Shown: piece after piece, positions 1 to 58,779 of the stretch
How the letters are laid out: each line of letters opens with the position of its first letter
Position numbering within the stretch: position 1 is the stretch's first letter
DNA from: a virus
Virus record (IMG/VR): IMGVR_UViG_3300030319_000027
Location: 1-58,779 of that record
Reading direction: 5' to 3' (one strand)
DNA: 58,779 nucleotides
The notes under the pieces: generated by a model
What the model was told of the DNA's origin: nothing
Databases searched by the model: none
Seen by the model: only the letters and a program-made list of their open reading frames with translations
Position numbers and translations under genes: made by a program

Positions 1-99
1 AAGTGATTCCAGCTAAGATGTTGTTCCCGACGAGTTTTGCAGAAGAAAATACTTTGGAACCAACGGTTTTAAGAGCACTAGTGAGATTGGAAACCAAGT
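1..99. repeat. Terminal direct repeat, copy 1 (assembly overlap of a circular molecule)
   Basis: Base-for-base identical to 58681-58779. It lies inside the tape-measure reading frame. Confidence 0.95.
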
Positions 100-3000
100 C
101 GGAAGCGTAAGACTTGACCTGTTTTCGGTTTTCCTCCCCCATTGCCTTCCAGATGATGGCTGCTGTGTTTTCGGCGACGGTTTGGATATCACCTTTCTTG
201 ACCGCATCAATCATGCCCTTAATCGTTCCGATAAAATCATTCTTCAGCCCATTGTCGATTTCATTCCACTTTGCGTCGAACGTATTAACCATGTTATCAA
301 CAAAGCCATTTGCAACGTCTGCGCCATAGTCAATCATCTCGTTGCCCTTCTGTTGAACAACGTTTGCCAGATTGGTCATAGCTTGTTCAACATAGGGAGG
401 CGCAGCATTGATGCCGTTTGCAAGACCTTGAACGATGTAACCGCCAATCTCTGCAAACACCGTAGAAGGGGAGTGAATGCCGAGCACATTCTTGACCTTA
501 TCAATGGCTGCATTGCCAACATTTGCAACAGCGTTTTTGGCCGTTTCAATCATATTGTTCACGCCATCAATAAGACCCTGAATCAGGTTCTTGCCAATAT
601 CAAAAAGACTAAAATTATCAAATGCGCTCCTGATTGCAGAAAGAATTTTCTTTGCGGCTTCAGTTACGCTAGAGATAGCATCAGTAATACCTTTCTTCAA
701 TCCGGCGATAATGTATCCACCTTGTTCGGCCATTACGGTAGATGTGGAATTGATTCCAAAGGCAGACTTAAAACCATTGATAAATGGATTGAACACATTT
801 TCAACAATCCAAGAAGCAACATTCGTGATTGCGTCTTGAATGCCGTAATAAATACCGTAGATGATATTCAGGCCAACATTATCGAACGGCCCCTCTGCCA
901 CTTTCTCTTCAAAATAATCGGCAATTCGAGAAACCAGACCACCCATAAAGTCAAGTGCTTCAATGAACGCTTCGCCAAAGAAACGACCGATGGCTTGAGC
1001 TAGCCCGGCCCAATCAACAGACGTTACGGCGCGAATGGAAAAATCAACAAGGTCTTGCCCAAGCTGATAAGAGTCCGTTCCGGAAAGAAAATCGGCAATG
1101 CCATTGATTGCACTAATAATGAAATCAAAAAGCGCCTTAGTGAGCTTTCCAACGTCAACATTTTGCAATGCGTTTGAAATCTTTTCCGTTACCGCTTTGC
1201 CGATTTCAGACCAGTCTTTGCTTTGAATCCACTCTGTCAATTCGTTAAAGAAACCAGAGAATCCATTGACAAAGGCGTTCAAAATGGACGTCCAGTCTAG
1301 TTGGCCAAGAAAACCGCCCAAGAGGTCAAACTCCGTCGTAAAACGACTTGCAAGCAATCTGCCAAACAAATCCCAGTCAACAGCATCAACTAGGCCATTG
1401 ATTCCATTGGCGACAGTAGCTCCCAAAGAAGCCCAGTCAATAGAGTGTACGGCGTCATAAATCATCTGCATGAGCTTATTCATCTGTTCGCCAATTTGTG
1501 TTCCGATCTGGAAAGAATTAAGAGATTTCAGCTTCTCCTTAATCTCGTCAACAGCGCTCCCAGCATAATCTTTGAACATATCATACTGAGAGAGGTCAAC
1601 GTCGCCGAGCAGGTTACCAGTAGCGCCGCCACCAGAGCCGGAAGAACCAGAGTTTTGCGAAGGGTCGATAATGTTTAATTCATCAAAACCCATCGTATAG
1701 TCTTTGGCTGCTTTTGCTGCCGCTTTTGTAGCATCGGCGGTGTCATCCATAGCGTCGCTCACGCCGCCAATATCTTTCTGTGTCTTGCTAAAATCGGTAA
1801 ATTCAATTTTCTGTCCGAACACAGATGCAAGAGAGACCACAAATTCTTTGATAAGGTCAACTGCTGCAATCAGAACGGGGAGAATTGCCTTAAATGCGGG
1901 ATAAAGAAGCTGGCCTACAGCCTTTGCAAGCTGCGAAATTTCAGACTTCAAAATGCGTACCATATTGGCTGGGCTACTAATGGTCTGTGCAAGGTTGCCT
2001 TGAACGTTCGTGGTCTGCTTCATAATGGCGATGTAGCGAAGAACTGCCTTATCTGCCTGAGACAGACTAGAAACCTGTTTATTAAAGCCCAAAGCAAGAA
2101 GTTCCTGCTGCAACCGCGCCTGAGACAAGTCAACGCCCAAGCGGCGAATAGGCTCAAGCTCTCCAGAGATAGCAGAAGCAATTGCGGTAAAGGTAGTAGC
2201 GGTATCTTTATTCCAATAGGACGATTCGTCATAGGCAAGTTGGGTCAGGTTCTTGGATAAAATATACGCTTTATCGCTTGCCAGACCGAACGAAGTTGCA
2301 AGGCTTTGGATCGTAGCAATGTTTGTCATTGCTTCTGTCGGGTCGATGCCAAGCAGAGACTCCATCTTATTGATAAGCTCTGTTGCTTGACCGCTTAACT
2401 CGCCCATTGCGTTATTGAACAAGTCTGTTGCTTCATAAAAGTCATTGAACTTAGTAACGGCATTGGCAAGATAAGTGGCGATAGCTTTCAGAGAAACTAG
2501 CTGTGCTGCACGTTTCTTGATGGTTTCTAACTGGCTTGCCAAGCTTGAAAGGCTAGTACTTGCTTTCTGGTTTGCCGAAGAAAAGCGGGTTGTAGAATTG
2601 ACAGCACTTTTAATTTTAGATGGAAGTGAAGAAAAAGAGCGCCCTACCTTGTCCAGCTTGGAAGCGAGTGGAGAAATAGCGGATGCCACTTTCTTACAAA
2701 CTTCCGCAAAATCATCAAGCGTTTTAGAGTCCAGCTTCTTTGTAATGCTTGGGATTTTAGCAATGGAATTGATTGCGCTGCTTACACCACGCAAGCCCTT
2801 CATAGAAGAATCGCTAATAGAAGAAATTGGAGCAATGCCTTTTCTGAGGCTCTCCATTTTACTGCTTAACCCGGTAAAATCGATATTCCCGATATTCACA
2901 TTGGAGATTCGATTCAACGCATTGCCGACAGCTCGAATTCCTTTTGCGCTTTCATTCATATTGGCGTTAGAAATCTTGTCGATAAAATCCGTCAGCTTAT

Positions 3001-3202
3001 CTAACCCAGAAAGCCCGGTGGATGCCTGTTTCAGCGCAGAAATGGAAGCGGACAGCTTATCAAGGCTGTTGACAACCTTCGTCACATTGCCCTTTGTCCG
3101 CAAATTAGAAATGGCGGTAGCGAGCTTGTCGATATTAAGCTCCGCACCGCTGGATTCCGCAGAGATTTCTACGGATAAGCTTGTAATATCAACATCAGCC
3201 AT
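1..3202 (-). CDS. Tail tape measure protein, N-terminal about 1067 codons (continues across the window junction)
   Basis: The minus frame is stop-free from ATG 3200-3202 to the window edge, so it is absent from the ORF track. It is in frame with 58025..58777 through the overlap, since 3202-97 is divisible by 3. It sits directly downstream of the G/T chaperones. Plus ORFs 182..1003 and 2475..3794 are its antisense shadows. Confidence 0.85.
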   Translation of the reverse strand, partial: MADVDITSLSVEISAESSGAELNIDKLATAISNLRTKGNVTKVVNSLDKLSASISALKQASTGLSGLDKLTDFIDKISNANMNESAKGIRAVGNALNRISNVNIGNIDFTGLSSKMESLRKGIAPISSISDSSMKGLRGVSSAINSIAKIPSITKKLDSKTLDDFAEVCKKVASAISPLASKLDKVGRSFSSLPSKIKSAVNSTTRFSSANQKASTSLSSLASQLETIKKRAAQLVSLKAIATYLANAVTKFNDFYEATDLFNNAMGELSGQATELINKMESLLGIDPTEAMTNIATIQSLATSFGLASDKAYILSKNLTQLAYDESSYWNKDTATTFTAIASAISGELEPIRRLGVDLSQARLQQELLALGFNKQVSSLSQADKAVLRYIAIMKQTTNVQGNLAQTISSPANMVRILKSEISQLAKAVGQLLYPAFKAILPVLIAAVDLIKEFVVSLASVFGQKIEFTDFSKTQKDIGGVSDAMDDTADATKAAAKAAKDYTMGFDELNIIDPSQNSGSSGSGGGATGNLLGDVDLSQYDMFKDYAGSAVDEIKEKLKSLNSFQIGTQIGEQMNKLMQMIYDAVHSIDWASLGATVANGINGLVDAVDWDLFGRLLASRFTTEFDLLGGFLGQLDWTSILNAFVNGFSGFFNELTEWIQSKDWSEIGKAVTEKISNALQNVDVGKLTKALFDFIISAINGIADFLSGTDSYQLGQDLVDFSIRAVTSVDWAGLAQAIGRFFGEAFIEALDFMGGLVSRIADYFEEKVAEGPFDNVGLNIIYGIYYGIQDAITNVASWIVENVFNPFINGFKSAFGINSTSTVMAEQGGYIIAGLKKGITDAISSVTEAAKKILSAIRSAFDNFSLFDIGKNLIQGLIDGVNNMIETAKNAVANVGNAAIDKVKNVLGIHSPSTVFAEIGGYIVQGLANGINAAPPYVEQAMTNLANVVQQKGNEMIDYGADVANGFVDNMVNTFDAKWNEIDNGLKNDFIGTIKGMIDAVKKGDIQTVAENTAAIIWKAMGEENRKQVKSYASDLVSNLTSALKTVGSKVFSSAKLVGNNILAGIT

Positions 3203-3620
3203 CACTACCACCATCCTTTTGCTCCATCATAGAGAACATCATTCTCTTGATTCGCTCCTGCGCCTCAACTGCGCGTTGGTATTCATACTCGTCTTTCTCC
3301 TTTTGAGTAAGGGGAAGCGGTCTATCCATGTACTTGATCGGCTTAGACCCTTTCTTTCGGAACATATTGCCAACCGTAGAGGAAAGCGCAGATGCCATGT
3401 AAAAACCGTTTCTCCATGCTTCTGCATTAGCTCTGCGTTCTCGCAGCTCCTCTGCGTCACGGTATACCTTGGCCAGCCAGACATCGCCGTGCCAGAACTG
3501 ATCGTAGGTCATGCCGATGGAGATATAATAGGCTTCTACATCATGGAACAGCTTGGAGAAGGAAAACGGTTCTCCCTCTCCGTCTGGTTCCTGAGATTGT
3601 GCGGTTACACAATCTCCCAC
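3195..3620 (-). CDS. Tail assembly chaperone -1 frameshift extension (gpT-like part of a G-T fusion)
   Basis: It is in the -1 frame relative to 3605..3952. It overlaps the end of that ORF and ends 7 nt inside the tape-measure start. Confidence 0.7.
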   Translation of the reverse strand: MGDCVTAQSQEPDGEGEPFSFSKLFHDVEAYYISIGMTYDQFWHGDVWLAKVYRDAEELRERRANAEAWRNGFYMASALSSTVGNMFRKKGSKPIKYMDRPLPLTQKEKDEYEYQRAVEAQERIKRMMFSMMEQKDGGSDG

Positions 3621-3952
3621 GTTGCGTTTTTTGCGGTCTTGTCCTCAGTATCAGTTGCCAGCAGAGACTTAGAAGCGTCCACAAACATCTCAAGCAGCAC
3701 AGCCATCAGCTCTTCCTTCTCGTCGATGTGGGCAAACATTTCGTCCACGACTTTACGCTTGATGCCACGATTCCGGGCGATAAACGCGCCGTAGAACAGG
3801 GCGCGGGAGTTGGACAGCAGGTTGGTCATCTGGGTGTACTGGCCAATCTGAAAGCCTGCGCGTTCGGTAGCTTCTGCGCTCTCACGGGTGAAAGTCAACT
3901 CGTAAGTGCTCTTGCCGTCGGGGGAATGAAAATTGATAACCTTTGCAGCCAT
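3605..3952 (-). CDS. Tail assembly chaperone (gpG-like)
   Basis: 115-aa ORF between the major tail protein and the tape measure. It ends just after an A_AAA_AAC slippery site. Confidence 0.75.
   Translation of the reverse strand: MAAKVINFHSPDGKSTYELTFTRESAEATERAGFQIGQYTQMTNLLSNSRALFYGAFIARNRGIKRKVVDEMFAHIDEKEELMAVLLEMFVDASKSLLATDTEDKTAKNATWEIV
3626..3632 (-). promoter_or_regulatory. Programmed -1 ribosomal frameshift heptamer A_AAA_AAC
   Basis: Plus strand GTTTTTT. The zero frame reads GCA AAA AAC. Slipping back one nt reads AAA AAA CGC AAC GTG GGA GAT, which is the start of ORF 3195..3620. Confidence 0.7.
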
Positions 3953-4036
3953 AATAAATGTTCTCCTTTATAAATAGGGGCAGAACCAAATCCGTTGTTC
4001 AGTTCTGCCCGGTTTGATTGATTCGATTTTTGCGGT

Positions 4037-4474
4037 TTAGCCGCCGTTGACAGTCAGGGTCTCGCTGAACTCAGGCTTCTTGGTGAAGATGCAGTTGATG
4101 GTCATTTCCACAACCTCGTCCACGCCAAAGCCGGACAAGCCAACCTGATGCATACCCTGCCAAGTAAAGCCGGAGCCGTCCTGCATCTTCAGGGCGTAAT
4201 ACTTCACGGTGTTGCTCTCGGAAGTCTCATCGTAGCCAGCTTCCTTGACCTTCTTGTAGTCAGTCTTGTTGTAGTTGGCGGTAAAAGACTTGGTATCAGA
4301 CTGGATAATGCCAAAGATGTTGACCTGCATGGGGTCAGACAGAGTGGTGGCATCCAGAAGGTTCGGCTCAGAGATCAGGTCGGGTACATCCTTGATGTCG
4401 CACAGCTTCGTCAGAGCGGTTGCGCTGTCGCCACAATATAGGGTGGTATTCAGGCCGGAGATAGCAGTACTCAT
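4037..4474 (-). CDS. Major tail protein
   Basis: 145 aa, immediately upstream of the chaperone pair. Size and position are typical of siphovirus tail tube proteins. Confidence 0.7.
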   Translation of the reverse strand: MSTAISGLNTTLYCGDSATALTKLCDIKDVPDLISEPNLLDATTLSDPMQVNIFGIIQSDTKSFTANYNKTDYKKVKEAGYDETSESNTVKYYALKMQDGSGFTWQGMHQVGLSGFGVDEVVEMTINCIFTKKPEFSETLTVNGG

Positions 4475-4489
4475 AGAATGTTTACCTCC

Positions 4490-4912
4490 TTAGTTTCGGT
4501 AAATCATTCCGTCCTCTCCGATTGTTGCCCCGTAGCTGCAATCAATCCGATAGACGGAATTGTTGTACAGCCCATTCAACGGGGCAAACGATTTGCGATA
4601 AAAATTGAGCGGTTCCAATACAGAATCCACGATTCCAACGATGGAACGAGCTTCTGCAATGCGTCCGCTTGTTTTGTTAGAGTAGACACGCACACGCAAG
4701 GAAACGGCGGCGTACTTGCTTCGGCTGGCAGAATCCCGATGAACCGGGAGATTGCTGTTTTCCTCTATCTGCACACATGGAAACTTTTTGACGTTGCTGT
4801 CGTTGATTTCACCGGTGACAAAGATGCCGGGAACCTGTTTCCGAAGTTCGGTCGCAAAAGCCGTGAAGATGGAATTGAAATAATCGATCAACTGCTCCAG
4901 ACCTCCCTCCAC
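4490..4912 (-). CDS. Tail terminator / tail completion protein
   Basis: Position between the gp10-like protein and the tube protein. The true start may be TTG 4889-4891, in a TTGA overlap with the upstream stop and preceded by GGAGGGAGG. Confidence 0.5.
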   Translation of the reverse strand: MEGGLEQLIDYFNSIFTAFATELRKQVPGIFVTGEINDSNVKKFPCVQIEENSNLPVHRDSASRSKYAAVSLRVRVYSNKTSGRIAEARSIVGIVDSVLEPLNFYRKSFAPLNGLYNNSVYRIDCSYGATIGEDGMIYRN

Positions 4913-5415
4913 GTTGCTTCTACCTGAGAAGCCATTTCTTCAACAGCTCCCCACATAGCCATAGCTGGTTCGTTACCGCTGGTGTAATTCAACTGACCTT
5001 TGCCATCAACCTGTTTAACAGGCGTTCCAGCATTGCCAGATTCGCCGTAGTAGTACCAACGCTTGTGCTGTCCGTTCCCCTTGCCGTATGTTCCGTGTTC
5101 GCCAACGCCATCAGGAAGTTCGCCGCCATAAGCGGAATGAGATACGCCAGTACCAAACTCAATGAACGCAACCGCTTTCCCGTGAGCTACAATTGCAAAG
5201 CCATTAGATGTCTGCACAGGGTCGCGCTCAACCGTCACATCGTTGTCACCGGCGTACTGCGCGTTAGCAAACCTAATCGTTGCAACGTCAATGCCTTTTT
5301 GAGCCAACGCCCGTGCAAACTCCTGCGCTTTTTGATTCAGGGTGGTTTTGTACTCTTGTATCTGACGTTCCGCATCACGAAGTCCGGCATCGTTCAACCT
5401 CACTTTAATTTTCAC
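4888..5415 (-). CDS. HK97 gp10-like neck/tail-completion protein
   Basis: 175 aa. The N-terminal KIKVRLNDAGL...AERQIQEY pattern and its synteny are typical of the gp10 family. Confidence 0.6.
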   Translation of the reverse strand: MKIKVRLNDAGLRDAERQIQEYKTTLNQKAQEFARALAQKGIDVATIRFANAQYAGDNDVTVERDPVQTSNGFAIVAHGKAVAFIEFGTGVSHSAYGGELPDGVGEHGTYGKGNGQHKRWYYYGESGNAGTPVKQVDGKGQLNYTSGNEPAMAMWGAVEEMASQVEATWREVWSS

Positions 5416-5779
5416 TTGCAGCCACCTCTTTCAGCGCATACAACGTGTCCGTGATATGCTCTGCAACCTTGACCACAATGTAGTTAAAGGGCTTTGAAAC
5501 ATCCGTCTGAAACCAGACGTGCGTTCCCTCATAAAGTGGAGTGTTATGCTTTCTGCTGGACGAACTGACCACATAGCTGTAATCCGTGAACGCCCCAAAA
5601 GGGCTTGCTTCAGCAGAACCAGTAGGCGGGCTGACGTTCAACATCAGCTTTGCGGGGGCGCTCCACGTCTGCGATGTTTCGCCGGTTTCGTTTCCCCATT
5701 CGTCAACAACAGGTGTTTTCTCGCCGACTGGGTTTGAATACCAAAGCGGGCGCTTGTCCAGAGGGCTTCCATTGAACAT
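5405..5779 (-). CDS. Head closure / head-tail stopper protein
   Basis: 124 aa, lying between the gp6-like adaptor and the gp10-like gene, with overlapping start/stop codons. Confidence 0.5.
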   Translation of the reverse strand: MFNGSPLDKRPLWYSNPVGEKTPVVDEWGNETGETSQTWSAPAKLMLNVSPPTGSAEASPFGAFTDYSYVVSSSSRKHNTPLYEGTHVWFQTDVSKPFNYIVVKVAEHITDTLYALKEVAASEN

Positions 5780-6123
5780 CAGCCGATAACACCTACTCTC
5801 GGAACCACTTCATTTAGCAGGGACTGCGCCACATCGGAGCTTTCCCACACACGAGTAATGCCGTTGTTGGTATAGCTCGTCTGTCCGTTTGCGCCGATGT
5901 GGTTGTACAGTTCCGCTGCAATGCGTATCTGCAACGACTGATACTGCAAGGGCAGCTTGTCCGGTTTGTTGCCGAAAGGGTAGCCCTGTGCAAATATCTT
6001 GTCTTTGGCAAAATCAAGCAGCAGGTCGAAGAGTGGGTAGTCCTCGTCCATGACTTCACGGTCAAGTGCAGGAGCAATGTATTGCCCCAGCTTGACTGCC
6101 GCTTCAGAATACTGGTCTCCCAT
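5779..6123 (-). CDS. gp6-like head-tail connector (adaptor)
   Basis: 114 aa, directly downstream of the major capsid gene. Confidence 0.55.
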   Translation of the reverse strand: MGDQYSEAAVKLGQYIAPALDREVMDEDYPLFDLLLDFAKDKIFAQGYPFGNKPDKLPLQYQSLQIRIAAELYNHIGANGQTSYTNNGITRVWESSDVAQSLLNEVVPRVGVIG

Positions 6124-6143
6124 GCTGCTTTCCTCCTTTCGCC

Positions 6144-7220
6144 TTAGTAAGCCTTGATGCAGTACACAGCGTCCATGCGCTCAAAGGACGGCAGGACGAT
6201 TTCAGAAGCATAAACGTTGGCGTTGACCGGGTGAACGGTCAGCTCAGTTGTGATGGCGACGCCGGTGTTTACGATGGACACGGATGCGCCAGACTGACCG
6301 GACAGCAGGTCGGCTTCCTCAGGGGTAGTGCCGTACCAAGTGCTGCCCAGAGCGCCGGACGGAGCAACCACCACCATGCCGTCAGGCAGATACTTCTCGC
6401 TTGCGCTGTACTGGTCTGCCTTGAACATCTTGTCGTACAGATGAATCTTCAGACCGGTTGCAGATTCGATAATCTGCCGTGCTTCAGCATCCAGCAGAAC
6501 GGCGTTTGCCTTTGCGGTGACGGTCATAAACCGATTCTTCACCTCATCCGCAGCAATCATGTTGCGGAAGGTGGCGGTGTTCATGTACACCTCAGTCACG
6601 ACCTCGCCAACGCTTGCCAGAACAGCGTCCTTTGCAGCGTTCAGGTCAGCAATAGGGGTGGCGGTGGCGACGTTCCACTTGGACTTTGCGGCAGAGACTT
6701 CCTTGTAGTTGGTGGACTTCCAAGTGCCGTCCGGGTCGTAGTTGTAGGTGTAGTTCACGCCGTTTGCCTTGATGGTGATGCCGGGAACGCCATTGGTGGG
6801 AGCCAGCAGCTGCCAGATCATGCGCTCAGGCACGATGCGTGCGCCGGTGATAAGCTGTGCAGTATCATCGTACAGGCGGTTCATCACGTCACGAGCGTAG
6901 GGGTCGTTGCTGCCCAGAACACGCAGGATTTCTTGACGGTCTTTCTCGCCCAGATGATAGCCCTCACGGAAGAACGGCATCTCGGTCTCATCGAACTTGA
7001 AGCCCTCACGGGCGCGGAACGTAGCCTTTGCATCAAATGCGCTGGGCATCAGGGACACGCCAACGCCCTTGTGACCACGCAGCCACTTCAGGTCAAGACC
7101 GGCCTTCTTCTTTGCAGGGAACAGTGCATCAGATGCGAAAGGCATCGCATTGGAAGGGTCATTCGTCCAATAGGCGGCAATCGCAGCCGGGGCAAAGACT
7201 TCCTTAAGATTCAGTGCCAT
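6144..7220 (-). CDS. Major capsid protein (lambda gpE-like family)
   Basis: 358 aa. The N-terminal motif ...ALFPAKKKAGLDLKWLRG...SLMPSAFDAKA... resembles capsid protein E. It follows the scaffold gene. Confidence 0.8.
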   Translation of the reverse strand: MALNLKEVFAPAAIAAYWTNDPSNAMPFASDALFPAKKKAGLDLKWLRGHKGVGVSLMPSAFDAKATFRAREGFKFDETEMPFFREGYHLGEKDRQEILRVLGSNDPYARDVMNRLYDDTAQLITGARIVPERMIWQLLAPTNGVPGITIKANGVNYTYNYDPDGTWKSTNYKEVSAAKSKWNVATATPIADLNAAKDAVLASVGEVVTEVYMNTATFRNMIAADEVKNRFMTVTAKANAVLLDAEARQIIESATGLKIHLYDKMFKADQYSASEKYLPDGMVVVAPSGALGSTWYGTTPEEADLLSGQSGASVSIVNTGVAITTELTVHPVNANVYASEIVLPSFERMDAVYCIKAY

Positions 7221-7236
7221 GTTGTTTTACCTCCTA

Positions 7237-7581
7237 TTAAGCGTTTACGCTGATGTTGTCACGGCAGAAGATACCGGGAATGGCGGTCTTAAGCGCAGTG
7301 ATTGCATCAGAATCGTAGGTGAAGCCAGAGCTTGCGGCAGCCTTCTTGGTGTCGATAACGCCACGAATCAGCAGGGAAGCATTGGGGTTCTCTGCTGGGT
7401 CAACGTCATACAGCAGAATGCCATCTGCGGTGGCGGAAGTCGCCTTCTTGCCAGCTTTGGTCATGGGATAGCCAGCCTTAACCGCAGCAGTTTCGGTCAC
7501 GGTAAAAGGAATGGCAGTGTAGTCATTGGAAGCAAGGATGGTATCGTTGATTCCGTTGACCGTGTTTCGGGTAAACTTCAT
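7237..7581 (-). CDS. Putative head decoration / capsid accessory protein
   Basis: 114 aa from ATG 7581, with RBS AAGGAGGA. It lies between the scaffold and the capsid gene. Confidence 0.4.
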   Translation of the reverse strand: MKFTRNTVNGINDTILASNDYTAIPFTVTETAAVKAGYPMTKAGKKATSATADGILLYDVDPAENPNASLLIRGVIDTKKAAASSGFTYDSDAITALKTAIPGIFCRDNISVNA

Positions 7582-7594
7582 GTTTTCCTCCTTG

Positions 7595-8176
7595 TTAATG
7601 GAAAGCACTCATTGCGTCACTCGATGCCTTAGAAGTATTTGCGTTCTGCTGCGCAAGGCTCTTAGCAAACGCCACGCCATCACTGTCAGAGCCGCCCTTG
7701 CTATCCGCACCCGGAGGTGTGGGCATATCCTTCAGCAGAGAAGCCTTGTATGCGGTGTCGTGGGCGGTCATAAACTCCGACTGGAACTTAAACACCTTGT
7801 CCATGTCACCGTCAGCCAGTGCAGACGCAGCCTTGTTGGCGAGTTCAGCGTCATAACCCTGTGAAACGAACTTCTCACGGTAAGATGCAAGGGTCTTTTC
7901 CTTAAGGAGGTTCTCCTTATCGGCAGTCAAGGCTTCAATCTGCTTCTGCATCTCTGCCAGCTTGTCAGCCTGTTCTTGTGCGGCGTTCTCGTCATCGGTA
8001 CGCTTTGCCTTGAGCTGCTTCTTGTACTCGGCAGCTTCGCCGTTGGCTTTCGTCACGGCGTTGCGCAGCTTCTCGACCTCTGCGTTAGGGTCTGCAACCT
8101 TTTCCAGCGCAGAAATGATTTCATCGGCGGTCATGCCATCTTTGTAGGCATCACCAAGCAACACATTGAGTTTCAT
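7595..8176 (-). CDS. Capsid scaffolding protein
   Basis: Lys/Glu/Ala-rich, coiled-coil-like sequence. ATG 8176 has RBS AGGAGGA. It lies between the portal and capsid genes. Confidence 0.7.
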   Translation of the reverse strand: MKLNVLLGDAYKDGMTADEIISALEKVADPNAEVEKLRNAVTKANGEAAEYKKQLKAKRTDDENAAQEQADKLAEMQKQIEALTADKENLLKEKTLASYREKFVSQGYDAELANKAASALADGDMDKVFKFQSEFMTAHDTAYKASLLKDMPTPPGADSKGGSDSDGVAFAKSLAQQNANTSKASSDAMSAFH

Positions 8177-8270
8177 ATCGTTAATTTCCTCCTGCGTTTT
8201 TTTACCGTTGCTTCCCTGCAACGCTGCGAAATTTGTATCCCGGCTTCCCTGCCGTGTTTATGGCAAAGGA

Positions 8271-9761
8271 CTATTCGTCCTCTGTTTCTGTTTCCGTGCT
8301 ACCGACATTTGTGCCGGTAGCATCCTGTTTAGGCCGTTCCTGCGGTTTCGGTGCTTTCCCATCTTTGCCCAACTTACCAGCGGCAATCAGGAAAGGCTTG
8401 CTCATTTCGTAAGCAGCCTGCGGGTCAGGGAATAGACCGGGCGTAGTGAACGCCAACTGCGGGTCAATGGGCTGACCGAGCATCTGTGCGAAAATCTGAA
8501 CCTTGCTCTGCTGGTTATCGTACTGGCGGCGCGGCAGTTTGATGTTGATGTCACTTGCCATCAGCTTAGAACCAGCCGTATCACGCAGGATTTTCAACAT
8601 CACAGACAAGCTTTGGCGTTCCGAGAACTTGAACATATTCTCGTACTGCTGCGCCCTTGCTTCTGTGTGATTCCAGCCGTTGCGAACGATAACTGCGCCC
8701 ACGTTGTCAGACGTTGCGTTCTCACTGCCGGTAGCACTAGGCATGGCAGTCAGGCTGCGGTACACGTTCAACATGGAATCAAGCAAGGTCTGGCTCTGCT
8801 GCTGGTCAAGCTCATTCGCAATCTGCGAGACAGAAGCGGGCATACCAGAAGTGGATTTCAGGCACATTGCGCCAAGCTCTTTTACTTGGTCAAGCGCATT
8901 CTTGTCCACAAGGCAGTTTGTAAATACCATGATGGACTGGATGAACTGCGCCACGCCGTCCAAGCGGTTGCTTTCAAGGTCGTTGATGGCATCCAACACA
9001 GGGATAGCCGGTTCAAACAGACCCATGCGCTCCGGGTTGAGCTTGTATTCGACCATCGGCAGCATTCCCAGAGAGTGGTTCTCCGACTTTGTGACCTTGC
9101 CGTTGTCGATTTCAAAGTACTGGTTTGGCGTGTACACGCAAATCAGGTCGTTCAGGTCATTTTGATAATTGCGTGGAATGTGCAGCACGTTGGCAATCGG
9201 ATTGTGACCGATGCCGGAGTTGTAAATCACATACGCCATGTCGGGGTCTGGAACGTCCACCAGCAGGGGCGTTTCGTCTGGGTAGTTGCCACCATACCCC
9301 TTGTCAGGAAGAACGATGCGGTATCCCTGTCCGCACTCCAACATCCACTGCCAGAGCCGCCGATCGAGCGCGTCCTTGCCCTCATACTGCAAGGCGTTGG
9401 ACAGCCGGGCAATTTCCTCACCGTCACCTGTTGCCGTTTCAGACCGCACATAAGAGCAAGGCGTGCCGCTCATATAACCTGTGTAGAAGCCCACGCACTC
9501 GTTGGCATGGTTCTCTACAATGCGGTTGGTGATTTCAGCGTGATACTCCTTCGTGCGATGGAGGACAGGCTGGCTACCCAAGTAGTAGTTGTGTAGGAAG
9601 CGAATCTCATTCTTGTTCAGCAGATGAATAGGTTCTGCCTTGCCCATAACCACTTTCAGCACGTTCGTCTGATTGATTTCCGTCTCCGGCGTTTCAATCG
9701 GTCTGCGTCCGGTCAGCGGATTATTCAAAAATCCACCAACGACCATCTGATACTCAGCCAT
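8271..9761 (-). CDS. Portal protein
   Basis: About 496 aa from ATG 9761, with RBS AGGAAGGAGGA. It has the canonical position in the late operon after TerL. Confidence 0.85.
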   Translation of the reverse strand: MAEYQMVVGGFLNNPLTGRRPIETPETEINQTNVLKVVMGKAEPIHLLNKNEIRFLHNYYLGSQPVLHRTKEYHAEITNRIVENHANECVGFYTGYMSGTPCSYVRSETATGDGEEIARLSNALQYEGKDALDRRLWQWMLECGQGYRIVLPDKGYGGNYPDETPLLVDVPDPDMAYVIYNSGIGHNPIANVLHIPRNYQNDLNDLICVYTPNQYFEIDNGKVTKSENHSLGMLPMVEYKLNPERMGLFEPAIPVLDAINDLESNRLDGVAQFIQSIMVFTNCLVDKNALDQVKELGAMCLKSTSGMPASVSQIANELDQQQSQTLLDSMLNVYRSLTAMPSATGSENATSDNVGAVIVRNGWNHTEARAQQYENMFKFSERQSLSVMLKILRDTAGSKLMASDINIKLPRRQYDNQQSKVQIFAQMLGQPIDPQLAFTTPGLFPDPQAAYEMSKPFLIAAGKLGKDGKAPKPQERPKQDATGTNVGSTETETEDE

Positions 9762-9852
9762 GTGTTCCTCCTTCCTGGCAAAATAAAAAGCGCAGTAAGA
9801 CAAACCTGTTAAGGTCTATCTCACTGCGCCAAAACTGCGCTTCAAAAGCTAT

Positions 9853-10035
9853 TTACTTTTCGGGTGGATGGATGATTTTAACCCATCCTTCTTTCGTATC
9901 TCCTTCGATAACGCCCTTGCATCTGTCGCACTTGAAATGGTATCGTCCGTCCACTTCGCCAAGATAGCGGTTGCAGCGGACGTTCTTATAGATGGGGTTC
10001 TTCCGGATACAAGGGCAACAGATTCTAACTAGCAT
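9853..10035 (-). CDS. Small zinc-ribbon protein
   Basis: 60 aa with the cysteine motifs CCPC, C-X12-CDRC. Confidence 0.45.
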   Translation of the reverse strand: MLVRICCPCIRKNPIYKNVRCNRYLGEVDGRYHFKCDRCKGVIEGDTKEGWVKIIHPPEK

Positions 10036-10203
10036 AAGCGTTCCTTTCGTTGGATTTCTGGAAACAGGCTGTTGAGCACAGACCTGTCAGAAGCTACTGG
10101 GAAACTATTCGCACTTCCAGCCGTGCTATTCTTCGCCCGAAGAAAACCATTGCAGCCTTTACATTCAGTTGTCGGACAGACGTAAACGGGTAAGCTGCAA
10201 TTT

Positions 10204-10281
10204 TGGTGCCGCATAATGGATTTGAACCAATGTATGCCCGGTTATGAGCCGAGTGCTCTAACCATACTAAGCTAATGCGGC
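10204..10281 (-). tRNA. tRNA with anticodon CAT (elongator Met, or Ile2 if lysidine-modified), CCA encoded
   Basis: Hand-folded cloverleaf: GCCGCAT-TA-GCTT..GAGC-A-CTCGG-CTCATAA-CCGGG-CATAC-ATTGG-TTCAAAT-CCATT-ATGCGGC-A-CCA. There is one T-T mismatch in the T stem. The 1:72 pair is G:C, so it is not an initiator. Confidence 0.8.
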
Positions 10282-10289
10282 ATAAAAAC

Positions 10290-10628
10290 CCGGCTTGATT
10301 GGTTAACCGCTGCTCTTTGCAATGTCATGCCTAAACATTACATTGAGAGCCGGGAATAGCGGTGGAGGTTTTGGAGAATAAGTCCATGCAAAGCTAGGTA
10401 GTTGGTTGTGCTGCGTAACGGAATCGAACCGTTGCTTGCCAGCCGTGGGGGAGACAGACTGGCATTCCCCGAACAATTGGAAACGCAACATATAAAGCCC
10501 GGTGAAGGCGAAAGAGTGAGAAAACCTCCACCGGTGAAAGGAGGAATACGCTTGTTGACACGCACGCGAGTAAAATGACAAAACCCCGCGTGCAAGCTAT
10601 TCCTTTAAGGGAAGCTGTAAAACTTCCT
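10290..10628 (-). ncRNA. Candidate large structured non-coding RNA upstream of the tRNA
   Basis: It has its own promoter, and only overlapping stop-free junk ORFs cover it. A long helix pairs 10543-10568 with 10587-10603. There is perfect 12-nt complementarity between 10361-10372 and 10521-10532. Several further hairpins are present. Confidence 0.55.
10409..10489 (-). ncRNA. tRNA-like element (canonical acceptor and T arm, aberrant core)
   Basis: A 7-bp acceptor GTTGCGT/ACGCAGC and a T arm AACGG-TTCGATT-CCGTT fold normally. The 49-nt core folds only as TGCCAG/CTGGCA with a 16-nt loop, plus a possible GGGGA/TCCCC pseudoknot. Confidence 0.4.
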
Positions 10629-10634
10629 GCGTAC

Positions 10635-10664
10635 ATTATAAGCCTTGTCAAGTAGTGAAATCAA
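10635..10664 (-). promoter_or_regulatory. Sigma70-like promoter driving the ncRNA/tRNA island
   Basis: On the minus strand: TTGATT, 18 nt, TATAAT. Confidence 0.5.
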
Positions 10665-10703
10665 ATAAATAGACCCAGCGAACACAATATATTGTGTTTT
10701 TAA

Positions 10704-12371
10704 TCAAAAAGGCCTCTTGACAGGCTCGATTTTACTGATTCCGTTATACAATTCATCGGCAAGCTGTGCCAGACTATCCGGTGCGTCATCGTGCGGAACT
10801 TTGCCAAGCTGCGTAAACATTGTCACCTGCTCCATGAACGCTTTGTACTCTTTCGACTGGTGCTTTTCATCAAGGAAATAGAACCGTTTGATGTCCGGCA
10901 CATACTGGATGATTCTTGACAGCTTGCTTTGACCACTTGGCGCACGCTGGCTGCGAACAGAGCAGTGATAGCCCTGCTGCCGGAGCTGGCTGTCTACCAC
11001 GTCACAGTATTCATCACCGCCGTTGTTGGCTTCTCCACGCACCACGTTGATTTTATGCTGGATGATTTTGCCAACGACTTCCGGGCGGGTCACGGTCTTG
11101 TCTCCGTTATTGAACACAAGGTCAGGGATGAACACAGCATCGCCATACACATAAGCGATAGGACAAGCGGTAAAATCACCGCCGCCCCATGCAATGTCCA
11201 TGACCATGAGCTTGCGATCAGGCTCTCCATCAGGCAGAACGCCGTTGAAATACCGCAGTTCATCGGCAGGGAACAGCAGACCTTCACGCACATAGGGCTT
11301 GCCCATGTATTTTGCCCACCATGTTGCGTCATCAATGCTGGATTTCATATCGGCATAGTAGGCATCGTCAAATCCAACACCGTAGTCATAGTTGAAGTTG
11401 CTGTGTCCGTTCTCGTCCACAGCGGGAATCACCCGGAATCTATACTTCGGGTTGTCTGCATACTGGTTTTGGATGCGTCCCAGAGGGTCAAGCACGTTCC
11501 AGCGTGTGCCGACCATAAGCTCCAATGCGCCCTGCTTTTTACGGTCTTTTAGCTGGTTCAGATAAGCATCGTACTTGTTGTTCAGACGCTCAACGTTCAG
11601 ACTTTCTTCCAAGTCTTCAATCAAGTCATCGCTGTACAGAACGCCGCCCTCGCCGATTTCAACTGCACCAGTCAGCGTACCGCCAATAGAGCGGCAAGTC
11701 AGGGTGGGAAAACGCTTTTTACGGTTCAGGTCAACGCTTTCGTCCTTTGCGCTTTTGTCTACAAGCTGAACATCAGGGAAGATTTTGCCCCAATTATAGG
11801 TCACAGGGTCAGTGATGATAGACAACACTTCGCCGTAGAAGCCATTGGTCAGCTTGTCAGAGTGCCCGCTCATAACCGATGCAACGTCAGGACGGTTGCC
11901 CATTAGCCATGTGATGAAGAAAATGCACAGCGTACTCTTGCCCACGCGAGCCGGAAGACTGACCCCCAAGAAATCTATCCGCTTATAGAACAAATCCTCT
12001 AAGTCATCTGCCAGCACCTTCAGCACTCTGCGTCTAGGCTGATAGAACTTCTTTTCCGGCGCACGATTCCATTCAAGGTAAATGCAATAGCTGTCGAACA
12101 CATCCTTTGATTCAAACAAGTACGTCCGGCTGATAATGTCATAAACTTTCGCCACGCCCTCGCCTGTTTTCATCTTGCTCATCATGGTTGCACAGACAGA
12201 GCGTAGCTCACCAGAGTATTTGTAGGCATCGAACCGCTTGTCTTGCGGCAGGGCATCTCTTAGGTTCACCACCGCCTGAAACCAGTCCTCATAGACCTGT
12301 GCTTCGATCGGATTCTGCTTTGCATACGCTTTGATGCTGTTAATGATGGCAATGCACTGCTTTGGCTGCAT
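10704..12371 (-). CDS. terL: Terminase large subunit
   Basis: About 555 aa from ATG 12371. It has a Walker-A-like LPARVGKST motif, later acidic nuclease-type motifs, and late-operon position. Confidence 0.9.
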   Translation of the reverse strand: MQPKQCIAIINSIKAYAKQNPIEAQVYEDWFQAVVNLRDALPQDKRFDAYKYSGELRSVCATMMSKMKTGEGVAKVYDIISRTYLFESKDVFDSYCIYLEWNRAPEKKFYQPRRRVLKVLADDLEDLFYKRIDFLGVSLPARVGKSTLCIFFITWLMGNRPDVASVMSGHSDKLTNGFYGEVLSIITDPVTYNWGKIFPDVQLVDKSAKDESVDLNRKKRFPTLTCRSIGGTLTGAVEIGEGGVLYSDDLIEDLEESLNVERLNNKYDAYLNQLKDRKKQGALELMVGTRWNVLDPLGRIQNQYADNPKYRFRVIPAVDENGHSNFNYDYGVGFDDAYYADMKSSIDDATWWAKYMGKPYVREGLLFPADELRYFNGVLPDGEPDRKLMVMDIAWGGGDFTACPIAYVYGDAVFIPDLVFNNGDKTVTRPEVVGKIIQHKINVVRGEANNGGDEYCDVVDSQLRQQGYHCSVRSQRAPSGQSKLSRIIQYVPDIKRFYFLDEKHQSKEYKAFMEQVTMFTQLGKVPHDDAPDSLAQLADELYNGISKIEPVKRPF

Positions 12372-12464
12372 AAAAAAATAGGCACCCCCTACCTGAAAAT
12401 GTAAAGAGTGCCTACAACTGCACAAAAATCAAATATTCGGTTTTATTCTAAGTTGCGAACAATG

Positions 12465-13022
12465 TCACCTCGCGTCTTTCAAACGGTTTGCGTCATAATC
12501 CGTAAACATAGCTGCTGCAATCTTCATAGCTTCTTCTATTGTAGGAGCCTTGATGAATGCTCTGCATCCAAACAAAACTCCACTTGAGTTTGTTTTGTTA
12601 TCTTCTGGAATGACGTAGATTTTTCCGTTTTCGCGTTTGGCAAGCCATGTAGGAGTGTTCCTGTATGCTTCTTCTTTCGCCTTGCGTTCAGCTTCCATTT
12701 TTTCACGGACTTCCTTAAAAATAACATCAGCTTTCCGCTCTGCATCTTGCTTAGACCACGCATCGACATAAGCGAATCCGTGACCCATGATAACATTTTT
12801 CTCAACGTTATCTAAATGCGATTCACGGCAATCTGCGCCACCATAGGCGTAAACCGTATAAGTGAGTGGTTTTGCCGTCAACTCTTCGTTATCCTCGTAT
12901 TCTTCAACATTGGCATCGTACATCTCTGCGATTTTCTTCGCACGTCTACGGCTCTCGGTCAGAGTAATGATGTGATAATCCGTGTATTCACCGCTTGTCA
13001 CTGCGTAAAGTTTTCTAGCCAT
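12465..13022 (-). CDS. Hypothetical protein
   Basis: 185 aa from ATG 13022. No family was recognised and no HTH is evident, so it is unlikely to be TerS. Confidence 0.5.
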   Translation of the reverse strand: MARKLYAVTSGEYTDYHIITLTESRRRAKKIAEMYDANVEEYEDNEELTAKPLTYTVYAYGGADCRESHLDNVEKNVIMGHGFAYVDAWSKQDAERKADVIFKEVREKMEAERKAKEEAYRNTPTWLAKRENGKIYVIPEDNKTNSSGVLFGCRAFIKAPTIEEAMKIAAAMFTDYDANRLKDAR

Positions 13023-13026
13023 ACTT

Positions 13027-13602
13027 TCACCTGTTCTGTTCAGCAATCCGATACCATGCCTGGCGGGTCACACCAAGCTGTTTGGCAGCGTCGGTGACGG
13101 TCAGCAGACGCTTTTCCACCTGTTCATGCAGAACATCAAAGAGGTTGCGGTCGTACTCGGTGGGCTTGCGACCTTCCCTGTAATCAGGTCGCTGGCTGGC
13201 AATCTTTTTGCCCTCTCTGGTGCGCTCAACAATCATGTCACGCTCAAACTCTGCAAAGGCAAGCATCACCGTGCGAATCAGTTTGCCGGTAGGCGTGTTA
13301 TTCATCACGCCCATGTTCAGAATGTTCACGGACACGTCTTTTGCAAGCAAGCTGTCAATAATTTCAATACCGCCCTTCACGGAACGAGCAATACGGTCAA
13401 GTTTCGCCACGATCAGCGTGTCTCCCGGCTGGATTTCAGCCATCAGCTTGTCAAGTTCAGGCCGGTGCAGCTTCGTGCCGGTGTAAACATCCGAAAAGAT
13501 TTTCTGTGCGCCGTTGGCTTTCAAAAGTTCAGACTGGGCTTCAAGGCTGTTGCCGTCAATCGCCTGCCCAGCGGAACTGACACGAGCATAACCGTAAATC
13601 AT
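13027..13602 (-). CDS. Small serine recombinase (resolvase/invertase family)
   Basis: 191 aa. It has the N-terminal catalytic motif YARVSS, ...[12 protein letters not shown]..., and a C-terminal HTH ([18 protein letters not shown]). Confidence 0.9.
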
Positions 13603-13892
13603 TCAGGTTCACCGTCTCTTTCAAGAACTTTAAGAACAAATTCATCCGATGCAACATCAGCACCAATAGGCTGAATCACGATTTGGTATTTCATTTCTTC
13701 CAAGAGCATTGCCATTGTGGACAACTTTAAATCATCCGCATTAACGCGGTTTGTCACATAAGAAGAAACTTCATATCCCATTTGCCTTGCAAGAGATGCA
13801 GAAGTATATCCTCTGATTTTCATAACGGAACGAAGAATGTCCCCGGAATTGACTTTATTTTTGGTTGCACCGCCTTTTTTCTTCTCTGCCAT
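13599..13892 (-). CDS. XRE-type helix-turn-helix protein
   Basis: ATG 13892 lies downstream of the promoter at 13919-13947. The HTH region is [20 protein letters not shown]. Confidence 0.6.
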
Positions 13893-13918
13893 TTTTATCG
13901 AACCTCTCTTTCGACCCA

Positions 13919-13947
13919 ATGATAACACATTCTCGTGTCACTGTCAA
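13919..13947 (-). promoter_or_regulatory. Sigma70-like promoter for the HTH-recombinase-TerL transcription unit
   Basis: On the minus strand: TTGACA, 17 nt, TATCAT. Confidence 0.55.
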
Positions 13948-13976
13948 CACCTTCTTGTGTTTTTTGCAAATTTTTT

Positions 13977-14171
13977 ACTATCAATAGGGTGATAAAACGG
14001 CTGTAAACTTTTTCGTTGCTTTACAAACTGTATACTTGAATAATAGCCTTACGAATTATCGAAAAATATCTTTTGAGTTACTATCACTAGGGTAAACTAA
14101 TCCGTTTACGGAAGTACTATCAAATAACGTAAATTTACGTTAGAATGCGTAAAATGTCACAGATGTGTGAC
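13977..14171. repeat. Cluster of protein-binding-type repeats (candidate res/operator region)
   Basis: ACTATCA(A/C)TAGGGT occurs at 13977 and 14080, and ACTATCAAATAACGT at 14116. An 18-bp perfect palindrome TAACGTAAATTTACGTTA lies at 14125-14142. GTCACA-GATG-TGTGAC lies at 14156-14171. Confidence 0.6.
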
Positions 14172-14192
14172 TGAATTATACAAATTGGGCTG

Positions 14193-14221
14193 TTGACAAC
14201 TATATACCAAACGTCTATAAT
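14193..14221 (+). promoter_or_regulatory. Consensus sigma70 promoter (rightward)
   Basis: TTGACA, 17 nt, TATAAT, all exact. Confidence 0.7.
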
Positions 14222-14433
14222 CTAAGACAGCAGAGCACACGATGAATCAGCCAACAACGGTAGATTTATTCTTTGTGGCATAAAAAATAGGCCGTCAGCA
14301 CGACCGACCAAAGTAGCACTGACGACCTATTCCACCACAAAACAGAAGCTGCGCAACCAAGGGCGCAGTCTCAGTTTCTGTTAATTATTATAGCAGAAGC
14401 AGACAGCTTCTGCAATAGAAAGGAGCAAAAAAC

Positions 14434-14592
14434 ATGAACTTTCCTACGACAACCGAAGAATTTCTGAAAACCCTCTCCCACGGCAAAGAGCCGACCAGCA
14501 AGGACAAGGAGTATGCAGAAGCGCTGGGCAAACTGTCCGAACTGAACTACCGGGCAGGGTACAAAGCGGGAGCAGCCAAAAACAACAGTTAA
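14434..14592 (+). CDS. Small hypothetical protein (52 aa)
   Basis: Not in the track because it is under 60 aa. RBS AAAGGAG lies 7 nt before the ATG. Confidence 0.45.
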   Translation: MNFPTTTEEFLKTLSHGKEPTSKDKEYAEALGKLSELNYRAGYKAGAAKNNS

Positions 14593-14660
14593 ATTTTGTG
14601 CAAGTCTACAAACTTTTAGATTTTGTACAGATACCAGTACTACATTAAGCGTTTGCGTAA

Positions 14661-14689
14661 TTGACAAACCACAACATATTGCGTATACT
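14661..14689 (+). promoter_or_regulatory. Sigma70-like promoter
   Basis: TTGACA, 17 nt, TATACT. Confidence 0.55.
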
Positions 14690-14719
14690 GGTTGCACCCA
14701 CATGAAGGGAGGTGAGTTT

Positions 14720-14896
14720 ATGTACAGTCCTTATCTTGAACGCCACAATCACACGTTCACTGTTGCACTGACCGAACGGCAGTTCCAGTGGCTGAAAGCC
14801 TATTGCACCGAACACAAGGTCGCACAGGCCGCAGCCATCCGTGACACGTTCTTTGAAGTGCATCCAATCCCGGAGACCGATGAAAACGAAAAATGA
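14720..14896 (+). CDS. Small hypothetical protein (58 aa)
   Basis: The second in-frame ATG is preceded by AAGGGAGGTGA. Confidence 0.5.
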   Translation: MYSPYLERHNHTFTVALTERQFQWLKAYCTEHKVAQAAAIRDTFFEVHPIPETDENEK

Positions 14897-15018
14897 TACG
14901 CTCGCTAAAGTTTGGCGACCACAGCGAACGTATCATAACACATCCAGAGAGTATAGGCCCTCTTTGGGTTATTATACCAAAGATGGCTTGCTCTCGCAAG
15001 ACATAAGGATAAAATTTT

Positions 15019-15762
15019 ATGAATAATAGCCTTGAAAACATCCGTATCTTCTCCGAAGATGTTATCCCTGTGTATGATACCGACACTGGCGAAAAGGTAG
15101 TGCTGGGTCGGGAACTGCACGAAAAGCTCAAAATCAAGACCCCTTATCACATCTGGTTTCCCCGTATGGTGGAATACGGGTTTGTCGATGGAACGGACTA
15201 TTTTACGGAGAACAAAAATGTTCACCGTGAAGATGGGCGTAAAATGCCACAGGTTCAAATCGACCACATCATCAAGCTGGACATGGCAAAGCACATTGCA
15301 ATGATTCAGCGGACACCTGAGGGTATGGAGATTCGCCAGAAGCTGATTGACCTTGAGAAGAACGTGGCCGTCAACCAGTTCGCAGGGGCATCCAAAGAAC
15401 TGCAAGCAATCTTCGTTCTGGACAACCGTTCCATGCAGCACGAAAAGCGCATCTCTGCTCTTGAAACCAACATGACAGTGGACTATGAGCAGCAGCGTGC
15501 GCTTCGCCGTGCGGTAAACCGTGTCGTGGTTGAAGCACTTGGCGGCAAGACCTCTCCTGCATACCTTGACAAGTCCACCCGGTGCAAGGTTTACAGTGAA
15601 TGCAACAAGGATGCACAGGACTGGTTCCATGTGAACAGCATCAGCAACGTTCCTCGCAAGGATTTTGACAACGCCATCGCCTATATCGAACGGTGGCGGC
15701 CTTGTGCAAACACCGTAATGATGATTCAGAACGTCAATAGCCAGACCCAGATGGCAGTTTGA
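15019..15762 (+). CDS. Phage antirepressor (AntA-like N-terminal domain plus KilAC/ANT-like C-terminal region)
   Basis: The motif VVLGRELHEKLKIKTPYHIWFPRMVEYGFVDGTDYF is typical of AntA/AntB antirepressors. Confidence 0.7.
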   Translation: MNNSLENIRIFSEDVIPVYDTDTGEKVVLGRELHEKLKIKTPYHIWFPRMVEYGFVDGTDYFTENKNVHREDGRKMPQVQIDHIIKLDMAKHIAMIQRTPEGMEIRQKLIDLEKNVAVNQFAGASKELQAIFVLDNRSMQHEKRISALETNMTVDYEQQRALRRAVNRVVVEALGGKTSPAYLDKSTRCKVYSECNKDAQDWFHVNSISNVPRKDFDNAIAYIERWRPCANTVMMIQNVNSQTQMAV

Positions 15763-15775
15763 AAGGAGAACAGCT

Positions 15776-16066
15776 ATGCTTACTGCAGATAAGATTCAGG
15801 ATATGGGGGAATACCTCAACTACGCTTTTGAGACCATGCTGAAGCTCTGGCGCATCGTTGACTACGGCGAGTGCGTCCACGAGCCTGTTATCGCTTGTGA
15901 CGGAAAGATTGTCGATAGCGGTCAGCTTTCCTTTGAAGCGAACGAAAACGGCGAGATCGAGCCGGTTCTGCTCCGTGACAGCAAGTGCATCATGCACGAT
16001 GTGAAGTATTGGATGCCCTTGCCAAATGTTGAGTACCATCCCTATCACGGTGAAATCGTGAAGTAA
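15776..16066 (+). CDS. DUF551-like protein
   Basis: C-terminal YWMPLP motif. Paralogous in style to 23448..23717 and 23719..23952. Confidence 0.45.
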   Translation: MLTADKIQDMGEYLNYAFETMLKLWRIVDYGECVHEPVIACDGKIVDSGQLSFEANENGEIEPVLLRDSKCIMHDVKYWMPLPNVEYHPYHGEIVK

Positions 16067-16081
16067 ACAGCCAATAAAAAA

Positions 16082-16120
16082 AGCCAGTGGTTAGAGAACA
16101 TCTAGCCGCTGGCTTTTTGT
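16082..16120 (+). terminator. Rho-independent terminator
   Basis: 9-bp stem AGCCAGTGG/CCGCTGGCT followed by TTTTTGT. Confidence 0.65.
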
Positions 16121-16195
16121 GTTATGTGATTATCCTTCTACAAGGTCTGCGATGGCTCCTATTGCTCCTATAAAGCTCATTTTGTATTTCTCCAT

Positions 16196-16777
16196 TTATT
16201 TAACTGGCGTTAATAGAATTTCCGTGCTAATTGAAAGTTCGATATGATAACCGTCTTTAACGGTAACATTCTGCCGTTCACCAGCTTTTTCAAATTTAAG
16301 CACGTTGCTCACATCATCAGAGTTTGCATCAGACACCACAAATACTGTAGCTTCTTTGTTTCGATTCTCAACTTGGTATGTGCCAGCCGGAACCATGTAC
16401 CAGATATATTTATAACCATTCTTGTTCGTTTCTTCTTTTCCATAATCGCCAAGAACTTCATCAACTAAAACAAAAGAACCGTCCCTTTTTATGGTTTCTT
16501 CCGAGGTGACGGACGGATTTTCAGATTCTGCCTTCACAGATGACGCAACGGATGATGGTGATTTTTCGCTTTCAGAGCTAGCCGCAGTATCTGTTTTGTC
16601 ACGAGGGCTTACCAAATCCATAATAAAAGCTAGTACGAACATTACCGCAATGACCTTGAACCAAAATCTTTGATAAACAGGTTTCGGAGGTGTATTTTCT
16701 CCACCGCACTGCGGACAGGTTTTAGCGGTAACGGCTATCCTTGCGCCGCAGTGTTTACACTTTATGAGTTTTGCCAT
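16196..16777 (-). CDS. Zinc-ribbon membrane-anchored protein
   Basis: Real start is ATG 16777 (MAKLIKCKHCGARI...CPQCG), with RBS AAGGAAAGGGG. One TM segment is present. The longer track ORF extends into GC-rich non-coding DNA. Confidence 0.6.
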   Translation of the reverse strand: MAKLIKCKHCGARIAVTAKTCPQCGGENTPPKPVYQRFWFKVIAVMFVLAFIMDLVSPRDKTDTAASSESEKSPSSVASSVKAESENPSVTSEETIKRDGSFVLVDEVLGDYGKEETNKNGYKYIWYMVPAGTYQVENRNKEATVFVVSDANSDDVSNVLKFEKAGERQNVTVKDGYHIELSISTEILLTPVK

Positions 16778-16879
16778 TTTACAATGCCCCTTTCCTTCGT
16801 TCAAGTATACCACATCTAAGATCCCGAAAGGGGTCTTTTTTGTATTTTTTGGAATTTTTGGAGACTTGCACAATCGGAT

Positions 16880-17215
16880 GGGTTTTGGTTTGTGAAGGCG
16901 GGGTGGGTCTTTTTTATTTTTTCGGTGGTGACGGGACTGACCGGGCGGGGCTGGGCGGCGGCTGTATACCCCGCCGGTGGAGCCACCAGCCTCCAGCGCA
17001 CCCGGACAGACTGCACAGCACAGGCAGCAGGGCAGGCCGTGCCAGATGCAAGGCAGACCACGCCACGCACCGACACACACGCCCGGACGCTGGACACGCT
17101 GCACCGGTCTGCACCCGATACCAGACCGCCCACGCCGGGCAGATCGTACCGGCGGCGGGTGGTGGAGGGCGTGGAGTGTGTCCGAAACTGTGCAGATTTG
17201 GACACACTCAAACAT
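16880..17215. other. GC-rich non-coding island A
   Basis: Visibly GC-rich and open in several frames, with no plausible protein. It shares 9-10-mers with island B. Confidence 0.5.
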
Positions 17216-17226
17216 GAACGACTTTC

Positions 17227-17303
17227 AACACAAGAATGTGTGTAAAACCATTGACATCAACACAAGAACGTGTTACTATATAGGCAACACAAGAACGTGT
17301 TAC
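17227..17303 (+). promoter_or_regulatory. Promoter with three copies of an 18-bp operator
   Basis: AACACAAGAA(C/T)GTGT(T/G) occurs at 17227, 17259 and 17286. TTGACA lies at 17251-17256, then 17 nt, then TACTAT at 17274-17279. Each operator contains AACAC-N6-GTGTT dyad symmetry. Confidence 0.65.
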
Positions 17304-17331
17304 ACCACCACAAAACAGGAGGACAAAAACC

Positions 17332-18015
17332 ATGAAAATTAACATCACAAAGTACTGGGAACGCCTGTGGGCGGAAGACCTCTTTGCTGCAATCATCCTT
17401 GAGGAGGATTTCGACCTTGACGAAAACGGCGCACCTCGTGTGGACTGCACCAACTGGGAGCAAGATTTCCGCGCGGAGCTCAACGGCTATATTACCGCTC
17501 CCAAGTGCTGCGAGGAGCGCCGCGAGGACTACCGCAAAGCCCTCACCATCCTCGACGAGATGGAGCAGGCCGCAGCAGAGCAGAGCAACGCCACAGCCGC
17601 TCCCGACTACACCGCACTTGCATATACCATCCGCGCCGAACTCAACGCCCGCCACGATCGCAGCGCGTGGAACAAGGCCGTCACGCTGTACGCTCTCGAC
17701 CTACTGGACGATGTGCAGGAGGGCACGAACAATATGGAGCGCTTGCCCCTTGACGGTGCAGAGCTTGAGCGGTGGGCGCTCAACGGTGCAAGCTGCTGGG
17801 AGCAGTACAGCAATGGTGGTTGCTCTCTGTGCTATAACGCCGATATTGCCGCCCGCGTTTGCACCCCGTCCGAACTCAAGCGTAAACACGGCGGAGCGTA
17901 TAAGCCCAATAGCCGGGAAACGTGGCTTGACGTGCAAGCCCGCGCACTGTATCAGGCTTGCAACCGTATCCGCAAAATCTGCCGCGCCGACGGCCTGTAT
18001 TATAAGGAGGTATAA
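17332..18015 (+). CDS. Hypothetical protein (227 aa, GC-rich cargo cassette)
   Basis: RBS GGAGG precedes the start and codon usage is clean. No family was recognised with certainty. Confidence 0.6.
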   Translation: MKINITKYWERLWAEDLFAAIILEEDFDLDENGAPRVDCTNWEQDFRAELNGYITAPKCCEERREDYRKALTILDEMEQAAAEQSNATAAPDYTALAYTIRAELNARHDRSAWNKAVTLYALDLLDDVQEGTNNMERLPLDGAELERWALNGASCWEQYSNGGCSLCYNADIAARVCTPSELKRKHGGAYKPNSRETWLDVQARALYQACNRIRKICRADGLYYKEV

Positions 18016-18131
18016 CAAGCATGATCGCTCTTGACTTTTCCCAGTGGGCTGCCCTCTGGTACGTGGGCGGCATGATTTCCGGCGCACTGGTTATGATCGC
18101 ATTTCTTAACAGCTAAACAGGAGGGCTAAAA

Positions 18132-18395
18132 ATGACGTTGTTTGAAGAAAAGGTGAACGAATACCGAGAAAACAAGCGGCTTTTAGAAGAGCTTGAAGCA
18201 ATGAACGAAAGCATTAAAGCAGATATTATCTGCATGATGCAAGGTGCGCCGGAAATGGCGCAGGGTACGGCAAAAGCCATTTACAAAGATGTGCAGAGTG
18301 TCCGGCTAGATAGCAAGCTACTCAAGACGCTGCACCCGGATGTGTATGCAGAGTGTAGCAGCAAGACCACCTACAAGCGTTTTAGTGTGGTATAA
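18132..18395 (+). CDS. Hypothetical protein (87 aa)
   Basis: RBS AGGAGGG precedes the start. The N-terminus is coiled-coil-like. Confidence 0.55.
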   Translation: MTLFEEKVNEYRENKRLLEELEAMNESIKADIICMMQGAPEMAQGTAKAIYKDVQSVRLDSKLLKTLHPDVYAECSSKTTYKRFSVV

Positions 18396-18408
18396 GGGGG
18401 CGCAAATT

Positions 18409-18627
18409 ATGTTATATTATCGTGTTCCGGCAGGGCTTGACGGGCGGGCGGTTGTGTCCGCTGGCGCATATTGCGGCAAGGTCAAGCGGTATTTAATCGG
18501 CGGCGAACTGTACACGGCCAAAGAGTGCGCCCGTTATGGTATCAGCACGGCAGGGCTTGACCTTGTTACAATCTCACAGCGTCGCACCTTTACCAATTTT
18601 GGCGTTAGACTGGAGGTGCACGCATGA
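18409..18627 (+). CDS. Hypothetical protein (72 aa)
   Basis: ATG 18409 follows AAGGGGG. The upstream part of track ORF 18340 overlaps the preceding gene. Confidence 0.5.
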   Translation: MLYYRVPAGLDGRAVVSAGAYCGKVKRYLIGGELYTAKECARYGISTAGLDLVTISQRRTFTNFGVRLEVHA

Positions 18628-18689
18628 TGCTATCTTGCATCCTGTTCATCTTTTGGTTTTTCTCAGCGCTGTTTAAGGCGTCCAAATAA
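18624..18689 (+). CDS. 21-aa hydrophobic peptide (MMLSCILFIFWFFSALFKASK)
   Basis: ATGA start/stop overlap with the preceding gene, followed by two terminators. Confidence 0.3.
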   Translation: MMLSCILFIFWFFSALFKASK

Positions 18690-18700
18690 GAAGCATTCCA

Positions 18701-18766
18701 CCCGGTCAGAAATGGCCGGGCTTTTCTTTTGCCTTGCACCTGCTGAGGGTGCAGGGCTTTTATTTT
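18701..18766 (+). terminator. Two tandem rho-independent terminators
   Basis: CCCGG-N10-CCGGG followed by CTTTTCTTTT. Then GCACC-N7-GGTGC followed by AGGGCTTTTATTTT. Confidence 0.65.
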
Positions 18767-18879
18767 GCCCGGCGTGGTATTAGACCCACACAAGCGTTCA
18801 CAGCGGCTTTTCTGATATCAATGCAATTTATACAGCCAAAACATCAAAAGCGTTTACAGGGCTTTACAGTGGCGTTTCC

Positions 18880-19330
18880 GTTGATTTGACCCATTCCAGC
18901 GCACACAATACAGCATCCACACAAGCCGCATATACACCACCTGTGCCACGCCGGAGGGCATACCGTCAATCGCTGCACCCACACCGATACCAGATACCAC
19001 CGCCACACCGGACGCTGTGCAGGGCGGCACAGCCGCCTATTATAATAAGGTATATAATGGTGCAACTGTGCGCCCCTGTCGTGGATCCATGCCAGACAGT
19101 GCGGCAGATCGCAGACCGTGCCAGCCCGGCAGGGTCAGTTCCTACCGTCTGCGGATCCGCTGGCAAGTGCTGACAGCGTGCCAGCAGTAAAGACCCGGTG
19201 CACCTGCTGAGGGGTTCAACGTCTCCACCTGTACCGGGTCAGCTCGGCACTCTCAACCCGGCGGGCAGTCCAGTAGCAAGGTCACGGCGGGCGGAACCAC
19301 TGGCGGCTTGTCGCCGCACCTCTTTTCGGG
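18880..19330. other. GC-rich non-coding island B
   Basis: No credible ORF. It shares CGCTGCACC, GATACCAGA, CCGGACGCTG and GGCAGATCG with island A in the same orientation, and contains a short AT patch at 19038-19060. Confidence 0.5.
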
Positions 19331-19360
19331 CTTTCGCCCGATAGCTAATAGAGGTCAGCA

Positions 19361-19591
19361 ATAGTCGTAGCGTTCCGGCTGGAATAGTCGTAGCCAATAG
19401 TCGTGGAATAGTCGTAAAATCGTCAGACAATCAGCGTTTGAAAGTCCTATATATAGTATAGCAACGAACTGTCCGCTGATAGTCGCAGAGTAATAGTCGT
19501 AGCGTTTTCTTGCGAGCCATCGGCAAATAGTCGTTTGTTTTTTGTGTGAAATAGTCGTTCGCCTTTTAGGAAAAGAGAGGTGCGATAGTCG
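19361..19591 (+). repeat. Iteron field: nine same-orientation copies of ATAGTCG
   Basis: Copies start at 19361, 19384, 19397, 19408, 19479, 19493, 19527, 19551 and 19585. Further copies lie at 19902, 20756 and 20838. Confidence 0.8.
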
Positions 19592-19631
19592 CTAAGTCAT
19601 CCGACCACCTCAAAAATCACCTCTCGTTCCA

Positions 19632-19744
19632 ATTTCGCATAATTTATTCTTCCGCTAGTTATATCTATTTCGCATAATAACCGTACTTATTATAGTATAC
19701 AGATATAGTTACCCCCCCGATAATCACAGATTATTTCGTATAAT
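19632..19744 (+). repeat. AT-rich region with three 12-mers ATTTCG(C/T)ATAAT (candidate DNA-unwinding element)
   Basis: Copies at 19632, 19667 and 19733, inside a visibly AT-rich stretch at 19600-19870. Confidence 0.6.
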
Positions 19745-20118
19745 AACTTGTGCCATCCGATTTGGTCTGTTCCTGCTCGATTTAATTCCCAGCAACGTAC
19801 TATGGTATCTTAATTAATTCATAGCATTCTACTAGGAATAGTCAATGCAACATTTGTACATATCAAACCGACTACAAAATGAAGTCAATTCTCCATGTGA
19901 AATAGTCGCAGATGGTGATAGGCTAGATGCTGCTACCGTTGAAGGTCACCCGGTCGGCGCGGTGCGCCGGACGATAGAGGGTGACGTAGCGTAGAGGTCA
20001 GCTGGACGGTCTGCCTTTATTCAGCCAATAGAGCTTGACGGCAGATGCTGGTAACGGCTTGCTCTGCTGGCTAACGGTATAGCTTTTGGAGATAGAGGGT
20101 TGTAGGGGGAAAGAACCT

Positions 20119-20823
20119 TTACAGGCGATTGAACTCTGGTTCACAGTACTGTTGCTTCTCTTGCTCTCTGTCAATCCACATATCAGCAAAGGCCTTCCAG
20201 TTTGTTATAGGCTTTCCGGTCTTGGTCATCCAGCCTGTTCCCTCATAGTAGTTCATAAACCTGCTGGCAAGCCTGTTTTCACATCCAGCATCCAAAAAAT
20301 ACTCGCTCACATCCTCGAAGTCCGGCGTGCTGGCGTTCCCATCGGGCGGGTCGCCCGCTTTCTTAATAACTTTTTTTCTTTTCTTTTCTTCTATATTAAG
20401 GAGGTGAACGATTGTTCCCCTCACAGGTGAAGTATCGTTCCCCTCAGAGGTGAATGATTGTTCACCTCCCTTTTCGCTCTTTGAAGATTCTTCCGGCACT
20501 TTGACGTATATCTTATCGGGCTTGTTCTTCCCTTCACGCTTGCGCTCGATCAACCCGGCTTCTTCCAGCTCTTTCAGAGACTTCTTGACCCATCGTTCTG
20601 TGAATCCAGTATCGGCAGCAAGGTCTTTGACGGGATACACGATGTATACTCGCCCTAGTTTGTCAGAAAACTTTCCGCTTCTGCTTGCCCTCTGTGACGA
20701 CCTTGCACGATTGAACAGGTAAATGTAAACAATTTTCTCTGTTGGGCTAACGCCAATAGTCGAGAGGAATCGAGGGTAAACCATGTACCCATTGACCTTT
20801 GTATCGGCTGTCATGTATTCCAT
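20119..20823 (-). CDS. RepA_N-family replication initiator
   Basis: ATG 20823 has RBS AGGAGGAG. The N-terminal winged-helix pattern is YPRFL...EKIVYIYLFNRA...VYIVYPVKDLAADTGFTERWVKKSLKELEEAGLIERKREGKNKPDKIYV. Confidence 0.7.
   Translation of the reverse strand: MEYMTADTKVNGYMVYPRFLSTIGVSPTEKIVYIYLFNRARSSQRASRSGKFSDKLGRVYIVYPVKDLAADTGFTERWVKKSLKELEEAGLIERKREGKNKPDKIYVKVPEESSKSEKGGEQSFTSEGNDTSPVRGTIVHLLNIEEKKRKKVIKKAGDPPDGNASTPDFEDVSEYFLDAGCENRLASRFMNYYEGTGWMTKTGKPITNWKAFADMWIDREQEKQQYCEPEFNRL
20402..20470. repeat. Three tandem 23-bp repeats inside the RepA_N gene
   Basis: AGGTGAACGATTGTTCCCCTCAC / AGGTGAAGTATCGTTCCCCTCAG / AGGTGAATGATTGTTCACCTCCC. Confidence 0.8.
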
Positions 20824-20996
20824 TTTCTCCTCCTGCAATAGTCGTAGACCTCTACAATGCGCCCACAGCCCCGTAGAGCCGTGTCAGAGCCGTTTTCTGT
20901 ATTTAGTCGATAAGTTTGTCATCTGACGCTAAAAGCGTTTGTAGGGCTTCTGTGCGAGTATATGCAAAAGGCTGCCATTGCTGACAGCCCATGTGC

Positions 20997-22205
20997 TCAA
21001 TCCATCCAAGTATACTCTTGAAACCGTTGAATCTGCTTGTTAAACGTAATGGGAAGGTCGCCTATCTCGCCTTCCTTGTTCTTGCTTAGTCGGAACAGGT
21101 ACTTGTCGGGGTTATCGCCGGACAGAAGGATGATTGCATCTGCGTCCTGTTCAATCTGTCCACTCTCTCGCAAGTCGGAGTTGGTAGGCGTTGCTCTGGG
21201 CTTGGATGGGTTCCGATTGAGCTGTGCCAGCGCCACCACAACAATGCCTGTGGTCTGTGCCAGTTCGTGTAAGGCAATGGATATAGCTGTAATGGCTGCA
21301 TATCTATCCTTTGCGCCTGTTTCGTGGATGAGTTGAAGATAGTCTACGAAGATGACTTGAGCCTTTTTACGGAGAGCCTGAGCCTTTATCCACGCTACGT
21401 TCTTTCCGGCAGCGGAGCGGATATATAGTGGCATCTTCATGTTCTTTGCCTGTCCGTCAATCTCACTCAAGCTAACCGCCTTATTTTTCACCGTGTCCAG
21501 AGGGCAGTATATTTGATTAGCCATCAGACGTGCGCCCAGCTTGCGTTTGCTGGTTTCCAAGCTGAAATAGTACACGATGTAGTCCTGCTTTGCCATGCTT
21601 GCTGCTATTTGCAAGGACAGGGCTGTTTTGCCCGCAGACGGTCTGCCGCCGATGATGATAAAATCACCCAGGGAGATGTGCAGCGCTTCATCCAGACGCT
21701 CTAGGCCTGTCTTGATGTACACAGGCTTTTCGTCCATGTGAAGCACATAGTCGTTCAGTACGTCCTCGTATGTCCACGCATCTTCTTCCTCAGCTTTCAG
21801 GCTCATTGCCTCACCCATCTGCTGGTAGATTTCAGACAAATCCTCATAGGTCGTCAATGCGCTAGCGGATTCAACTGCAAGCGACTGGAAGCGCCTTAAT
21901 GCAGCATTTTCCTTTATCCGCTTAGCCCATTCGCCCATGCGTTCACGGCTAAGTACAACACACTCAGTTTCACACGCTTTGCTGCATTCCACAATCAAAT
22001 CCGCAACGTTCTTGTGCGTTTCTCTGAGGTCTACAACGTCTACATATCCACGAAGCTCCCAATAGCCTTTAATCGCATTGAAAGCCTCTTGTAGCTCTTT
22101 TGTTTCAAAGTCAGAATCATCAACTTCAACCATGACTTCGGCTGCAACATCTCTTTTGCACAGCGTTAGACCGCCGATAAATACCGTTTGAACGTCCATT
22201 ATCAT
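20997..22205 (-). CDS. dnaB: DnaB-family replicative helicase
   Basis: 402 aa with Walker A GGRPSAGKTALSLQIA and the DYLQLI motif. Confidence 0.9.
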   Translation of the reverse strand: MIMDVQTVFIGGLTLCKRDVAAEVMVEVDDSDFETKELQEAFNAIKGYWELRGYVDVVDLRETHKNVADLIVECSKACETECVVLSRERMGEWAKRIKENAALRRFQSLAVESASALTTYEDLSEIYQQMGEAMSLKAEEEDAWTYEDVLNDYVLHMDEKPVYIKTGLERLDEALHISLGDFIIIGGRPSAGKTALSLQIAASMAKQDYIVYYFSLETSKRKLGARLMANQIYCPLDTVKNKAVSLSEIDGQAKNMKMPLYIRSAAGKNVAWIKAQALRKKAQVIFVDYLQLIHETGAKDRYAAITAISIALHELAQTTGIVVVALAQLNRNPSKPRATPTNSDLRESGQIEQDADAIILLSGDNPDKYLFRLSKNKEGEIGDLPITFNKQIQRFQEYTWMD

Positions 22206-22840
22206 AGTCTAGGAAACCCCATCTCCGTACTTTGCTCGTACTGGTCATCCTGTTTCAATGCGTAAATGTCCTGCCATCCGGCATAAATGCTCTGGTCGAG
22301 AATGGCTTTCCAGTCATGCCGATCAAACTTTTCCAGCTTATTGCAGAGCATTTGTTTCGCACGGTCTGTCATAGGCTTTTTGATTCTTGTACGCATCTGT
22401 GCGAACTCTCGCAGGGATTCCAGCAGGGCTTTATCGCCATGAGCAAAGTCGGAGAAGATGTCAGGTTTCTTCTTGACCGCACTTTCCGGCAAGGTCTTGA
22501 CGTTCATTTGACTGTCAGTTGATACAATGGGTTCATTGTCATCTGACTTTGAACTCATAGATGAGCTGACCTTCATCTCATTTATGACATGAGGATGAAC
22601 TGACTTTCGTGTAGACCATCCTTTTGACGCAATATCGCTTCTTTTCCATTCTTCATCGAGCAGATGTTTAATCAAAATGAAACAAGATTCTGCTTTTTTC
22701 GAGTTCAAAGTTGCGTCTTTTCCTTCAAAAACGTATGCACAGATTGCATCGTAGAGTTCCAACTTATCTTTACTTTTGAGTGTGGAGATGGCTTCAAAGT
22801 AGTATCGTTGAAATGTAAAGCTGTCTCGTTTTTTGTCCAT
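22202..22840 (-). CDS. Replisome organizer / DnaD-domain helicase-loading protein
   Basis: ATG 22840. The N-terminus FTFQRYYFEAISTL...LYDAICAYVFEG and a DnaD-like C-terminal domain are present. It overlaps the dnaB start. Confidence 0.65.
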   Translation of the reverse strand: MDKKRDSFTFQRYYFEAISTLKSKDKLELYDAICAYVFEGKDATLNSKKAESCFILIKHLLDEEWKRSDIASKGWSTRKSVHPHVINEMKVSSSMSSKSDDNEPIVSTDSQMNVKTLPESAVKKKPDIFSDFAHGDKALLESLREFAQMRTRIKKPMTDRAKQMLCNKLEKFDRHDWKAILDQSIYAGWQDIYALKQDDQYEQSTEMGFPRL

Positions 22841-22842
22841 GC

Positions 22843-23025
22843 TCAATCCTCTTTGTAGCGTTTGTTCCATGCTTCGATGGCTTTTTCCTTGCCAAATGTT
22901 ACAGAAGTGCTCACCCCGCATTTTCCGCAGACTACCCAATTAGCCATGTTAATGTCAAGTGGATGAAGCACTTTTACAGTCGGTGGTTCTGCACCGCAGA
23001 ACGGGCATCTTTTGAGTTCTTCCAT
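22843..23025 (-). CDS. Lar-family restriction alleviation protein
   Basis: 60 aa with CPFCG...CGKCG and a C-terminal ...EAIEAWNKR pattern. Confidence 0.65.
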   Translation of the reverse strand: MEELKRCPFCGAEPPTVKVLHPLDINMANWVVCGKCGVSTSVTFGKEKAIEAWNKRYKED

Positions 23026-23047
23026 TTTTTACCCTTTTCGTCCATGC

Positions 23048-23248
23048 TCATGTCCTTTTGCTCATTCTCTTGATTTTCTCACCCGGAATCATGTAGTGGA
23101 CGTTTGTACACATGCTCCAACGCCAGTCCATCATCTTGTTGTAATCAACTCGATTACTTGGTGCAGAGCGGAAGAACCGGCTCAGCATAGTGAAATTGTT
23201 TCTGCGCCTGTAAATCTGTTTCAGGTGCTTCTTTGACAAGTTTTTCAT
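23048..23248 (-). CDS. Hypothetical protein
   Basis: Co-directional ORF in a tightly packed operon. Confidence 0.35.
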   Translation of the reverse strand: MKNLSKKHLKQIYRRRNNFTMLSRFFRSAPSNRVDYNKMMDWRWSMCTNVHYMIPGEKIKRMSKRT

Positions 23249-23481
23249 TTTCTGAATCCCTCTCTCGTTCTCATAATTCGTTTGAAAACTTCATGTAGCT
23301 TTTCACCTTTACGGTATACAGGTCGGTTGTGCTTCTGCTTGATGTAACCGCACTGCGTTTCGGACTGTCTGACAGCATTTGCAAAATGTTCAGCTGATGC
23401 AGCGCATCGGTTCATTGCTTCTGTTAACGCTTCAAACCCATCCATATTTAGTCCTCCGGCATATCGGGTGCAAACATCCAA
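23245..23481 (-). CDS. Hypothetical protein
   Basis: Co-directional ORF whose ends overlap its neighbours. Confidence 0.4.
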   Translation of the reverse strand: MDVCTRYAGGLNMDGFEALTEAMNRCAASAEHFANAVRQSETQCGYIKQKHNRPVYRKGEKLHEVFKRIMRTREGFRK

Positions 23482-23717
23482 TGTGTGATTTTGAAATCCT
23501 CGTCCGTGTGGATTGACTCGTCATACTCATCACGCCACGCATATTCATACATAGGGTCGTAATATCCGAAACGAATATCCTTTTCTGTCCAGTCTTCATT
23601 AACATCTCCATCTTCATCTCTGAACTGACGTTCTGTCGCTAAAATCAAGAGCGGAGAACCAGCTGGCGGCAGCTCGTTTCGCACGGAATGCCATACATAC
23701 TTGTCCATTTCCATCAC
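23448..23717 (-). CDS. DUF551-like protein
   Basis: W...ELPP... and C-terminal THWMFAP motifs. Confidence 0.5.
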   Translation of the reverse strand: MMEMDKYVWHSVRNELPPAGSPLLILATERQFRDEDGDVNEDWTEKDIRFGYYDPMYEYAWRDEYDESIHTDEDFKITHWMFAPDMPED

Positions 23718-23718
23718 C

Positions 23719-23952
23719 TCATACCATCGGAAACGCCATCCAATGCGTCACCGTCACATCTTCCGGCAGTCTCTCGCCTATCTTATCCCAGAACTCACCG
23801 TCTGCGTAACAGCCAAGAAAGTACGCTGTTGGCGAGATTCCTTGCAACATTTTTCCATTGCCATCACGCCACATTGTCTTAGCCGCGAGCAATAAAGGCT
23901 GAGTTCGTTCTCGTGGCGGTTCGCTTGCCGGATGCCAGAGTGTGTTAGCCAT
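23719..23952 (-). CDS. DUF551-like protein (paralog)
   Basis: WHPASEPP... and C-terminal THWMAFP motifs. Confidence 0.5.
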   Translation of the reverse strand: MANTLWHPASEPPRERTQPLLLAAKTMWRDGNGKMLQGISPTAYFLGCYADGEFWDKIGERLPEDVTVTHWMAFPMV

Positions 23953-24169
23953 TGTTATATCTCGCAGCAGAAAGAACGATTGCGTATCCGATTAAGAAAA
24001 TAACTGCATTGACAGCAACGCAGGCTATGATTTTGATAACAGTGCTGTCAATATATTCATCCAAAGTTTCCCAAAGGATATATCGTTCAAACAGATAAAT
24101 TGGAGATACAAACAATATACCCACCATCGTTGTCAAAATGATGCCTAAAGTAACTTCATATATCGGCAT
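23945..24169 (-). CDS. Small membrane protein
   Basis: ATG 24169 follows GGGAGAAAGGG. Two hydrophobic segments are present. Confidence 0.45.
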   Translation of the reverse strand: MPIYEVTLGIILTTMVGILFVSPIYLFERYILWETLDEYIDSTVIKIIACVAVNAVIFLIGYAIVLSAARYNNG

Positions 24170-24183
24170 TGCCCTTTCTCCCT

Positions 24184-24549
24184 TCAATCTCCGTCCCATA
24201 CACCGTCAGGCCGCATCTTTGCAAACGCCAGCAAACCATACAAAACGCGTTTGGCGTTGCCCTCTGTGGCGTGCCAGTAGTCGCTATCGTCTACATCATC
24301 ACCCAAAGCGGCAATAGCCTTTTCTAAAATCGGGATGCTTTCTGCTCCTGTCTTTCCGTAGATAGAGCGGATGCCCTTTCTACCCAACACATCATCACGA
24401 CGAAAGTAATTTCCATAATTATAGGTGATATTAAGCCACAGTTCTTTTGTTCCTCCAATAGAACGAGTGCCGCCAGAAACAAAGTGCGTATCATCCACTT
24501 CAAGCGTTTCATGCGTTACAGGGTCGCACAGCGAAATATCATAGCTCAT
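24184..24549 (-). CDS. Hypothetical protein
   Basis: ATG 24549 (MSYDISL...). The track ORF starts at an upstream TTG. Confidence 0.45.
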   Translation of the reverse strand: MSYDISLCDPVTHETLEVDDTHFVSGGTRSIGGTKELWLNITYNYGNYFRRDDVLGRKGIRSIYGKTGAESIPILEKAIAALGDDVDDSDYWHATEGNAKRVLYGLLAFAKMRPDGVWDGD

Positions 24550-24742
24550 ATTCGTCCAGCTCCTTTCTGATTTGCTGGCGTTCAATCTGCTTCAATCTTG
24601 CCTTTGCCAGCTTGCGGTTGTCAGCCTTGCAAATAGCCCAGTTGTTGCGATGATTTGCCCAGCAAGCGTATCTATGGCTAAATTCGCTTTGGTCGTACCA
24701 TCCCTTTCCAATAAGCCCTTTATAGGTCTGCTGCCGTTTCAT
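24539..24742 (-). CDS. Hypothetical basic protein
   Basis: ATG 24742 follows GGGAGAAG. Confidence 0.4.
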   Translation of the reverse strand: MKRQQTYKGLIGKGWYDQSEFSHRYACWANHRNNWAICKADNRKLAKARLKQIERQQIRKELDEYEL

Positions 24743-24971
24743 CTTTCTTCTCCCATTCTTTGCATCCACGTTCGTCCCACACGAAGTCTGCAACGTGTTT
24801 TGACTGGTCGTTCACGCACACGCCCTCCGGCTCTGCGTACCATTTGCAAGAGCCACAGGACGGTTCGGATTTGTTCTTGCAGGATTCTGCCTTGCATCGG
24901 ATAGCCTTGCCAGCAGAGAACTGCTTAATGCCCATACAAGAGCAATGTTCGGTGGTGCAGTAAACATCCAT
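24720..24971 (-). CDS. Cys-rich hypothetical protein
   Basis: 83 aa with about 11 Cys residues. Confidence 0.4.
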   Translation of the reverse strand: MDVYCTTEHCSCMGIKQFSAGKAIRCKAESCKNKSEPSCGSCKWYAEPEGVCVNDQSKHVADFVWDERGCKEWEKKDETAADL

Positions 24972-25180
24972 TATCTCTCCCCTTTCTTTCTCCTTCTGTT
25001 AGCATTGAACCGCCCGATCACTCGCTTATACTCCTCATAGCACCCCGGGCATAGGTCGCCTGTGTCCCTGCGCCACGCCCAGTCTTTGAAGTATTCGTCA
25101 GGGTTCATCACCCTGCCGCCTAGAACCGCTCCGCAGCGGTCGCATACTCGCTTGTGGTAGATTCCTCTGTCAGTCTGCAT
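24971..25180 (-). CDS. Zinc-ribbon protein
   Basis: CDRCG ... CPGC motifs. Confidence 0.4.
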   Translation of the reverse strand: MQTDRGIYHKRVCDRCGAVLGGRVMNPDEYFKDWAWRRDTGDLCPGCYEEYKRVIGRFNANRRRKKGER

Positions 25181-25929
25181 TAGTCGTCCACCTCTCTATA
25201 TTCCACGTCAATCCCTTTCGGCAAAGCCGTCTGGTACTTCTGTGCCAACTGCTCTGCGCTCTGGGCATCGCCCAACGGCTGTTCAGGCGGTGCAACGGTG
25301 ACTTCCACGTTGTCACGCATACCAAAGTAGTTCTTGGCTCGGAAAATCCACTCTGCCGGGTTCTCCTGACCATACATACCGTTGTACGCCCACATGGACT
25401 GCATTTGTAGAATCAGTTTCAGGATGTATTTCTGCTGCAAGCTGTCGTCACGGCGTTTGCCTGTCATAATCTGTCTCAGGCTAGGCCATTCGATGCCCAG
25501 AACTAGTGCAATCCATTCCACCACAGGGGATATTCTGGCTTCGATGCAAGCATCAAAGAAGAAGTCAAGACGTTGCTGCACTTCAATCGGGTTGTTCATG
25601 TCCACGCTCGGAAGGTCGCCAAAATACTTTGCGGCAATCATTCCGACAACTTTCTTGTCCTCTTCATCGCCGATTCTTGATTGCAAATCGCCAGTATTCA
25701 GCATCTTAGACCTCGTGATTGCTAACTCCTGCTGTTCTTTCACCTTTTTACTCACCTGTGAGCGGATAGATTTCCGCTTGTTAAGCATCTGTTGCTTCTT
25801 CTTCTCACGCTCTTTTTCACGCTTCACGGCGGCTTCTTCTTTCGCCTTTTGTGCTCGCTTCTCACGCTTTTTCTTTTCGGCTTCTGTCAGCGGCGGTCTG
25901 CCACGACCACGCTTTGGGGGTGTTGCCAA
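25180..25929 (-). CDS. Terminase small subunit-like protein
   Basis: TTG start follows GAGGTG. It has an N-terminal GRGRPP AT-hook and a K/E-rich region. The motifs ...VVEWIALVLGIEWPSLRQI... and C-terminal ENPAEWIFRAKNYFGMRD resemble the TerS HTH plus the xxIFxLKNxFGxxD signature. Confidence 0.4.
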   Translation of the reverse strand: MATPPKRGRGRPPLTEAEKKKREKRAQKAKEEAAVKREKEREKKKQQMLNKRKSIRSQVSKKVKEQQELAITRSKMLNTGDLQSRIGDEEDKKVVGMIAAKYFGDLPSVDMNNPIEVQQRLDFFFDACIEARISPVVEWIALVLGIEWPSLRQIMTGKRRDDSLQQKYILKLILQMQSMWAYNGMYGQENPAEWIFRAKNYFGMRDNVEVTVAPPEQPLGDAQSAEQLAQKYQTALPKGIDVEYREVDD

Positions 25930-25943
25930 GAGTTATCACCTCT

Positions 25944-26258
25944 TTATTTTTGTTTTAAATCCATTCTTGCACCGCAGTTCGGGCAATAGTTCGCATAATT
26001 ACGGCGATTTTCTATCGCTTCTTTCAGAATGTTTTCTTTTTCTTCTCTTATATTCCATTCGTATGTGTATTCTTCACCATCCGGTGCGTATAAAGTTTTC
26101 GACCACACTGTATAATTGTTCGGATGATGTTCTCCACACAACGAGCATTTCGCCGTCACATAGGCTTTTAATTCTCGTTCTTCTGACATCGTGTCCATAT
26201 AATAAGCATCTGGTGAAAGTTTCCAATATCCGTGTTTTAACTCTGCATGTTCTTCCAT
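25944..26258 (-). CDS. Zinc-finger hypothetical protein
   Basis: CSLCG ... CPNCG motifs. Confidence 0.45.
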   Translation of the reverse strand: MEEHAELKHGYWKLSPDAYYMDTMSEERELKAYVTAKCSLCGEHHPNNYTVWSKTLYAPDGEEYTYEWNIREEKENILKEAIENRRNYANYCPNCGARMDLKQK

Positions 26259-26426
26259 GTTCTCACCTCTTCATCTTCGTTTCGATGTTTCTCATTTCCC
26301 GTGCAATCCACAAGATGGAGCAGCAGTTGTCCCACTGCCGCCACCAAGCGCACTTTTCTTTCTCGCAGACGCACCGACCAAGCGGATTACTGGTCATCTT
26401 CATTGGACAGTAAAGTTCGTTGTCCA

Positions 26427-26663
26427 TCAGTACTCCTTTTCGATATGAACCCTTGCAATGCCGACCATTGTATCATCATGGCATTCCATAATCCTACCGT
26501 GACGGAGCGACACACAGTTATATGTAGTGCCACCGTAAAAGCCGGAATTGTCAGTAACCTCGCTTGTCTTCATAAGAAGTTCGCCGTTGTAGTAAAACGG
26601 CTCTCCTTCTTTTAGCGAATCAAAACAAACTCTCTTCTTGCTATGCTCTCCACGAATTTCCAT
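26427..26663 (-). CDS. Hypothetical protein
   Basis: ATG 26663 follows GGTGGAGGT. Confidence 0.4.
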   Translation of the reverse strand: MEIRGEHSKKRVCFDSLKEGEPFYYNGELLMKTSEVTDNSGFYGGTTYNCVSLRHGRIMECHDDTMVGIARVHIEKEY

Positions 26664-26665
26664 AC

Positions 26666-26854
26666 TTACCTCCACCCCATCACAACAGCCGTGCAAACGA
26701 CCAGACACACGTTGATAAACAGCCAGACAAGCATTGCCTGCCGTTCCTCAAACAGGTTGCTTGCCATGTTTTTGATCGTCCGTTCGGACTGAACCACTAC
26801 CGCCAGCAGGACTAGGCATACCAGCCAGCGAGTTACGAATTCAAACATTGTCAT
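26666..26854 (-). CDS. Small membrane protein
   Basis: Two hydrophobic helices. Confidence 0.4.
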   Translation of the reverse strand: MTMFEFVTRWLVCLVLLAVVVQSERTIKNMASNLFEERQAMLVWLFINVCLVVCTAVVMGWR

Positions 26855-27731
26855 CCTCCATCAAATCGTCCATGCTCAACTGACCGTTGATGTTTTCGTC
26901 CTGCATCCACCAACGAAAAACGTCCATGCCTGTTTTCCAATCGCACGGCAAGCCTTTTGCTTTTCTGACATCAAGCATTCGATCAAACGCCGAAATGTAC
27001 ATTTTTTCGTAGGAAGGCCAGCGCATAAACTCACGCTGTCTGCCCCCCCTACCGGCCATAGGACAGCCAATGCAGCCAACACGCTTTTGCCCTTCGCAGT
27101 AAAGCGGATTGATGGGCAAGTGTTCGCTGTGCGTGTAGTCCCACACATCATCGTCAGACCAGTCCACGATCGGATTGACGGTCATCTTTCCCTTGAGGTT
27201 GCAGGTTTCAAACAGCTGGCGCTTCTCGTCATTGTCGCCCATGAGGATAATGCGCTTCTCTTTGTCTTTGTGCATCAGCTCCATCACGCCACGACTGTTC
27301 TTGCGCCGTAAGGATTCAGCCCACCGCACACCTGTTGCAATGAATCTGTTTTTGCCAGTGTTTTCTTTCAAAACATCACAGCAATACCGCACAATCCGTG
27401 TGGGCGGCATCAGCTTTTGCGGAATCAGTGTCCACATGGACACGGTCTTGTTCTTGTATCGTGGCATGACGATGGAGCATTTGATTCCACGTTCTTCCAT
27501 CGCTTTGAACTGCTCACGAATGAAATAGACCGTCTCCGGCGCATCTGCTGTGGTGTGGCTGTTGACCACCTCAAAGTTGATTCCGGCACGTTCAGCCAGT
27601 GCCACAAGCACTTGCGAATCCTTGCCGCCAGAGTATGTGACCATTAACGGTTTCTTGTAACGATGCTCGGACAGCCGTGCAGCGTCCTGCAAGCGTGCGA
27701 TTGCAAGCTGTTCCTTGTCCATTAGCTCCAC
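26841..27731 (-). CDS. PAPS reductase-family (PP-loop ATPase) protein
   Basis: PP-loop motif TYSGGKDSQV near the N-terminus and a conserved Cys cluster CIGCPM. 296 aa. Confidence 0.75.
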   Translation of the reverse strand: MELMDKEQLAIARLQDAARLSEHRYKKPLMVTYSGGKDSQVLVALAERAGINFEVVNSHTTADAPETVYFIREQFKAMEERGIKCSIVMPRYKNKTVSMWTLIPQKLMPPTRIVRYCCDVLKENTGKNRFIATGVRWAESLRRKNSRGVMELMHKDKEKRIILMGDNDEKRQLFETCNLKGKMTVNPIVDWSDDDVWDYTHSEHLPINPLYCEGQKRVGCIGCPMAGRGGRQREFMRWPSYEKMYISAFDRMLDVRKAKGLPCDWKTGMDVFRWWMQDENINGQLSMDDLMEDDNV

Positions 27732-28045
27732 CTTTCTCTCAACTTTTTTTCTACCTGTTCTGACTTTGCTGTGATGTAATCCGCAAACTCGTCAGGTGTC
27801 ATGTCCTCATTTTTAAACTGCCCAACCATCTCCCAGTACCTGTCACCAATGCGGATAATTTTCTGCACCTGTTCATCGGTCAGGTCTGCATCGCACCGAA
27901 GGTTCTGAATCAGCGCACCCCATGTGGCGGCGATGCCGTCCAGAGCCATACGGAATCCGTACAACTGGTTCTGTCGTGCGATTTTGCGGAGGTTGGTCGG
28001 CTTGACTTGTTTTCCGCACAAGGGGCAGTTTCCGAATTTATTCAT
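27722..28045 (-). CDS. Hypothetical zinc-ribbon protein
   Basis: ATG 28045 follows AAGGAG. CPLCG motif present. Confidence 0.4.
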   Translation of the reverse strand: MNKFGNCPLCGKQVKPTNLRKIARQNQLYGFRMALDGIAATWGALIQNLRCDADLTDEQVQKIIRIGDRYWEMVGQFKNEDMTPDEFADYITAKSEQVEKKLRERWS

Positions 28046-28049
28046 CTGG

Positions 28050-28301
28050 CTACTCCTTGTTTGGGACAAGTTCAAACGTGACTTTTAGCGTTCTATTGCC
28101 ACGAACTCCCCATGCCTTTTGAATTTTGCTCTTATCGTCACGATCCATTTCTATAATGAAATGGTTCACGACCGCTTCGATTGCTCCGTCAGTCACATCC
28201 GATTTGTTTTTCCACATCTGCGAACCATCTTTTCGAGGTGGTGTTATTTTTCCGGCATAGATTTCCCCAAATATCCCACATCCAACATAATATTCAGCCA
28301 T
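28050..28301 (-). CDS. Hypothetical protein
   Basis: ATG 28301 (MAEYYVGCG...). It overlaps the end of the MazG-like gene. Confidence 0.4.
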   Translation of the reverse strand: MAEYYVGCGIFGEIYAGKITPPRKDGSQMWKNKSDVTDGAIEAVVNHFIIEMDRDDKSKIQKAWGVRGNRTLKVTFELVPNKE

Positions 28302-28629
28302 CTTTATTCTCCTTTGCTTCAAGGCGAGAGAGCCAGCGGACTTCCTTTTCGTGCTGCATCTTCTGCATCCTATCAAAGACTTCATCGTCCAAGTCCAGCG
28401 CAATAATGCAGTTCACAACGTCTGCATATTCTTCTTCAAACGCCTTTTTGCATTCCTCCACGCTCTTCGGTGTCGGGTTCGTGCCATCCAGCGCACGGCG
28501 CAACTTCAACGCAGCCTGTGCCAGTTCGGACGCTTCTTCTGCCAACTGCGCCAAGATTTCGGTCTTAGGCAGAATGTCTGAAACTTTCTTTTGCACAATT
28601 TTACCTCTCTTAGTAATATTCAATTTCAA
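28294..28629 (-). CDS. MazG-like nucleotide pyrophosphohydrolase
   Basis: EEASELAQA ... EEYADVVNCIIAL acidic metal-binding helices. Confidence 0.65.
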   Translation of the reverse strand: MKLNITKRGKIVQKKVSDILPKTEILAQLAEEASELAQAALKLRRALDGTNPTPKSVEECKKAFEEEYADVVNCIIALDLDDEVFDRMQKMQHEKEVRWLSRLEAKENKDG

Positions 28630-28951
28630 CTAACGATGTGGACACCAACTCAAAGCGTCCATCTTCCAGAGGGATGCGGAGTAGCTGATACTCACGCTCA
28701 GCAGATAGCTTCGGGTCAGGCAGCAGCTCACCGAATTCCTCCACGGTGATGGTATACTTCGGATGCCGTTCGCTGCCGTTTCCCGCATGGTCGATCTCCG
28801 GGGAATAGACTGTAACATGATAGCAAGGGTTGTCAGCAGTTTCAGTTTTAGTTTCAGCATCAGCAGATGTTGAACTACAGGATGTAAATAGCAGTGTAAG
28901 TGACAGTGCCAAAATTGTAATCACAAGACAGATAAAACGATAATTGCTCAT
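28610..28951 (-). CDS. Lipoprotein (candidate superinfection-exclusion factor)
   Basis: ATG 28951 follows AAAGGAG. A signal peptide with lipobox LFTSC is present. Confidence 0.55.
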   Translation of the reverse strand: MSNYRFICLVITILALSLTLLFTSCSSTSADAETKTETADNPCYHVTVYSPEIDHAGNGSERHPKYTITVEEFGELLPDPKLSAEREYQLLRIPLEDGRFELVSTSLVEIEYY

Positions 28952-29133
28952 TTTTGTTCTCCTTTCAGCCAGTCGTTCAGCTTTGCCATGCAAGAGGGGC
29001 AAAGAACGAACGACCTATCTGGCGAACATTCATAGCCGCGTTCTTTGATTTTCACTTTTCGGATTCCGTTCACTTCGTCGTGCCACGAAAAACACTCTCC
29101 GCATCGGTCGCAAATCTCAAACTCAATTTCCAT
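28948..29133 (-). CDS. Zinc-finger protein
   Basis: CDRCGEC ... CPSC motifs. Confidence 0.4.
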   Translation of the reverse strand: MEIEFEICDRCGECFSWHDEVNGIRKVKIKERGYECSPDRSFVLCPSCMAKLNDWLKGEQK

Positions 29134-29137
29134 GTTT

Positions 29138-29638
29138 TCAGCCTCCCATTAGCGGGTCTACGCACTCCCAACGGTAATCGTCAAATCGGATTTCACGATT
29201 GATGGTTGTTTCGCCTTTAATGACTTCCATCTCTTGATTTACGCATCCACTACTTTCAAATCCATAGAATCTGAAATCCAACCGATACTTTTTAGACATT
29301 TCTTCGTATGGCTCAGGTTGCATCGACCATGCGGCCATGACAGGAAGAACAAGAATTGTGTTGTCGCCATCAGAAATCTGTTCAGTGTAGAACTTTTCGA
29401 CGAAGTTCTTCATAGTACCCTCGATGTAAGCGGTGTCTTTCACGTTGATGTAGAATGTCTCATCATCGTAAGAGAGCAATGCTCCATCATGGATTTTGTT
29501 GTAGACCCACTCTCCATTCGGAAACTTGTTTTTGTTGAAATAGGGGCGGTCATAAACAGTCACGCAATCCGTAAACCAGCGCACGATGTTTTCTGGATTC
29601 CCACGGACTTTGAGTTTTCCTTCACACCAATTTGGCAT
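29138..29638 (-). CDS. DUF1281 / Api92-like protein
   Basis: Characteristic N-terminus MPNWCEGKLKVRG. Confidence 0.5.
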   Translation of the reverse strand: MPNWCEGKLKVRGNPENIVRWFTDCVTVYDRPYFNKNKFPNGEWVYNKIHDGALLSYDDETFYINVKDTAYIEGTMKNFVEKFYTEQISDGDNTILVLPVMAAWSMQPEPYEEMSKKYRLDFRFYGFESSGCVNQEMEVIKGETTINREIRFDDYRWECVDPLMGG

Positions 29639-30155
29639 TCTTTTCCTCCAATCTCTTTAGCAACCCGTCCACGTCATACCGCCAATGGACACGCAGCCTT
29701 TTTGCTTTGACCTCTATCCCCTCTTGCTCTGCCCATTGCCAAGGGATGCTCTTGCGGCTCTCATTGTATCGGAACGCCAGAACCTTGTTGGCAGGGATTG
29801 CAAAGGTGCGGCTGACCGCCCGGTAATTGACTATCAAATGGGCGGTCTGACCGCTGTACCCCATTGCTTCCACCATGTCCGTGATGTGCTTTTCCTTGCG
29901 GTATTTGCACTTTGCCTTGTCGTACTTGCCGAACACCTTTTCCAGAGGGATAGAGGGCGTTTCAATGGTTTTCAGTTCAAACAGATGGTTCATCGGGTAA
30001 CGGTACACAAGGAAGTCGCAGATGTTGTCGATGGAAAACGACAGGTTCTCGTTGCCGCCGTAGTAGGTGGCAGCACTGTCCTTCAGTCGGTAGCACCACG
30101 CATCGGATGGGACGGATGCTTTGAAGTCCACTTCAAACTGCTTGCCGGTATTCAT
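29622..30155 (-). CDS. RecU-like Holliday junction resolvase
   Basis: N-terminal GKQFEVDF and the ...DFLVY...LFELKT... catalytic-core pattern. Confidence 0.5.
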   Translation of the reverse strand: MNTGKQFEVDFKASVPSDAWCYRLKDSAATYYGGNENLSFSIDNICDFLVYRYPMNHLFELKTIETPSIPLEKVFGKYDKAKCKYRKEKHITDMVEAMGYSGQTAHLIVNYRAVSRTFAIPANKVLAFRYNESRKSIPWQWAEQEGIEVKAKRLRVHWRYDVDGLLKRLEEKNAKLV

Positions 30156-30457
30156 TCGCCATACTCCGCATCGTACTCGGCTTGCATTTTTATAAGCTGC
30201 TCTTTTGCTCGAACAATCCCACGTTCGCAGTTTCGCTTCATTTTTTCATCTTCTTTGCTATATGATGCGCCACCCATGATGGCTTTGCGGATTCTTTCAC
30301 ATCGTTCAATGTATTCGAGCTTACGGCCGATTGCTTCTTTCTTTTCTCCCTGTTCAAACAAGGGTCTGAGATATTCATAAGTAATTTTCGCTCGTACGTC
30401 ACCCTCTGATGCTTTTGTGAAAACATAATCGAGCAACCGGTTACTGCTTATCATCAT
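30152..30457 (-). CDS. Hypothetical protein
   Basis: Co-directional ORF with overlapping stop/start codons. Confidence 0.4.
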   Translation of the reverse strand: MMISSNRLLDYVFTKASEGDVRAKITYEYLRPLFEQGEKKEAIGRKLEYIERCERIRKAIMGGASYSKEDEKMKRNCERGIVRAKEQLIKMQAEYDAEYGE

Positions 30458-30672
30458 CCTCGTTCACCTCTAAATTCACTTCCGAGAAACCGCTTCTTGC
30501 CGCGTTCCCGGTGCTTATCCTCGTAGTTGCGGTGGTACACGCTCTGGCTGTGGTTCAGCTCATGCACGAACGCCTTGCGTTCCTCGAAGTCTTTCTTCTC
30601 TGCCTTATACTTCTCGCAAGTGTCGTGGCAAGCTGTGTGGCGTGATTTGCAGTTGAGACAACAGGTAATCAT
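30454..30672 (-). CDS. Cys-rich small protein
   Basis: CCLNC...C..C motifs. The start is uncertain: ATG 30672 is used here, while the track ORF begins at 30708 inside the upstream gene. Confidence 0.35.
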   Translation of the reverse strand: MITCCLNCKSRHTACHDTCEKYKAEKKDFEERKAFVHELNHSQSVYHRNYEDKHRERGKKRFLGSEFRGERG

Positions 30673-30682
30673 TCTATTAACC

Positions 30683-31297
30683 CTACTGTTCTGCCATTGC
30701 TTTTGCAATGCCAGGATAAGTTTTACTTCGTTCTTTTGAATGACCGCCTCCCATCCAATGATTCTTTTCTCGCAATTTTGGCGGCAGCGTCATCATGTAA
30801 TCGCGCACGTTGTTTGTCTCCTTCAAAAGAGGAAGGCTTTTAAGCCACAAGCAGGTTCGCTTCTGCTCCGGGTGTCCAAACTGCCAGGGATTAATAATCT
30901 GGTCTGGCTTTCGGTATAGCGTAGACATCACGCAAACCGGATTCTCAACCACTATATGCGGAACATCCGCGTCGATAAATTTCATAAAGAAAAACGCGGC
31001 TTCCTCACGCAAGCGTAGTGGCTTTCTACCCTCTGCGAACCAACGTGCACCCGAAACAGCCAGGTGTGTACAGGGCGGGTGTGCAATGAGCAAGTCCCAC
31101 TTGCCAACGTCATGCGTTACGCCGTCCATCGTCACGACTTGCCCCCCCTCCAGAGCCTTGAGCGCATCTCCAAGAATATGCCACTTAGGATGCCCACCGG
31201 ACGGTTCCTGGATGTCGCATGAGTAAGCTTCGTGACCTTTTGCCCGGAACGCCTTACAGACTTCCTGTGATTCCTCACAGGCGACTAAAACTTTCAT
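30683..31297 (-). CDS. DNA cytosine-C5 methyltransferase-like protein (short form)
   Basis: HPPCTHLAVSG (PPC catalytic Cys motif) and VVENP (ENV-like motif). A canonical FxGxG motif was not seen. Confidence 0.5.
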   Translation of the reverse strand: MKVLVACEESQEVCKAFRAKGHEAYSCDIQEPSGGHPKWHILGDALKALEGGQVVTMDGVTHDVGKWDLLIAHPPCTHLAVSGARWFAEGRKPLRLREEAAFFFMKFIDADVPHIVVENPVCVMSTLYRKPDQIINPWQFGHPEQKRTCLWLKSLPLLKETNNVRDYMMTLPPKLREKNHWMGGGHSKERSKTYPGIAKAMAEQ

Positions 31298-31378
31298 TTT
31301 TCCAAACGCCCGTCCAGCCAGATAGCGCAGCTCTTATATAAGGTAGGCGGTTCGCCTTTTGTCCAGGTAGCGTAACCG

Positions 31379-31951
31379 TTAATCAAAAGGGAGCGAACCG
31401 TCGTCCTCAATCGTGGAGAAGTCATCGTTCCCGCCCTGCGAGTAGCCAGAACCAGATGCACCAGCCAGTGTTTTCTTCGGCCTGACCTCATAGTCGCCGG
31501 AACGAATCTTGTCCACGCTGGTAAAGCGGTCAACAACAAGTTTCGTCTTGATGTTGCCATCGTTGCCCATGTACTCTTCCTCACGGAGAACTACGCCGAC
31601 CAGCTTGCCACGCAGGGTCTTTTCATCGTTGTTGAACTTGTAACCGGGATTGGACTGCTCCACAGCGGTGATAAAGCCTTTGAAGAACGGCAGCGCCTTT
31701 TCCTTGTAGCTCTTGATGGTCTTGCCGCCCCATGCCCACTCGCCCGTATTCAGCTTACCACGCTCGATAAGGGAAGCGGTCTGCTCGCGCCAGTAGCCCT
31801 TGAACTCGCCCTCTGCGACTTCCCACTCGATGTTCAGGCGCTCCTTTGTAGGCTCGTCCGTTGCCTTGCAGATACCGGCAACATAGCCGCCAACAGGCAA
31901 GTCACGGCGCTCGGTGGCTTCCTGTACGTCATTCCAGTTGATGTTCTTCAT
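31379..31951 (-). CDS. DUF669-type single-stranded DNA-binding protein
   Basis: LPVGGYVAGI...EWEVAEGEFKGYW pattern, and an acidic SSB-like tail DDGSLPFD. Confidence 0.6.
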   Translation of the reverse strand: MKNINWNDVQEATERRDLPVGGYVAGICKATDEPTKERLNIEWEVAEGEFKGYWREQTASLIERGKLNTGEWAWGGKTIKSYKEKALPFFKGFITAVEQSNPGYKFNNDEKTLRGKLVGVVLREEEYMGNDGNIKTKLVVDRFTSVDKIRSGDYEVRPKKTLAGASGSGYSQGGNDDFSTIEDDGSLPFD

Positions 31952-31954
31952 CTG

Positions 31955-32587
31955 TTACTCTCCTTTGTTATCCGGCTGAACCTGGATGTTGTAATACTCA
32001 CGGATGGTCTTGTCTACGGCGGCGAGGTCGTTCTCGATCAGCGCATCGTTGAACATCCCCAGAGGGGTTTTCACGGTGTCCATCCCATCGTTGCGAGTGC
32101 TGAACAGGTATCGCCCATCCTGTACGACCGTTTTGAGGACGATGGTGAAGTACCCCTCCACACAGACCTTTTCGTCCAACATTTTTCCAATGGTTTTGAA
32201 TTTTTCCTTGTCGTCTTCTCCTTTATCGCTGTGTCCGAAGAAGTAGACCACAACATCGTCCGGCAGTTCCTTCGCCCGCATCAGCAAGGCATTGAAGTTG
32301 GCTGCCATGTCGGTGAACTTCTGGTATCCGGCGACCTTTGCGTTCCGCATGAACTCGCCGGTCATAAGGTAGGTGGCATCGTCAATGACGATTGACTTAC
32401 GCTTAGTGCTGTGGATTGCGGCATCAATCTTGCCATAATCATTGGTAATGTACGTTTTCATGTTGCTGCGGAACGGAAGCGGCTTGCCAAGCACGTTGAT
32501 AACCGCAACTTGTTCCGGGTTAAAGTTCCGAAGCGAAGCGGACTTTCCGCTGCCGGAATGACCATAGACCATTACTAATACTGCCAT
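31955..32587 (-). CDS. Sak4-like AAA/RecA-type recombination ATPase
   Basis: Walker A GHSGSGKS at the N-terminus. 210 aa, adjacent to the SSB gene. Confidence 0.65.
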   Translation of the reverse strand: MAVLVMVYGHSGSGKSASLRNFNPEQVAVINVLGKPLPFRSNMKTYITNDYGKIDAAIHSTKRKSIVIDDATYLMTGEFMRNAKVAGYQKFTDMAANFNALLMRAKELPDDVVVYFFGHSDKGEDDKEKFKTIGKMLDEKVCVEGYFTIVLKTVVQDGRYLFSTRNDGMDTVKTPLGMFNDALIENDLAAVDKTIREYYNIQVQPDNKGE

Positions 32588-32656
32588 TTTTCTTTCCTTT
32601 CTTCGGCATCATTAGGCTTCATTATTCTTACTTCGGCTTAATTTAGCTGTACAAAA

Positions 32657-32851
32657 TCAACCAGCCATCAGGTCTGCCAGCTGTGCACGGAGGTCTTTCA
32701 GCTCTGCTTCCCTGTCCTCAATCTCGGACTGCAAGTCCTCAATCGCTGCCAGCCGGTCGGCTTCTTTCGCTTCCGCCATCTGCTCGTTGGTCATGAAGTA
32801 CACGCCGTCCTCCGGCTCTGTCACGCCACCAAATCTGTCAAGGTTAATCAT
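32657..32851 (-). CDS. Small coiled-coil protein
   Basis: ATG 32851 (MINLDRF...). It overlaps the upstream stop by 8 nt. Confidence 0.4.
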   Translation of the reverse strand: MINLDRFGGVTEPEDGVYFMTNEQMAEAKEADRLAAIEDLQSEIEDREAELKDLRAQLADLMAG

Positions 32852-33038
32852 CTTTGGGTCTCCCTCTCTTGCGTTCCTCTTTGATTTGCAGAGCGCTGTA
32901 CCACTGGTCTTTGTCGATTTCGATGGTAGACCACCGATGGTTACAGGAAATGCACTTCTTGCGGCGAACGATGCTATCGTGGTCAGACCGGCTGTCAACC
33001 GTTGTAATGTTATCACTACCGCATAACGGGCATTTCAT
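32844..33038 (-). CDS. NrdR-like zinc-ribbon protein
   Basis: MKCPLCGS...VDSR...RRKKCISCNHRWSTIE resembles the NrdR N-terminal zinc ribbon. Confidence 0.5.
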   Translation of the reverse strand: MKCPLCGSDNITTVDSRSDHDSIVRRKKCISCNHRWSTIEIDKDQWYSALQIKEERKRGRPKDD

Positions 33039-33298
33039 CGTGCATCCCTCCACTCGCTAGTGTGGTAAGCAGCACGCTTAATTTTCCGGCGCTCGCGTTC
33101 GCTTCGCTCTTCTTCTTCGGCGCTTACCGCCAGTGCACACAGAACGATAGCCGTTGCCAGCAGACCGCAAGATACAATCACCCAGCCGAACATCTGCGCG
33201 GTGGTCTGACAGCCCTGAATCGTGTCACCGCACCCGACTGCTGCAATTGCCGCGACCAGACCGATCATGGACAATGCTGTTCCTTTCAAAGTTTTCAT
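33035..33298 (-). CDS. Membrane protein
   Basis: Three hydrophobic segments. Confidence 0.45.
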   Translation of the reverse strand: MKTLKGTALSMIGLVAAIAAVGCGDTIQGCQTTAQMFGWVIVSCGLLATAIVLCALAVSAEEEERSERERRKIKRAAYHTSEWRDAR

Positions 33299-33495
33299 TG
33301 GTTCTCCTTTTTGCTGCCAAAATTAAAAATCCATCCGGTTGCCATTACAGCGGCTGCCACGATAATCCCCCATGTTCCTTTTGCGCCGACCAGTAGTTCA
33401 ACGAGATGTACCAGCCACAGGTTCAAAAGGAACGCTGCAAGAATCAACGCAAGAACGATGCCCCAGATTAGGACGATTTCCACAAGTGCTTTCAT
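33295..33495 (-). CDS. Small membrane protein
   Basis: Two hydrophobic helices. Confidence 0.45.
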   Translation of the reverse strand: MKALVEIVLIWGIVLALILAAFLLNLWLVHLVELLVGAKGTWGIIVAAAVMATGWIFNFGSKKENQ

Positions 33496-33843
33496 TTCTA
33501 TCCCCTTTCGTTTATTTTTTCCATGCCATAGCTGGTCTATGCAATTCCTTCGCTATGTTCTGCGCTGCCTTTCCTTTGCTTATCAATTCCACTCATCGCA
33601 TCTCTTAGCCTTTGCGATGCACCGCCTCTCAACGCCCCCGCTGCTCACGTCGATGTTTCGCCTTGCCTTTGCTTATCAAAGCTACACCTTGCATCCATAG
33701 CCGTTGCATCTCGGTTCTAAGCAGCGCCTTTCCGTTGCCGTTCTGCTCGTGTCGTGTCAAATCCACGCCTTGCCATTGCTAGTCACCTCAAGTCGTTGCT
33801 TTGCCTTCGCCGCACAAGTCGCTGATTCGCAATGCCATAGCGG
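33496..33843. repeat. Non-coding pyrimidine-rich (plus strand) region with degenerate repeats
   Basis: CCTTTGCTTATCAA occurs at 33573 and 33666. GCCTT(T/G)CC-type motifs recur about 7 times. ATGCCATAGC lies at both borders (33523 and 33832). Confidence 0.6.
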
Positions 33844-34467
33844 TTAATTAAGGATTTCGTAAGTATACCGCCCCTTGCCACTGTTGCGCCACTGTCCGAT
33901 ACCACGCAGAGCGCCGTAGTTTAGCCATTCAAGCACGACCTTCTCGTGAGAATCGTCCAGAAGAACGATTTCAAACTCGCAGGTCGAACCAGCGGGAATC
34001 TGCTCGCTGTTGGCAAGGCTTACACGTTCGCCCTGCGCCGTCTGGGCACGCAGCGGACGCTGGCACTCGGTGATCTCGCCGTTCACATGAATGGGAATCA
34101 TGCGGGGCTGAACGAAAATCAACCCATCAATGACCTTCTTGTGGGCCGTCAGCTTGCCGCTTTCGTTCACGGCCTTCTTCTTGCCAGTTTCGGTCTTGGC
34201 ACCGATACGACCCAGCATACCACAGGAATCCTTGAAGAAGCCTTTAATCTGGTAGTCATATAGGATGGGTTCGTTGTTCTCGTTGCGAGGAAACACGGTC
34301 ATGCCCTTATCTGCCACAGCATCAGCGCCCAGAGCAGCAACTTCGTCCTCGATGGTGTTTGCATCAGGGGACTTGCTGGCGATGAACTCTCGCGCGATGT
34401 TCTGATTGCTAGGCCATGTGCCGAGAACCGCTTCGATGAATGTGATTCTTACTTTGATTTTTTTCAT
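33844..34467 (-). CDS. Hypothetical protein with a C-terminal GxGxxxxxGxG loop
   Basis: 207 aa. GIGQWRNSGKGRY lies 10 residues from the C-terminus. Confidence 0.5.
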   Translation of the reverse strand: MKKIKVRITFIEAVLGTWPSNQNIAREFIASKSPDANTIEDEVAALGADAVADKGMTVFPRNENNEPILYDYQIKGFFKDSCGMLGRIGAKTETGKKKAVNESGKLTAHKKVIDGLIFVQPRMIPIHVNGEITECQRPLRAQTAQGERVSLANSEQIPAGSTCEFEIVLLDDSHEKVVLEWLNYGALRGIGQWRNSGKGRYTYEILN

Positions 34468-34550
34468 TTTTGCTCACTCTTTCTTTCTCGATGCGTTCCA
34501 GCCGGTCTTTCTCCCGGCTGTGCCAGCGGATTTCTCGTTTTCCGTAGTAC

Positions 34551-34823
34551 TTACCGTTCATAGGTCAGCTCTCCTGACGCAAGCATCCTTGATACTTCTC
34601 CGTAGTGTTTGCCGAGCTTGTCAGCAAGCGCTTGAACTTCTCCGATAGACGGAAACGCTTTTTCTTGTTTCTCTAGCTCTTGCGTTTTCGTTCTGTAGGT
34701 GCCTTTTTTACGCTTTTTGTCACGTTCCTTGTCTATTTTGTGCTTGCACTCCGAGCAATATCTCTTTGTAGGGTTTACCAAGCCAAGAAATAGACCACAA
34801 CGCTCGCAATATTTAATCTTCAC
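34551..34823 (-). CDS. Zinc-ribbon protein
   Basis: CERCG ... CSEC motifs, then a K/R-rich region. Confidence 0.45.
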   Translation of the reverse strand: MKIKYCERCGLFLGLVNPTKRYCSECKHKIDKERDKKRKKGTYRTKTQELEKQEKAFPSIGEVQALADKLGKHYGEVSRMLASGELTYER

Positions 34824-34995
34824 GCTGCGTCTCCTCTTTCAGTCTTGCTTCCCGGTTATGCCGTTCAAAGCACCGGTTGATGGTCTTCTCCATCCAAAGC
34901 ACCTTGTTGGCATCGTTTCGGGACACGCCAGCAGCCATTGCCAGCTTCAGCCTGCGTTTGCGGCTTTGCGCCCTGCGAAAATTCGTCACCAGCAC
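34813..34995 (-). CDS. Small basic protein
   Basis: Co-directional ORF of 60 aa. Confidence 0.35.
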   Translation of the reverse strand: MLVTNFRRAQSRKRRLKLAMAAGVSRNDANKVLWMEKTINRCFERHNREARLKEETQRED

Positions 34996-35360
34996 TCACC
35001 AGCCTTGTCTGTGATGAACTTCGGGACTTCCCGGCCTGTGGCGATACACAGAGCAACCAGCCTTTCAACCCAGATGTCACGCAACCCTTCTTCGGTCATA
35101 TAACACTGACCAACGCTTGGCTCCTTAAAATCCGCCCAAATCGTCAGCCCAACAGCGCCATCGGCGACCGTCCAGATCGTGCTGTAACCATCGTTGCACA
35201 GGCCATACAAAATATCTCGTGCTCTGATTTTGGCTTCGTTGAGTTCAAAAGCGTCCCAGTGCTTTTTGCTCTGCTCGTAGGCTTCCACAGCTTTGTCAAT
35301 GGCGTGGCGAGCATCGTCCGGGTGCTCAAGGTCTACTTTCAATGTCAAAATCCGTTCCAT
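34986..35360 (-). CDS. Hypothetical protein
   Basis: 124 aa, the second gene of the leftward early operon. Confidence 0.45.
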   Translation of the reverse strand: MERILTLKVDLEHPDDARHAIDKAVEAYEQSKKHWDAFELNEAKIRARDILYGLCNDGYSTIWTVADGAVGLTIWADFKEPSVGQCYMTEEGLRDIWVERLVALCIATGREVPKFITDKAGECW

Positions 35361-35362
35361 GT

Positions 35363-35581
35363 TCAGCCCTCCTTCTGCTCAATCTCCAGAATCTTGCAGA
35401 TGCTCTGAATAATCTTCTCCGGCTTTCGCTCGCCACGAAGAATCTTGTAGAGGTACGAATCATCAAGGAACAATCCAGTATCGCTTTGAACCGCCTGAAT
35501 CAGCTCCGTTTGCTTCATACCTCGCTGTAACAGCTTCATCTTCACTTCCAGCTCAAAGCCAGAACGGAAGTTTTCTTTCAA
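35363..35581 (-). CDS. Cro/Apl-like HTH protein (first gene of the leftward early operon)
   Basis: TTG start preceded by GGAGGTGG. HTH region MKQTELIQAV. Confidence 0.6.
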   Translation of the reverse strand: MKENFRSGFELEVKMKLLQRGMKQTELIQAVQSDTGLFLDDSYLYKILRGERKPEKIIQSICKILEIEQKEG

Positions 35582-35608
35582 AATTCCACCTCCATTTGCT
35601 AAAATCTA

Positions 35609-35637
35609 TTGACATGTACGGAAAACTGTACTAATAT
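35609..35637 (+). promoter_or_regulatory. Rightward promoter of the repressor gene, with an operator in its spacer
   Basis: TTGACA, TGTACGGAAAACTGTAC (17 nt), TAATAT. Confidence 0.65.
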
Positions 35638-35688
35638 AATGGCGTAGAGAGTTTATATTGTACAGTGTTCTGTACTGCCCATGTCTGT

Positions 35689-35717
35689 ATTATAGTACAG
35701 ACATCTGTACAAGTCAA
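35689..35717 (-). promoter_or_regulatory. Leftward early promoter, with an operator in its spacer
   Basis: On the minus strand: TTGACT, TGTACAGATGTCTGTAC (17 nt), TATAAT. Confidence 0.7.
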
Positions 35718-35774
35718 CTCTTTTGTACAAAATTCTGTGCATTTGTATACTTGCACAAATATGGGAGTGTTCTT

Positions 35775-36104
35775 ATGTCGGACTTGTACAGCAACATCCA
35801 TGCACTCTGCGAAAAAGAGGGCATCAAAGACGGAACCCTTTGTGCCAGCATCGGGATTCGCCGTAGTTTTCTTTCCGAGCTGAAAGCCGGGAGAACCAAG
35901 AGCCTGTCCGCAGAGGTTCTTTCTAAAATTGCATCCTACTTCAACGTATCGGTAGACTACCTTCTCAATGGCGAACAAAAAGAAAACCCGCCCCAGCAGC
36001 CGCAAAGTGAAGTCGATGCAGCAGTGGAGCGGATTAGAAAAAAACTTGAGTCTATGCCGACAGCGCAACGGGAAGCGCTGATGAACCTGATCGAGAAGAT
36101 GTGA
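35775..36104 (+). CDS. CI-like XRE-family repressor
   Basis: ATG 35775 follows GGGAG. HTH region ...LCASIGIRRSFLSELKAGRTKSLSAEVLSKIASYFNVSVDYLL. Confidence 0.7.
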   Translation: MSDLYSNIHALCEKEGIKDGTLCASIGIRRSFLSELKAGRTKSLSAEVLSKIASYFNVSVDYLLNGEQKENPPQQPQSEVDAAVERIRKKLESMPTAQREALMNLIEKM

Positions 36105-36134
36105 GGGACTGGTTCTGACCCGGTAAAATAAAAA

Positions 36135-36171
36135 CCCCTTGTGCCGGGCTGGTATAGCTCTGTGCAAGGGG
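36135..36171. terminator. Bidirectional terminator
   Basis: CCCCTTG-N23-CAAGGGG, flanked by an A-run and a T-run, between convergent genes. Confidence 0.55.
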
Positions 36172-36178
36172 TTTTCTC

Positions 36179-36280
36179 TTATTCTAGGCCTAAGGCTTGC
36201 TCCGCTGCCGGAATCTTCTCAGGGTGTTCCAACAGCCATGCGATAAACCTGTCAATCTTAGCTCTTTCTTGTTCGCTCAT
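36179..36280 (-). CDS. 33-aa hypothetical peptide
   Basis: Not in the track. ATG follows GGGAGGA with a 9-nt spacer. Confidence 0.3.
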   Translation of the reverse strand: MSEQERAKIDRFIAWLLEHPEKIPAAEQALGLE

Positions 36281-36466
36281 TGCAGCATATCCTCCCGATC
36301 AGTAAATACGAATGTTCATTTGATACGATTATACATCTTTCAGTTGTATAGTCAATGCAGTTTGAACAACTTCGTAAAAATCGAACGTTTTCTTCACATC
36401 CGTTACTTTGCATCGGGGAAGCCAAAAATTGCAATGACAATGATTAAGAGCCACATTAAGTTTAAG

Positions 36467-36712
36467 TTACCCTTTGCTTTGTAACATTCCGTTGAGTATG
36501 GAACGAAAAGGGTTATCCGGTAAATCGTCCAGCACATCTGCTTTGACGAGAGCGTTTGTGCTGATGCTGTGCGAAACATTGTTTAGCTGCACAATGGCAT
36601 CGTCTAAATCCTTCACGGTCGCTCCACGCCGTTCCATTGACTGGAGAAAAGTTTTCACTTCTTCAAGAACGACAGGGTTCTCGGCTTTATAGAATCCATT
36701 CGTAAAGTCCAT
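36467..36712 (-). CDS. Hypothetical protein
   Basis: 81-aa ORF. Confidence 0.4.
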   Translation of the reverse strand: MDFTNGFYKAENPVVLEEVKTFLQSMERRGATVKDLDDAIVQLNNVSHSISTNALVKADVLDDLPDNPFRSILNGMLQSKG

Positions 36713-36724
36713 CTTCTTCTCCTT

Positions 36725-36931
36725 TCACAGTTCCACAAGCTGTCCGTCAATGCGTTCGATGTTATCTGCCGGGTCGCGTCCATCTTCTAAGGCGGCTACG
36801 GCACGTTCCAGGATGCCTTTTGCTTCGAGGTAAGCATCTTTATCAGCTTCGTACCCAGAAAGGCTCAGGACAAGCTCCAGCGTCCGTCTACGAGCGTATG
36901 GAATAATCAGAGCATCTACGGTTCGGTTCAT
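36725..36931 (-). CDS. Hypothetical protein
   Basis: ATG 36931 overlaps the upstream stop (TAATG). Confidence 0.4.
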   Translation of the reverse strand: MNRTVDALIIPYARRRTLELVLSLSGYEADKDAYLEAKGILERAVAALEDGRDPADNIERIDGQLVEL

Positions 36932-37041
36932 TAACTTTCCTCCCACGGTTCAGGTGTGTGTGGTTTCCCATCGGGAACGCTGGCAGGCATTCCATCGATG
37001 ATCGGCATACGTTCATGGTTCCAGATTACAGTTTCTTTCAT
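36931..37041 (-). CDS. 36-aa hypothetical peptide
   Basis: ATG 37041 follows AAAGGAAA. Confidence 0.3.
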   Translation of the reverse strand: MKETVIWNHERMPIIDGMPASVPDGKPHTPEPWEES

Positions 37042-37183
37042 TTTGTGTTTCCTTTCTATTTGGAATTTTTTGACAATACAGTTATAACACAGGCTGCTGT
37101 TGGTTCTCCATAGCAGCTTTTTCCATTTTTTGGCTTGTCGAATCCGGCAGTTTTGCAGAATTTTGTTGAAAGGGCGTGAATTT

Positions 37184-37777
37184 ATGGATGAATATTTGGT
37201 AAGAACGGCCAAAGCATTAGAGATGGCACGGATGCGTTCCGGCTTAAGTCAGCAGAAATTGGCTGCACGGATGGGCGTGAATCGTGGTACGATTGCTAAC
37301 TGGGAGCAAGGTCTGGCGGCTATTTCCCTGCCAATGGCTATGCGCTGGTTCACCTGCTGCGGCGTATCGGTGGCTCGGTACATGGACGCTTGCATTCATC
37401 CGGGGCTGCTGGAGCATCTGGAGGACAACCTTTCCGGCATGGAAAAGCGTAAGATTCTCATAGATGCCATAATGGAGTGTTCTTCCTACGAGATAGATGC
37501 CTTGTTATATATGCGGTACGGAGATCACGGTTCAGACCACATCGGTGTGCTGACGGAGGTTCTGGCAAACCTTCATACGCCATTGAAAGACAGGGTCTCT
37601 GTCTGCCGGATGGTATCGGGCAACTATGAAATAGCACAGGCTACCGGGACAGACCCAGACCCGAACGGAACCGCCCCAAAGATGGAGATTCTCTATCAGG
37701 CGCAAGATGCCGGAACGGAAGCTGCTATGAAGTCCAACGATTCTTATACCGTGAATCCGAATAATATAAGCGGCTGA
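37184..37777 (+). CDS. XRE-family regulator with a C-terminal extension
   Basis: ATG 37184. HTH region RSGLSQQKLAARMGVNRGTIANWEQG. Confidence 0.65.
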   Translation: MDEYLVRTAKALEMARMRSGLSQQKLAARMGVNRGTIANWEQGLAAISLPMAMRWFTCCGVSVARYMDACIHPGLLEHLEDNLSGMEKRKILIDAIMECSSYEIDALLYMRYGDHGSDHIGVLTEVLANLHTPLKDRVSVCRMVSGNYEIAQATGTDPDPNGTAPKMEILYQAQDAGTEAAMKSNDSYTVNPNNISG

Positions 37778-38090
37778 TTGTCGAATTATCGTTGTTTATG
37801 ATGAACATCTTGTACACCTTTCAACGAATTGATTTCTACTTGTGATGCAAACACTTCTCTTGCTGTGCAAATAAATAACGTTAATACGTTATGTTATCGC
37901 TCACTATAGCAAAATTATATTTTGATTGTCAAAACAAAAACCTATGCACATTGAGTACACCGTTGCGTAAAATTGACTTTCATTTTGATAAAATAAGAAA
38001 AAATTAGAGATTATGGAACTTCTTCTTTTGTTTAGTAGAAGATTATTTAACTCTTGTTTATAATCTTGTTTATATATAATGTAAGAATGG

Positions 38091-38181
38091 GTACGAGATG
38101 TGCATGATGGGGTACGAGATGTGCATAAGCGTGTACGAGATGTGCGTCAAATAAGGGGGTCTAGGTGTACAAGATGTGCAT
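38091..38181 (+). repeat. Four iterons GTAC(G/A)AGATGTGC(A/G)T upstream of the Rep_3 gene
   Basis: Starts at 38091, 38112, 38133 and 38167, giving 21-bp spacing for the first three. An AT-rich stretch at 37780-38090 lies upstream. Confidence 0.8.
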
Positions 38182-38264
38182 GAGCCAATATAAGTGAACA
38201 AAACTATTGACGTGTACACCATTATGTGATAAAATTAGTGTACAGAGAAAGGAGATGTACACTA

Positions 38265-39338
38265 TTGGCAGACCTTTATGAAAATAACTTGATCGAAAAA
38301 AGCAAGGCGCTTGTTTGGGCAGAGTTTAATGATTACACTGTTGGAGAGCTGCGGCTTTTGGAAGTGTATCTTAGCCGTATCAACCCTAGAGATGAAAAAT
38401 CTAGTGAAGTCAAGTTTACCCTTTCGGAATATTGCGATTTGCTTGGACTGCGTGTTAATAGCAGGAACATCGAGAAGCAAATCGAACATTTTCTTGGCAA
38501 CGTTGTGGCGCTTCCTCTTAATGACGATGGAAGCGAGTACAATATGTATACGCTTTTTACGAAAGCAAGCGTTACGATTGATAAGAACTTAGGAATGTAC
38601 GTTGTTACTCTCTGTTGCAACCCTGAATTGAGAAGTGTATTCTTTGATATTGCCAAGAGCGGTTATATCAAGTATAGACTTCGCTACACGGTCAAAATGA
38701 AATCGCAGTATAGCATTTTACTTTATTCGATGCTGCGAGATATGATGAATCGCGGCGGAGACCATTTTGATATTAGCATCAATCGGCTTCGTTCACATCT
38801 CGGCGCAAATGCAGGATGCTATGAAAGTTTCAAGAACTTTAGACGGAGAGTTTTGGATGCAGCGGTTGAAGAAATCAATGATGTGTCCGACATTTATGTT
38901 ACTTACGAAAAAATCTCGTTTGGAAACAAGGCGGTTGCGATTTCTTTTGCCGCTAAGAAAAAAGATGAAAAGCCTGTCGCCGAATTAAAGGCGAAAGAAT
39001 ATAAAGAAGAACTTCCATTCGATGATGACATTCCTGTCGGCAAACCGAATAAAAAGGCTTACAGTGATGTAGATTGGGTGAATATAGCGCCAGACCTTGA
39101 GAAATCAGAGTGCATCGGCATTGCAAGAATGGTTGGGAAAAGAATGGCCGAGAGCTTCCCTACTATTAAGGCTCATAAGAAGAAAGCTGCCGTTGTAAAC
39201 ATTGTGAGTAATGCGTACAATAAAATTTTAAGAGACAAGAAGGAGTGGCCTGATAACCCTGCTGGCTATCTTTACAGAGTTATCGAAAACTCTGACTTAG
39301 ACGAGTTTTCGACTTTTGACGATAGCTTCTTGAAGTAG
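38265..39338 (+). CDS. Rep_3-family (RepB-like) theta-plasmid replication initiator
   Basis: The N-terminus NNLIEKSKALVWAEFNDYTVGELRLLEVYLSRI and overall layout are typical of Rep_3. The probable start is TTG 38265 after AAAGGAGA; the track ORF starts at GTG 38226. Confidence 0.7.
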   Translation: MADLYENNLIEKSKALVWAEFNDYTVGELRLLEVYLSRINPRDEKSSEVKFTLSEYCDLLGLRVNSRNIEKQIEHFLGNVVALPLNDDGSEYNMYTLFTKASVTIDKNLGMYVVTLCCNPELRSVFFDIAKSGYIKYRLRYTVKMKSQYSILLYSMLRDMMNRGGDHFDISINRLRSHLGANAGCYESFKNFRRRVLDAAVEEINDVSDIYVTYEKISFGNKAVAISFAAKKKDEKPVAELKAKEYKEELPFDDDIPVGKPNKKAYSDVDWVNIAPDLEKSECIGIARMVGKRMAESFPTIKAHKKKAAVVNIVSNAYNKILRDKKEWPDNPAGYLYRVIENSDLDEFSTFDDSFLK

Positions 39339-39370
39339 TCATACACAGTAAATAAAGAAAGAGTGATAAA

Positions 39371-40150
39371 ATGGCAAAAATCATAGCTGTTGCCAACCAG
39401 AAGGGCGGCACAGGAAAGACTACAACAAGCACCTGTCTGGCTGGTGCGTTGCAGTTGCTTGGAAAGAAAGTGTTGCTGGTGGACTGCGATGCCCAGTGCA
39501 ACGCAACGGACACCTACGGCGCACAGACAGAGGACGTATGTACCCTGTTCGATGTAATGACCCGGCAGGGTACGGTAGAAGAAGGAATCCAGCACTGCGA
39601 AGCCGGTGACATTCTGCCGTCAGACAACGCATTGAAGGACATTGACGAGCAGCTTGTCCGGGACATTGGTAAGAACTTCCGGCTGCGAGAAGCCCTTGAA
39701 AGCGTGTCTGAGCGGTACGATTACATTGTGCTGGACACTCCCCCGCAGCTTGGCCTTGCGCTTGTGAACGCTCTGATCGCCGCTAACAGCATCATCGTGC
39801 CTATTACGGCAGACCGCTATGCACTTGCCGGATTGAGCCAACTTTCGCAGACCATCGGTGATGTTCGCAGATACTTCAACCCGAACTTGAAGATTGAAGG
39901 TCTGCTTCTGAACCAGTACAAGAGCCGGGAGAACTTGTCCAAAGAGGTCGTGGAGCAGCTTCCTGTGATTGCACAGAGCATGGGGACAACGCTGTTGGAC
40001 GTGAAGATTAGACCGTCTATGGGCGTTCGTAAGGCGCAGGCAGAGCGGCACAGCCTGTTTAGCGGTGATACGGCAAAGAGCACTAGCGCAGAGGATTTCA
40101 AGGCGTTGGCAGAGACGATTGTGGAGGGTGATAAAAATGAGATTGATTGA
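39371..40150 (+). CDS. parA: ParA/Soj-family partition ATPase
   Basis: Deviant Walker A KGGTGKTT. 259 aa with no N-terminal HTH, so type Ib-like. Confidence 0.9.
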   Translation: MAKIIAVANQKGGTGKTTTSTCLAGALQLLGKKVLLVDCDAQCNATDTYGAQTEDVCTLFDVMTRQGTVEEGIQHCEAGDILPSDNALKDIDEQLVRDIGKNFRLREALESVSERYDYIVLDTPPQLGLALVNALIAANSIIVPITADRYALAGLSQLSQTIGDVRRYFNPNLKIEGLLLNQYKSRENLSKEVVEQLPVIAQSMGTTLLDVKIRPSMGVRKAQAERHSLFSGDTAKSTSAEDFKALAETIVEGDKNEID

Positions 40151-40454
40151 TTCTGAAGAACTCGTAAATTACTATTTGCAGAACCAAGCTGACCAAGCAA
40201 GATTTCGCAGTGAAACAGCAAGTGTATGCGATGTTTTAGAAAATGTGATTCGCCATGTAAAATTGATGGATGAAATTCAGCCGAAAGAAACGGCAAAGTG
40301 GGAAGTTCATCATCGAGTGGACGAGGATGGAGAACATTGGAATTGGCTCGAATGCTCAAACTGCCATTATAAAATTGCACGTTATCCGAAAATGTACCGT
40401 GAGACAAGATTTTGCGCTTGTTGCGGAGCAAAGATGGAGGATGAAGAAGAATGA
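40137..40454 (+). CDS. Zinc-finger hypothetical protein
   Basis: ATG 40137 overlaps the end of parA. CSNC ... CACCG motifs. Confidence 0.45.
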   Translation: MRLIDSEELVNYYLQNQADQARFRSETASVCDVLENVIRHVKLMDEIQPKETAKWEVHHRVDEDGEHWNWLECSNCHYKIARYPKMYRETRFCACCGAKMEDEEE

Positions 40455-41023
40455 AGTCAACCAGCAAAAAAACATCTGGCTTGTTGGGCGGATTTGACTT
40501 CCAGCCTGTTTTTTCGGAACATACATTAAGCCGAAGTGAGCCAAAGGAAGAAGAAGTAAGCCAAGCAAAGCCGAATAATGCCGAACAAGCACAGATTAAG
40601 CCTAGTGATGCCACAGACAGCCGTGTACAGCCGAGTGAAGCAGAATTAGGCGGTATTAAGCCAAAGCAAGCCAAAGACGGCGAAAGACAGCCAAGTGGTG
40701 CCGTGTTAGGCGAAGGTAAGCCAAAGAAGCTGAAACAGGCAAAAGAAGTGCAGCGTTTGATTGAACAGGGCGATGTACCCGGCGCACTGGCTGAAGCTGG
40801 ACTGACAAAGAAAAAAATCCCGATGCCGGAATCGCATCAGGGCGTTGCAAGCGGTGATGGCAAGCGTTCGAAGCGCATTACCATCCTTATGAGCGAGGAA
40901 GAGCGCAAGTACATCAACCGTGAAGCAAGACGGCACGGAATGACGATTGGACAGTTTGTGTACGCTCTGGCTGCTGCTTCGGCAGACGGGAAGATTGAGT
41001 TGGAGGATTTCTTGGAGGATTGA
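40451..41023 (+). CDS. Ribbon-helix-helix protein with a low-complexity N-terminal half (candidate centromere-binding ParG/omega analogue)
   Basis: C-terminal KRSKRITILMSEEERKYINREARRHGMTIGQFV fits an RHH fold pattern. The start overlaps the preceding stop. Confidence 0.55.
   Translation: MKSTSKKTSGLLGGFDFQPVFSEHTLSRSEPKEEEVSQAKPNNAEQAQIKPSDATDSRVQPSEAELGGIKPKQAKDGERQPSGAVLGEGKPKKLKQAKEVQRLIEQGDVPGALAEAGLTKKKIPMPESHQGVASGDGKRSKRITILMSEEERKYINREARRHGMTIGQFVYALAAASADGKIELEDFLED
40527..40726 (+). repeat. Array of 20 consecutive 10-bp registers carrying a phased GCC motif
   Basis: 14 of 20 decamers have GCC at offset 4-6 and 4 more have GC(A/G). Recurrent units are TAAGCC(A/G)AAG and ACAGCC(G/A). 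Confidence 0.8.
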
Positions 41024-41076
41024 GGTATGTCGTGAAACACGATATACCTGCAAACTGTATCTTCCGGTAGTAGGTA

Positions 41077-41105
41077 TTGACTTTTAAGCACACAAATAGT
41101 ATACT
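41077..41105 (+). promoter_or_regulatory. Sigma70-like promoter
   Basis: TTGACT, 17 nt, TATACT. Confidence 0.55.
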
Positions 41106-41135
41106 TAATGTGCGCTCAAAAGTGGAGGTGAACGC

Positions 41136-41309
41136 ATGAGTGCAAAAATGGGAAGACCAAAGCTGGAAAACCCGAACAGTGTTCGCACAAGTGTCCGTTT
41201 GGACGTGAATACTGACAAACAGCTTTCGGATTATTGCGAAAAAAACGGCATTTCTAAGGGAGAAGCCGTTCGTAAAGCTGTCCAGCAATGGCTTGAACAT
41301 CAAAAATAA
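41136..41309 (+). CDS. 57-aa CopG/RHH-type protein
   Basis: Not in the track. RBS GGAGGTG precedes the start. MGRPKLENPNSVRTSVRLD...GISKGEAVRKAV fits an RHH pattern. Confidence 0.55.
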   Translation: MSAKMGRPKLENPNSVRTSVRLDVNTDKQLSDYCEKNGISKGEAVRKAVQQWLEHQK

Positions 41310-41443
41310 AAAATCCCCTAAACTGTTCGTAACTTGGCGGTCACCGGCAGTTTAAGGGATTACACTCCATGCGATTATGGGTGATAAATCCATTATATCA
41401 TCTTCATAGTTGCATTACAAGCAAGATTTTTGTGGTAAAGCCA

Positions 41444-42298
41444 ATGAACATTCCAGCAACGAAAGAAGAGATTCTCGAAAACTTCAAGAAAAACAGCAAC
41501 GGCCGTACGCTCAACAAGGATGATTATGAGATTGCAGAAGCATTATCTCGAATCACTTACAAGGCGTATGAAATCGGCATGGAAGATGCAAAACAGTTAA
41601 ATATGGAGGATATGATGGATAGCAAGAGATGTAACGCACTTCACGTTTTTAAGAACAAGACCTTTGGTCAGCTTCGCACGATTGAAGAGGATGAAAAGAT
41701 TCTTTTCTGTGCTTCTGACGTGGCAAAGGCATTGGGGTACAGCAATCCGAGGGATGCAATTTCCCGCCATTGCAGGGGTGTCGTGAAACGCGACACCCTT
41801 ACGCAGGGAGGAATCCAAGCAATCGCTTTTATCCCAGAGGGCGATGTTTACCGTCTTATCACCCACAGCAAGTTGCCCGGCGCAGAGAAGTTTGAGAGTT
41901 GGGTGTTTGATGACGTTCTTCCGTCTCTTCGAAAGGATGGCTATTACGGCCTTGCTCCGCAGGAGAACAAGCCTGACACACAGAACGATGCAATTTTGCA
42001 AGTGCTGATGAAGAACACGGAAGTCCTGCAAGCCATCGTTCAACAAAACCAGCAGATTATGATTGCTCTTACTAACCTGTCCGTCAACGATGCAAAGCGC
42101 ACGATGGAGATTCAGCCTTATACTTCCCATCAGGGGCAGAAGGGTGACGGAAAACGTAGCAAGCGGATCACAATCCTTATGAGCGACAGCGAGCGGACGT
42201 TTGTTACAAGAGAAGCACGAAAGCACGGATTCACGGCAGGGGAGTACATTTACAACCTGTCCGTTGCAGCATCGAAAGACCAAATTGACTTAGGCTGA
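41444..42298 (+). CDS. BRO-N domain protein fused to a C-terminal RHH module
   Basis: BRO-N motif FGQLRTIEEDEKILFCASDVAKALGYSNPRDAISRHC...GDVYRLITHSKLPGAEKFESWVFDDVLPSLRKDGYY. The C-terminus KRSKRITILMSDSERTFVTREARKHGFTAGEYIY is paralogous to the end of 40451..41023. Confidence 0.7.
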   Translation: MNIPATKEEILENFKKNSNGRTLNKDDYEIAEALSRITYKAYEIGMEDAKQLNMEDMMDSKRCNALHVFKNKTFGQLRTIEEDEKILFCASDVAKALGYSNPRDAISRHCRGVVKRDTLTQGGIQAIAFIPEGDVYRLITHSKLPGAEKFESWVFDDVLPSLRKDGYYGLAPQENKPDTQNDAILQVLMKNTEVLQAIVQQNQQIMIALTNLSVNDAKRTMEIQPYTSHQGQKGDGKRSKRITILMSDSERTFVTREARKHGFTAGEYIYNLSVAASKDQIDLG

Positions 42299-42318
42299 TA
42301 AGATTGGAGGATTGACGC

Positions 42319-42594
42319 ATGATGAGGTCGAAGGAATTTTACGAAGGAAGTATTATCCGTTTACAGAAAATGGTTAAACGTGGCATTTACGTTCTTTTGT
42401 TCGATGCTTTTGCCGTATCAGTTCAGATTCCGTTTATCTTTGCTGGTAAATGGGTTGCAACACACTTGATTTTGTCCATCGCCGTATCTTTTGCAGCGGG
42501 AATTAGTTTTAACACGCTTGTGGATAGTAAAAGACAACTTGATATGTACAAGGCAGATATGGAATTGTACTACACAAGTTCGTTGGAGGATTGA
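42319..42594 (+). CDS. Small membrane protein (2 TM)
   Basis: 91-aa ORF in the AT-rich island. Confidence 0.5.
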   Translation: MMRSKEFYEGSIIRLQKMVKRGIYVLLFDAFAVSVQIPFIFAGKWVATHLILSIAVSFAAGISFNTLVDSKRQLDMYKADMELYYTSSLED

Positions 42595-42597
42595 CAA

Positions 42598-43029
42598 ATG
42601 GGCGTAACCATCAAATGCAAAAAGACTAAGCGTGAAATGGATGTGGGCTATTTCGGCTTTTTCAAGTTGAGAGCGAAAGTTGCAGAACTTGTTGGTTTGG
42701 AAGTCGGAGAACACTATAAAAAACTTGATGACATTCTCTATATGCCATCTCCCGAAAAAGAACACGCTCTTGAATCTTACAATGACAAAACGGAACGATT
42801 GATTGAAAGCAAAATGCTTCCGATTAAAATTGCAGATTTCCTTTATCAATCGGACTGTGACGGAAAGATTCGATACGGTGCCTGCAAGGAAATCTTGAAA
42901 GTTATAGGTGATTATGACGATAGCATTATTTACGGATATGCAGGTAGAGAAAATCCCGCAAAGTTCAAAGACTTCAAAGAAATCCTTCAAGATTGCGTAG
43001 ACAATAAGTGCTTTATGATTTGGGGATAA
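42598..43029 (+). CDS. Hypothetical soluble protein
   Basis: 143 aa, starting 4 nt after the preceding stop. Confidence 0.5.
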   Translation: MGVTIKCKKTKREMDVGYFGFFKLRAKVAELVGLEVGEHYKKLDDILYMPSPEKEHALESYNDKTERLIESKMLPIKIADFLYQSDCDGKIRYGACKEILKVIGDYDDSIIYGYAGRENPAKFKDFKEILQDCVDNKCFMIWG

Positions 43030-43080
43030 CAATAACCCACTGTGTAGTCACAATGACCGCACAGGGGAGAAAGGAATAAT

Positions 43081-43350
43081 ATGAGCAAAAAAGCAAGAAT
43101 GTACATAAAATGTTGCCTAGAGAGAAACAAAAGAATTATATATCACGATTTATTGTTTCTTTTGTTTTCTGCGTTGATTGAAGGATATTTTATTCGTCAA
43201 TTCATATTTGAAAATCATTCGTTTGTTTATATTATGCTTATTATGCTGGACGCCTTTCTCGCATTCAATGTAGCAAAAGAGCTATCCGAATTTGAAAAAG
43301 AATCTGAAATTTTAAAAAATATATTAGAAAAGGGTGATAAAAAGTGCTAA
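43081..43350 (+). CDS. Small membrane protein (2 TM)
   Basis: 89-aa ORF. Confidence 0.5.
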   Translation: MSKKARMYIKCCLERNKRIIYHDLLFLLFSALIEGYFIRQFIFENHSFVYIMLIMLDAFLAFNVAKELSEFEKESEILKNILEKGDKKC

Positions 43351-43808
43351 TATATGTTTTTGCAGGAATATGCTTTATAGGGATGCTTATTTGCGTGAGT
43401 TCTTTTTTTGCGGGGCCATTTGACAACGAGGGGGGAAAAGAATATATAATAATGGCTGTTGCAGGGATTGTTTTAACAATACTTGGCGTTGTTCTAATGA
43501 TAGCAAACGTAGAATACAATTCGTCCCATCCTATCGTATCAAATTATGATTTACAGGAAATCGAACCGGGAATATATGCCTATACATCGACTGTCGTTTC
43601 AAATATTCCAGCTGAAAATTATGAAATGTGTACAGTTTTAATAAATGGGCAGTACATTACAATTAAAGGAACCGTAAAAATAGCGAAATCGGATGGAAGC
43701 ACTCCTAAAATAAAATGGGAAAACAGGCGAATAGTAAACGGAGATACTGTTACGATTTATGCGGATATAAACAAAATAAAAAACAACGGCGTAAGAACTA
43801 TATCTTAA
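43344..43808 (+). CDS. Membrane-anchored protein (2 TM plus extracytoplasmic domain)
   Basis: 154 aa, overlapping the upstream gene. Confidence 0.5.
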   Translation: MLIYVFAGICFIGMLICVSSFFAGPFDNEGGKEYIIMAVAGIVLTILGVVLMIANVEYNSSHPIVSNYDLQEIEPGIYAYTSTVVSNIPAENYEMCTVLINGQYITIKGTVKIAKSDGSTPKIKWENRRIVNGDTVTIYADINKIKNNGVRTIS

Positions 43809-43818
43809 CGAGGACTTT

Positions 43819-44001
43819 ATGGAAGAATATAAAGATAGTATTGCGATTATTGAAGAAAGCGAAATCGAAAAGCGAAAGTCTGAATATGGAAATCGCTTTT
43901 GTAAAATAACTAAAGAAATGATAGAAAGTTTAGGAAACGAGAAAATTCTAATGATAAATGACGGAGAATATTGTACTTTTTTGAAATATTTCCAAGATTA
44001 A
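43819..44001 (+). CDS. Small hypothetical protein
   Basis: 60-aa ORF. Confidence 0.4.
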   Translation: MEEYKDSIAIIEESEIEKRKSEYGNRFCKITKEMIESLGNEKILMINDGEYCTFLKYFQD

Positions 44002-44006
44002 ACAAA

Positions 44007-44047
44007 CCCCTGTGTAGCCGTTAAAAACTACACAGGGGTTCTGTTTT
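44007..44047. terminator. Bidirectional terminator
   Basis: CCCCTGTGTAG-N10-CTACACAGGGG followed by a T-rich tail, between convergent genes. A related hairpin lies at 43036-43067. Confidence 0.7.
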
Positions 44048-44684
44048 ACTTATCAGCAATGCAATCCCAGTAGAGATACGCCTTGCCATCTGCGGCATCT
44101 GCGTCATCAAGGAACGCCTTTGCCATGTCAGCGTAGAAGCCCGGAGTGTCAACGGACTGACGCTTTGCAACCTGACAATAATCCGAGTACATCATGTTCA
44201 TGACAGCCCAGAAATCGTTCGGGTCACAGGTGATATTCCGCTGTTTGGCAACGTCCTGTGTCTGTTCCAGCGTCCAGTGACAGCCTTTCGTGCCGTCAGC
44301 GTTCACCATGCTGTCGCACCATTCCTCCGCTTCATCGTGGGTGAGGTGCTTGCGTGGCATCTTGATGGAACGGCTGTCCGCACCGCCATGCTCATACTGT
44401 CCAGACCGCTTGTCCCAGTCGCCGTTCTGCGAGAAGCCGATCTGCGGCATCTTGCGACCATACTCTACGTCAGGGTAGCGGGGGATAGGGTAGGGGTCGA
44501 TGTAGCGGTTCTCCTCCTGCGGGTAGTAAGGATAGCGGTCGTTGCCATCTTCCAGCTTGCGCAGACGGCGTTCCAGATCACGTTCCCTGCGGTCGCGCTC
44601 TTCCTCAAGACGGTCACGTTCCGGCTCACGGTCTTTGTCGTGTTCACGGAGCATCATCATGCGGCGAAAATTGTTCTTGCCCAT
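44046..44684 (-). CDS. Hypothetical protein (charged R/E/D N-terminus, Pro/Tyr-rich linker, conserved-looking C-terminal domain)
   Basis: 212-aa ORF, the last gene of a 5-gene minus-strand operon. Confidence 0.5.
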   Translation of the reverse strand: MGKNNFRRMMMLREHDKDREPERDRLEEERDRRERDLERRLRKLEDGNDRYPYYPQEENRYIDPYPIPRYPDVEYGRKMPQIGFSQNGDWDKRSGQYEHGGADSRSIKMPRKHLTHDEAEEWCDSMVNADGTKGCHWTLEQTQDVAKQRNITCDPNDFWAVMNMMYSDYCQVAKRQSVDTPGFYADMAKAFLDDADAADGKAYLYWDCIADK

Positions 44685-44697
44685 AATCTATACCTCC

Positions 44698-45069
44698 TCA
44701 AGAAATGGACGCAGGCGCACCAGCGTGGGAGCGGCAGAAGCAGCCAAGATATTTGAATGTTCCGGTGCCGGTCGCAGACGTTGCCACGCGGGTAGCGTAG
44801 CGGGTGCGGGTGTGGATGCTCTCGGCGGTCGCCTGAGCGCAGTTGCAGTCGGTCAGAGGGTATGCGGTCGTTCCTGCACCGATGGTGATGACCACCGGGG
44901 CGTTGATAGTGGTCGTGTCCGGCAAGCTCTGGGCGACCACAATGCAATAGCGCTCTCCGTTTTGGTATGCGCCAGCAGGGATATTGATGGTCAGCGTATC
45001 ATTAGCGAACGTGACCGCATTCGAGATGACGAGGTGCGGGCAGAGTTTGCAGCTTGTTTTGCAAGCCAT
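44698..45069 (-). CDS. Cys-rich hypothetical protein
   Basis: 123 aa with MACKTSCKLCPH..., CNC and GCFC motifs. Confidence 0.5.
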   Translation of the reverse strand: MACKTSCKLCPHLVISNAVTFANDTLTINIPAGAYQNGERYCIVVAQSLPDTTTINAPVVITIGAGTTAYPLTDCNCAQATAESIHTRTRYATRVATSATGTGTFKYLGCFCRSHAGAPASIS

Positions 45070-45154
45070 AATGTTTTCCTCCTAAAAAATCAGGGGCAGA
45101 GGTGTCTTACCCCTGCCCCGATGGTTCACCCGGTGTTATCGGGGAGTGTGTAGG

Positions 45155-46027
45155 TTAGCAGCAGCCGCAGCAGTTCACGCCCACGTTGGGGTTTGCCACC
45201 TGATAAGCGGGAATCGGACGAGGGTTGACCCGGTTCAGGATGGTATCGGTCTGCTGGGACATCACGGTGGTCAGAAGCGCATTCTGACGATCCTGAGAAG
45301 CGGCAAACTTCAGGCTCTGGTTCTCAGCGGTCAGAGTGGCAATCTTATCCTGCGTGAAGTAGTCCATCATGCTGCGGAAGTTGGCGTTGCAGTTGTCCAC
45401 GATGGCGCGGGCGTTGTCTGCGATAGCCTGACGGGTAGCGCAGTCCTGCTGTGCAATGGTGTACTTCAGGTCGCCGATCAGCTGCTTGTTCTCGCAGCAG
45501 CAAGACGCAAGCTGCGTCTGGATAGCGGTCTGACCCGCCTGACGTGCGTTGCCCTCCTGCATGATAGCAAGGCTGATGGCGTTGTCGCCGTTGGACACGC
45601 TGCGTTCCAGACCGTTCACGAGCTGTGCGTTCTGGTAGCCGAGCTGACAGATAGCGTTGTTCACGCTTGCAAAGCCGTTTGCGATATTGGCGTTGACGCC
45701 ATTCATCTGCGCCAGCTGGTCATAGCCAAGAGAGCAGATACCGCTCTGGATGCCAGCCAAAGAACGGGAAGTGTCCTGCTGGTAGAAGCCCTCAGACAGA
45801 GCCGCACGAGTATCTGCGCCGCCCTGACCGGTTGCACCGGTGCCCACCAGATAGGGGATGTAGCTGTTCATGCCGTTGTCACCACCGTTTCGACCGTAGC
45901 CGTTTGTGCCCCAGCCGAAGATGATGGCGAGGATGATAACCGCCCACAGACCTTCGTTGCCGAAGAATCCGCCGTTGTTATTGCCGCCGTCCTGCCCAGC
46001 CAGATAGCCAGTTGCAAAATCGTCCAT
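45155..46027 (-). CDS. Membrane-anchored hypothetical protein ending in CCGCC
   Basis: 290 aa with a Gly/Asn-rich N-terminus, one TM segment (LWAVIILAIIFGWG), a Gln/Asn/Ala-rich helical region, CCC internally, and a C-terminal NCCGCC. Confidence 0.55.
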   Translation of the reverse strand: MDDFATGYLAGQDGGNNNGGFFGNEGLWAVIILAIIFGWGTNGYGRNGGDNGMNSYIPYLVGTGATGQGGADTRAALSEGFYQQDTSRSLAGIQSGICSLGYDQLAQMNGVNANIANGFASVNNAICQLGYQNAQLVNGLERSVSNGDNAISLAIMQEGNARQAGQTAIQTQLASCCCENKQLIGDLKYTIAQQDCATRQAIADNARAIVDNCNANFRSMMDYFTQDKIATLTAENQSLKFAASQDRQNALLTTVMSQQTDTILNRVNPRPIPAYQVANPNVGVNCCGCC

Positions 46028-46148
46028 AACAAAACTCCTTTCAGTTTTGCGTTATGCTATCCCACCGCCGTGTGCGATGGGCGAAGCCAAACAAAAGCGG
46101 TTTTTGTCAAGTCCGCAAAACTGAGAAGCGTTTCGCTTAGAGGGATGC

Positions 46149-46400
46149 TTATTGGGGCAGAGTCAGGTTCAAAGAACCCGCCAATTGGTTAAGGTCGATG
46201 TGATATTCTTTTGAAAGGTTTTCCGCTATTGCGCGAAGCTGCTTTTCGCTTTTCCCTTGTATTAGGGTCAGTCCGCGCATAAATGGTGCGCTCTGCCCAC
46301 TTAACTGCTGGATAAGCCCCATCGGGTTCTGCCCGGCACGAGCCAAATTTGCAAGCTGCATGATGGGGCTGTGCGTAATCATGTCAAATGGAGAGGGCAT
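46149..46400 (-). CDS. Hypothetical protein
   Basis: 83-aa ORF. Confidence 0.45.
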   Translation of the reverse strand: MPSPFDMITHSPIMQLANLARAGQNPMGLIQQLSGQSAPFMRGLTLIQGKSEKQLRAIAENLSKEYHIDLNQLAGSLNLTLPQ

Positions 46401-46402
46401 TT

Positions 46403-46921
46403 TTATTCTCCTTTCTTTGCTGTGGCAGCGGGCTTAGAAAAGCTCTTTTGCCACTTTTCCAGTTCATCCAGCCTGTGGACGAGGGCGTTATACTGCTCAA
46501 TAGGCACATACTGCTGTGTCGGTGCAGCGGTCTGTTGTGCCTGTTGCGCCTGTATCTGCCGCCATGCTTCCGGGCTGTAAAACTCCTGCACATAAGATTC
46601 ACAGGTGTCCGGGTTAAGCCGCTTGCAGTAGATCACACCGCTGCGCAAATCCGGGCAGTAAGTCGGTCTGCCGTACAGGTCGGACGGTATCGCCAAAAAC
46701 TCCTCCCTGCTGGACACAGGTCTGCCAAGCAACCAACCGCCGTCCTGTACCGACTGCTGAACAGGCTGCTGCCCATTCATCGGCTGCGGACGCTGCTGCT
46801 GTGCCTGCTGCATCTGCGTGTTCGGCAGGGGAGTGGCAAGCCCTACCGTGCCCATGCCGCCGTAAGGATTGACAGGCTGTTGCGGAACGTAGGGCGCTCC
46901 GGGTGTCGGATAATAGCTCAT
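46403..46921 (-). CDS. Pro/Gln-rich hypothetical protein
   Basis: 172 aa, the first gene of the operon. RBS GGAGGGATGAACC precedes the ATG. Confidence 0.5.
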   Translation of the reverse strand: MSYYPTPGAPYVPQQPVNPYGGMGTVGLATPLPNTQMQQAQQQRPQPMNGQQPVQQSVQDGGWLLGRPVSSREEFLAIPSDLYGRPTYCPDLRSGVIYCKRLNPDTCESYVQEFYSPEAWRQIQAQQAQQTAAPTQQYVPIEQYNALVHRLDELEKWQKSFSKPAATAKKGE

Positions 46922-47026
46922 GGTTCATCCCTCCTATTGCGCCCAGTGTACCGCACCGGGAGAAAACGAGAGACAACGAAGGTACAACGAAGGACAAAAA
47001 TGCTCTATTTTGCCAAAAGAAAAAAA

Positions 47027-47088
47027 GTGCTCATTGAGCACAAAATTTTACAAATAGGCTTGACTTATACGCTCAATGAGCGTATAAT
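47027..47088 (+). promoter_or_regulatory. Promoter with two dyad operators GCTCA-N-TGAGC
   Basis: GTGCTCATTGAGCAC at 47027-47041. TTGACT at 47060-47065, then a 17-nt spacer containing CGCTCAATGAGCG, then TATAAT at 47083-47088. Confidence 0.65.
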
Positions 47089-47197
47089 AAAGACAGTGAA
47101 AGACACCAACACACAACAACATGGAGGTTTTTTATTATGACGAATTTTGAAGTTGAACGCATGGAGGCTGCTTTTGAGTATCTGGAGAACAAGTTGA

Positions 47198-47557
47198 ATG
47201 ACCACTACTCCTTATCTGCTGGGATGTGGCGACCCGGAACGTGTCAAGAAAGCGCAGAGCCTGATAGCCCGCCGCATGATCGCGTATAACGAGGTGAAGG
47301 ACGCGCTTACCGCGTTTAGTCTTTTTGATGAAAGCGATGCTGCAATCGCAGAAAAAGCGTTCAAGGATCCTAAAAACAATGACCACGTTTTTGCTTTCAG
47401 CGTGTCCTGCAAAAAGTTTGCAAGCGAGGAGCACCGTCAGGTAGGCGCAAATGCCGAGCAGGCAGAGCAGTTCCTACGCAACCATCTTGCGTTTGAATAC
47501 TGCAACAGCATGACCCCGGATGACTTTGAAATTAAGCTCCTCGGTCAAATGTGCTAA
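47198..47557 (+). CDS. Hypothetical protein
   Basis: 119-aa track ORF with no SD. A 50-codon ORF at 47137..47289 with a strong GGAGG RBS overlaps it in another frame. Confidence 0.4.
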   Translation: MTTTPYLLGCGDPERVKKAQSLIARRMIAYNEVKDALTAFSLFDESDAAIAEKAFKDPKNNDHVFAFSVSCKKFASEEHRQVGANAEQAEQFLRNHLAFEYCNSMTPDDFEIKLLGQMC

Positions 47558-47663
47558 ATAAAAAAGCCCCGTCAAGTGCAGCGAACACTTGACGGGGCTT
47601 TTGTGAAAGACGTACCATGGAGGTACACGAACATATTATCATGCGAAAGAAAGGAAGTCAACT

Positions 47664-47981
47664 ATGTACAGCAATGCAGAACTTTTTGGCATGGCTGCCA
47701 AGCAGCCGAAGGAAATCTTTATCAATAACGTTACACTCAGCATCCCGGACGATGCCGAGGGGCATGTCGATCTGGACGCCGAGATCGCCCGCCTGTCCCA
47801 TCTCTGGGACGTCTCCCGCATGAGCGTGCGGGAGATGGTGGTGGCATCCGGCATCAGCCAGACCGCCTTTGCAAAGGGTGCGGGCATCCCGCGCCGCACG
47901 GTGCAGGGGTGGTGTTTGGGCGAGCGCGACTGCCCGGAATACGTCCGCTTCCTGCTGGCCGAGCACTATGGGCTGATCTGA
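47664..47981 (+). CDS. HTH-containing hypothetical protein
   Basis: Candidate HTH region VREMVVASGISQTAFAKGAGIPRRTVQGW. Confidence 0.5.
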   Translation: MYSNAELFGMAAKQPKEIFINNVTLSIPDDAEGHVDLDAEIARLSHLWDVSRMSVREMVVASGISQTAFAKGAGIPRRTVQGWCLGERDCPEYVRFLLAEHYGLI

Positions 47982-47991
47982 GGAGAATGTT

Positions 47992-48699
47992 ATGGCAGAA
48001 GATTTGACTGGAAAGCATTTTGGAAAGTGGACGGTGCTTGCGCCGTCTGAAAAGCCGCACTACTACACATGCCAGTGTGAGTGCGGAGTGGTAAAAGACG
48101 TGTATGACAGCTCCCTGCGTCTTGGCAAAAGCCGAAGCTGTCTGTCTTGCGCGAATCGAGGGCAAAAGCCAGCCATGACGGAGACGGCTTTACGAAAGGC
48201 GAAGAAAAAAGAAGGACAGATTATTAACGGATGGAAAGTATTGGAAGTTTTGCCCGAAAAGAGGTCAGGCTGCTTTCTGTGCCGTGCTATTTGCCCGAAA
48301 TGTGGGAAGGAAACCGCCGTAAAGATCACAAGGCTTTCTCGAATCCAGCATTGCGCAGATTGCAACAGGGACATTGGAGAGAAAACCGGGGCAATTCACA
48401 GCACAGCTTACGCGGGTGGCTCTTCCCTTATGTCGATTCGCACAAGGGCGGTCGGAGGCCATATCAATAAAAATTCCACTTCTGGCGCAAATGGCGTGTG
48501 TAAAGACTGCCACGGTCGATGGCGTGCATATATCAATTTCCAACGCAAGCAATATCATCTCGGCAGCTATGACACGGTCGAGGAAGCCGTTGCGGCCCGC
48601 AAAGAGGCCGAAGAACTGATCTACGCCCCGTACCTTAAAGAACATGAAGGATGGGAAGAAGAACTTTCCAGCAGGCTTGAGGAATTGAAGAAAAAGTAA
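47992..48699 (+). CDS. AP2-domain DNA-binding protein with N-terminal Cys-cluster repeats
   Basis: AP2-like motif WRAYINFQRKQYHLGSYDTVEEAVAARKEAE. Two GxW(T/K)VL...CxCxCG-type zinc modules are present. Confidence 0.6.
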   Translation: MAEDLTGKHFGKWTVLAPSEKPHYYTCQCECGVVKDVYDSSLRLGKSRSCLSCANRGQKPAMTETALRKAKKKEGQIINGWKVLEVLPEKRSGCFLCRAICPKCGKETAVKITRLSRIQHCADCNRDIGEKTGAIHSTAYAGGSSLMSIRTRAVGGHINKNSTSGANGVCKDCHGRWRAYINFQRKQYHLGSYDTVEEAVAARKEAEELIYAPYLKEHEGWEEELSSRLEELKKK

Positions 48700-48705
48700 A
48701 AAAAT

Positions 48706-48780
48706 CCCCCGATGCTCCAAACGGAACACCGGGGGTTGAAAAAAAGAGACCAGCGGAAGAACGTTTACCCGCTGGTCTCT
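48706..48780. terminator. Two hairpin terminators (T-runs on the minus-strand side)
   Basis: CCCCC-N20-GGGGG, and AGAGACCAGCGG-N12-CCGCTGGTCTCT. Each is preceded on the plus strand by an A-run. Confidence 0.6.
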
Positions 48781-48837
48781 TGCATACATTCATGATGGAT
48801 GTGTATGCGCTATCCACCATCTCGTATGATTAGTATA

Positions 48838-49228
48838 TCACACATTCAGCATTTTTTCAATGCTTTTCAGCCGGTAGCCTATCGCCGTCCGGCTGTAATG
48901 TGTCTGTGCTGCAATGTCCGGCAGCGGAAGCCGCTCGACGTACCGCAGTAAGGCTATCTTACGGTCTACCCTCCCAAGCGGTGCGCTTTTGATGGCTGCG
49001 GTCATCTGCTGTCGGTCAAGCCCTTGCAGCGCAGGGGGCAGCACTACACGAGCCGCCGCCACAGGCAGCACCGAGCCAGAAGGGCTGCGGAAGCTGTCCG
49101 GCGTTGCGCACCATAGCGGTGACGACACCGAGACGGTTCACCATTTTGTTGACATCAACAAAATGGTTGCTGATGGCGTACAATTTCGGGCTGTGCCGAA
49201 AATGGTATGTAGTGCTGCTCATGGTCAT
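48838..49228 (-). pseudogene. ArpU/sigma-region-4-like late regulator split over two frames
   Basis: The N-terminal half is ORF 49016..49228. The C-terminal half is ORF 48838..49128 (...RKIALLRYVERLPLPDIAAQTHYSRTAIGYRLKSIEKML). Together they would give about 130 aa. Confidence 0.4.
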
Positions 49229-49461
49229 TCCTCCTGCGTCACATCGTCCGGTGCATCAATCGCACTGTCCTGTGCGTCCAGTGCATCATAGTACGCCTTT
49301 GCCAAAGTTTCCACCTCTGCGATGTCGTCCTCCGTCAGCAGTCCGCTGTCCAGATGGACGTAAGTCTTATCCAGCCAGTAGGCCACATCGCGTCCTGCTG
49401 CAATTTCCCGCTTGATGCTGCGCAGCGTCAAATCATGGCGAGATCTGCTTTTGATTGCCAT
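49225..49461 (-). CDS. Hypothetical protein
   Basis: 78-aa ORF downstream of the fibre gene. Confidence 0.45.
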   Translation of the reverse strand: MAIKSRSRHDLTLRSIKREIAAGRDVAYWLDKTYVHLDSGLLTEDDIAEVETLAKAYYDALDAQDSAIDAPDDVTQEE

Positions 49462-49475
49462 ATGTATGTACCTCC

Positions 49476-51938
49476 TTATGTGTTGGTCATTGATGCCACA
49501 GCATCCTCAAGGTCAGTGATGCGCTTGATGGGGTCTGCTCTGCCGGTCACCGTCACGCTGTCCGCGTCGGTCAGCAGGGTGTTTACACCGGGCAGAGCAG
49601 GGATAGGCTGCGCTCCTGTGGCAGTGAAGGGTTCAGGCTCTTTCAGCGACTGATACACAATCTGCACAGGCGTTCCTGCGGCATATTGTGCAGCACAATA
49701 ATCATTCAGCTCATCTACACTTGAGAACAAGTTCTGCAAACGGTTTGGCTGCGTGAAAAAGAACGCATATGGTTCATTTACTGAAAATTTAGAGGAAATG
49801 AAATGGCTGCATATAATTTTAGATGCGCTAGTTGCACCATCTGCTGTGTGGTACGGCAAATTCCAAAATCTATCATTACCATAAGATGAGAATTTGATTT
49901 TTTTAGCATCAATGGTTGCTATTTTCCACGTCTCCTTCCCATCACCCGTCACAGCATCCACCGTGCCGCCGTAGATGGTGCTCGGTAGGGTCAGGATGGC
50001 GGTTTGGCCGGTGTAGGGGGTGTATTCGGTGGGCGAGGTGGAGCCGGGTACAAGTGCAAAGTTTTTTAAATCAGCCGATGTTTCCTTCGCAGAGAGGCCA
50101 CCAGTAAGGCCCACCTGGAAATAAGCCGCGCCCTGTACCGTAAATGTTATCACCTTGTGCGTACCGGACGGATTGTACGGATACAGTAATGTAGCCTTAT
50201 AGTAGGTATTGTGGATTGTATCATACCCTTCCATTCTGGGCAGAATAGATACATCCACCATATTGCCGCTGGCATCATAGCCGCGCAGAAGAAAGCGCCC
50301 ATGTGCTGCTGTATCAGCATCAATCTGAATAGTGTACGTTCCTGCGGGGTATTTTCTTGCAAGCAAAATATAACTAGCGCCCCAGCCAGATGTATCTACC
50401 ACGTGGATGGTGCTGTCATCTACCGTGCAGTCTTTGTTCTCGGCAACGCGGGACACATCCAGCAGATTCTCCCCGCACCGCTCGGCCGTCACGCTGTCAC
50501 GTCCTTTGATGGGGCGAATGTTTTCGTAGGGTGCATAGGCGGTAGCAGTCGTGCCTTTCTCTATCTGCGGTTTTGCCGAAGCATTATCCAGTGTGCCAGA
50601 TGCGGCAAAAAACAAGGTGGCTTTTTGTATGTCACTCTCTACTGTAAACGTACATGGCTGTCCAATAATTTGCGCGGCAATCGTAGGAGCATCATCTGCA
50701 TCCCTATTGAGAATTGATATACGAAAATGCGACATTGCGCTAATCGTGTATGTACCAGCAGGAAGCGAAAAATAATCAGAGTTGTAGTATGAAGCCCCAT
50801 TTGCCGTTCCAGTTGCTGTTACAGTGCCATCGGGGGCTATTGTCCACGTTAATCCATTGTTCAAGGTTCTTTCTGGCATCCATGCGGGATTAAACAGATT
50901 TTTCCCTCCACCCGCCGGATACGGCGTTCCCTCGCCCTCCTGCGTCGGTTTCCAGCTCACCTTACAGCCCAGCGGATATTTCGCCACCGGGTAGCACACA
51001 GCAGGGTTGCCGCTTTCTTCCAGCGGCGGGCAGAGCACGTCCACGATGTGCTTGCTGCTCCAGGCGTCGGTGCCGACTGTGGTGTCATCTATGACTGCTT
51101 TGGTCGCCAGCGCGTCACCTGTCACTTTAGCGTCAGCTGCCTGCCCGCTCTGGCTCAGGGTGGCATCCACGGTGGCGTCTTTGCCGGGTGCTCCGTCCTT
51201 GCCGTCCGCGCCAGCAGGGCCCGCCTCGCCGGTGTCACCCTTCTCGCCCTGCGGCCCCTGTGGGCCGGTTTCTCCGGGGTCACCTTTGGGGCCTTGAGGG
51301 CCGGGCAAACCTTGTGCGCCCTGTGGCCCTTCGGGGCCGACCGGGCCGGTAGCTCCCGGCTCGCCCTTAAAATCTCCGCTGGCAATGCCGTCATTGAGCT
51401 CCTGCAAGCTCTCGGCGGCCTTTTTCTGTGCGTCACCGGCAGCTTTCTCGCTGGCAGCGGCCTTTTCGGCAGATGCCCCGGCCTGCTGTGCTGCCGTCTG
51501 TGCATCGGACTTGGCCTGCTCTGCGGCGGTGGCATCGGTGTGCACGGCATCCACCAGCTCCTGCCAGGCGGGTGTGCCGGGCTCCGGCATGCTGCCGTTC
51601 TCCGTGCCGGAGTTGGCAGCCACACGGTAGCGCAGATCTGCGCTGGTCACCGTGCGGGTGCCGTCACTGCCCTCAAAGGTGACGCACCCGCTGCCGGGCT
51701 GTGCGGTCACGCTGGCGGGCACGTCCACATAGCCGTCCACCACCAGCGAGGATGCCGGGTCTTTGCCGTCCGGGACGTGCCAGAAGCAACGGATAGCCAG
51801 CCCTTTCCACTCGCCGGAAGCGGTGACTGCAAGGCGGTACACGCCCCGGTTTTTGGTGTAGCCAAAGCGCACCAGCTGCTCATAGCCCGGCACTTTGACG
51901 ACGCCATTGGATGCGAGAGATACGCTTAGCTCGATCAT
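49476..51938 (-). CDS. Tail fibre with a collagen-like triple-helix segment
   Basis: 820 aa. Uninterrupted Gly-X-Y repeats span aa 192-253 (nt 51180-51365). Confidence 0.8.
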
Positions 51939-51941
51939 GGG

Positions 51942-52277
51942 TTACTCCTTGTTGATGGTAGGCTTCTTTTCTGCCAGTGCCTTCTTCATCAGGCTTACGG
52001 CCTTTTCAATCACCGCGTCAAGCACTTCATCCGTGATGATAGGCTTCAGCCATGCAGGGCAGGCCGCACGCAACGCGTCAAAGACCTGCTTCTTTTTCTT
52101 TGCGCCCTGACCGCTGCCCATGATGCTGTCCTCGGCCTTGCACACGAGGTCATAGGCCAGATCTTTGACCAGCTGCTTATAGCCCATGCGGATAGCGCCG
52201 ACAGCCAAAGCCACAAAGCCGACGATAATAAGAACGATTGCGACGGGGGCGGGGATAAAGTTAAGCATTGCTTCCAT
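51942..52277 (-). CDS. Holin (LL-H-like family)
   Basis: N-terminal TM segment, then ...AEDSIMGSGQGAKKKKQ...VLDAVIEKAV pattern. It lies adjacent to the endolysin. Confidence 0.6.
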   Translation of the reverse strand: MEAMLNFIPAPVAIVLIIVGFVALAVGAIRMGYKQLVKDLAYDLVCKAEDSIMGSGQGAKKKKQVFDALRAACPAWLKPIITDEVLDAVIEKAVSLMKKALAEKKPTINKE

Positions 52278-52650
52278 GATTTGTTACTCCTTTCAGTAGG
52301 TAGTTGTTGATATCGGATTTGCTTTTTTGCATACCTTCGCGGTTATTGCCGGATAGTTGCGCATCCAGAAGATTCTGCACGCCAACAAGGACAAGACGCA
52401 TTTCTTCATCGATGCCGTCAAAGCGCGTCAAATCGCGTCTAAGGGCCGCGGCGTGCTGCGTGGAAACAGTTTCTACCGCAGCCAGTCGCTTTTCAATGGT
52501 GTCAATGCGCTTGTTCTGCGCATCGTCGGGGGCCTGTGCATTTTTGACGTACTTGTGGATGATGTCCAGCACCTTGTCGATGGTGATGACCGCAGCGCAC
52601 AGGCTGCCCAAGATGCCCAGCACCCACAGTAGAGCTTCTTTTTCGGTCAT
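52261..52650 (-). CDS. Membrane-anchored coiled-coil lysis accessory protein
   Basis: N-terminal TM segment. It lies between the endolysin and the holin. Confidence 0.45.
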   Translation of the reverse strand: MTEKEALLWVLGILGSLCAAVITIDKVLDIIHKYVKNAQAPDDAQNKRIDTIEKRLAAVETVSTQHAAALRRDLTRFDGIDEEMRLVLVGVQNLLDAQLSGNNREGMQKSKSDINNYLLKGVTNHGSNA

Positions 52651-53303
52651 TTGCCCTCCCGGAGACGGGTCAGGCCCTTCTTGCAGATGATACTGGTATA
52701 GTCCTTGTAGGCAATGGACAGGTCAACATTGCCGGCAACGCCCGGCACGCTGCCGGAGCTGGTATGCTGCCACATCCCATAGGGGTATACCGTGGCGGGC
52801 TTCTGGCTACGGTAGGCCGCCAGCCACACATCATAGGGCTTGAGCGCCGCGCCGGTCATGTAAAGGTGCTTGTCTGCATAGCTCAGGTAGGTGTACAAGA
52901 TAGAGTAAAATCCCCAGTCCTGCACCGTTTTCAGCTCGTAAGCAGTCAGGTCGGTCAGCACCTCTTTGCTAAGCTTCGCGGGCAGCGCGTCCTCGACGTC
53001 CACAGCCACCGGCAGGCGCAGCGTCTTGCCGATCAGGGCGCTTTTCAGCAGGGCCAGCTCCTTGTCAGCTTCTGCCCGGTTGACGGCCTTAAAGTAGCCA
53101 TACACGCCCACCGGGATGTCCAACCGAGTGCACTCTGCATAGTTGCGCTCAAAGGTCGGGTCAAGATACGGCTTGCTGGGTACGCCTGTCTTGCTGTTGC
53201 CCATTGCCCGCAGCATCACACCGTCAATTTTTCCGCTGGCCTTGACCTTGTCCCAGTTGATGTTGCCCTGCCAGCGGGAAACGTCCATGATTGTTTTACT
53301 CAT
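52647..53303 (-). CDS. GH25 muramidase endolysin
   Basis: The N-terminus DVSRWQGNINWDKVKASGKIDGVMLRA is typical of GH25 lysozymes. Confidence 0.85.
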   Translation of the reverse strand: MSKTIMDVSRWQGNINWDKVKASGKIDGVMLRAMGNSKTGVPSKPYLDPTFERNYAECTRLDIPVGVYGYFKAVNRAEADKELALLKSALIGKTLRLPVAVDVEDALPAKLSKEVLTDLTAYELKTVQDWGFYSILYTYLSYADKHLYMTGAALKPYDVWLAAYRSQKPATVYPYGMWQHTSSGSVPGVAGNVDLSIAYKDYTSIICKKGLTRLREGK

Positions 53304-53468
53304 TTAAGCCTCCTTGTTCTTATTGCCGGTCTTGTCCTCCAGCAGCTCGATCAGCTCCTTATACTCGGCCTCGGTGATGCGGCCAATGGCGTAGAAAACG
53401 TCCAGCTTGTCCGCAAGACCAGCGGTCTGTCCGCGCTCGATCAGGCGTTTACAGATACGATACAACAT
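53304..53468 (-). CDS. XkdX-like small protein
   Basis: ATG 53468 follows AAGGAGGT. The ...GRITEAEYKELI pattern is present. Confidence 0.5.
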   Translation of the reverse strand: MLYRICKRLIERGQTAGLADKLDVFYAIGRITEAEYKELIELLEDKTGNKNKEA

Positions 53469-53481
53469 AGTTTTTACCTCC

Positions 53482-54642
53482 TTATGTGGTTCTTGTGTCA
53501 GTGGTGGTGTCATCGGTCAGTCCCAGCTCCAGCAGGGCGACGCGGTACTCCTGATCTACCGCCAGGGCGTCCGTGTCCGCCTGCGCGGCCTGCGTCTCGG
53601 TCAGCAGCTCTGCCAAGGTGGGGTAGTGGTAGCCGGTGAATACAACCGATACAGTATTCAGCGTATTGGTAAGGGTACATTCAAGACGTTTTTTGTCGGC
53701 CGAAAATAATACTGTGACCTTGAGACTTCCCGCGCCAAAACTGCCAGTTTCATATGTCATACCAGGGGTAAGATTAAAATCAGTTTCGTTTATGCGGAGG
53801 TTAACGTAATCTACACCGTCCTGAACGTTAATTGTCTCAGTTTTTCTCCTCCCAATCGTTGTTTTTCCGCTCCACACCAGCCGCGCCTCCGACTTGACCG
53901 CCACACTGGCCGCGATGGTATCATACAGCGTCTTGCCGCTCAGGGTGCCGTCCGGGGCAATGTCCAGATAGTCGCCCACCTTCACGCCGCCCAGCTGGTC
54001 TGCCGTAGCGGGCGGCAGGGTGTACGGCGTGCCGAACTTGGCGTCGGCCTGGGCCTTGGTGTAGTAGTCGGAAAGGTCCGCTTTTTGAATACTATCCTTC
54101 CACGACTTCGTGTCACTGTCCCACGTCCAAATGGTGTCGGTGGTGCCAACGACCGCCCACCAGCCATTTTCGCCTATGGGAACAGCGGCTTTCAGAGCTT
54201 CCGGCGTGGCGTACCACCCCTGTGCACCGATGGTGATGGTGCGGACCTGCTCAAAGTATTCTTTTGTGCCCTGCAAATAAGTAGCAGACTGAGATTCCGA
54301 ACGCTTTGAATTGATTTCGCTTGTCTTGGCAGCAGCAGCAGACAAAGCTGCATTTTCGGAGTCTGCTTTTACAATTGCAGAAACGTCTTTTGCGGCATTT
54401 TTTGCAGCCTGTTCTGCTTTTGCACGTTCTTCCGCAGCGGAATTTGCCGCCGAAACGGCTTCCTCTTTTGCGTTGATGGCACCTGCAACTGTACTCAGCT
54501 CATTTAAAGTGGATGCGTTGATTGGTGTGCCGTCCTTTATGGGTTCGTCGTTTCGGACGAGCGTTACAATTTCAGACGACCCATCCTCACGGACTAACGT
54601 CCACCTGCCAGGATATTTTGATATGCGGTCTTCAAAAACCAT
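53482..54642 (-). CDS. Tail fibre / receptor-binding protein
   Basis: 386 aa. N-terminus DRISKYPGRWTL...GTPINASTLNEL, then an Ala-rich coiled coil. Confidence 0.6.
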   Translation of the reverse strand: MVFEDRISKYPGRWTLVREDGSSEIVTLVRNDEPIKDGTPINASTLNELSTVAGAINAKEEAVSAANSAAEERAKAEQAAKNAAKDVSAIVKADSENAALSAAAAKTSEINSKRSESQSATYLQGTKEYFEQVRTITIGAQGWYATPEALKAAVPIGENGWWAVVGTTDTIWTWDSDTKSWKDSIQKADLSDYYTKAQADAKFGTPYTLPPATADQLGGVKVGDYLDIAPDGTLSGKTLYDTIAASVAVKSEARLVWSGKTTIGRRKTETINVQDGVDYVNLRINETDFNLTPGMTYETGSFGAGSLKVTVLFSADKKRLECTLTNTLNTVSVVFTGYHYPTLAELLTETQAAQADTDALAVDQEYRVALLELGLTDDTTTDTRTT

Positions 54643-55090
54643 ATTGGTCCTCCCCAGCCATGTATTCGCCAGAAAAAGTAACGTAAGTTTTGGCGATTGA
54701 TTCTATGTCTGACAAAATGCTTTCAAGTTGGTTCATTGTCTCGAATCCAAGCCTATCCATAGACGTAGGTGTCGGCGCAGTTTTGGCATCCCCTGAGTTT
54801 TTTGAGCGGATGGATTCAACATTTGACAGCCACCTAGTAGCATCTGACGTGGTAAGATACCCGTTTATGTCCCAGTCCGTCTTGACATCTACGTCCGCAC
54901 CGAGAAGTGAAGCAAGCTCGGATATGCCGGTTTCTATTCTCGAAAAATCTCTGTAGTCAAGAGCCCCTTTCATACCGGAAAGCCACTCCGCTTTTTCCTC
55001 ATCCGTCCAGGTCCCGTTTACGGCTTTACCATAAATGAACTTTAGGCGGTCAACATCGTCTTGGGTTCTGTCTGTAATCCAAATCGCCAT
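54632..55090 (-). CDS. Tail-associated hypothetical protein
   Basis: 152 aa, between the tail-tip and fibre genes. Confidence 0.45.
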   Translation of the reverse strand: MAIWITDRTQDDVDRLKFIYGKAVNGTWTDEEKAEWLSGMKGALDYRDFSRIETGISELASLLGADVDVKTDWDINGYLTTSDATRWLSNVESIRSKNSGDAKTAPTPTSMDRLGFETMNQLESILSDIESIAKTYVTFSGEYMAGEDQYGF

Positions 55091-55099
55091 AGTCCCTCC

Positions 55100-57625
55100 T
55101 TAAAGCAAAATCTTTTTGTCGTTACCGACTTTAGTCGTAGACGGAAGCGTAAAAGCGGGGCTGAACTTGTTGGAACTCCACGCGTTATACGATTCTGAAT
55201 AGAAAAACGTCTTGCCTCCATTATTTGTTCCGAGACTGTATGTTCCAACAAGCTGGCCTTGAATGGGATTCCCGGAATAATCTCGCCATGCAGGGGAGCG
55301 TGACCATCTGCGGATAAGACGATTGACGGAATCATCATAAGACTGAACAAAAACATTTCGGGTTTGCTTTGGTAGTACAGAACCTTCTTTTTTAAAAAAC
55401 GGGTTACTGCCATTTACATAAACATCTGCGTTTTTGTCTTCCGGGTCAAACATCTCATAAATAGACGGAAGAAAAACACTGCGAGAAAGCGTTCTGATTT
55501 CCGTAGTGCTACCGCCTACCGTGTAATAGAAAGAGGTAAGCCCCATTGCGGACTTGACGGTGTCGCTAAATCTGTTTGCGTAATCTCCCTTCAACAGCCT
55601 GTCGATGGAGCTTCCGTCGTATGTATTGACGTGCGTCTGGTTCCACACTGTTTCAGCAAGAGGTTCTTTCCTGATAAGAAGTGTTCTCCCCGGACCATTT
55701 AAACCAGGCTCATACCCATGTTTTGCGACAACAAACTCTACATCCGCACCACTTTCTTGAATGTAAACAGACGATCCTTCCGGCATATCCGACAAAGACG
55801 GAGCCTGACTGATAACGGTACACTTTGCAGATACGGAAGATACGAAGGCTGTGACTACGGCATCTCCACTGGAAACAAAAGAAATGTCGCAAACAGAAAC
55901 GCCGCCTTTGTTGGAAACGACGGAAATGGAAACAACGTCGGGAGGAGATGCTTCCCATCCGATTGCTGGGGAATCCTCTGAGGAAGGGACAAGCGTTGCG
56001 GTTAAACGAACGGTCTCTCCAGGAGCCACAAAAACGGAGTCCTTATCAAGTCTAAGGGCACTCGCACTTTCCACCATATATCCTTCCATCGTACCTTTAA
56101 AACATCCGTTAAAGGTATACTTGGCATCCGTAACGAGAACGTTCGATGCATATCCAAACTGATGGTTTGCTCTAACAAAAGACAACGCATCAATATGAGG
56201 GCTTGCACGAAATTCCAGGTTTACCTTTCTTCTGTTAGAAAGAAGCGCGTATGTTTCGGTCAACGCATTTTTTGCGCTAGAAGATACAGATTTCGATACA
56301 AGCGGATTATTGATGCTTTGGGTCGCTCCGTTCCCACTAGCTCCGGCTGGATAAAAAACGGATTCGCCGCCAACCTTACACGATACGTTTTTTATTTTTG
56401 TCGAAAACGTTATTTCTGGGTATTTAAAGCTATTCAAGAGCGATATTTCCTCAATACCAGACCTCGTGACTGGAACAAGAGGAACACGTTCAATGTGAAT
56501 GACCCCATCTCTGGATTGGTAAAGAGCCATCCCGGCTGCGTTTGCAGCAAGCTGAAGAACGTCTGCGTTTTTATAAGAGGAAGCATCGGAGGAAATTTCG
56601 GAAGAATAGTTCTTTAATTCTTCCGAAATTTCGTAAGATATCCCGGAAACATCCAGAAGTTCCAATGCATCAAAGCACATCTGGTAAAGCGTTCCGCTTG
56701 TGTGCCCGGTATAAATAGAATCCTGGAGGAATGACAGAGCATCCCTGGCGTCAAACGATGCTGTTATGCCATTTGCTGGGATTGTCCATCCGGAAAGAAA
56801 GAACTTCCCTCCATCAATCCATTCGATTGAATTTCCCATGTCCATGCCATACTGAACAAAAACCTCTTGACGTTCGTAGAGATATTGGTAAAGACCTCCC
56901 GGGTTTACCGGGTTCCAACGCTGCTTGGAATTATCGACGGAAAACGAAACGGAATCCTTGGAAAGCTGACCGGAAACCGGGTCGCGTTTCGATTCGTGCG
57001 TATAGGAGAGCAAGTCTGCTTTGTTAAATTGAATACGTTGGCCGAATTCAACTTGTTCTACTCTAGCTCTACGGCCTTGGATGCACCATTCCAAAATTTC
57101 AAGGGTAATTGAATCATACCCAGAAATCTCAAAATCTACAGAGGATTCAACCGACTGGTTATCGTCAATTTGTTTTGACGCAACGAGCTCCTTTCCGCTA
57201 TAAGCCGCCAACCTAAAAGATTTTGCAAATTCGTTTAAAACAGACGACCATACGATTATAATTCCGGGGATTCTTTCAGTGTGTGTTTTGCTGAAAGAGA
57301 AAGTGATAATCGGATGGTTTGTGTCAGAAACACAATCCATACTTAAATACCCAGCGTTCTCGTATGGCTCTGAACCTGGGACCAAAAGTTTGCTCCCGTC
57401 AAGGACCCACAAATTAGGTTCTCCGGTGGCATAATTGGCCAAAGAAGCAGAATCCAGGTCTGTGACAGACAACGTGTTGCTGAATAAAGCCTGGTTGGAA
57501 GAGCTGGCAATGGCGTCTGCTTGGGCCTTATCGTCAGAGACGTGGTAAGTGATGCGAACAAACATCTCCGGAACAAGTGTCTTGTCGTATTGTTCAAGCC
57601 ACTTGTCGGAAGGCAGAAAGCCCAT
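55100..57625 (-). CDS. Tail-tip / baseplate protein with an Ig-like (Big_2-type) domain
   Basis: 841 aa, the second gene after the tape measure. The segment VAPGETVRLTATLVPSS...WEASPPDVVSISV looks Big_2-like. Confidence 0.65.
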   Translation of the reverse strand: MGFLPSDKWLEQYDKTLVPEMFVRITYHVSDDKAQADAIASSSNQALFSNTLSVTDLDSASLANYATGEPNLWVLDGSKLLVPGSEPYENAGYLSMDCVSDTNHPIITFSFSKTHTERIPGIIIVWSSVLNEFAKSFRLAAYSGKELVASKQIDDNQSVESSVDFEISGYDSITLEILEWCIQGRRARVEQVEFGQRIQFNKADLLSYTHESKRDPVSGQLSKDSVSFSVDNSKQRWNPVNPGGLYQYLYERQEVFVQYGMDMGNSIEWIDGGKFFLSGWTIPANGITASFDARDALSFLQDSIYTGHTSGTLYQMCFDALELLDVSGISYEISEELKNYSSEISSDASSYKNADVLQLAANAAGMALYQSRDGVIHIERVPLVPVTRSGIEEISLLNSFKYPEITFSTKIKNVSCKVGGESVFYPAGASGNGATQSINNPLVSKSVSSSAKNALTETYALLSNRRKVNLEFRASPHIDALSFVRANHQFGYASNVLVTDAKYTFNGCFKGTMEGYMVESASALRLDKDSVFVAPGETVRLTATLVPSSEDSPAIGWEASPPDVVSISVVSNKGGVSVCDISFVSSGDAVVTAFVSSVSAKCTVISQAPSLSDMPEGSSVYIQESGADVEFVVAKHGYEPGLNGPGRTLLIRKEPLAETVWNQTHVNTYDGSSIDRLLKGDYANRFSDTVKSAMGLTSFYYTVGGSTTEIRTLSRSVFLPSIYEMFDPEDKNADVYVNGSNPFFKKEGSVLPKQTRNVFVQSYDDSVNRLIRRWSRSPAWRDYSGNPIQGQLVGTYSLGTNNGGKTFFYSESYNAWSSNKFSPAFTLPSTTKVGNDKKILL

Positions 57626-57640
57626 AAATAATCACCTCTC

Positions 57641-58009
57641 TTAAACTTCAACCAGGCTAAGGGATGTCCCGACCCATCCCATAACGTTTCCGTTGGACGG
57701 GGAACGCCTCCACATTCCGGCGGTTCTATCGGAAACATACATTTGCCTTGTCGTGTAGCTTGCAGTTGCTTGGTTATAAAACCGAACAGTGCAGTAAAAG
57801 TTTGTGGTGAACGGCCCGATGACATCCGCCCACTGTCTTGCGGTAAGATAATTCCATTTTAGGGAAATCTTCGCAACATCGTGCCGCACCACAGACCCAA
57901 CGACTTTGCCTTGTACGTTTCGTCCAGAATCGACTATAGTGCTTGTTGTAGCGTCGTAGGAGGAAGGCTCAGGCAGCTCTCTGCCATTTACTGTGACGAG
58001 AGATTGCAT
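57641..58009 (-). CDS. Distal tail protein (short form)
   Basis: 122 aa, immediately downstream of the tape measure. Confidence 0.5.
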   Translation of the reverse strand: MQSLVTVNGRELPEPSSYDATTSTIVDSGRNVQGKVVGSVVRHDVAKISLKWNYLTARQWADVIGPFTTNFYCTVRFYNQATASYTTRQMYVSDRTAGMWRRSPSNGNVMGWVGTSLSLVEV

Positions 58010-58024
58010 AAAACGTAAACCTCC

Positions 58025-58779
58025 TTAGTAGCTGTAAACTTCGTTTCCCATAATTTGCATTCCTCGCTCCGACTGCCTCTTTTCTACAGACGCAGTGATC
58101 TGCTTCCCGTCGAGGTAAATCTTGAGTTCCTTTCCTCCAGTGATTTCATCTCCATATCGCTGGAAGATGTCAAGAAATGCGTTATAGCATCCATCGTGGA
58201 CGGCACTACGAAGCTCTGCGGAGCTCGTTCCACTAGCGGAAGAAGTCGGGTAGTAGCTCCCAACGGATGTAGTGGAGCCATTAACAGAATCGTAATCACT
58301 CGTGCCAGGATAACTCGAATAGCTGTCGTTTACAGATGGAGCGGAACTTGTTCCGTGCTTTCCGACAAGCGTTCCGACAATTCCTGCAATTGCGGCTGCA
58401 ATTGCGACGCCGCCAGCGATCATGATGACACCAGTTGGGATGCCAAGAGATGTCAAGACGCTGCCGATCGTCTGCAAGATGCCCATAAATGCAGCTCCAA
58501 TTTGACCGATAAGCCCGGCAATGCCAGCGATGATAGACGGGAACTGGCTCAAAACGCCAGAAGAAAGGCCAATACTGATTGCCCTGCCGGATGCCGAGAT
58601 CGGCCCGATCAGAGTGGAAAAAGACGTTGCAATCTTGCTGCCGAGACCTACAACCTGCGTGGAAATTTCTCCAAATTTTGAAGTGATTCCAGCTAAGATG
58701 TTGTTCCCGACGAGTTTTGCAGAAGAAAATACTTTGGAACCAACGGTTTTAAGAGCACTAGTGAGATTGGAAACCAAGT
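58025..58779 (-). CDS. Tail tape measure protein, C-terminal part (same gene as 1..3202; about 1285 aa in total)
   Basis: The track ORF is open at the window end. It has a Gly/Ala/Ile-rich hydrophobic segment and is followed by tail-tip genes. Confidence 0.85.
   Translation of the reverse strand, partial: LVSNLTSALKTVGSKVFSSAKLVGNNILAGITSKFGEISTQVVGLGSKIATSFSTLIGPISASGRAISIGLSSGVLSQFPSIIAGIAGLIGQIGAAFMGILQTIGSVLTSLGIPTGVIMIAGGVAIAAAIAGIVGTLVGKHGTSSAPSVNDSYSSYPGTSDYDSVNGSTTSVGSYYPTSSASGTSSAELRSAVHDGCYNAFLDIFQRYGDEITGGKELKIYLDGKQITASVEKRQSERGMQIMGNEVYSY
58681..58779. repeat. Terminal direct repeat, copy 2
   Basis: Identical to 1-99. Confidence 0.95.

Follow-up and report, generated by a model that had tools for sequence, protein, structure and literature searches.

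Functional RNAs punctuated by tRNAs include MALAT1/mascRNA, the punctuated transcripts of mitochondria, the 3'ETS-leuZ sponge of E. coli and the stable species 1/2 RNAs from the tRNA cluster of phage T4. In Firmicutes, RNAIII and RsaE/RoxS are multi-hairpin RNAs whose C-rich loops pair with Shine-Dalgarno (SD) sites. The ROOL and GOLLD RNAs lie near tRNA islands; GOLLD sometimes carries tRNAs in its linker or variable region, and one GOLLD example is located downstream of a tRNA-Met (PMC12286853). HDV-like theta ribozymes, in which an invariant catalytic cytosine forms the first position of J4/2, were described from gut phages in association with tRNAs, with tRNA-Met among the commonest partners (PMC10879173). 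Structured RNAs were predicted in bulk from IMG/VR by Fremin and Bhatt in 2023, some of them tRNA-like, with highly expressed candidates of 64-86 nt in human-gut Caudovirales (PMC10690425).

Here we present an analysis of a 58,779-nt stretch of viral DNA (IMG/VR record IMGVR_UViG_3300030319_000027; the window), in which the minus strand of positions 10036-10703 is without a conserved ORF and carries its own conserved sigma-70-type promoter. Sequence comparison supports a promoter-driven, highly structured non-coding RNA beside a tRNA, in a phage of a Gram-positive (Bacillota) host, for which Erysipelotrichaceae or Lachnospiraceae are candidates. This island is best read as a new class of structured RNA, a tRNA-punctuated non-coding operon, the candidates in PMC10690425 having been compared by description only. 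That this previously uncatalogued multi-domain RNA is a tRNA-punctuated unit whose pieces probably act on translation has, in our estimate, a probability of about one half.

The preliminary description of this DNA had offered two assignments, membership in ROOL or GOLLD or a new class. Rfam 15 was searched with the whole window at gathering thresholds and with positions 9700-11000 at E<=10 and permissive filters; in both scans only tRNA was matched, and no ROOL, GOLLD, raiA, tmRNA, group I intron or ribozyme was found. Membership is not borne out, the covariance model of ROOL (RF03087) giving no match and the conserved 3' half of the GOLLD model (RF01998) being unmatched, even at E<=10; the evidence favours the new class. 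Riboswitch, T-box, group I intron and raiA were rejected for want of a covariance-model match. A weak match to the Rfam family Plastid-ycf2 reflects the tRNA read in antisense; the remaining weak matches are at chance level.

The island resembles ROOL and GOLLD in its location near a tRNA within a phage structural module (TerL, portal), a context insufficient for membership, and in its Gram-positive phage or prophage origin, its multiple pseudoknots and the lack of a known protein partner. It differs from them in a smaller RNA (about 350 nt 5' of the tRNA, about 590 nt including the leader), in an obligatory non-decoding tRNA mimic and in its restriction to one phage lineage. With the tRNA-punctuated systems it shares tRNA-shaped elements between structured RNAs in one predicted transcript, a tRNA shape that survives the loss of decoding and, like the MALAT1 triple helix, a structured element (pseudoknot PK1) directly 5' of a predicted RNase P site; it differs from them in the invariant acceptor of the mimic, the phage context and the absence of homology, and its processing is a prediction. 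Stable helices of the island present several exposed motifs rich in CU or C (UCCUUUC, CUCUUUC, CUCCCCC, ACCUCC) and in this recall RNAIII and RsaE/RoxS, which share no sequence homology with the island and are without tRNA-shaped modules or pseudoknots. The candidates of Fremin and Bhatt come from the same source (IMG/VR holds hundreds of island contigs), but no composite architecture or function was described for them.

Locus and predicted transcription unit

The island would form an autonomous, mostly non-coding transcription unit (a 'moron') between the terminase gene and a small ORF with the portal gene. From its own promoter a transcript of about 845 nt is predicted, which would open at the 5' end with helices P1-P3, followed by a tRNA-shaped module that does not decode. 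After a linker and PK1 would come a second tRNA-shaped module, which is exchangeable and usually a tRNA-CAU, then a structured leader made up of hairpins X and Y, pseudoknot PK2 and hairpin W, and lastly a zinc-ribbon ORF and a terminator (Table 1). The TerL-portal junction is a variable insertion hot spot.

The earlier statement that the island holds no credible ORF agrees with the relatives: of the four mechanical ORFs found in 10036-10703, any given one is kept intact by only 8-29 of 127 variants (6-23%); the remaining variants show frameshifts, stops or lost starts, and there is neither codon periodicity nor third-position bias. A protein-coding gene or small proteins in the island were rejected because the ORFs are unconserved and show no codon-phase substitution bias.

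A consensus scan recovered the TTGATT-18-TATAAT promoter of the preliminary description with 10 of 12 consensus matches. Both boxes are 93-100% conserved despite three unrelated upstream flanks, and TTGA and TAnAAT are retained in five sequence types. Transcription of the island is predicted on these grounds and would start near 10629-10627. The 16-bp palindrome reported upstream, ACACAATATATTGTGT at 10697-10682, is real and extends to 18 nt. It lies about 55-70 nt 5' of the predicted start, is restricted to the commonest upstream sequence type and missing from the other upstream types, and is possibly a regulator-binding site.

Contrary to what had been assumed, the portal gene is not the direct neighbour of the island: the 60-aa ORF intervenes together with a strong intrinsic terminator that would end the transcription unit ahead of the portal gene. 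The ORF, probably co-transcribed with the island, has no Pfam match, and its homologues were found only in this phage family. Being family-restricted and without similarity to the small ORF of phage Maintenon, it was rejected as a widespread partner.

Table 1. Features of the locus, in the order of the predicted transcript (positions in the window)
Feature	Positions	Strand	Elements	Basis or support
Palindrome	10681-10698	-	AACACAATATATTGTGTT (18 nt, perfect)	Read directly from sequence
Sigma-70-type promoter	10635-10664	-	-35 TTGATT 10664-10659; 18-nt spacer; -10 TATAAT 10640-10635	
P1 hairpin	10610-10627	-	GGAAGUU/AGCUUCC	A10/R3: 92.9% paired, 2 pairs with double changes
P2 long interrupted helix	10542-10604	-	5' strand 10604-10585; 3' strands 10570-10563, 10554-10550, 10548-10542	A10/R3 alignment
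Anti-SD-like strand	10535-10544	-	CCUCCUUUCA, core UCCUUUC	Core kept in all six types
P3 hairpin	10499-10534	-	CCGGUGGAGG/CCUUCACCGG; pyrimidine-rich loop CUCUUUC	R3/A10
tRNA-like cloverleaf, non-decoding	10409-10489	-	Acceptor 10489-10483/10416-10410; D arm 10482-10479/10469-10466; 7-bp 'anticodon' stem 10463-10457/10444-10438 with 12-nt loop UGUCUCCCCCAC; T arm 10433-10429/10421-10417 with loop UUCGAUU; discriminator A10409	Model R1, alignment A5
Variable linker	10363-10408	-	CU-rich motifs UUCUCC, ACCUCC	Sequence comparison
PK1, H-type pseudoknot with inserted hairpin	10289-10362	-	S1 CCGCU 10362-10358/AGCGG 10311-10307; S2 CCCGGCU 10354-10348/AGCCGGG 10295-10289; Pb CUC 10347-10345/GAG 10315-10313; Pc 10342-10336/10324-10318	Model R2, alignment A7
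tRNA, anticodon CAU	10204-10281	-	CCA encoded	ARAGORN; Rfam tRNA 62.2 bits
Hairpins X and Y	10129-10201	-	X 10201-10192/10158-10149; Y UUCUUC 10144-10139/GAAGAA 10134-10129	Fold
PK2, second H-type pseudoknot	10096-10126	-	S1 GCAC 10126-10123/GUGC 10114-10111; S2 GCUGG 10121-10117/CCAGU 10100-10096	137 distinct sequences
Hairpin W and SD	10036-10087	-	W 10087-10078/10072-10064; SD GAAAGGAA 10048-10041	93-100% column identity
60-aa Cys-rich zinc-ribbon-like ORF	9853-10035	-		Two divergent alleles in phage family
Intrinsic terminator	9789-9830	-	19-bp stem, then UUUUUAUUUU	Scan; sequence conserved in relatives

Structured modules of the island RNA

Covariation across homologous phage contigs, the check asked for by the preliminary description, was assessed in several hundred contigs of related phages from the human gut, which yielded about 130 sequence variants. 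Compensatory changes support nearly every helix and are far commoner than by chance or in slid-register controls, with double changes in more than 45 base pairs and 96-100% pairing in alignments that were fitted to models and thereby favour structure; because about six related types have been reshuffled by recombination, compensations arose independently far less often than the cell counts would suggest. Types of the 5' domain, the tRNA and the linker assort freely through recombination, and in L315, a sixth type that is more divergent, all helices persist through further compensations. Within helices G.U exceeds A.C by 467 to 37 (12 to 1), which indicates that selection acts on the minus-strand RNA. 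The RNA of positions 10283-10630 folds at z = -4.7 versus shuffles. No conserved long-range pairing between modules was found.

The 5' domain was assessed in alignment A10 from model R3. Together, P1-P3 have 95.8% of cells paired (41-49% in slid registers) and double changes in 28 of 37 pairs. P1 reads GGAGU/GCUCC in divergent types. The long interrupted helix noticed earlier, P2, is real and covaries: both-side changes occur in 18 of 20 pairs, its three helix segments are 89-97% paired, and the apical loop UUUUGUCAUUUUAC is retained in five of six types. P3 is 99.9% paired, with double changes in 8 of 10 pairs. The core UCCUUUC, which is identical to the 3'-terminal anti-SD of Firmicutes 16S rRNA, is complementary in sequence to GAAAGGA(G) in the SD of the small ORF, a candidate pairing on which covariation is silent because the anti-SD-like motifs and this SD are both invariant. 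The sequences complementary to the conserved loops, AAAATGAC and GGGGGAG, occur in the phage genome at chance frequency, without enrichment. A 12-nt long-range complement had also been described; it is real in the window, where it extends to 13 nt at 100%, but it is not conserved: only about 41 of 127 variants show it strongly, and the others do not rise above the shuffled background. This pairing competes with P3 and with PK1 S1, both conserved, and as a lineage-specific trait it was rejected as a core element.

The tRNA-like module proposed at 10489-10409 is supported by model R1 and alignment A5 (62 distinct sequences), with 97.7% of cells paired against 34-45% in slid registers and double changes in 11 of 23 pairs. 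Acceptor stem, D arm and T arm of a cloverleaf are all present. Like a canonical tRNA or the tRNA domain of tmRNA, the module has a 7-bp acceptor, a 5-bp T stem, a UUCRANY loop, GG in the D loop and the discriminator A; unlike these it has no acceptor-D linker, no anticodon context and no encoded CCA, the discriminator being followed by CAAC. Its D, anticodon and T stems covary and its acceptor never varies. While acceptor stem, T arm and D-loop GG are retained, the anticodon arm is free to vary, the 'anticodon' stem of relatives having 6-7 bp and a loop of 11-21 nt. Model R1 cross-matches genuine tRNAs at 26-37 bits, and the module was called neither by ARAGORN nor by the Rfam tRNA model at E<=10. 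A decoding tRNA was rejected at this place because the 7-nt loop on a 5-bp stem and the anticodon are missing and tRNA finders are silent. A tmRNA was rejected as well: none was reported by ARAGORN or Rfam, position 3:70 is U-A in place of G3.U70, and there is no conserved ORF to encode a tag. The invariance of the acceptor stem exceeds the needs of shape recognition by RNase P and points to an extra partner.

The linker is shortened in one type and hence partly dispensable. PK1, assessed with R2 and A7 (82 distinct sequences), is 99.7% paired including the crossing stem (27-43% when slid), with double changes in 7 of 22 pairs. S1 is 100% paired and shows CG<->UA double changes at two positions; S2 variants read CCUGGCU/AGCCAGG and CCAGGCU/AGCCUGG, and the sixth type has S1 as UCGCU/AGCGA. 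The preliminary description had overlooked the pseudoknot and reported a nested CCCGGCT/AGCCGGG hairpin with a U-run. The helix stands and covaries, but as stem 2 of PK1 and not as a terminator; the U-run is not conserved. PK1 is followed in many relatives by GGGTACATGAC/UACAUGAC or UUUAUC instead, so that transcripts must run on into the tRNA. In this window UUUUU does follow PK1 and could terminate some transcripts here. An intrinsic terminator or attenuator at 10289-10356 was rejected, since the U-run and the 13-mer alternative are unconserved and the scan called no terminator.

PK1 shares the strand order of theta ribozymes, P1(5')-J-P2(5')-3-bp P3-...-P1(3')-...-P2(3'), and its 3-bp CUC/GAG helix resembles the 3-bp P3 of theta and HDV-like ribozymes. 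It differs from these in several respects. Their P1 has 6-7 bp starting from G.U, whereas the equivalent stem in PK1 has 5 bp with C-G or U-A as first pair; they possess P4, P1.1 and L3, whereas PK1 lacks P4 and has an inserted helix in place of L3; and theta ribozymes lie within 5 nt of a tRNA 3' end, whereas PK1 lies 5' of the tRNA. The junction matching the catalytic-C site varies (UUAACCAAUCA, UAAAUCA, CUUGCUA), and in one lineage it reads UAAAGUA without any C. A theta or HDV-like ribozyme was therefore rejected for want of an invariant catalytic C and of P4 and because of the wrong first pair. No HDV-family match was obtained from Rfam in 9700-11000 at E<=10 with permissive filters.

ARAGORN and Rfam confirmed the reported tRNA-CAT. 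A CAU tRNA, on at least three backbones, occupies this slot in 209 of 280 related loci; in another 68 (24%) the slot holds a tRNA-shaped RNA in which the anticodon loop is replaced by a triloop (UUA) or a GAAA tetraloop. What is kept in these relatives is thus the tRNA shape and not decoding, which is shown to be dispensable in the slot. The swaps are precise, to stable tri- or tetraloops, as opposed to random erosion. Folding of single anticodon-less sequences gave no clean cloverleaves; their assignment as tRNA in nature rests on alignment to initiator-like tRNAs, and initiator-like tRNA bodies with altered anticodon stems are present among the relatives.

Downstream of the slot, the TTGCAGC/GCTGCAA helix described earlier is part of the fold and is compensated as UGUAGC/GCUACA (hairpin X) in the one divergent locus, L315. 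Y is compensated among types as UUCUCC/GGAGAA, UUUUCC/GGAAAA and GUUAGU/ACUAAC. PK2 is 99.6-99.8% paired across its distinct sequences and covaries at one AU<->GC pair in S1 (117/16) and one UA<->CG pair in S2 (111/21). An alternative leader pairing, CUGGAA/UUCCAG, was rejected, with 22 uncompensated C-A cells against it. Hairpin W and the SD form a nearly invariant leader of the small ORF, about 90 nt ahead of the ORF being almost invariant; W is 99.7% paired, but with G.U changes only and hence without covariation support. Taken by itself, the 3' leader does not significantly exceed shuffled sequences in stability (z = -1.7).

Candidate modes of action

In the reading that we prefer, the two tRNA-shaped modules would serve as punctuation. 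RNase P would cut between 10490 and 10489 and between 10282 and 10281, and RNase Z (or a host equivalent) past the discriminators, near 10409/10408 and 10204/10203. Five products are predicted: the 5' domain as an RNA of about 139 nt, the tRNA mimic (about 81 nt), the linker with PK1 (about 127 nt), in which the pseudoknot would shield the 3' end, the tRNA and the mRNA; these sites and the stability of the pieces are deduced from sequence features. The released RNAs, rich in exposed CU and anti-SD-like motifs, would most likely act on translation, either by pairing with Shine-Dalgarno regions or by mimicking tRNA or the 16S 3' end, and any particular molecular target in translation is speculative. 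A Pfam scan found no RNA-handling partner enzyme among the 54 phage ORFs.

A single large ornate RNA (about 350 or 590 nt) that functions undivided, as ROOL or GOLLD would, in an RNA-only or RNP machine is rather unlikely. Its pieces would be held together by covalent or non-covalent links, the tRNA-shaped modules being part of the structure, and might form an oligomer or cage. Helices and pseudoknots are indeed dense from the start site to the ribosome-binding site, no partner protein is evident among the phage ORFs, a tertiary or quaternary contact could account for the invariant acceptor stem, and the RNA is phage-encoded and both adjoins and contains tRNA or tRNA-like modules, as compared with ROOL and GOLLD (PMC12286853). 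However, the ROOL and GOLLD models show no similarity, a canonical tRNA needs excision to function, which would break the chain, the independent exchange of modules by recombination suggests loosely coupled parts, and conserved long-range pairing between modules is absent.

A translation-initiation mimic, with two non-decoding tRNA shapes and a copy of the 16S anti-SD presented on pseudoknotted scaffolds, which together would reprogram or protect translation at a late stage of infection, is unlikely. The invariant acceptor stem would then be read by a specific host or phage factor, and the RNAs would either trap ribosomes, factors of initiation or maturation, or defence nucleases that attack tRNA or rRNA, or assemble themselves into an RNA particle. 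If true, this would be an as yet undescribed kind of mimic, carried by a human-gut phage that is very common.

It is distinctly improbable that the island is a cis-acting leader (riboswitch, T-box or attenuator-like) that responds to a signal (ligand, tRNA, protein or ribosome) by controlling the read-through or translation of the tRNA, the zinc-ribbon ORF and the portal gene. The position of the island 5' of the small ORF and portal gene on the same strand agrees with such control, as do the UUUUU after PK1 S2 in this window, the 13-nt alternative to P3 and PK1-S1, the nearly invariant PK2 and W directly 5' of the SD and a UCCUUUC strand that could mask this SD. Against it, the U-run and the alternative 13-mer are unconserved, no conserved mutually exclusive structures were found in the 5' 350 nt, riboswitch and T-box models of Rfam are unmatched, and a leader needs no tRNA mimic of its own with an invariant acceptor stem. 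For PK2 and W alone a cis-acting leader is plausible.

Phage tRNAs counter tRNA-cleaving defences, and the non-decoding tRNA shapes with the 16S-3'-end-like strand could accordingly be pictured as decoys that soak up host tRNA- or rRNA-targeting nucleases or toxins. This is very improbable, and the same holds for its alternative form, in which the RNAs receive a CCA tag or an amino acid for a use outside the ribosome. Sequence-specific recognition is implied by the invariant acceptor stem, the tRNA fold is selected while decoding is lost in both tRNA-shaped modules, and initiator-like bodies with altered anticodon stems occur; yet the phage encodes no cognate enzyme, and anticodon nucleases read the anticodon loops, the very part that has been replaced. 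Scarcely credible is an island without RNA function, be it the remains of a tRNA array in decay, a scar of recombination or a signal at the DNA level (pac site, origin): the insertion hot spot, the mosaic modules and 90 nt ahead of the small ORF that are almost as invariant as some recombination linkers would suit it, but it is largely refuted by the covariation, by the 12 to 1 excess of G.U over A.C on one strand, by the conserved promoter and by anticodon loops that are precisely swapped and not eroded.

Distribution and significance

The island is present in all 80 TerL relatives examined, two of them cut by the contig end (80 of at least 595 confirmed). At least 120 contigs from metagenomes of the human gut carry it as well. 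Relatives at 50-61% TerL identity lack it: with filters off, models R1 and R2 found nothing in Clostridium phage Maintenon, MT836094 and a Bacillota MAG prophage. Both models were also without match in a truncated Bacteroidales MAG contig (TerL 66% over the available part). The corresponding loci of distant relatives hold other inserts or nothing, and the island is shown to be confined to this phage lineage. Because every lineage member examined carries it, it probably matters to the phage in the gut, where the lineage is abundant (at least 595 IMG/VR contigs and the metagenome contigs noted above).

The island would extend the short list of large tRNA-adjacent structured phage RNAs of unknown function, ROOL and GOLLD. 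It offers an unusually informative natural experiment: depending on the genome, one slot is occupied by a decoding tRNA or by a tRNA shape whose anticodon loop has been replaced, and a second tRNA mimic retains an invariant acceptor stem although it decodes in none of them. The roles of phage tRNA-like RNAs beyond decoding, and tRNA punctuation as a maker of regulatory RNAs in bacteria and phages, thereby become testable, and with three covariance models (R1-R3) and exact coordinates at hand, RNA-seq data can be mined, RNase P/Z assays set up and the structure approached directly.

Phage, relatives and the TerL-portal junction

The window (58.8 kb, 49% GC) seems to comprise essentially a single phage genome. 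Among its products are a DnaB helicase, a plasmid-type Rep3 initiator, a serine recombinase, a GH25 lysin, a capsid E protein, AntA/Bro antirepressors and a protein with a PAPS-reductase-like domain; this set, the capsid protein apart, points to a temperate or plasmid-like way of life with a Gram-positive host. Clostridium phage Maintenon on [Clostridium] innocuum is the nearest isolate (51% TerL identity), which makes a gut member of the Bacillota the probable host. TerL relatives are encoded on at least 595 IMG/VR contigs, the best 80 of these being at least 96% identical. A motif of the island (10036-10703) is matched by at least 120 human-gut metagenome contigs, mostly of 55-60 kb, and the GenBank relatives are two faecal phage scaffolds. 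A few island-bearing contigs are well above the usual length (OOCQ01000046.1, locus L207, 96,962 nt; L094, 85,140 nt; L077/L111, 68,528 nt), perhaps as integrated prophages or concatemers, and may give a clue to the host.

The TerL-portal junction is an insertion hot spot, the content of which differs in more distant relatives. In Maintenon (locus L193, 4929-5128) it holds a 46-aa ORF only, the tRNAs of this phage (Trp, Gln) sitting upstream of TerL. In a Bacillota MAG prophage (locus L191, 4700-5700; TerL identity 61%) it holds a 220-aa ORF on the reverse strand, placed between the arms of an inverted repeat, CACAATATAT...ATATATTGTG, that is similar to the window palindrome. Covariance models of the tRNA look-alike (R1) and of pseudoknot PK1 (R2) detected no island copy in the more distant relatives, these two among them. 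On a crude ORF map the window has other stretches of 240-440 nt with no plausible ORF (13929-14370, 19431-19844, 37778-38069 and 3795-4036), in which Rfam at gathering thresholds found nothing.

Features of the island and its surroundings; the minus strand is the coding strand of every gene around the island
Feature	Coordinates	Strand	Details
Large terminase (TerL)	12425-10704	minus	Pfam T7-type terminase RNaseH-like domain
Palindrome	10682-10697		16 bp, extends to 18 nt
Promoter	10664-10635	minus	TTGATT-18-TATAAT
UCCUUUC	10541-10535	minus	within CCUCCUUUCA, after P2; six of six types
UUUUnGUCAUUUUUAC			P2 apical loop; 5/6 types
Second CYUUUC			P3 loop
Long-range complement	10360-10372/10521-10533		12-13 nt
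tRNA look-alike	10489-10409	minus	discriminator A, CCA not encoded
its acceptor stem			7 bp, GUUGCGU/ACGCAGC
its D stem			4 bp; GG in loop
its arm at the anticodon position			stem 6-7 bp; loop 11-21 nt, usually with CUCCCCC
its T stem			5 bp; UUCRANY loop
ACCUC(C)			immediately 5' of PK1
PK1 crossing stem	10362-10358/10311-10307	minus	CCGCU/AGCGG
tRNA-CAT	10204-10281	minus	ARAGORN call; Rfam tRNA 62 bits
60-aa ORF	10035-9853	minus	Cys-rich, zinc-ribbon-like
Intrinsic terminator	9830-9789	minus	19-bp stem and U-run; between small ORF and portal
SPP1-type portal	from 9803	minus

Structure of the island RNA

The preliminary description saw no credible ORF in the island, and the 668-nt interval indeed has no conserved reading frame: of 127 distinct variants, just 8-29 keep each of the four mechanical ORFs intact, and substitutions show no codon periodicity. 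The window RNA 10283-10630 folds 4.7 SD better than dinucleotide shuffles.

These 127 sequences are the TerL-to-small-ORF interval from the loci then fetched; a later set of 280-285 loci came from motif-anchored extraction from 319 loci. Including the more divergent L315, the variants form about six sequence types, reshuffled module by module. Three covariance models from narrow seeds (R1, R2 and R3, the last for the 5' domain) were used to align all variants, after which pairs were counted. The 5' domain (helices P1-P2-P3; 99 distinct sequences) has 95.8% of cells paired and 28/37 pairs changed on both sides, against 41-49% in a slid-register control; the cloverleaf of the tRNA-like module (62 sequences) has 97.7%, 11/23 and 34-45%, and the PK1 domain (82 sequences) 99.7%, 7/22 and 27-43%. 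These figures come from model-fitted alignments of related sequences, and the number of independent events is nearer to types times modules than to the cell counts. Over all helices, G.U cells number 467 and A.C cells 37, so selection for the structure acts on the minus-strand RNA rather than on DNA or the other strand.

The tRNA look-alike is not detected by ARAGORN or the Rfam tRNA model, but R1, its own model, picks up genuine tRNAs at 26-37 bits as cross-hits. Covariation is free in the D, anticodon and T stems, whereas the acceptor stem and the A-CAA that follows are unchanged in every variant and type, which suggests sequence-specific recognition beyond the shape recognition of RNase P. 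A 10-nt perfect inverted match, TAACGGAATC/GATTCCGTTA, between the T arm (10416-10425) and the TerL gene end (10737-10746) is probably due to chance.

The helix CCCGGCU/AGCCGGG, previously described as a hairpin with a U-run, is present, but its loop contains the AGCGG strand of the crossing stem of PK1, a stem which had been missed, and the terminator-like reading does not hold. Many relatives read UACAUGAC or similar instead of the U-run and a terminator scan made no call at this site; the helix is thus one stem of the pseudoknot, and the transcript has to extend into the tRNA. The crossing stem is paired in 100% of cells with CG<->UA switches at two positions (CCGUU/AACGG, UCGUU/AACGA; UCGCU/AGCGA in the sixth type). 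A second pseudoknot, PK2, lies in the leader before the small ORF (GCAC/GUGC and GCUGG/CCAGU, one covarying pair per stem); a competing helix is contradicted by 22 C-A cells. Of the leader hairpins, Y is compensated between types and W is invariant, so comparison speaks neither for nor against it. The TTGCAGC/GCTGCAA helix is also present. The long-range complement exists as described but is not conserved: it is strong in only about 41/127 variants, those with GGUGGAGG in P3, the others being at shuffled background, and it is incompatible with P3 and PK1-S1, both conserved.

The tRNA gene is a swappable cassette. A CAU tRNA occupies the slot in 209/280 related loci, with at least three unrelated backbones (elongator-like, the type of locus L001, and initiator-like with a GAGUGGAGCAG..GGUAGCUCG body); one variant (L014) combines an initiator-like body with a UAU anticodon. 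In 68/280 loci (24%) no tRNA is callable. Nearly all of these contain one or the other of two homologues of the initiator-like group, tRNA-shaped RNAs with the anticodon arm CUUGG-UUA-CCAAG or ACGUC-GAAA-GACGU. In two lineages the 7-nt anticodon loop has thus become a triloop (UUA) or a GNRA tetraloop (GAAA) while the other arms remain; the slot thus keeps the tRNA shape but can do without decoding.

Putative transcription unit

The -35 and -10 boxes persist below three unrelated upstream flanks, and a terminator follows the small ORF; the island therefore looks like an autonomous transcription unit of about 845 nt. The palindrome is confined to one upstream sequence type. With a strong terminator directly upstream, the portal needs read-through, antitermination or its own promoter. 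The terminator overlaps the mechanical TTG start of the portal, and the true start is probably further downstream. The 60-aa ORF, with homologues in this phage family only, has two very divergent alleles, MLVRICCPC... and MVAKVRCKRP... (L002, L005 and other loci), with RYLGEV[DE]G common to both and almost 100% identity in the 90 nt upstream.

Proposed processing, alternatives and affiliation

The island RNA is real and new, a structured RNA of several domains. Its simplest mechanism would be tRNA punctuation: cleavage by RNase P and RNase Z at both tRNA-shaped modules would yield a 5' piece of about 139 nt, the tRNA mimic as its own piece, a linker-PK1 RNA of about 127 nt ending a few nt past the pseudoknot, the tRNA and the leader-ORF mRNA. 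Analogies are MALAT1/mascRNA, mitochondrial punctuation and the E. coli 3'ETS-leuZ sponge. More speculatively, the target process would be translation, to judge from the two tRNA shapes and the exposed CU-rich motifs. UCCUUUC is identical to the anti-Shine-Dalgarno sequence at the 3' terminus of Firmicutes 16S rRNA and is complementary to the Shine-Dalgarno sequence GAAAGGA(G) of the co-transcribed ORF, a candidate pairing in which both sides are invariant and thus uninformative for covariation. In the phage genome the complements of the conserved loops show no enrichment.

One rival reading is a single machine in the manner of ROOL or GOLLD. Another is a cis-regulatory leader, still plausible for PK2 and W, and a third is a decoy for tRNA- or rRNA-targeting defences. 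A non-functional relic is largely excluded. ROOL and GOLLD themselves share the context, as they also occur in phages near tRNA islands, GOLLD sometimes with tRNAs inside (PMC12286853), but their covariance models do not match and membership, as earlier suggested, fails. Theta ribozymes, which are HDV-like, adjoin tRNAs in gut phages (PMC10879173) and share the strand order of PK1, but PK1 lacks P4, the G.U first pair and the invariant catalytic cytosine. Pieces of the island RNA may already be among the 10,006 viral structured-RNA candidates predicted in bulk from IMG/VR (PMC10690425).

The preliminary observation is thus confirmed and its interpretation partly supported, as a new class and not as ROOL or GOLLD. 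The island RNA belongs with the large structured phage RNAs beside tRNAs and has two unusual features, a tRNA mimic that never decodes and whose acceptor stem is invariant, and a tRNA slot in which decoding is optional.

Follow-up and report, generated by a model that had tools for sequence, protein, structure and literature searches.

Iteron origin, replication initiator and partition genes

The window, i.e. the whole 58,779-nt stretch analysed here (IMG/VR record IMGVR_UViG_3300030319_000027), carries a rightward "lysogeny" block on its plus strand. The first gene of this block (37184 to 37777) encodes an XRE-family, CI-like regulator that scores 40 bits against HTH_3, in keeping with the initial annotation, and also matches PHROG transcriptional repressor families; it is an atypical repressor in which no autocleavage domain was recognisable. 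Among the relatives this gene occurs as two alleles (~95% and ~59% identity), which reassort independently of the Rep alleles described below.

The XRE gene is followed by an iteron origin (37778 to 38235), which comprises, in order, an AT-rich region for unwinding, four iterons in direct repeat, two more distant iterons in inverted orientation and a promoter that half-iterons overlap. Specifically, the AT-rich region (37778 to 38087), a probable DNA-unwinding element and likewise already recognised from the sequence, has a GC content of 27.7% compared with 49% for the window, and 16.7% in its last 48 nt (38040 to 38087), where two 11-12-nt TCTTGTTTATA repeats (38052 to 38074) adjoin the iterons; a TCTTGTTTA pair precedes the iterons in six of six Rep allele classes. 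The four direct 22-nt iterons with a GGGTACGAGATGTGCAT core (38088 to 38185, plus strand) start at 38088, 38109, 38130 and 38164, so that the earlier count of four holds, while the spacing is 21, 21 and 34 nt and not uniformly 21. The 13-nt core GTRYRAGATGTGC is present exactly four times in the window, each time at an iteron, and once more as an inverted copy with one mismatch (37803 to 37815). The two distal inverted copies (37801 to 37819 and 37943 to 37961) were identified by their complementarity to the direct iterons (95% and 79-83%), and the related locus L001 has inverted class-C iteron copies at the equivalent places. Moreover, GTGTACA half-iterons overlap a rep promoter-like site, TTGACG-17-TAAAAT (38207 to 38235, plus strand; 10 of 12 consensus positions and a TG extension), with the same arrangement in the other Rep allele classes, and this overlap probably reflects autorepression of the predicted promoter.

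The next gene (38265 to 39338, plus strand) encodes an iteron-binding replication initiator of the Rep_3 type (WH1+WH2), for which the profile searches bore out the initial call: Rep3_N (76.6 bits) and Rep3_C (55.5 bits) both score far over their gathering scores. The open reading frame opens at 38226, and the predicted start is probably the TTG at 38265, since this gives a protein of 357 aa, the length of a 96%-identical homologue (P0001). Residues 30-229 match the RepE structure (PDB 1rep, E=2e-6), the protein matches 989 plasmid records in PLSDB, and ~45%-identical homologues are carried by 5-6-kb Rep3+Mob_Pre plasmids. The Rep proteins of 78 related loci form six allele classes (47-69% identical), and every class has an iteron sequence of its own within a common origin layout, while ParA is 87-99% identical across the same 78. 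Because Rep and iterons covary across the six classes we count them as a functional Rep-origin pair, and the pair is an exchangeable specificity cassette, of which six alleles are found on otherwise near-identical genomes.

Downstream of rep lies the gene for a partition ATPase, ParA (39371 to 40150, plus strand), with the type-Ib size noted before (259 aa, no N-terminal HTH), an AAA_31 match of 184 bits and, in residues 11-17, a deviant Walker A motif (KGGTGKT). It matches the ParA structure 8ray (E=1.7e-41) and Soj, and 6,359 sequences belong to its 90% cluster. A small variable ORF (40137 to 40454, plus strand; 105 aa from the ATG at 40137) separates parA from the partner gene; it had no family match in profile searches and is present in some relatives only, being replaced by other small ORFs elsewhere. 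The 190-aa product of the partner gene (40451 to 41023, plus strand) is repetitive in its N-terminal half and has an RHH domain at the C-terminus. The ORF that had been annotated as an RHH protein is thus present, but its NikA-like match is weak (25.1 bits, E=2e-5) and stays under the cut-off of 27; there was no match in the PDB. The protein is 83-93% identical in most relatives, is always encoded downstream of ParA and probably serves as its centromere-binding partner. A search around parA gave no repeat array resembling a centromere.

The remainder of the cassette (41024 to 44041, plus strand) is accessory and varies in presence among relatives. It encodes an RHH_1 protein (41136 to 41309), a Bro-N/RHH fusion (41369 to 42298) and small membrane proteins of low GC (42319 to 44001; 35% GC in 42300 to 44003), gave no PADLOC matches and ends at a bidirectional terminator hairpin with a 16-pair stem (44004 to 44041).

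Virion genes, recombinase and phage-type replication module

The window is a complete genome that closes into a circle (~58,680 bp) and belongs, in the favoured reading, to a temperate siphovirus of uncultured Clostridia from the human gut. The two ends have an exact 99-nt direct repeat in common and a 1,289-aa tape-measure ORF continues across the end junction; such a terminal overlap is also expected of a circularly permuted, headful-packaged virion genome and does not, therefore, show a plasmid state. Profile and gene calls gave the full virion and lysis set that had been claimed, on the minus strand throughout. One group (4037 to 12425) covers head, packaging and major tail and comprises the major tail protein (4037 to 4474), capsid E (6144 to 7220), scaffold (7595 to 8221), an SPP1-type portal (8271 to 9803), a tRNA-Met gene (10204 to 10281) and the large terminase (10704 to 12425). 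Tail fibre, lysis and tail genes (49476 to 58779) include a collagen-repeat fibre (49476 to 51938), a holin-like protein (51942 to 52277), a GH25 endolysin (52647 to 53303), a Big_2/DUF6273 protein (55100 to 57625) and the tape measure (58025 to 3214, across the junction). An AntA/ORF6C antirepressor (15019 to 15762, plus strand; ORF6C 95.9 bits, AntA 78.1 bits) is encoded as well.

The absence of a tyrosine or large serine integrase was upheld by two approaches. None of 50 scanned ORFs of at least 140 aa matched Phage_integrase in Pfam (26 other ORFs of this length were read as non-coding-strand shadows and set aside), and tblastn of five divergent tyrosine integrases against the window gave a best match of only E=0.04. 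A resolvase-size recombinase is present, as reported: a 191-aa small serine recombinase of the resolvase/invertase type (13027 to 13602, minus strand; Resolvase 122 bits), which has its catalytic domain at the N-terminus and an HTH at the C-terminus and is co-transcribed with an HTH protein of 109 aa (13599 to 13928, minus strand). The best PHROG match of the recombinase is 125, "DNA invertase" (177 bits), with a secondary match to PHROG 95, "integrase" (96 bits). The gene is kept in at least 571 viral contigs (93-99% identity), many of which also carry the cassette, and is hence regarded as a core gene.

The replication module noted previously at 19349 to 22840 is real with respect to its DnaB helicase and repeat-rich origin-like region, but not its RepA_N initiator. 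Its first gene (22202 to 22939, minus strand) encodes a DUF6291 / O-like C-terminal protein (DUF6291 36.6 bits; PHROG 678 "replication initiation O-like", E=6e-11), followed by a phage-encoded DnaB-family replicative helicase (20997 to 22205, minus strand) that matches DnaB_C (172.5 bits), PHROG 19 (255 bits) and, under the model cut-off, TIGR03600 phage_DnaB (176.6 bits). For the initiator (20119 to 20838, minus strand) the RepA_N match falls short (19.8 bits, cut-off 30) and only HTH_36 passes (26.9 bits, cut-off 25); it matches PHROGs 428, 186, 270 and 678, the best being phage "replication initiation protein", "DnaD-like" and "O-like". Three repeats of 23 nt, together with an A-rich run, lie inside the gene (20401 to 20468). 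An origin-like non-coding region (19360 to 19909, minus strand) has 10 RCGACTATY boxes, each of them in minus-strand orientation, around an AT-rich stretch (19600 to 19880, 35% GC), and one more box lies at the initiator start (20837 to 20845). In total the motif occurs 12 times in the window compared with 1.04 expected by chance, 11 of these within 19360 to 20845, and the array is conserved in 69 related loci (median 12 boxes). Judged from these matches, the initiator, its own DnaB and the repeat-box origin constitute an ordinary phage replication module. The view that the genome uses two plasmid-family initiators is consequently not supported, as the second resembles the O-like/DnaD-like phage type.

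Relatives and the integrase locus

More than 570 IMG/VR contigs, nearly identical and with a median length of 57 kb, share the cassette. Among the 80 closest IMG/VR relatives 71 extend to parA, and ParA, the RHH protein and Rep3 are present in all 71. The clusters of the three proteins have metagenome sources only. In the looked-up blocks the longest raw-assembly contigs with the cassette are 57.6-63.1 kb, and among the 130 blocks of the collection in which the Rep allele P0011 occurs, not one has it on a contig above 200 kb. A 115-kb IMG/VR contig consists of two variants joined head to tail; this reading of long contigs leaves aside four IMG/VR contigs of 110,248, 100,585, 84,528 and 76,952 bp.

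Two types of relatives provide insight into the origin of the cassette. Firstly, circular contigs of ~9.5 kb (L316 and L317) have iterons, Rep3 (49%), ParA (63%) and the RHH protein (42%), and encode an HTH protein and a resolvase but no phage genes. The 42% identity concerns the C-terminus of the RHH protein and a 102-aa protein encoded directly after ParA on these plasmids. By sequence comparison the cassette is thus homologous end to end (ori-Rep3-ParA-RHH) to a phage-free plasmid backbone. Secondly, the exact position of the cassette, with the XRE gene on one side and the DUF7841 block on the other, is taken in a mosaic relative of ~42 kb by a tyrosine integrase that scores 74 bits against Phage_integrase. 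The XRE homologue of this relative (56% identity) ends 5 nt before the integrase gene, and its DUF7841 block is 88-90% identical in nucleotide sequence to window positions 44083 to 47000. In the window, a plasmid backbone that was captured fills the 6.2 kb separating the XRE repressor gene from the DUF7841 gene.

Probable maintenance as a plasmid prophage and alternative explanations

We consider it likely that this temperate siphovirus passes lysogeny as a low-copy circular plasmid and not integrated. This reading, already put forward in the initial annotation, is well supported by comparative evidence: the swap at the integrase locus, the 9.5-kb plasmid backbone, the Rep-iteron covariation and the lack of raw-assembly contigs above ~63 kb. 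The comparison then made with P1, N15 and SSU5 is valid for lifestyle and layout only, since the element is no sequence relative of these. While a phage-as-plasmid lifestyle is already known, it appears here in a very abundant and undescribed family.

In the prophage state, the XRE repressor would silence the long leftward early operon, while Rep would bind the iterons, open the AT-rich element and recruit host replication proteins. Rep would also act at the promoter to curb its own production, the additional iterons would hold copy number down, ParA and the RHH protein would segregate the copies, and dimers might be resolved by the conserved small serine recombinase, its best matches to "DNA invertase" families notwithstanding. 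After induction, for which the AntA and Bro-N antirepressors are encoded, the leftward operon would express the separate phage-type module, and the O-like/DnaD-like initiator, phage DnaB and repeat-box origin (19.4-20.5 kb) would amplify the genome for packaging. Such a division, with one replicon for maintenance and the other for lytic growth, is plausible from gene order and orientation and by analogy with P1, where one replicon is likewise of the plasmid type and the other of the phage type.

A virulent or carrier-state phage, in which Rep_3 is an ordinary genome-replication initiator and ParA has another use (positioning in replication or packaging), with no stable plasmid prophage, appears unlikely. 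The size pattern fits it equally well, as a virulent phage would never be in long contigs either, no centromere was found near parA, and some phages not known as plasmids carry ParA genes. Against this, the cassette stands in for the XRE-integrase lysogeny module at the same locus of a relative, the whole of it has a homologue in a phage-free plasmid backbone, and repressor and antirepressor genes are encoded. Moreover, a second complete phage replication module, which brings its own helicase, leaves lytic growth with no need of Rep_3, and six Rep-iteron specificities are the outcome expected from incompatibility among co-resident plasmids.

It is also improbable that the phage integrates by means of the small serine recombinase, with the Rep/Par cassette as a passenger or in transient use. 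In the filamentous phage phiRSM a resolvase-like enzyme serves as integrase, and conservation as a core gene and the secondary "integrase" match agree with such a role. On the other hand, the 191-aa protein best matches the DNA invertase/resolvase type, its gene adjoins the packaging genes and not the repressor, where the integrase of the ~42-kb relative sits, and in the looked-up blocks no raw contig is longer than ~63 kb or runs on into host DNA. The homologous 9.5-kb plasmid likewise joins Rep/ParA to an HTH protein and a resolvase; a resolvase and an HTH protein beside Rep/ParA are a classic plasmid multimer-resolution set.

We see equally little reason to favour a plasmid prophage with roles reversed or shared, where O-like/DnaB maintains the genome, or both origins fire in both states, and Rep_3 amplifies it. 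The lytic-type initiator allele is variable, being present in 139 viral contigs compared with 574 for a backbone marker. Yet Rep_3 and ParA are encoded on the strand of the repressor, not in the leftward early operon, and stand directly in the place of the integrase found in relatives, and the O-like/DnaB module is inside that operon, among PAPS-reductase and AAA_24 genes (relatives have ERF and SSB at the equivalent positions). In addition, Rep_3 replicons under iteron control (F, pSC101, R6K, pPS10) are copy-limited by design.

Finally, a chimera of a plasmid and a phage created during assembly, conceivable for one metagenomic contig, is in effect refuted, since the XRE-ori-rep and accessory genes-DUF7841 junctions recur in dozens of independent assemblies (ENA, Logan, JGI and IMG/VR) and the tape-measure ORF crosses the end junction.

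Plasmid-type Rep_3 cassette and phage-type replication module

An exact 99-nt direct repeat is shared by the two ends of the window. Once its copies are merged, a minus-strand ORF of 1,289 aa (58025 to 3214) spans the junction and matches tail tape-measure families, so that the window represents a closed ~58,680-bp genome in one of its circular permutations. On the plus strand, ORFs 182-1003 and 2475-3794 merely shadow the tape-measure ORF, and neither has a family match. The complete virion and lysis gene set described in the initial annotation was recovered, with packaging, head, tail and lysis genes all found. Specifically, the siphovirus set is complete (large terminase, SPP1-type portal, lambda-E-type major capsid (capsid E), scaffold, major tail and tape measure), and further genes encode a collagen-repeat fibre, a Big_2 fibre, a holin-like protein and a GH25 endolysin. 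The ~58-kb genome is that of a siphovirus of a gut Clostridia host, and a tRNA-Met gene is the only RNA gene in the window.

The reported lack of a tyrosine or large serine integrase was borne out: there was no match to Phage_integrase or large serine recombinases in 50 scanned ORFs of ≥140 aa (the other 26 ORFs of this size were read as shadows and left out), and tblastn of five divergent integrases against the window gave a best E of 0.04. The resolvase-size recombinase noted earlier is a resolvase/invertase-type serine recombinase of 191 aa (13027-13602), which is 93-99% identical in at least 571 contigs; a search for inverted repeats gave no convincing invertible segment near its gene. Upstream of the HTH-resolvase operon, an AT-rich non-coding stretch (13930-14200), with three TGATAGTA motifs and with TTGACA as a strong promoter-like site, may be an operator or a res site.

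All parts of the predicted plasmid maintenance block (37184-41023) were present, i.e., XRE regulator (with an HTH_3 match), AT-rich region, iterons, Rep_3 initiator, ParA and RHH protein. The 310 nt past the XRE stop codon have a GC content of 27.7% compared with 49% for the window, and the last 48 nt (16.7% GC) contain two copies of the TCTTGTTTATA repeat. Four direct iterons of 22 nt were identified in a repeat search of the window and start at 38088, 38109, 38130 and 38164; the number is as annotated initially, while their spacing is 21, 21 and 34 and not a uniform 21 bp. The 13-nt iteron core is absent from the rest of the window except for an inverted copy with one mismatch at 37803, and a second inverted iteron copy is present at 37943. 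The promoter-like site TTGACG-17-TAAAAT (38207-38235) is overlapped by GTGTACA half-iterons, with the half-site carried in the TTGACGTGTACAC -35 region of the rep promoter as in the other classes of Rep alleles, and a half-iteron in this position is a predicted autoregulation feature of Rep_3 replicons. Moreover, the DnaA box is degenerate in the window allele and perfect (TTATCCACA) in relatives with a class A Rep allele, and TTTTCCACA is found at the equivalent place in class C.

The rep gene (38265-39338, plus strand) probably starts with TTG at 38265, giving a protein of 357 aa. Profile search confirmed the Rep_3 call, with Rep3_N (76.6 bits, residues 23-170) and Rep3_C (55.5 bits, residues 184-241) both above cut-offs, and Rep aligned to F-plasmid RepE structures (1rep, residues 30-229) over both winged-helix domains (WH1 and WH2). 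As expected of a Rep_3 theta replicon, direct repeats about two helical turns apart adjoin an AT-rich element and lie upstream of rep. The window replicon belongs to the Rep_3 iteron plasmids: like F RepE, pSC101, R6K pi, pPS10 and the small Rep3+Mob_Pre plasmids of gut Clostridia, it combines WH1 and WH2 with direct iterons that lie 21-22 nt apart beside an AT-rich element and with a rep promoter bearing an inverted half-iteron. It differs from these in being embedded in a complete phage and in that Rep has an extra C-terminal extension of ~110 aa beyond WH2. GC skew was dropped as origin evidence because it switches near 37 kb, where the coding strand changes as well.

The parA gene (39371-40150, plus strand) encodes a Soj-like ATPase of 259 aa with a deviant Walker A motif, KGGTGKT, at residues 11-17, and the alignments to ParA 8ray and Soj begin at residues 1-4, i.e., there is no N-terminal DNA-binding domain. 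Its earlier description as a type-Ib-sized ParA is upheld, and the partition ATPase is of type Ib. A small variable ORF separates parA from the gene for the RHH protein (190 aa; 40451-41023, plus strand). The latter had been called an RHH protein; the protein is present, and its C-terminal NikA-like RHH match of 25.1 bits is below the cut-off of 27, so that this partner is weakly called. A sequence search of the PDB gave no match for the 190-aa protein. Nevertheless, it is conserved together with ParA in the relatives, and a homologous RHH protein is encoded directly 3' of ParA on 9.5-kb plasmids; based on this conservation the 190-aa protein is the probable partner of ParA. A search of 39300-44100 for direct and inverted repeats revealed no array and no parS candidate; the repeats found there were an operator-like palindrome (41080-41123) and a periodicity belonging to the coding sequence of the 190-aa protein. 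The centromere may be located elsewhere than in 39300-44100. An array of RCGACTATY boxes at 19.4-19.9 kb was considered and judged a less likely centromere because it adjoins the HTH_36 initiator gene, with one box overlapping the start of that gene.

Several minor features were noted in and beyond the partition genes. The N-terminal half of the 190-aa protein (40520-40730) consists of about six repeats of ~10 aa (xxxKPxxAxx), seen as a 10/30-nt periodicity in the DNA. The 44-nt imperfect palindrome at 41080-41123 overlaps the promoter-like site of a gene for a 57-aa RHH_1 (CopG-like) protein and is probably its operator. A plus-strand gene at 41369-42298, present only in some relatives, encodes a Bro-N domain and a C-terminal RHH that shares 61% identity with the C-terminal end of the 190-aa protein; its product could bind the same DNA sites. 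Finally, the cassette ends in a low-GC (35%) island (42300-44003) of small, partly membrane-type ORFs that varies among relatives and looks like a cargo (moron) region; its ORFs had no Pfam or PADLOC assignment, and PADLOC gave no match for the accessory genes of the cassette.

The second replication module had been read as a RepA_N initiator with an origin and a DnaB helicase, making for two plasmid-family initiators in one genome. The helicase (20997-22205, minus strand; 172 bits) and the origin-like DNA, as judged from the RCGACTATY array, are both real. For the initiator (20119-20838, minus strand), however, RepA_N reached 19.8 bits where the cut-off is 30, and HTH_36 alone passed; its best PHROG matches are phage replication-initiation, DnaD-like and O-like families. 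We conclude that this is an ordinary phage-type replication module and not a second plasmid-family replicon. The protein of 245 aa encoded upstream of DnaB and the initiator is a DUF6291 protein with an O-like C-terminus. Chance predicts 1.04 RCGACTATY boxes for the window, which has 12; 11 of these fall in 19360-20845, all in minus-strand orientation, with one at the start codon of the initiator gene. The array is kept in 69 relatives, where the median is 12 boxes. The initiator gene also contains three 23-nt repeats followed by an A-rich run, an arrangement like that in lambda O.

Relatives of the phage and of its cassette

Among the Rep homologues (n=93), those ~50% identical to the window Rep are found on metagenome contigs of 55-62 kb whose gene order matches that of the window, and those ~45% identical on 5-6-kb Rep3+Mob_Pre plasmids; the nearest cultured match is on a 6.9-kb Mediterraneibacter gnavus plasmid (NZ_CP084015, 40.6% identical). 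A scan of IMG/VR for DUF7841, encoded next to the cassette, gave 574 relatives, and the best 80 of these have a median contig size of 57 kb. The 71 of the best 80 that reach parA all have ParA (87-99% identical), the 190-aa protein and Rep3, and none has an integrase. Members of the Rep, ParA and RHH clusters come from metagenomes only, the homologues with an NCBI source being metagenome assemblies. No cultured host was found, and a scan of species-representative genomes yielded a single MAG contig, of the integrase type. In PLSDB, there was no nucleotide match to the window and no related terminase in the plasmid records except for a 25% match in Enterococcus. We found no description of this phage family in the literature, where the gut phage-plasmids found were reported at the population level only. 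As a side observation, a [Clostridium] leptum MAG contig of 357,939 bp (L007; GCA_009741525.1, VOFH01000469.1) carries a Rep3+Mob_Pre small-plasmid unit together with a second Rep3 gene; the unit, flanked by a giant surface protein gene and glycosyltransferase genes inside this 358-kb contig, reflects either the integration of a small plasmid or an assembly error.

The single MAG contig (L013; 42 kb, Clostridiales HRGM_Genome_2450, JAHZDE010000016) encodes a 380-aa tyrosine integrase (10862-12004; Phage_integrase, 74 bits) between an XRE homologue and the DUF7841 block, and in IMG/VR this integrase marks a ~42-kb phage family (L013 and the loci L098-L127). In this family the order and orientation of the XRE homologue (56% aa identity), the DUF7841-to-p172 block and parts of the lysis region (88-90% nt identity for the block) are as in the window, whereas the 380-aa integrase takes the place of the 6.2-kb Rep/Par cassette. 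The integrase is co-oriented with XRE, which ends 5 nt before it, and it is followed by a block 88-90% identical in nt to window 44083-47000; the 6.2-kb cassette thus sits at the integrase position of a lysogeny module. Also in contrast to the window, the early region beyond XRE has little nt similarity, where the comparison covered ±10 kb with the structural modules outside this range. The integrase is often located at a contig end, as in trimmed proviruses.

Two plasmid-like circular contigs, L316 (9,615 bp) and L317 (9,546 bp), from ENA (ERZ16268053 scaffold_7751) and Logan (ERR10610439_75027), are independent ~9.5-kb assemblies with circularly permuted gene orders, one of them with a 99-nt end overlap. 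They carry four copies of the iteron GGGGGACAAAAAACCGA and, like the phage cassette, the string iterons-Rep3-small ORF-ParA-RHH (Rep 49%, ParA 63% and the RHH C-terminus 42% identical), and also encode SprT-like and HTH proteins and a resolvase. Unlike the window they have no phage genes, and identity is as low as 29% for the resolvase. On these contigs the RHH gene comes straight after parA and encodes 102 aa, whereas the RHH protein of the phage is 190 aa with a repeat-rich N-terminus and has the variable small ORF between its gene and parA. Since these contigs have the same gene string without phage genes, the phage cassette is a plasmid backbone in its entirety. ParA and the RHH protein remain paired outside phages too, and L316 and L317 exemplify a likely donor type for the maintenance cassette.

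Rep-iteron classes on a conserved backbone

Clustering of the Rep proteins from 78 loci gave six classes (n=44, 14, 10, 6, 3 and 1) that are 47-69% identical to each other, and the iteron sequence differs for each of the six. All classes share the same origin layout, with a DnaA-box-like site, an AT-rich stretch, two TCTTGTTTA repeats, four or five iterons 21-23 nt apart, and an inverted half-iteron in the promoter. Of the sequence evidence for functional Rep-origin pairs, this covariation is the strongest. Rep is often only ~50% identical in relatives whose flanking genes are 90-98% identical to the window, and the two XRE alleles reassort independently of Rep. The window's initiator allele (20119-20838; related loci L233-L312) was found in only 139 viral contigs, whereas DUF7841 occurs in 574 and the resolvase in at least 571; mosaicism within the family hence extends to the lytic replication module.

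With less than even confidence we put forward that one very abundant gut phage-plasmid species, with a near-identical backbone and with ParA and its partner conserved, keeps at least six interchangeable Rep-iteron specificities and two repressor alleles as a balanced polymorphism of incompatibility types, with recombination between the phage and small plasmids resident in its hosts as the driving force. If so, the Rep-iteron polymorphism would be comparable to phage immunity types and would let related prophage-plasmids share one cell or displace one another.

Lifestyle, proposed mechanism and known systems

To our knowledge, phage-plasmids are common, but nearly all that have been studied belong to cultured Proteobacteria or to a few Bacilli. 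For gut phages, this lifestyle has mostly been deduced by clustering with references from these two groups. Phage-plasmids as such are well established (PMC7969092; in the sense of Pfeifer et al. 2021) and are reported to be frequent among gut phage populations (399 vOTUs, 6.2%; 10.1101/2025.02.07.636470).

The longest raw-assembly contigs carrying the Rep, ParA and RHH clusters were 57.6-63.1 kb in the assemblies looked up, and for one Rep allele (P0011) none of 130 blocks of the collection had a contig >200 kb. The long-contig check in IMG/VR covered a contig of 115,402 bp (3300045988_050806; loci L071, L151, L241 and L305), with those of 110,248, 100,585, 84,528 and 76,952 bp left out. In this contig the initiator gene occurs twice, 59.3 kb apart, the copies being 97% and 95% identical to the window; it is therefore a head-to-tail join of two family variants and not a host junction, and an exact dimer was ruled out by a 30-mer unique to it that occurs once only. 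The contig-size pattern, with raw contigs of at most 63.1 kb, argues against integration. Taken alone, it fits a virulent phage as well as a plasmid prophage and does not separate the two, and circular assembly is also expected of a headful-packaged genome.

A plasmid prophage is the most likely reading, indirectly supported by the contig sizes and by the integrase that a relative carries at this locus. Given the observed anatomy, homologies, locus replacement and Rep-iteron covariation, we infer the remainder of the mechanism as follows. In lysogens, the XRE repressor would silence the leftward early operon, and Rep would bind the iterons, open the AT-rich element and start theta replication with host proteins. 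Rep would also repress the rep promoter, with extra iterons limiting copy number, while ParA and the RHH protein would segregate the copies and the conserved serine recombinase would resolve dimers. Upon induction, the antirepressors AntA and Bro-N would act, and the early operon would then supply the O-like initiator and the DnaB helicase, firing the origin at 19.4-20.5 kb for packaging.

Public data place the family with the more abundant lineages of gut phages, the ParA cluster numbering 6,359 member sequences and the family >570 IMG/VR contigs. Its interest lies in this abundance, in the integrase/plasmid swap at one locus and in the six covarying Rep-iteron specificities on a conserved backbone. 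With an integrase relative that has the same flanks and a phage-free plasmid that has the same backbone, it offers a good system for three questions: switching between integration and plasmid maintenance, replicon exchange between phages and small plasmids in gut Clostridia, and incompatibility as a factor shaping phage population structure. Moreover, integrase-based lifestyle predictors will label such phages virulent.

In P1 of Escherichia coli, oriR/RepA with iterons and an adjacent parA-parB-parS are accompanied by a separate lytic oriL/repL, Cre-lox dimer resolution, and the C1 repressor with an antirepressor. The window is alike in being a complete tailed phage without integrase that has an iteron-controlled initiator with the partition operon directly downstream, a second separate module predicted to serve lytic growth, and a site-specific recombinase, a repressor and antirepressors. 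They differ in ParA (short type Ib with a probable RHH partner in the window, type Ia with an HTH ParB in P1), in the recombinase (a small serine enzyme as opposed to Cre, a tyrosine enzyme) and in the virion and host (~58-kb siphovirus of gut Clostridia as opposed to a ~94-kb myovirus). The proposed mechanism would hence be P1 logic made from unrelated parts. The P1/N15/SSU5 likeness suggested in the initial annotation holds in that the phage would work like P1, and not as homology, since the Rep and ParA searches gave none to those groups: tblastn of Rep against 50,697 phage records gave five matches, none of them from Escherichia, Salmonella or Klebsiella, and the ParA matches at E≤1e-15 included no enterobacterial phage. 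Related terminases were those of phages of Firmicutes, among others.

Judged by its terminase (51.5% identical), Clostridium phage Maintenon of [Clostridium] innocuum is the nearest phage in culture. Its genome is 57 kb and also has genes for a replication initiator, a DnaB-like helicase, a PAPS reductase, an antirepressor and repressor/Cro. Unlike the window, Maintenon is an integrating prophage: one end of its genome encodes an integrase and a LexA-like repressor, and Rep_3 is absent. It was dropped as a close model, only the terminase being moderately similar and the replication genes remote (DnaB 26% identical). The PAPS-reductase-domain protein of the window (78 bits) is encoded at 26841-27731 on the minus strand within the early operon, and in Maintenon a PAPS-reductase gene adjoins the replication genes.

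Follow-up and report, generated by a model that had tools for sequence, protein, structure and literature searches.

In the ParF-ParG-parH system of TP228, the centromere parH is outlined as an array of about 100 bp that consists of short degenerate boxes (PMC3130281). The locus considered here, in which consecutive 10-bp units fill part of the gene of an RHH protein, resembles this system in its small Walker ParA, in an RHH protein whose flexible N-terminal tail is proposed to act on the ATPase, and in the gene order, the ATPase preceding the RHH protein. It differs in that parH lies upstream, is non-coding and is built from tetramer boxes with AT-rich spacers, whereas the units described here are intragenic. 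ParG has 76 aa; the tether of the protein described here is about 70 aa longer, and the ParG family of Pfam is not represented. Similarly, omega of pSM19035 is described in outline as coating contiguous short direct or inverted repeats and as activating a ParA-type ATPase via its N-terminal tail (PMC9499535, PMC4627068). The likeness of the delta-omega-parS system lies in an RHH protein that coats short repeats and acts on a ParA-type ATPase. However, its sites are 7-bp heptads that lie outside genes, in promoter regions, and also serve as operators of several promoters; omega has 71 aa.

In the type II ParR-parC systems of pSK41 and R1, ParR reportedly occupies tandem direct repeats with one RHH dimer every ~10-11 bp and builds a continuous superhelical segrosome. 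This is the closest match to the one-dimer-per-turn geometry proposed below, but these systems employ the actin-like motor ParM, and parC is upstream and non-coding. The ATPase adjacent to the array is a Walker ParA and not an actin-like ParM, as type II would demand.

Centromeres within the coding sequence of their own binding protein have precedents. The parS site of B. subtilis is said to lie inside spo0J. On SCP2, a ChIP-seq summit and an 18-bp inverted repeat were located inside parT, and the site could be removed by synonymous recoding (PMC12260392). Both cases involve single palindromes of 16-18 bp, HTH readers of the ParB type and codons of structured domains; the array presented here is a phased, multi-unit element of 200 bp, which takes up the codons of a linker and uses all three frames. 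RepA_N replicons (pSK41, pAD1) likewise have a cis site in the linker between two conserved domains: their Rep boxes, repeated binding sites of the Rep protein, lie centrally in rep, in a region that encodes a variable, dispensable linker (PMC5703833). There, the site serves replication initiation, the reader is a winged-helix protein, about four boxes are present, and frame-independent 10-bp phasing is undescribed. A centromere in the gene of its own binder was called unusual in the preliminary description of this DNA; unusual it is, but in view of SCP2 parT and the RepA_N replicons it is not without parallel. Literature searches returned no description of a multi-unit phased array centromere within an RHH gene.

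Gene context of the array

The array is part of a Rep3-ParA-(small ORF)-RHH operon in a phage-plasmid (Table 1). The window, i.e. the whole stretch of viral DNA analysed, measures 58.8 kb. The operon has a single good promoter-like site, at 38207-38235, and the gap between rep and parA amounts to 32 bp. ParA lacks an N-terminal HTH extension, the AAA_31 match spanning residues 2-175, and it matches the NCBIfam model ParA_partition with E=3e-30, which is below the equivalog cut-off. These properties of the Walker ATPase agree with its earlier designation as type-Ib-like. The RHH gene had also been placed directly downstream of parA, which does not hold for this genome, as the 105-aa ORF intervenes; the two genes are nevertheless adjacent in most relatives, and in eight of them the RHH gene starts right behind parA or overlaps it. 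The intervening ORF has no family match in Pfam, and the related locus L104 has a different ORF of 138 aa at this position. As most relatives lack the 105-aa ORF or have another sequence in its place, it is probably accessory.

Table 1. Features of the operon and its surroundings, ordered by position in the window
Feature	Position	Strand	Basis or remark
Rep3 iterons, four copies of GTACGAGATGTGCAT, 21-bp spacing	38088..38185	+	repeat search
Rep3-family replication initiator, first gene of the operon	38226..39338	+	Pfam Rep3_N E=3e-21, Rep3_C E=7e-15
parA, 259-aa Walker-type ATPase, type Ib-like	39371..40150	+	Pfam AAA_31 E=2.8e-54, CbiA E=1.3e-24
105-aa Zn-ribbon-like ORF, two Cys-x-x-Cys pairs	40137..40454	+	overlaps the 3' end of parA and the 5' end of the RHH gene
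RHH gene, 190 aa, proposed centromere-binding protein	40451..41023	+	intact ORF, Pfam, AF2, Foldseek
N-terminal peptide MKSTSKKTSGLLGGFDFQPVF, proposed ParA-contacting, ATPase-stimulating tail	40451..40513	+	conservation across relatives, pN/pS
Decamer array, proposed intragenic centromere	40527..40726	+	periodicity, significance, conservation by decamer position, position weight matrix
Codons of beta-strand K141-R-I-T-I-L-M147, predicted DNA-reading strand	40871..40891	+	R142 and M147 invariant
Bro-N protein with C-terminal RHH, strand KRITILM as in the 190-aa protein	41444..42298	+	sequence comparison

Besides the four direct iterons, inverted copies occur at 37801-37819 and 37943-37961. The description of Rep3 iterons as direct repeats of ~17-22 bp, situated next to rep and about two turns apart, fits the GTACGAGATGTGCAT repeats and not the 10-bp array. 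Because these separate 21-bp iterons lie upstream of rep, the array is not the replication iteron set, and this identity was rejected. A search of the window outside the array for TAAGCCRAAG, with one mismatch allowed, gave nine unclustered matches against 7.3 expected; further motif copies as a possible operator were rejected for this lack of enrichment and clustering. Hence, no other place is left for a centromere: the gap between rep and parA is short, the motif is unclustered elsewhere, and the iterons are a different repeat.

Layout of the array and constraint on its nucleotides

A direct cut of the sequence yields 20 decamers in strict 10-bp register with the consensus [T/A]-A-A-G-C-C-R-A-A-[G/T] and the core MAGCSRAR. 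In the position weight matrix, the highest values belong to G4 (0.94), C5 (0.89), A3 (0.83) and A8 (0.76). The triplet GCC occupies decamer positions 4-6 in 14 units, spanning 40530-40720 in one register, and no off-register GCC occurs from 40530 to 40722. Four units have GCA or GCG instead (40637, 40647, 40677 and 40707), and the motif is absent from two (40547, GAAGAAGAAG; 40587, AAGCACAGAT). Owing to the degeneracy of the units outside the core, Tandem Repeats Finder recognised only 1.9 copies. The 14 in-register GCC triplets use all three codon phases: seven are in phase 2 (xxG-CCx), which results in K/Q/E-P every 10 aa, four in phase 0 (Ala GCC), and three in phase 1 (AGC-Cxx). Both the unit counts and the reading of the motif in different codon phases thus recur exactly as first described, while the location in the N-terminal half of the RHH protein is to be corrected to residues 26-92 of 190.

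To put the periodicity into perspective, all 64 trinucleotides were scanned at periods of 7-14 over the whole window. The array obtained the top periodic score, with 13 of 13 GCC in phase within 200 bp; the runner-up was a collagen-like Gly-X-Y repeat of period 9 in a tail-fibre gene. Shuffling the codon order within the linker produced at most five in-register GCC in 20,000 trials. Synonymous resampling, which retained the peptide and drew on the codon usage of the window, gave 6.1 +/- 1.8 in-register GCC compared with the 14 observed, and a period-10 power of 2.0 +/- 0.6 compared with 6.07; neither observed value was reached in any of the 20,000 trials (0/20,000).

Selection was assessed in 62 unique close variants of the RHH gene. 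Their diversity depends on the decamer position (permutation p<5e-5) and much more weakly on the codon position (p=0.02). At third-codon sites, pi is 0.063 for core decamer positions, compared with 0.204 for the other third sites and 0.235 for the rest of the gene. The array has a pS of 0.19 vs 0.31-0.36 in the flanks, and a pN of 0.075 vs 0.014-0.05. GCC is retained at the GCC units in 84-100% of the variants. Units with the consensus core show a core pi of 0-0.05, except for two (0.08 and 0.12), and degenerate units, which have GCA/GCG or an off-register motif, show 0.10-0.15. The most conserved positions of the array are G4, C5, A2/A3 and A8. The constraint on the array is one on its nucleotide sequence and not on the peptide, as the preliminary description had argued from the codon phases; the resampling, the synonymous selection at the core and the unrelated peptides of relatives (see below) all bear this out.

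The reading frame through the array is nonetheless maintained. A non-coding array followed by a downstream start codon was rejected, since every one of the 62 unique variants has an intact ORF (62/62), substitutions in the N-terminal 25 codons follow a coding-type pattern, and stop triplets are avoided only in in-frame units: TAA, TAG or TGA occurs at decamer positions 1-3 in eight of 14 out-of-frame units vs none of six in-frame units (Fisher p=0.04). BLAST gaps in 15 IMG/VR variants turned out to be alignment artefacts, all of them being ungapped genes of 573 nt.

The RHH protein and its relatives

Four parts make up the RHH protein: a conserved N-terminal peptide, a disordered linker whose codons form the array, a short helical stretch and, at the C-terminus, the RHH domain. 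In the peptide, M1, K2, S5, K7 and G10 are invariant among relatives of 32-93% identity, and pN/pS is 0.17 in the 62 variants. AF2 gives a pLDDT below 50 at residues 20-89, which are predicted to be disordered, and places helices at residues 92-105, 109-115, 149-161 and 166-178; the two C-terminal helices reach a pLDDT of 84-93 and are preceded by an alternating strand motif. The Pfam match to NikA-like RHH (residues 138-174, E=2e-5) scores 25.1 bits, below the curated cut-off of 27. All of the best 12 Foldseek matches are RHH proteins (CopG, Arc, KacA, AtaR, TacA and CdbA), and the top 20 include NikA and ParG, with a TM of 0.46-0.84 to the target and E values of about 1, the latter because the RHH domain is tiny. 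An RHH fold is therefore predicted with moderate confidence. The ParG and omega repressor families were not found in a Pfam scan at E<=0.01, nor did phmmer return a match among PDB sequences at E<=10.

The protein family is narrow, with 20 clusters among 1.84 billion representatives. No homolog of the RHH protein was present among PLSDB plasmids, and no close relative of ParA or the RHH protein among GTDB representative genomes; the only two record matches are unannotated human-faecal phage records. IMG/VR holds 509 related loci, and 831 protein clusters were counted. With seven divergent proteins, an alignment-based search for loci gave no usable conserved stretch, and P0137 was not found in IMG/VR. 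Of 206 family proteins, 201 deviate from the length of 190 aa in steps of 10 aa; a few variants of the main family have 173 or 191-193 aa.

In relatives at 30-50% identity, the linker peptides are unrelated and unalignable, yet the corresponding part of the gene contains a 10-bp-phased array, read in all three frames, in most of them. Whether homologs preserve the 10-bp phase despite amino-acid changes had been named as a check; most do, the exceptions being one lineage with a 9-bp spacing and one lacking an array. The array of five genes is based on TACAGCGRAA, a single DNA motif that three frames turn into the peptides NTAK, YSE and IQP; in this lineage, two blocks are offset by 4-6 bp. Together with the proteins of 173 or 191-193 aa, this offset means that phase over the whole array is not strictly required. 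Lineage L105, whose linker is short, lacks an array within the gene and has a 19-bp repeat on either side, upstream of parA and downstream of the RHH gene. In distant relatives, the arrays were not separable from noise by four-base spectral power in 120-bp windows, whereas the trinucleotide register statistic did separate them. Synonymous resampling over the full range was not significant for the relatives L101 (0.21) and L102 (0.08).

Across lineages, the variable residues of the RHH beta-strand co-vary with the repeat motif, and similar strands accompany similar motifs. TACAGCGRAA occurs with the strands RITIIM or RVTVIM, twelve copies of RWAGTCAGWG with RMAIAM (L104), RGCAGAAT in 10-bp register with RVSVAM, GGAAGY at 10 bp with RMCVAM, and 13 copies of GCARAWT at 9 bp with RVSVPM (L083). 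It appears that the repeat motif changes when the recognition strand of the RHH protein changes; this association draws on about six lineages, with phylogeny as a confounder. In L083, ParA is kept and the N-terminal peptide is unchanged, while the array and the RHH domain are both different.

Candidate functions of the array

The array is likely to be the cis-acting partition centromere of a type Ib-like ParA/RHH system in a gut phage-plasmid of ~58 kb, embedded in the codons of the disordered tether of the RHH protein. This agrees with the initial proposal of a candidate centromere with the RHH protein as its putative binder, a proposal that gains support from the motif tracking the RHH strand and from the iterons lying elsewhere; binding and partition themselves are inferred. 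By the same token, a small Walker ParA, a partner from the same operon, a predicted RHH fold and a putative multi-repeat centromere, atypical in being intragenic, suggest an assignment to type Ib.

The RHH protein would bind the array, the complex would engage ParA, and the plasmid would be stabilised. At each AGCC-RAA core, the major groove may receive the RHH beta-sheet (KRITILM) of a dimer of the 190-aa protein. With units 10 bp apart, successive dimers would come to lie on roughly one face of the helix, and up to 20 of them could therefore coat ~200 bp cooperatively. Cooperative coating is likewise known for ParR-parC, omega-parS and ParG-parH. A flexible tether of ~70 residues would let each bound subunit display the conserved N-terminal peptide (MKSTSKKTSGLLGGFDF), which may touch nucleoid-bound ParA-ATP and stimulate its ATPase, leading to ratchet-type partition of the prophage-plasmid. 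Such a tether would have almost no amino-acid requirement, so that its DNA would be free to serve as a binding array. Only indels of 30 bp (three decamers or 10 codons) would keep both the reading frame and the helical phase, which would account for the series of protein lengths of 150, 160, 170, 180 and 190 aa. Autorepression by a roadblock or preferential loading in cis may be speculated upon as side effects.

The array could also bind a protein for a purpose other than partition, e.g. as an RHH roadblock or operator, in a Bro-N-dependent lysis–lysogeny circuit, or in packaging or recombination. Type Ib centromere-binding proteins such as ParG and omega are usually repressors as well, a coated stretch inside a transcribed gene could block elongation, and selection at the nucleotide level is silent on which function is selected. 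The Bro-N protein, with its identical strand, is possibly a second reader of the array. Its gene is missing from several loci, however, and in L104 the strands of the Bro-N protein (RISIPM) and its partner (RMAIAM) differ; strand identity is therefore not a rule of the family, and co-variation of the two strands was rejected. The array is also no classical operator, as 2.3 kb separate it from the one good promoter-like site upstream, and it is about 28 kb away from the terminase genes. Its co-occurrence with ParA in every lineage, and the joint exchange of array and RHH domain in L083 under retention of the ParA-facing peptide, as expected for a change of centromere specificity, render a main role outside partition unlikely.

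Much less probable still are three further readings. The array may be a functionless by-product, a low-complexity linker grown by replication slippage of 10- or 30-bp units, which would suit the length variants in 30-bp steps, the predicted disorder and the fast-evolving peptide. Position-specific purifying selection at the decamer core among the 62 variants, synonymous sites included, makes this hard to believe, as do a codon usage far from the expectation for the peptide, a 3.33-codon period with no rationale as a peptide repeat, and the recurrence of phased arrays in the same place with unrelated peptides and different motifs. Conservation tests alone do not separate selection on DNA from selection on mRNA, for which structure, ribosome pausing or the binding of a regulator may be envisaged. 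Yet the predicted fold does not stand out (z = -1.13, matched by 24 of 200 shuffles) and has no Rfam match, on which grounds an RNA element was rejected; moreover, a 10-nt period equals the helical repeat of B-DNA and has no known rationale in RNA, and the motif tracks a DNA-binding beta-strand. Equally remote is an accessory role in the Rep3 replicon, to which the array could contribute additional iterons, bent DNA or a host-factor site. The array does share its operon with rep, and phased A-rich segments (RAAG) could add curvature, but the replicon has its distinct iterons with inverted copies, conservation peaks at the positions listed above rather than at an A-tract, and the motif varies with the RHH strand and not with Rep.

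A partition centromere inside the RHH gene would have consequences for the search for such sites. Type Ib centromeres are normally sought in intergenic DNA, and intergenic-only searches and annotation pipelines would miss a coding array. The array would represent a clean natural case of dual coding made cheap by protein disorder, as a tether that tolerates any sequence leaves its DNA available for a second function, and its 30-bp length quantum would illustrate how reading frame and helical phase act jointly as two independent constraints. Given a host, the abundance of the element would make it an accessible model.

More tentatively, and with somewhat less than an even chance of being correct, the loci may form a family of phage-plasmid partition systems in which centromere and tether occupy the same 80-200 bp, while array and RHH domain are exchanged as one specificity cassette that sets incompatibility, and ParA and its peptide remain fixed. 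The protein would be made on its own site, favouring loading in cis and roadblock feedback. The co-swapped cassette suggests how related phage-plasmids of one gut community might diversify their partition specificity and escape incompatibility. If this applied more generally, linker-coding regions of DNA-binding proteins may hide their cis sites. In L083, a remnant persists downstream: a truncated copy of the old RHH gene, which still contains five to six of the old decamers.

The phased array and its operon

The record is a tailed-phage genome (portal, large terminase, major head protein, tail fibre, DnaB-like helicase) that also bears a plasmid module, whose four genes, all on the + strand, overlap or almost abut; rep and parA are 32 bp apart. 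The ORF between parA and the ribbon-helix-helix (RHH) gene varies and is absent in most relatives. In L104, the locus of a divergent relative, an unrelated 138-aa protein (2038-2454) holds this place and has only the first residues (MRLID.E) in common with the window ORF, and in L083, another such locus, a different Zn-ribbon ORF (3594-3827) lies after the RHH gene. None of these small ORFs around parA and the RHH gene matched a known family. A 285-aa antisense ORF with a TTG start, presumably spurious, lies opposite the small ORF, the 3' half of parA before it and the first stretch of the array after it.

Coordinates of the features in the window
Feature	Position	Strand	Remarks
23-bp tandem repeat AGGTGAACGATTGTTCCCCTCAC	20402-20468		2.9 copies
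DnaB-like helicase gene	20997-22205	-	
Rep3 iterons, 21-bp repeat GTACGAGATGTGCAT	38088-38185		4 copies; inverted copies upstream
Promoter-like site	38207-38235		precedes the plasmid module
Rep3 initiator	38226-39338	+	
Walker ParA	39371-40150	+	259 aa
Antisense ORF	39817-40674	-	285 aa
Cys-rich ORF	40137-40454	+	105 aa, CxxC...CxxC
RHH ORF holding the array	40451-41023	+	190 aa
Array	40527-40726	+	20 decamers
Promoter-like site	41077-41105		TTGACT-17-TATACT
Palindrome	41080-41123		26 nt
CopG-type RHH gene	41136-41309	+	57 aa
Bro-N (antirepressor-like) protein	41444-42298	+	C-terminal RHH
Period-9 signal, GCC/CCT/CCC	51000-51440	-	within ORF 49476-51938
10-bp tandem repeat CGTCAAAGCG	52416-52443		2.8 copies; tail-gene region

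The decamers listed in the preliminary description were reproduced: positions 4-6 read GCC in 14 units and GCA or GCG in four more, with the remaining two lacking the motif. All GCC between 40530 and 40722 share one register modulo 10. Their mixed codon phases, also described earlier, were found again: seven GCC are read as xxG-CCx (phase 2), giving K/Q/E-Pro at each tenth residue, four as the Ala codon GCC (phase 0) and three as AGC-Cxx (phase 1). In a scan of all 64 trinucleotides at periods 7-14 over the whole window, the array is the top periodic signal, and no second cluster of its motif turned up in the window. Outside the core the units are degenerate, and for this reason Tandem Repeats Finder counts just 1.9 copies. 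The runner-up signal, of period 9, is the collagen-like Gly-X-Y repeat of the tail-fibre protein; another short 10-bp tandem repeat lies among the tail genes.

Pfam, AF2 and Foldseek evidence predicts an RHH domain at the C-terminus of the 190-aa protein. The Pfam NikA-like match is slightly below threshold (E=2e-5), AF2 gives two confident C-terminal helices with an alternating strand motif before them, and the best Foldseek matches are all RHH proteins, but at E of about 1. Residues 20-89, encoded by the array, are disordered in the AF2 prediction. By sequence the protein belongs to neither the ParG nor the omega family, and no annotated plasmid homolog of it was found.

Constraint on DNA and peptide

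The mixed frames had led to the claim that the DNA, and not the peptide, is constrained. This is borne out by three independent tests, synonymous resampling, population variation and the coding state of the region, that point to the nucleotide sequence as the constrained level. With the peptide fixed and codons redrawn from the window's own usage (20,000 draws), in-register GCC numbered 6.1 +/- 1.8 versus 14 observed, and period-10 power was 2.0 +/- 0.6 versus 6.07; each observed value was reached in 0 of 20,000 draws.

Of 509 related loci in IMG/VR, 80 were fetched (87-93% protein identity), and the population tests used 62 gene variants, all unique and without gaps. Within the array, decamer position had a strong effect on diversity (p<5e-5) and codon position a weak one (p=0.02) in permutation tests that take sites as exchangeable and ignore kinship. 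Control stretches of the same gene varied mainly at third codon positions, as is normal, with a decamer effect that was slight or absent (p=0.41, 0.04). Decamer positions 2, 4, 5 and 8 have a pi of 0.02-0.04, positions 7 and 9 of about 0.2. At third-codon sites, pi is 0.063 at core positions, 0.204 at other array sites and 0.235 in the gene outside the array. Where a unit has the consensus core, its core pi is 0-0.05, with two exceptions (0.08, 0.12); in degenerate units (GCA/GCG or off-register motif) it is 0.10-0.15. By the Nei-Gojobori method, pS is 0.19 in the array versus 0.31-0.36 in the flanks, and pN is 0.075 versus 0.014-0.05.

To judge from these variants, the array region continues to be translated: none of the 62 has a broken ORF, and codons 1-25 and the RHH part are, in this same frame, under strong purifying selection. 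Units start with TAA, TAG or TGA in 8 of 14 out-of-frame cases versus 0 of 6 in-frame ones (p=0.04).

Divergent relatives and cassette exchange

Only 20 clusters among 1.84 billion representatives make up this narrow protein family, whose members all have an RHH at the C-terminus and a common N-terminal peptide in which M1, K2, S5, K7 and G10 never vary. As to whether homologs preserve the phase despite amino-acid changes, a check proposed in the preliminary description, the linkers allow no alignment, yet most lineages carry 10-bp-phased arrays (9 bp in L083, none in L105).

Predicted DNA-reading RHH beta-strand and linker motif by lineage (P, divergent family proteins; L, their DNA loci)
Lineage	Strand	Motif and spacing
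Main family (window)	KRITILM	[T/A]AAGCCRAAG x20, 10 bp
P0137/42/46/47/48 (L109, L101, L110, L102, L111)	PRITIIM / RVTVIM	TACAGCGRAA, two blocks, strict 10-bp register in each
P0132/P0141 (L104, L108)	RMAIAM	RWAGTCAGWG x12, 10 bp
P0135 (L103)	RVSVAM	RGCAGAAT, single 10-bp register, every 2-4 turns
P0126 (L083-L087)	RVSVPM	GCARAWT x13, 9 bp
P0245 (L112)	RMCVAM	GGAAGY, 10 bp
P0206 (L105)	RMNIAM	no array; 102-aa protein, short linker

In the P0137 group, a single DNA motif read in three frames yields NTAK, YSE and IQP; its core MAGCSRAR is also that of the window. Two lineage pairs join similar strands with similar motifs, and different strands go with different motifs, an association resting on about six phylogenetically non-independent lineages. 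Coding sequence does not favour a period of 10. The best trinucleotide period (7-14) in the linkers is 10 in most lineages, and 9 in L083. Synonymous resampling gave p=0.0007 (L103), 0.004 (L104), 0.009 (L083), 0.08 (L102) and 0.21 (L101), the last two being weaker because of the block offset; the register holds throughout each block but does not always carry over from one block to the next. L105, a Logan contig (SRR21527946), carries a 19-bp repeat GTAKCAAGAAGTATTATGT upstream of parA (3113-3131) and downstream of the RHH gene (4389-4407), possibly a conventional extragenic arrangement. By eye, four AAGT at 10-bp spacing can also be read downstream.

The loci L083-L087 share phage backbone, ParA and N-terminal peptide with the main family; their linker array and RHH are of the RVSVPM/9-bp type. 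In L083 (IMGVR_UViG_3300045988_082988, 3594-4218), what follows the Zn-ribbon ORF is a shortened RHH gene of main type, which codes for 106 aa and lacks the N-terminal peptide; 5-6 remnant main-type decamers (AAGCC/CAGCC) precede it, and the whole looks like the fossil of a replaced centromere cassette. Array and reader were therefore swapped together while the ParA interface was kept, the pattern to be expected if centromere specificity had changed.

The 206 full-length main-family proteins measure 150 (2), 160 (2), 170 (26), 180 (26) or 190 aa (145), with five exceptions at 173 or 191-193 aa, and their arrays thus comprise 8 to 20 units. The smallest indel that keeps both reading frame and 10-bp register is 30 bp.

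A candidate centromere and its rivals

Since the par operon leaves no intergenic room, the motif is unclustered elsewhere and RHH proteins are known to coat phased repeats, the array is probably the centromere of a type Ib-like partition system. Up to about 20 RHH dimers, one per helical turn, would occupy it, each holding out its N-terminal peptide, which would activate ParA, on a disordered tether encoded by the very DNA the dimers bind. RHH binding, ParA stimulation and plasmid stabilisation are inferred, from wholly comparative evidence.

Phased short repeats are coated by an RHH protein in ParR-parC, the system nearest to the array in geometry, and parS within spo0J is another centromere inside a binding-protein gene. 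In the proposed mode of working, the window system resembles TP228 ParFG/parH and pSM19035 delta/omega, in which RHH proteins coat phased short repeats at parH (PMC3130281) and omega-parS (PMC9499535). SCP2 has a single 18-bp parS within parT, its own binding-protein gene (PMC12260392). The closest logical parallel is offered by RepA_N replicons, where the stretch of rep that contains the Rep boxes codes for a dispensable linker (PMC5703833). What is new is a 200-bp multi-unit, helically phased RHH array that occupies a linker-coding region, is read in all three frames and is kept across lineages while motif and reader change jointly. A full-text literature search returned no account of such an intragenic array.

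The array was also considered as the replication iteron set and rejected, because the Rep3 replicon has its own iterons, a distinct 21-bp repeat. A Rep accessory site is very improbable, functionless slippage hardly more than conceivable and an RNA-level element just as remote, as all three fit poorly with the iteron, decamer-diversity, synonymous-resampling, RNA-fold and Rfam results. A genuine binding array with another primary role, as an autoregulation roadblock or as target of the Bro-N-RHH paralog, is unlikely, though less so; in its favour, the paralog has the same KRITILM strand as the 190-aa protein. In L104, the strands of the RHH partner and of Bro-N differ (RMAIAM vs RISIPM).

In the window, the 190-aa protein and Bro-N have almost the same C-terminal RHH. 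Bro-N could be a second reader of the array, tying partition to the lysis–lysogeny circuit. The 57-aa CopG-type gene, just downstream of a promoter-like site overlapped by a palindrome, probably encodes a small repressor that controls its own expression, independently of the array. Elsewhere, some 500 bp separate the DnaB-like helicase gene from the 23-bp tandem repeat, which is a candidate for a protein-binding site or for a second, lytic origin.
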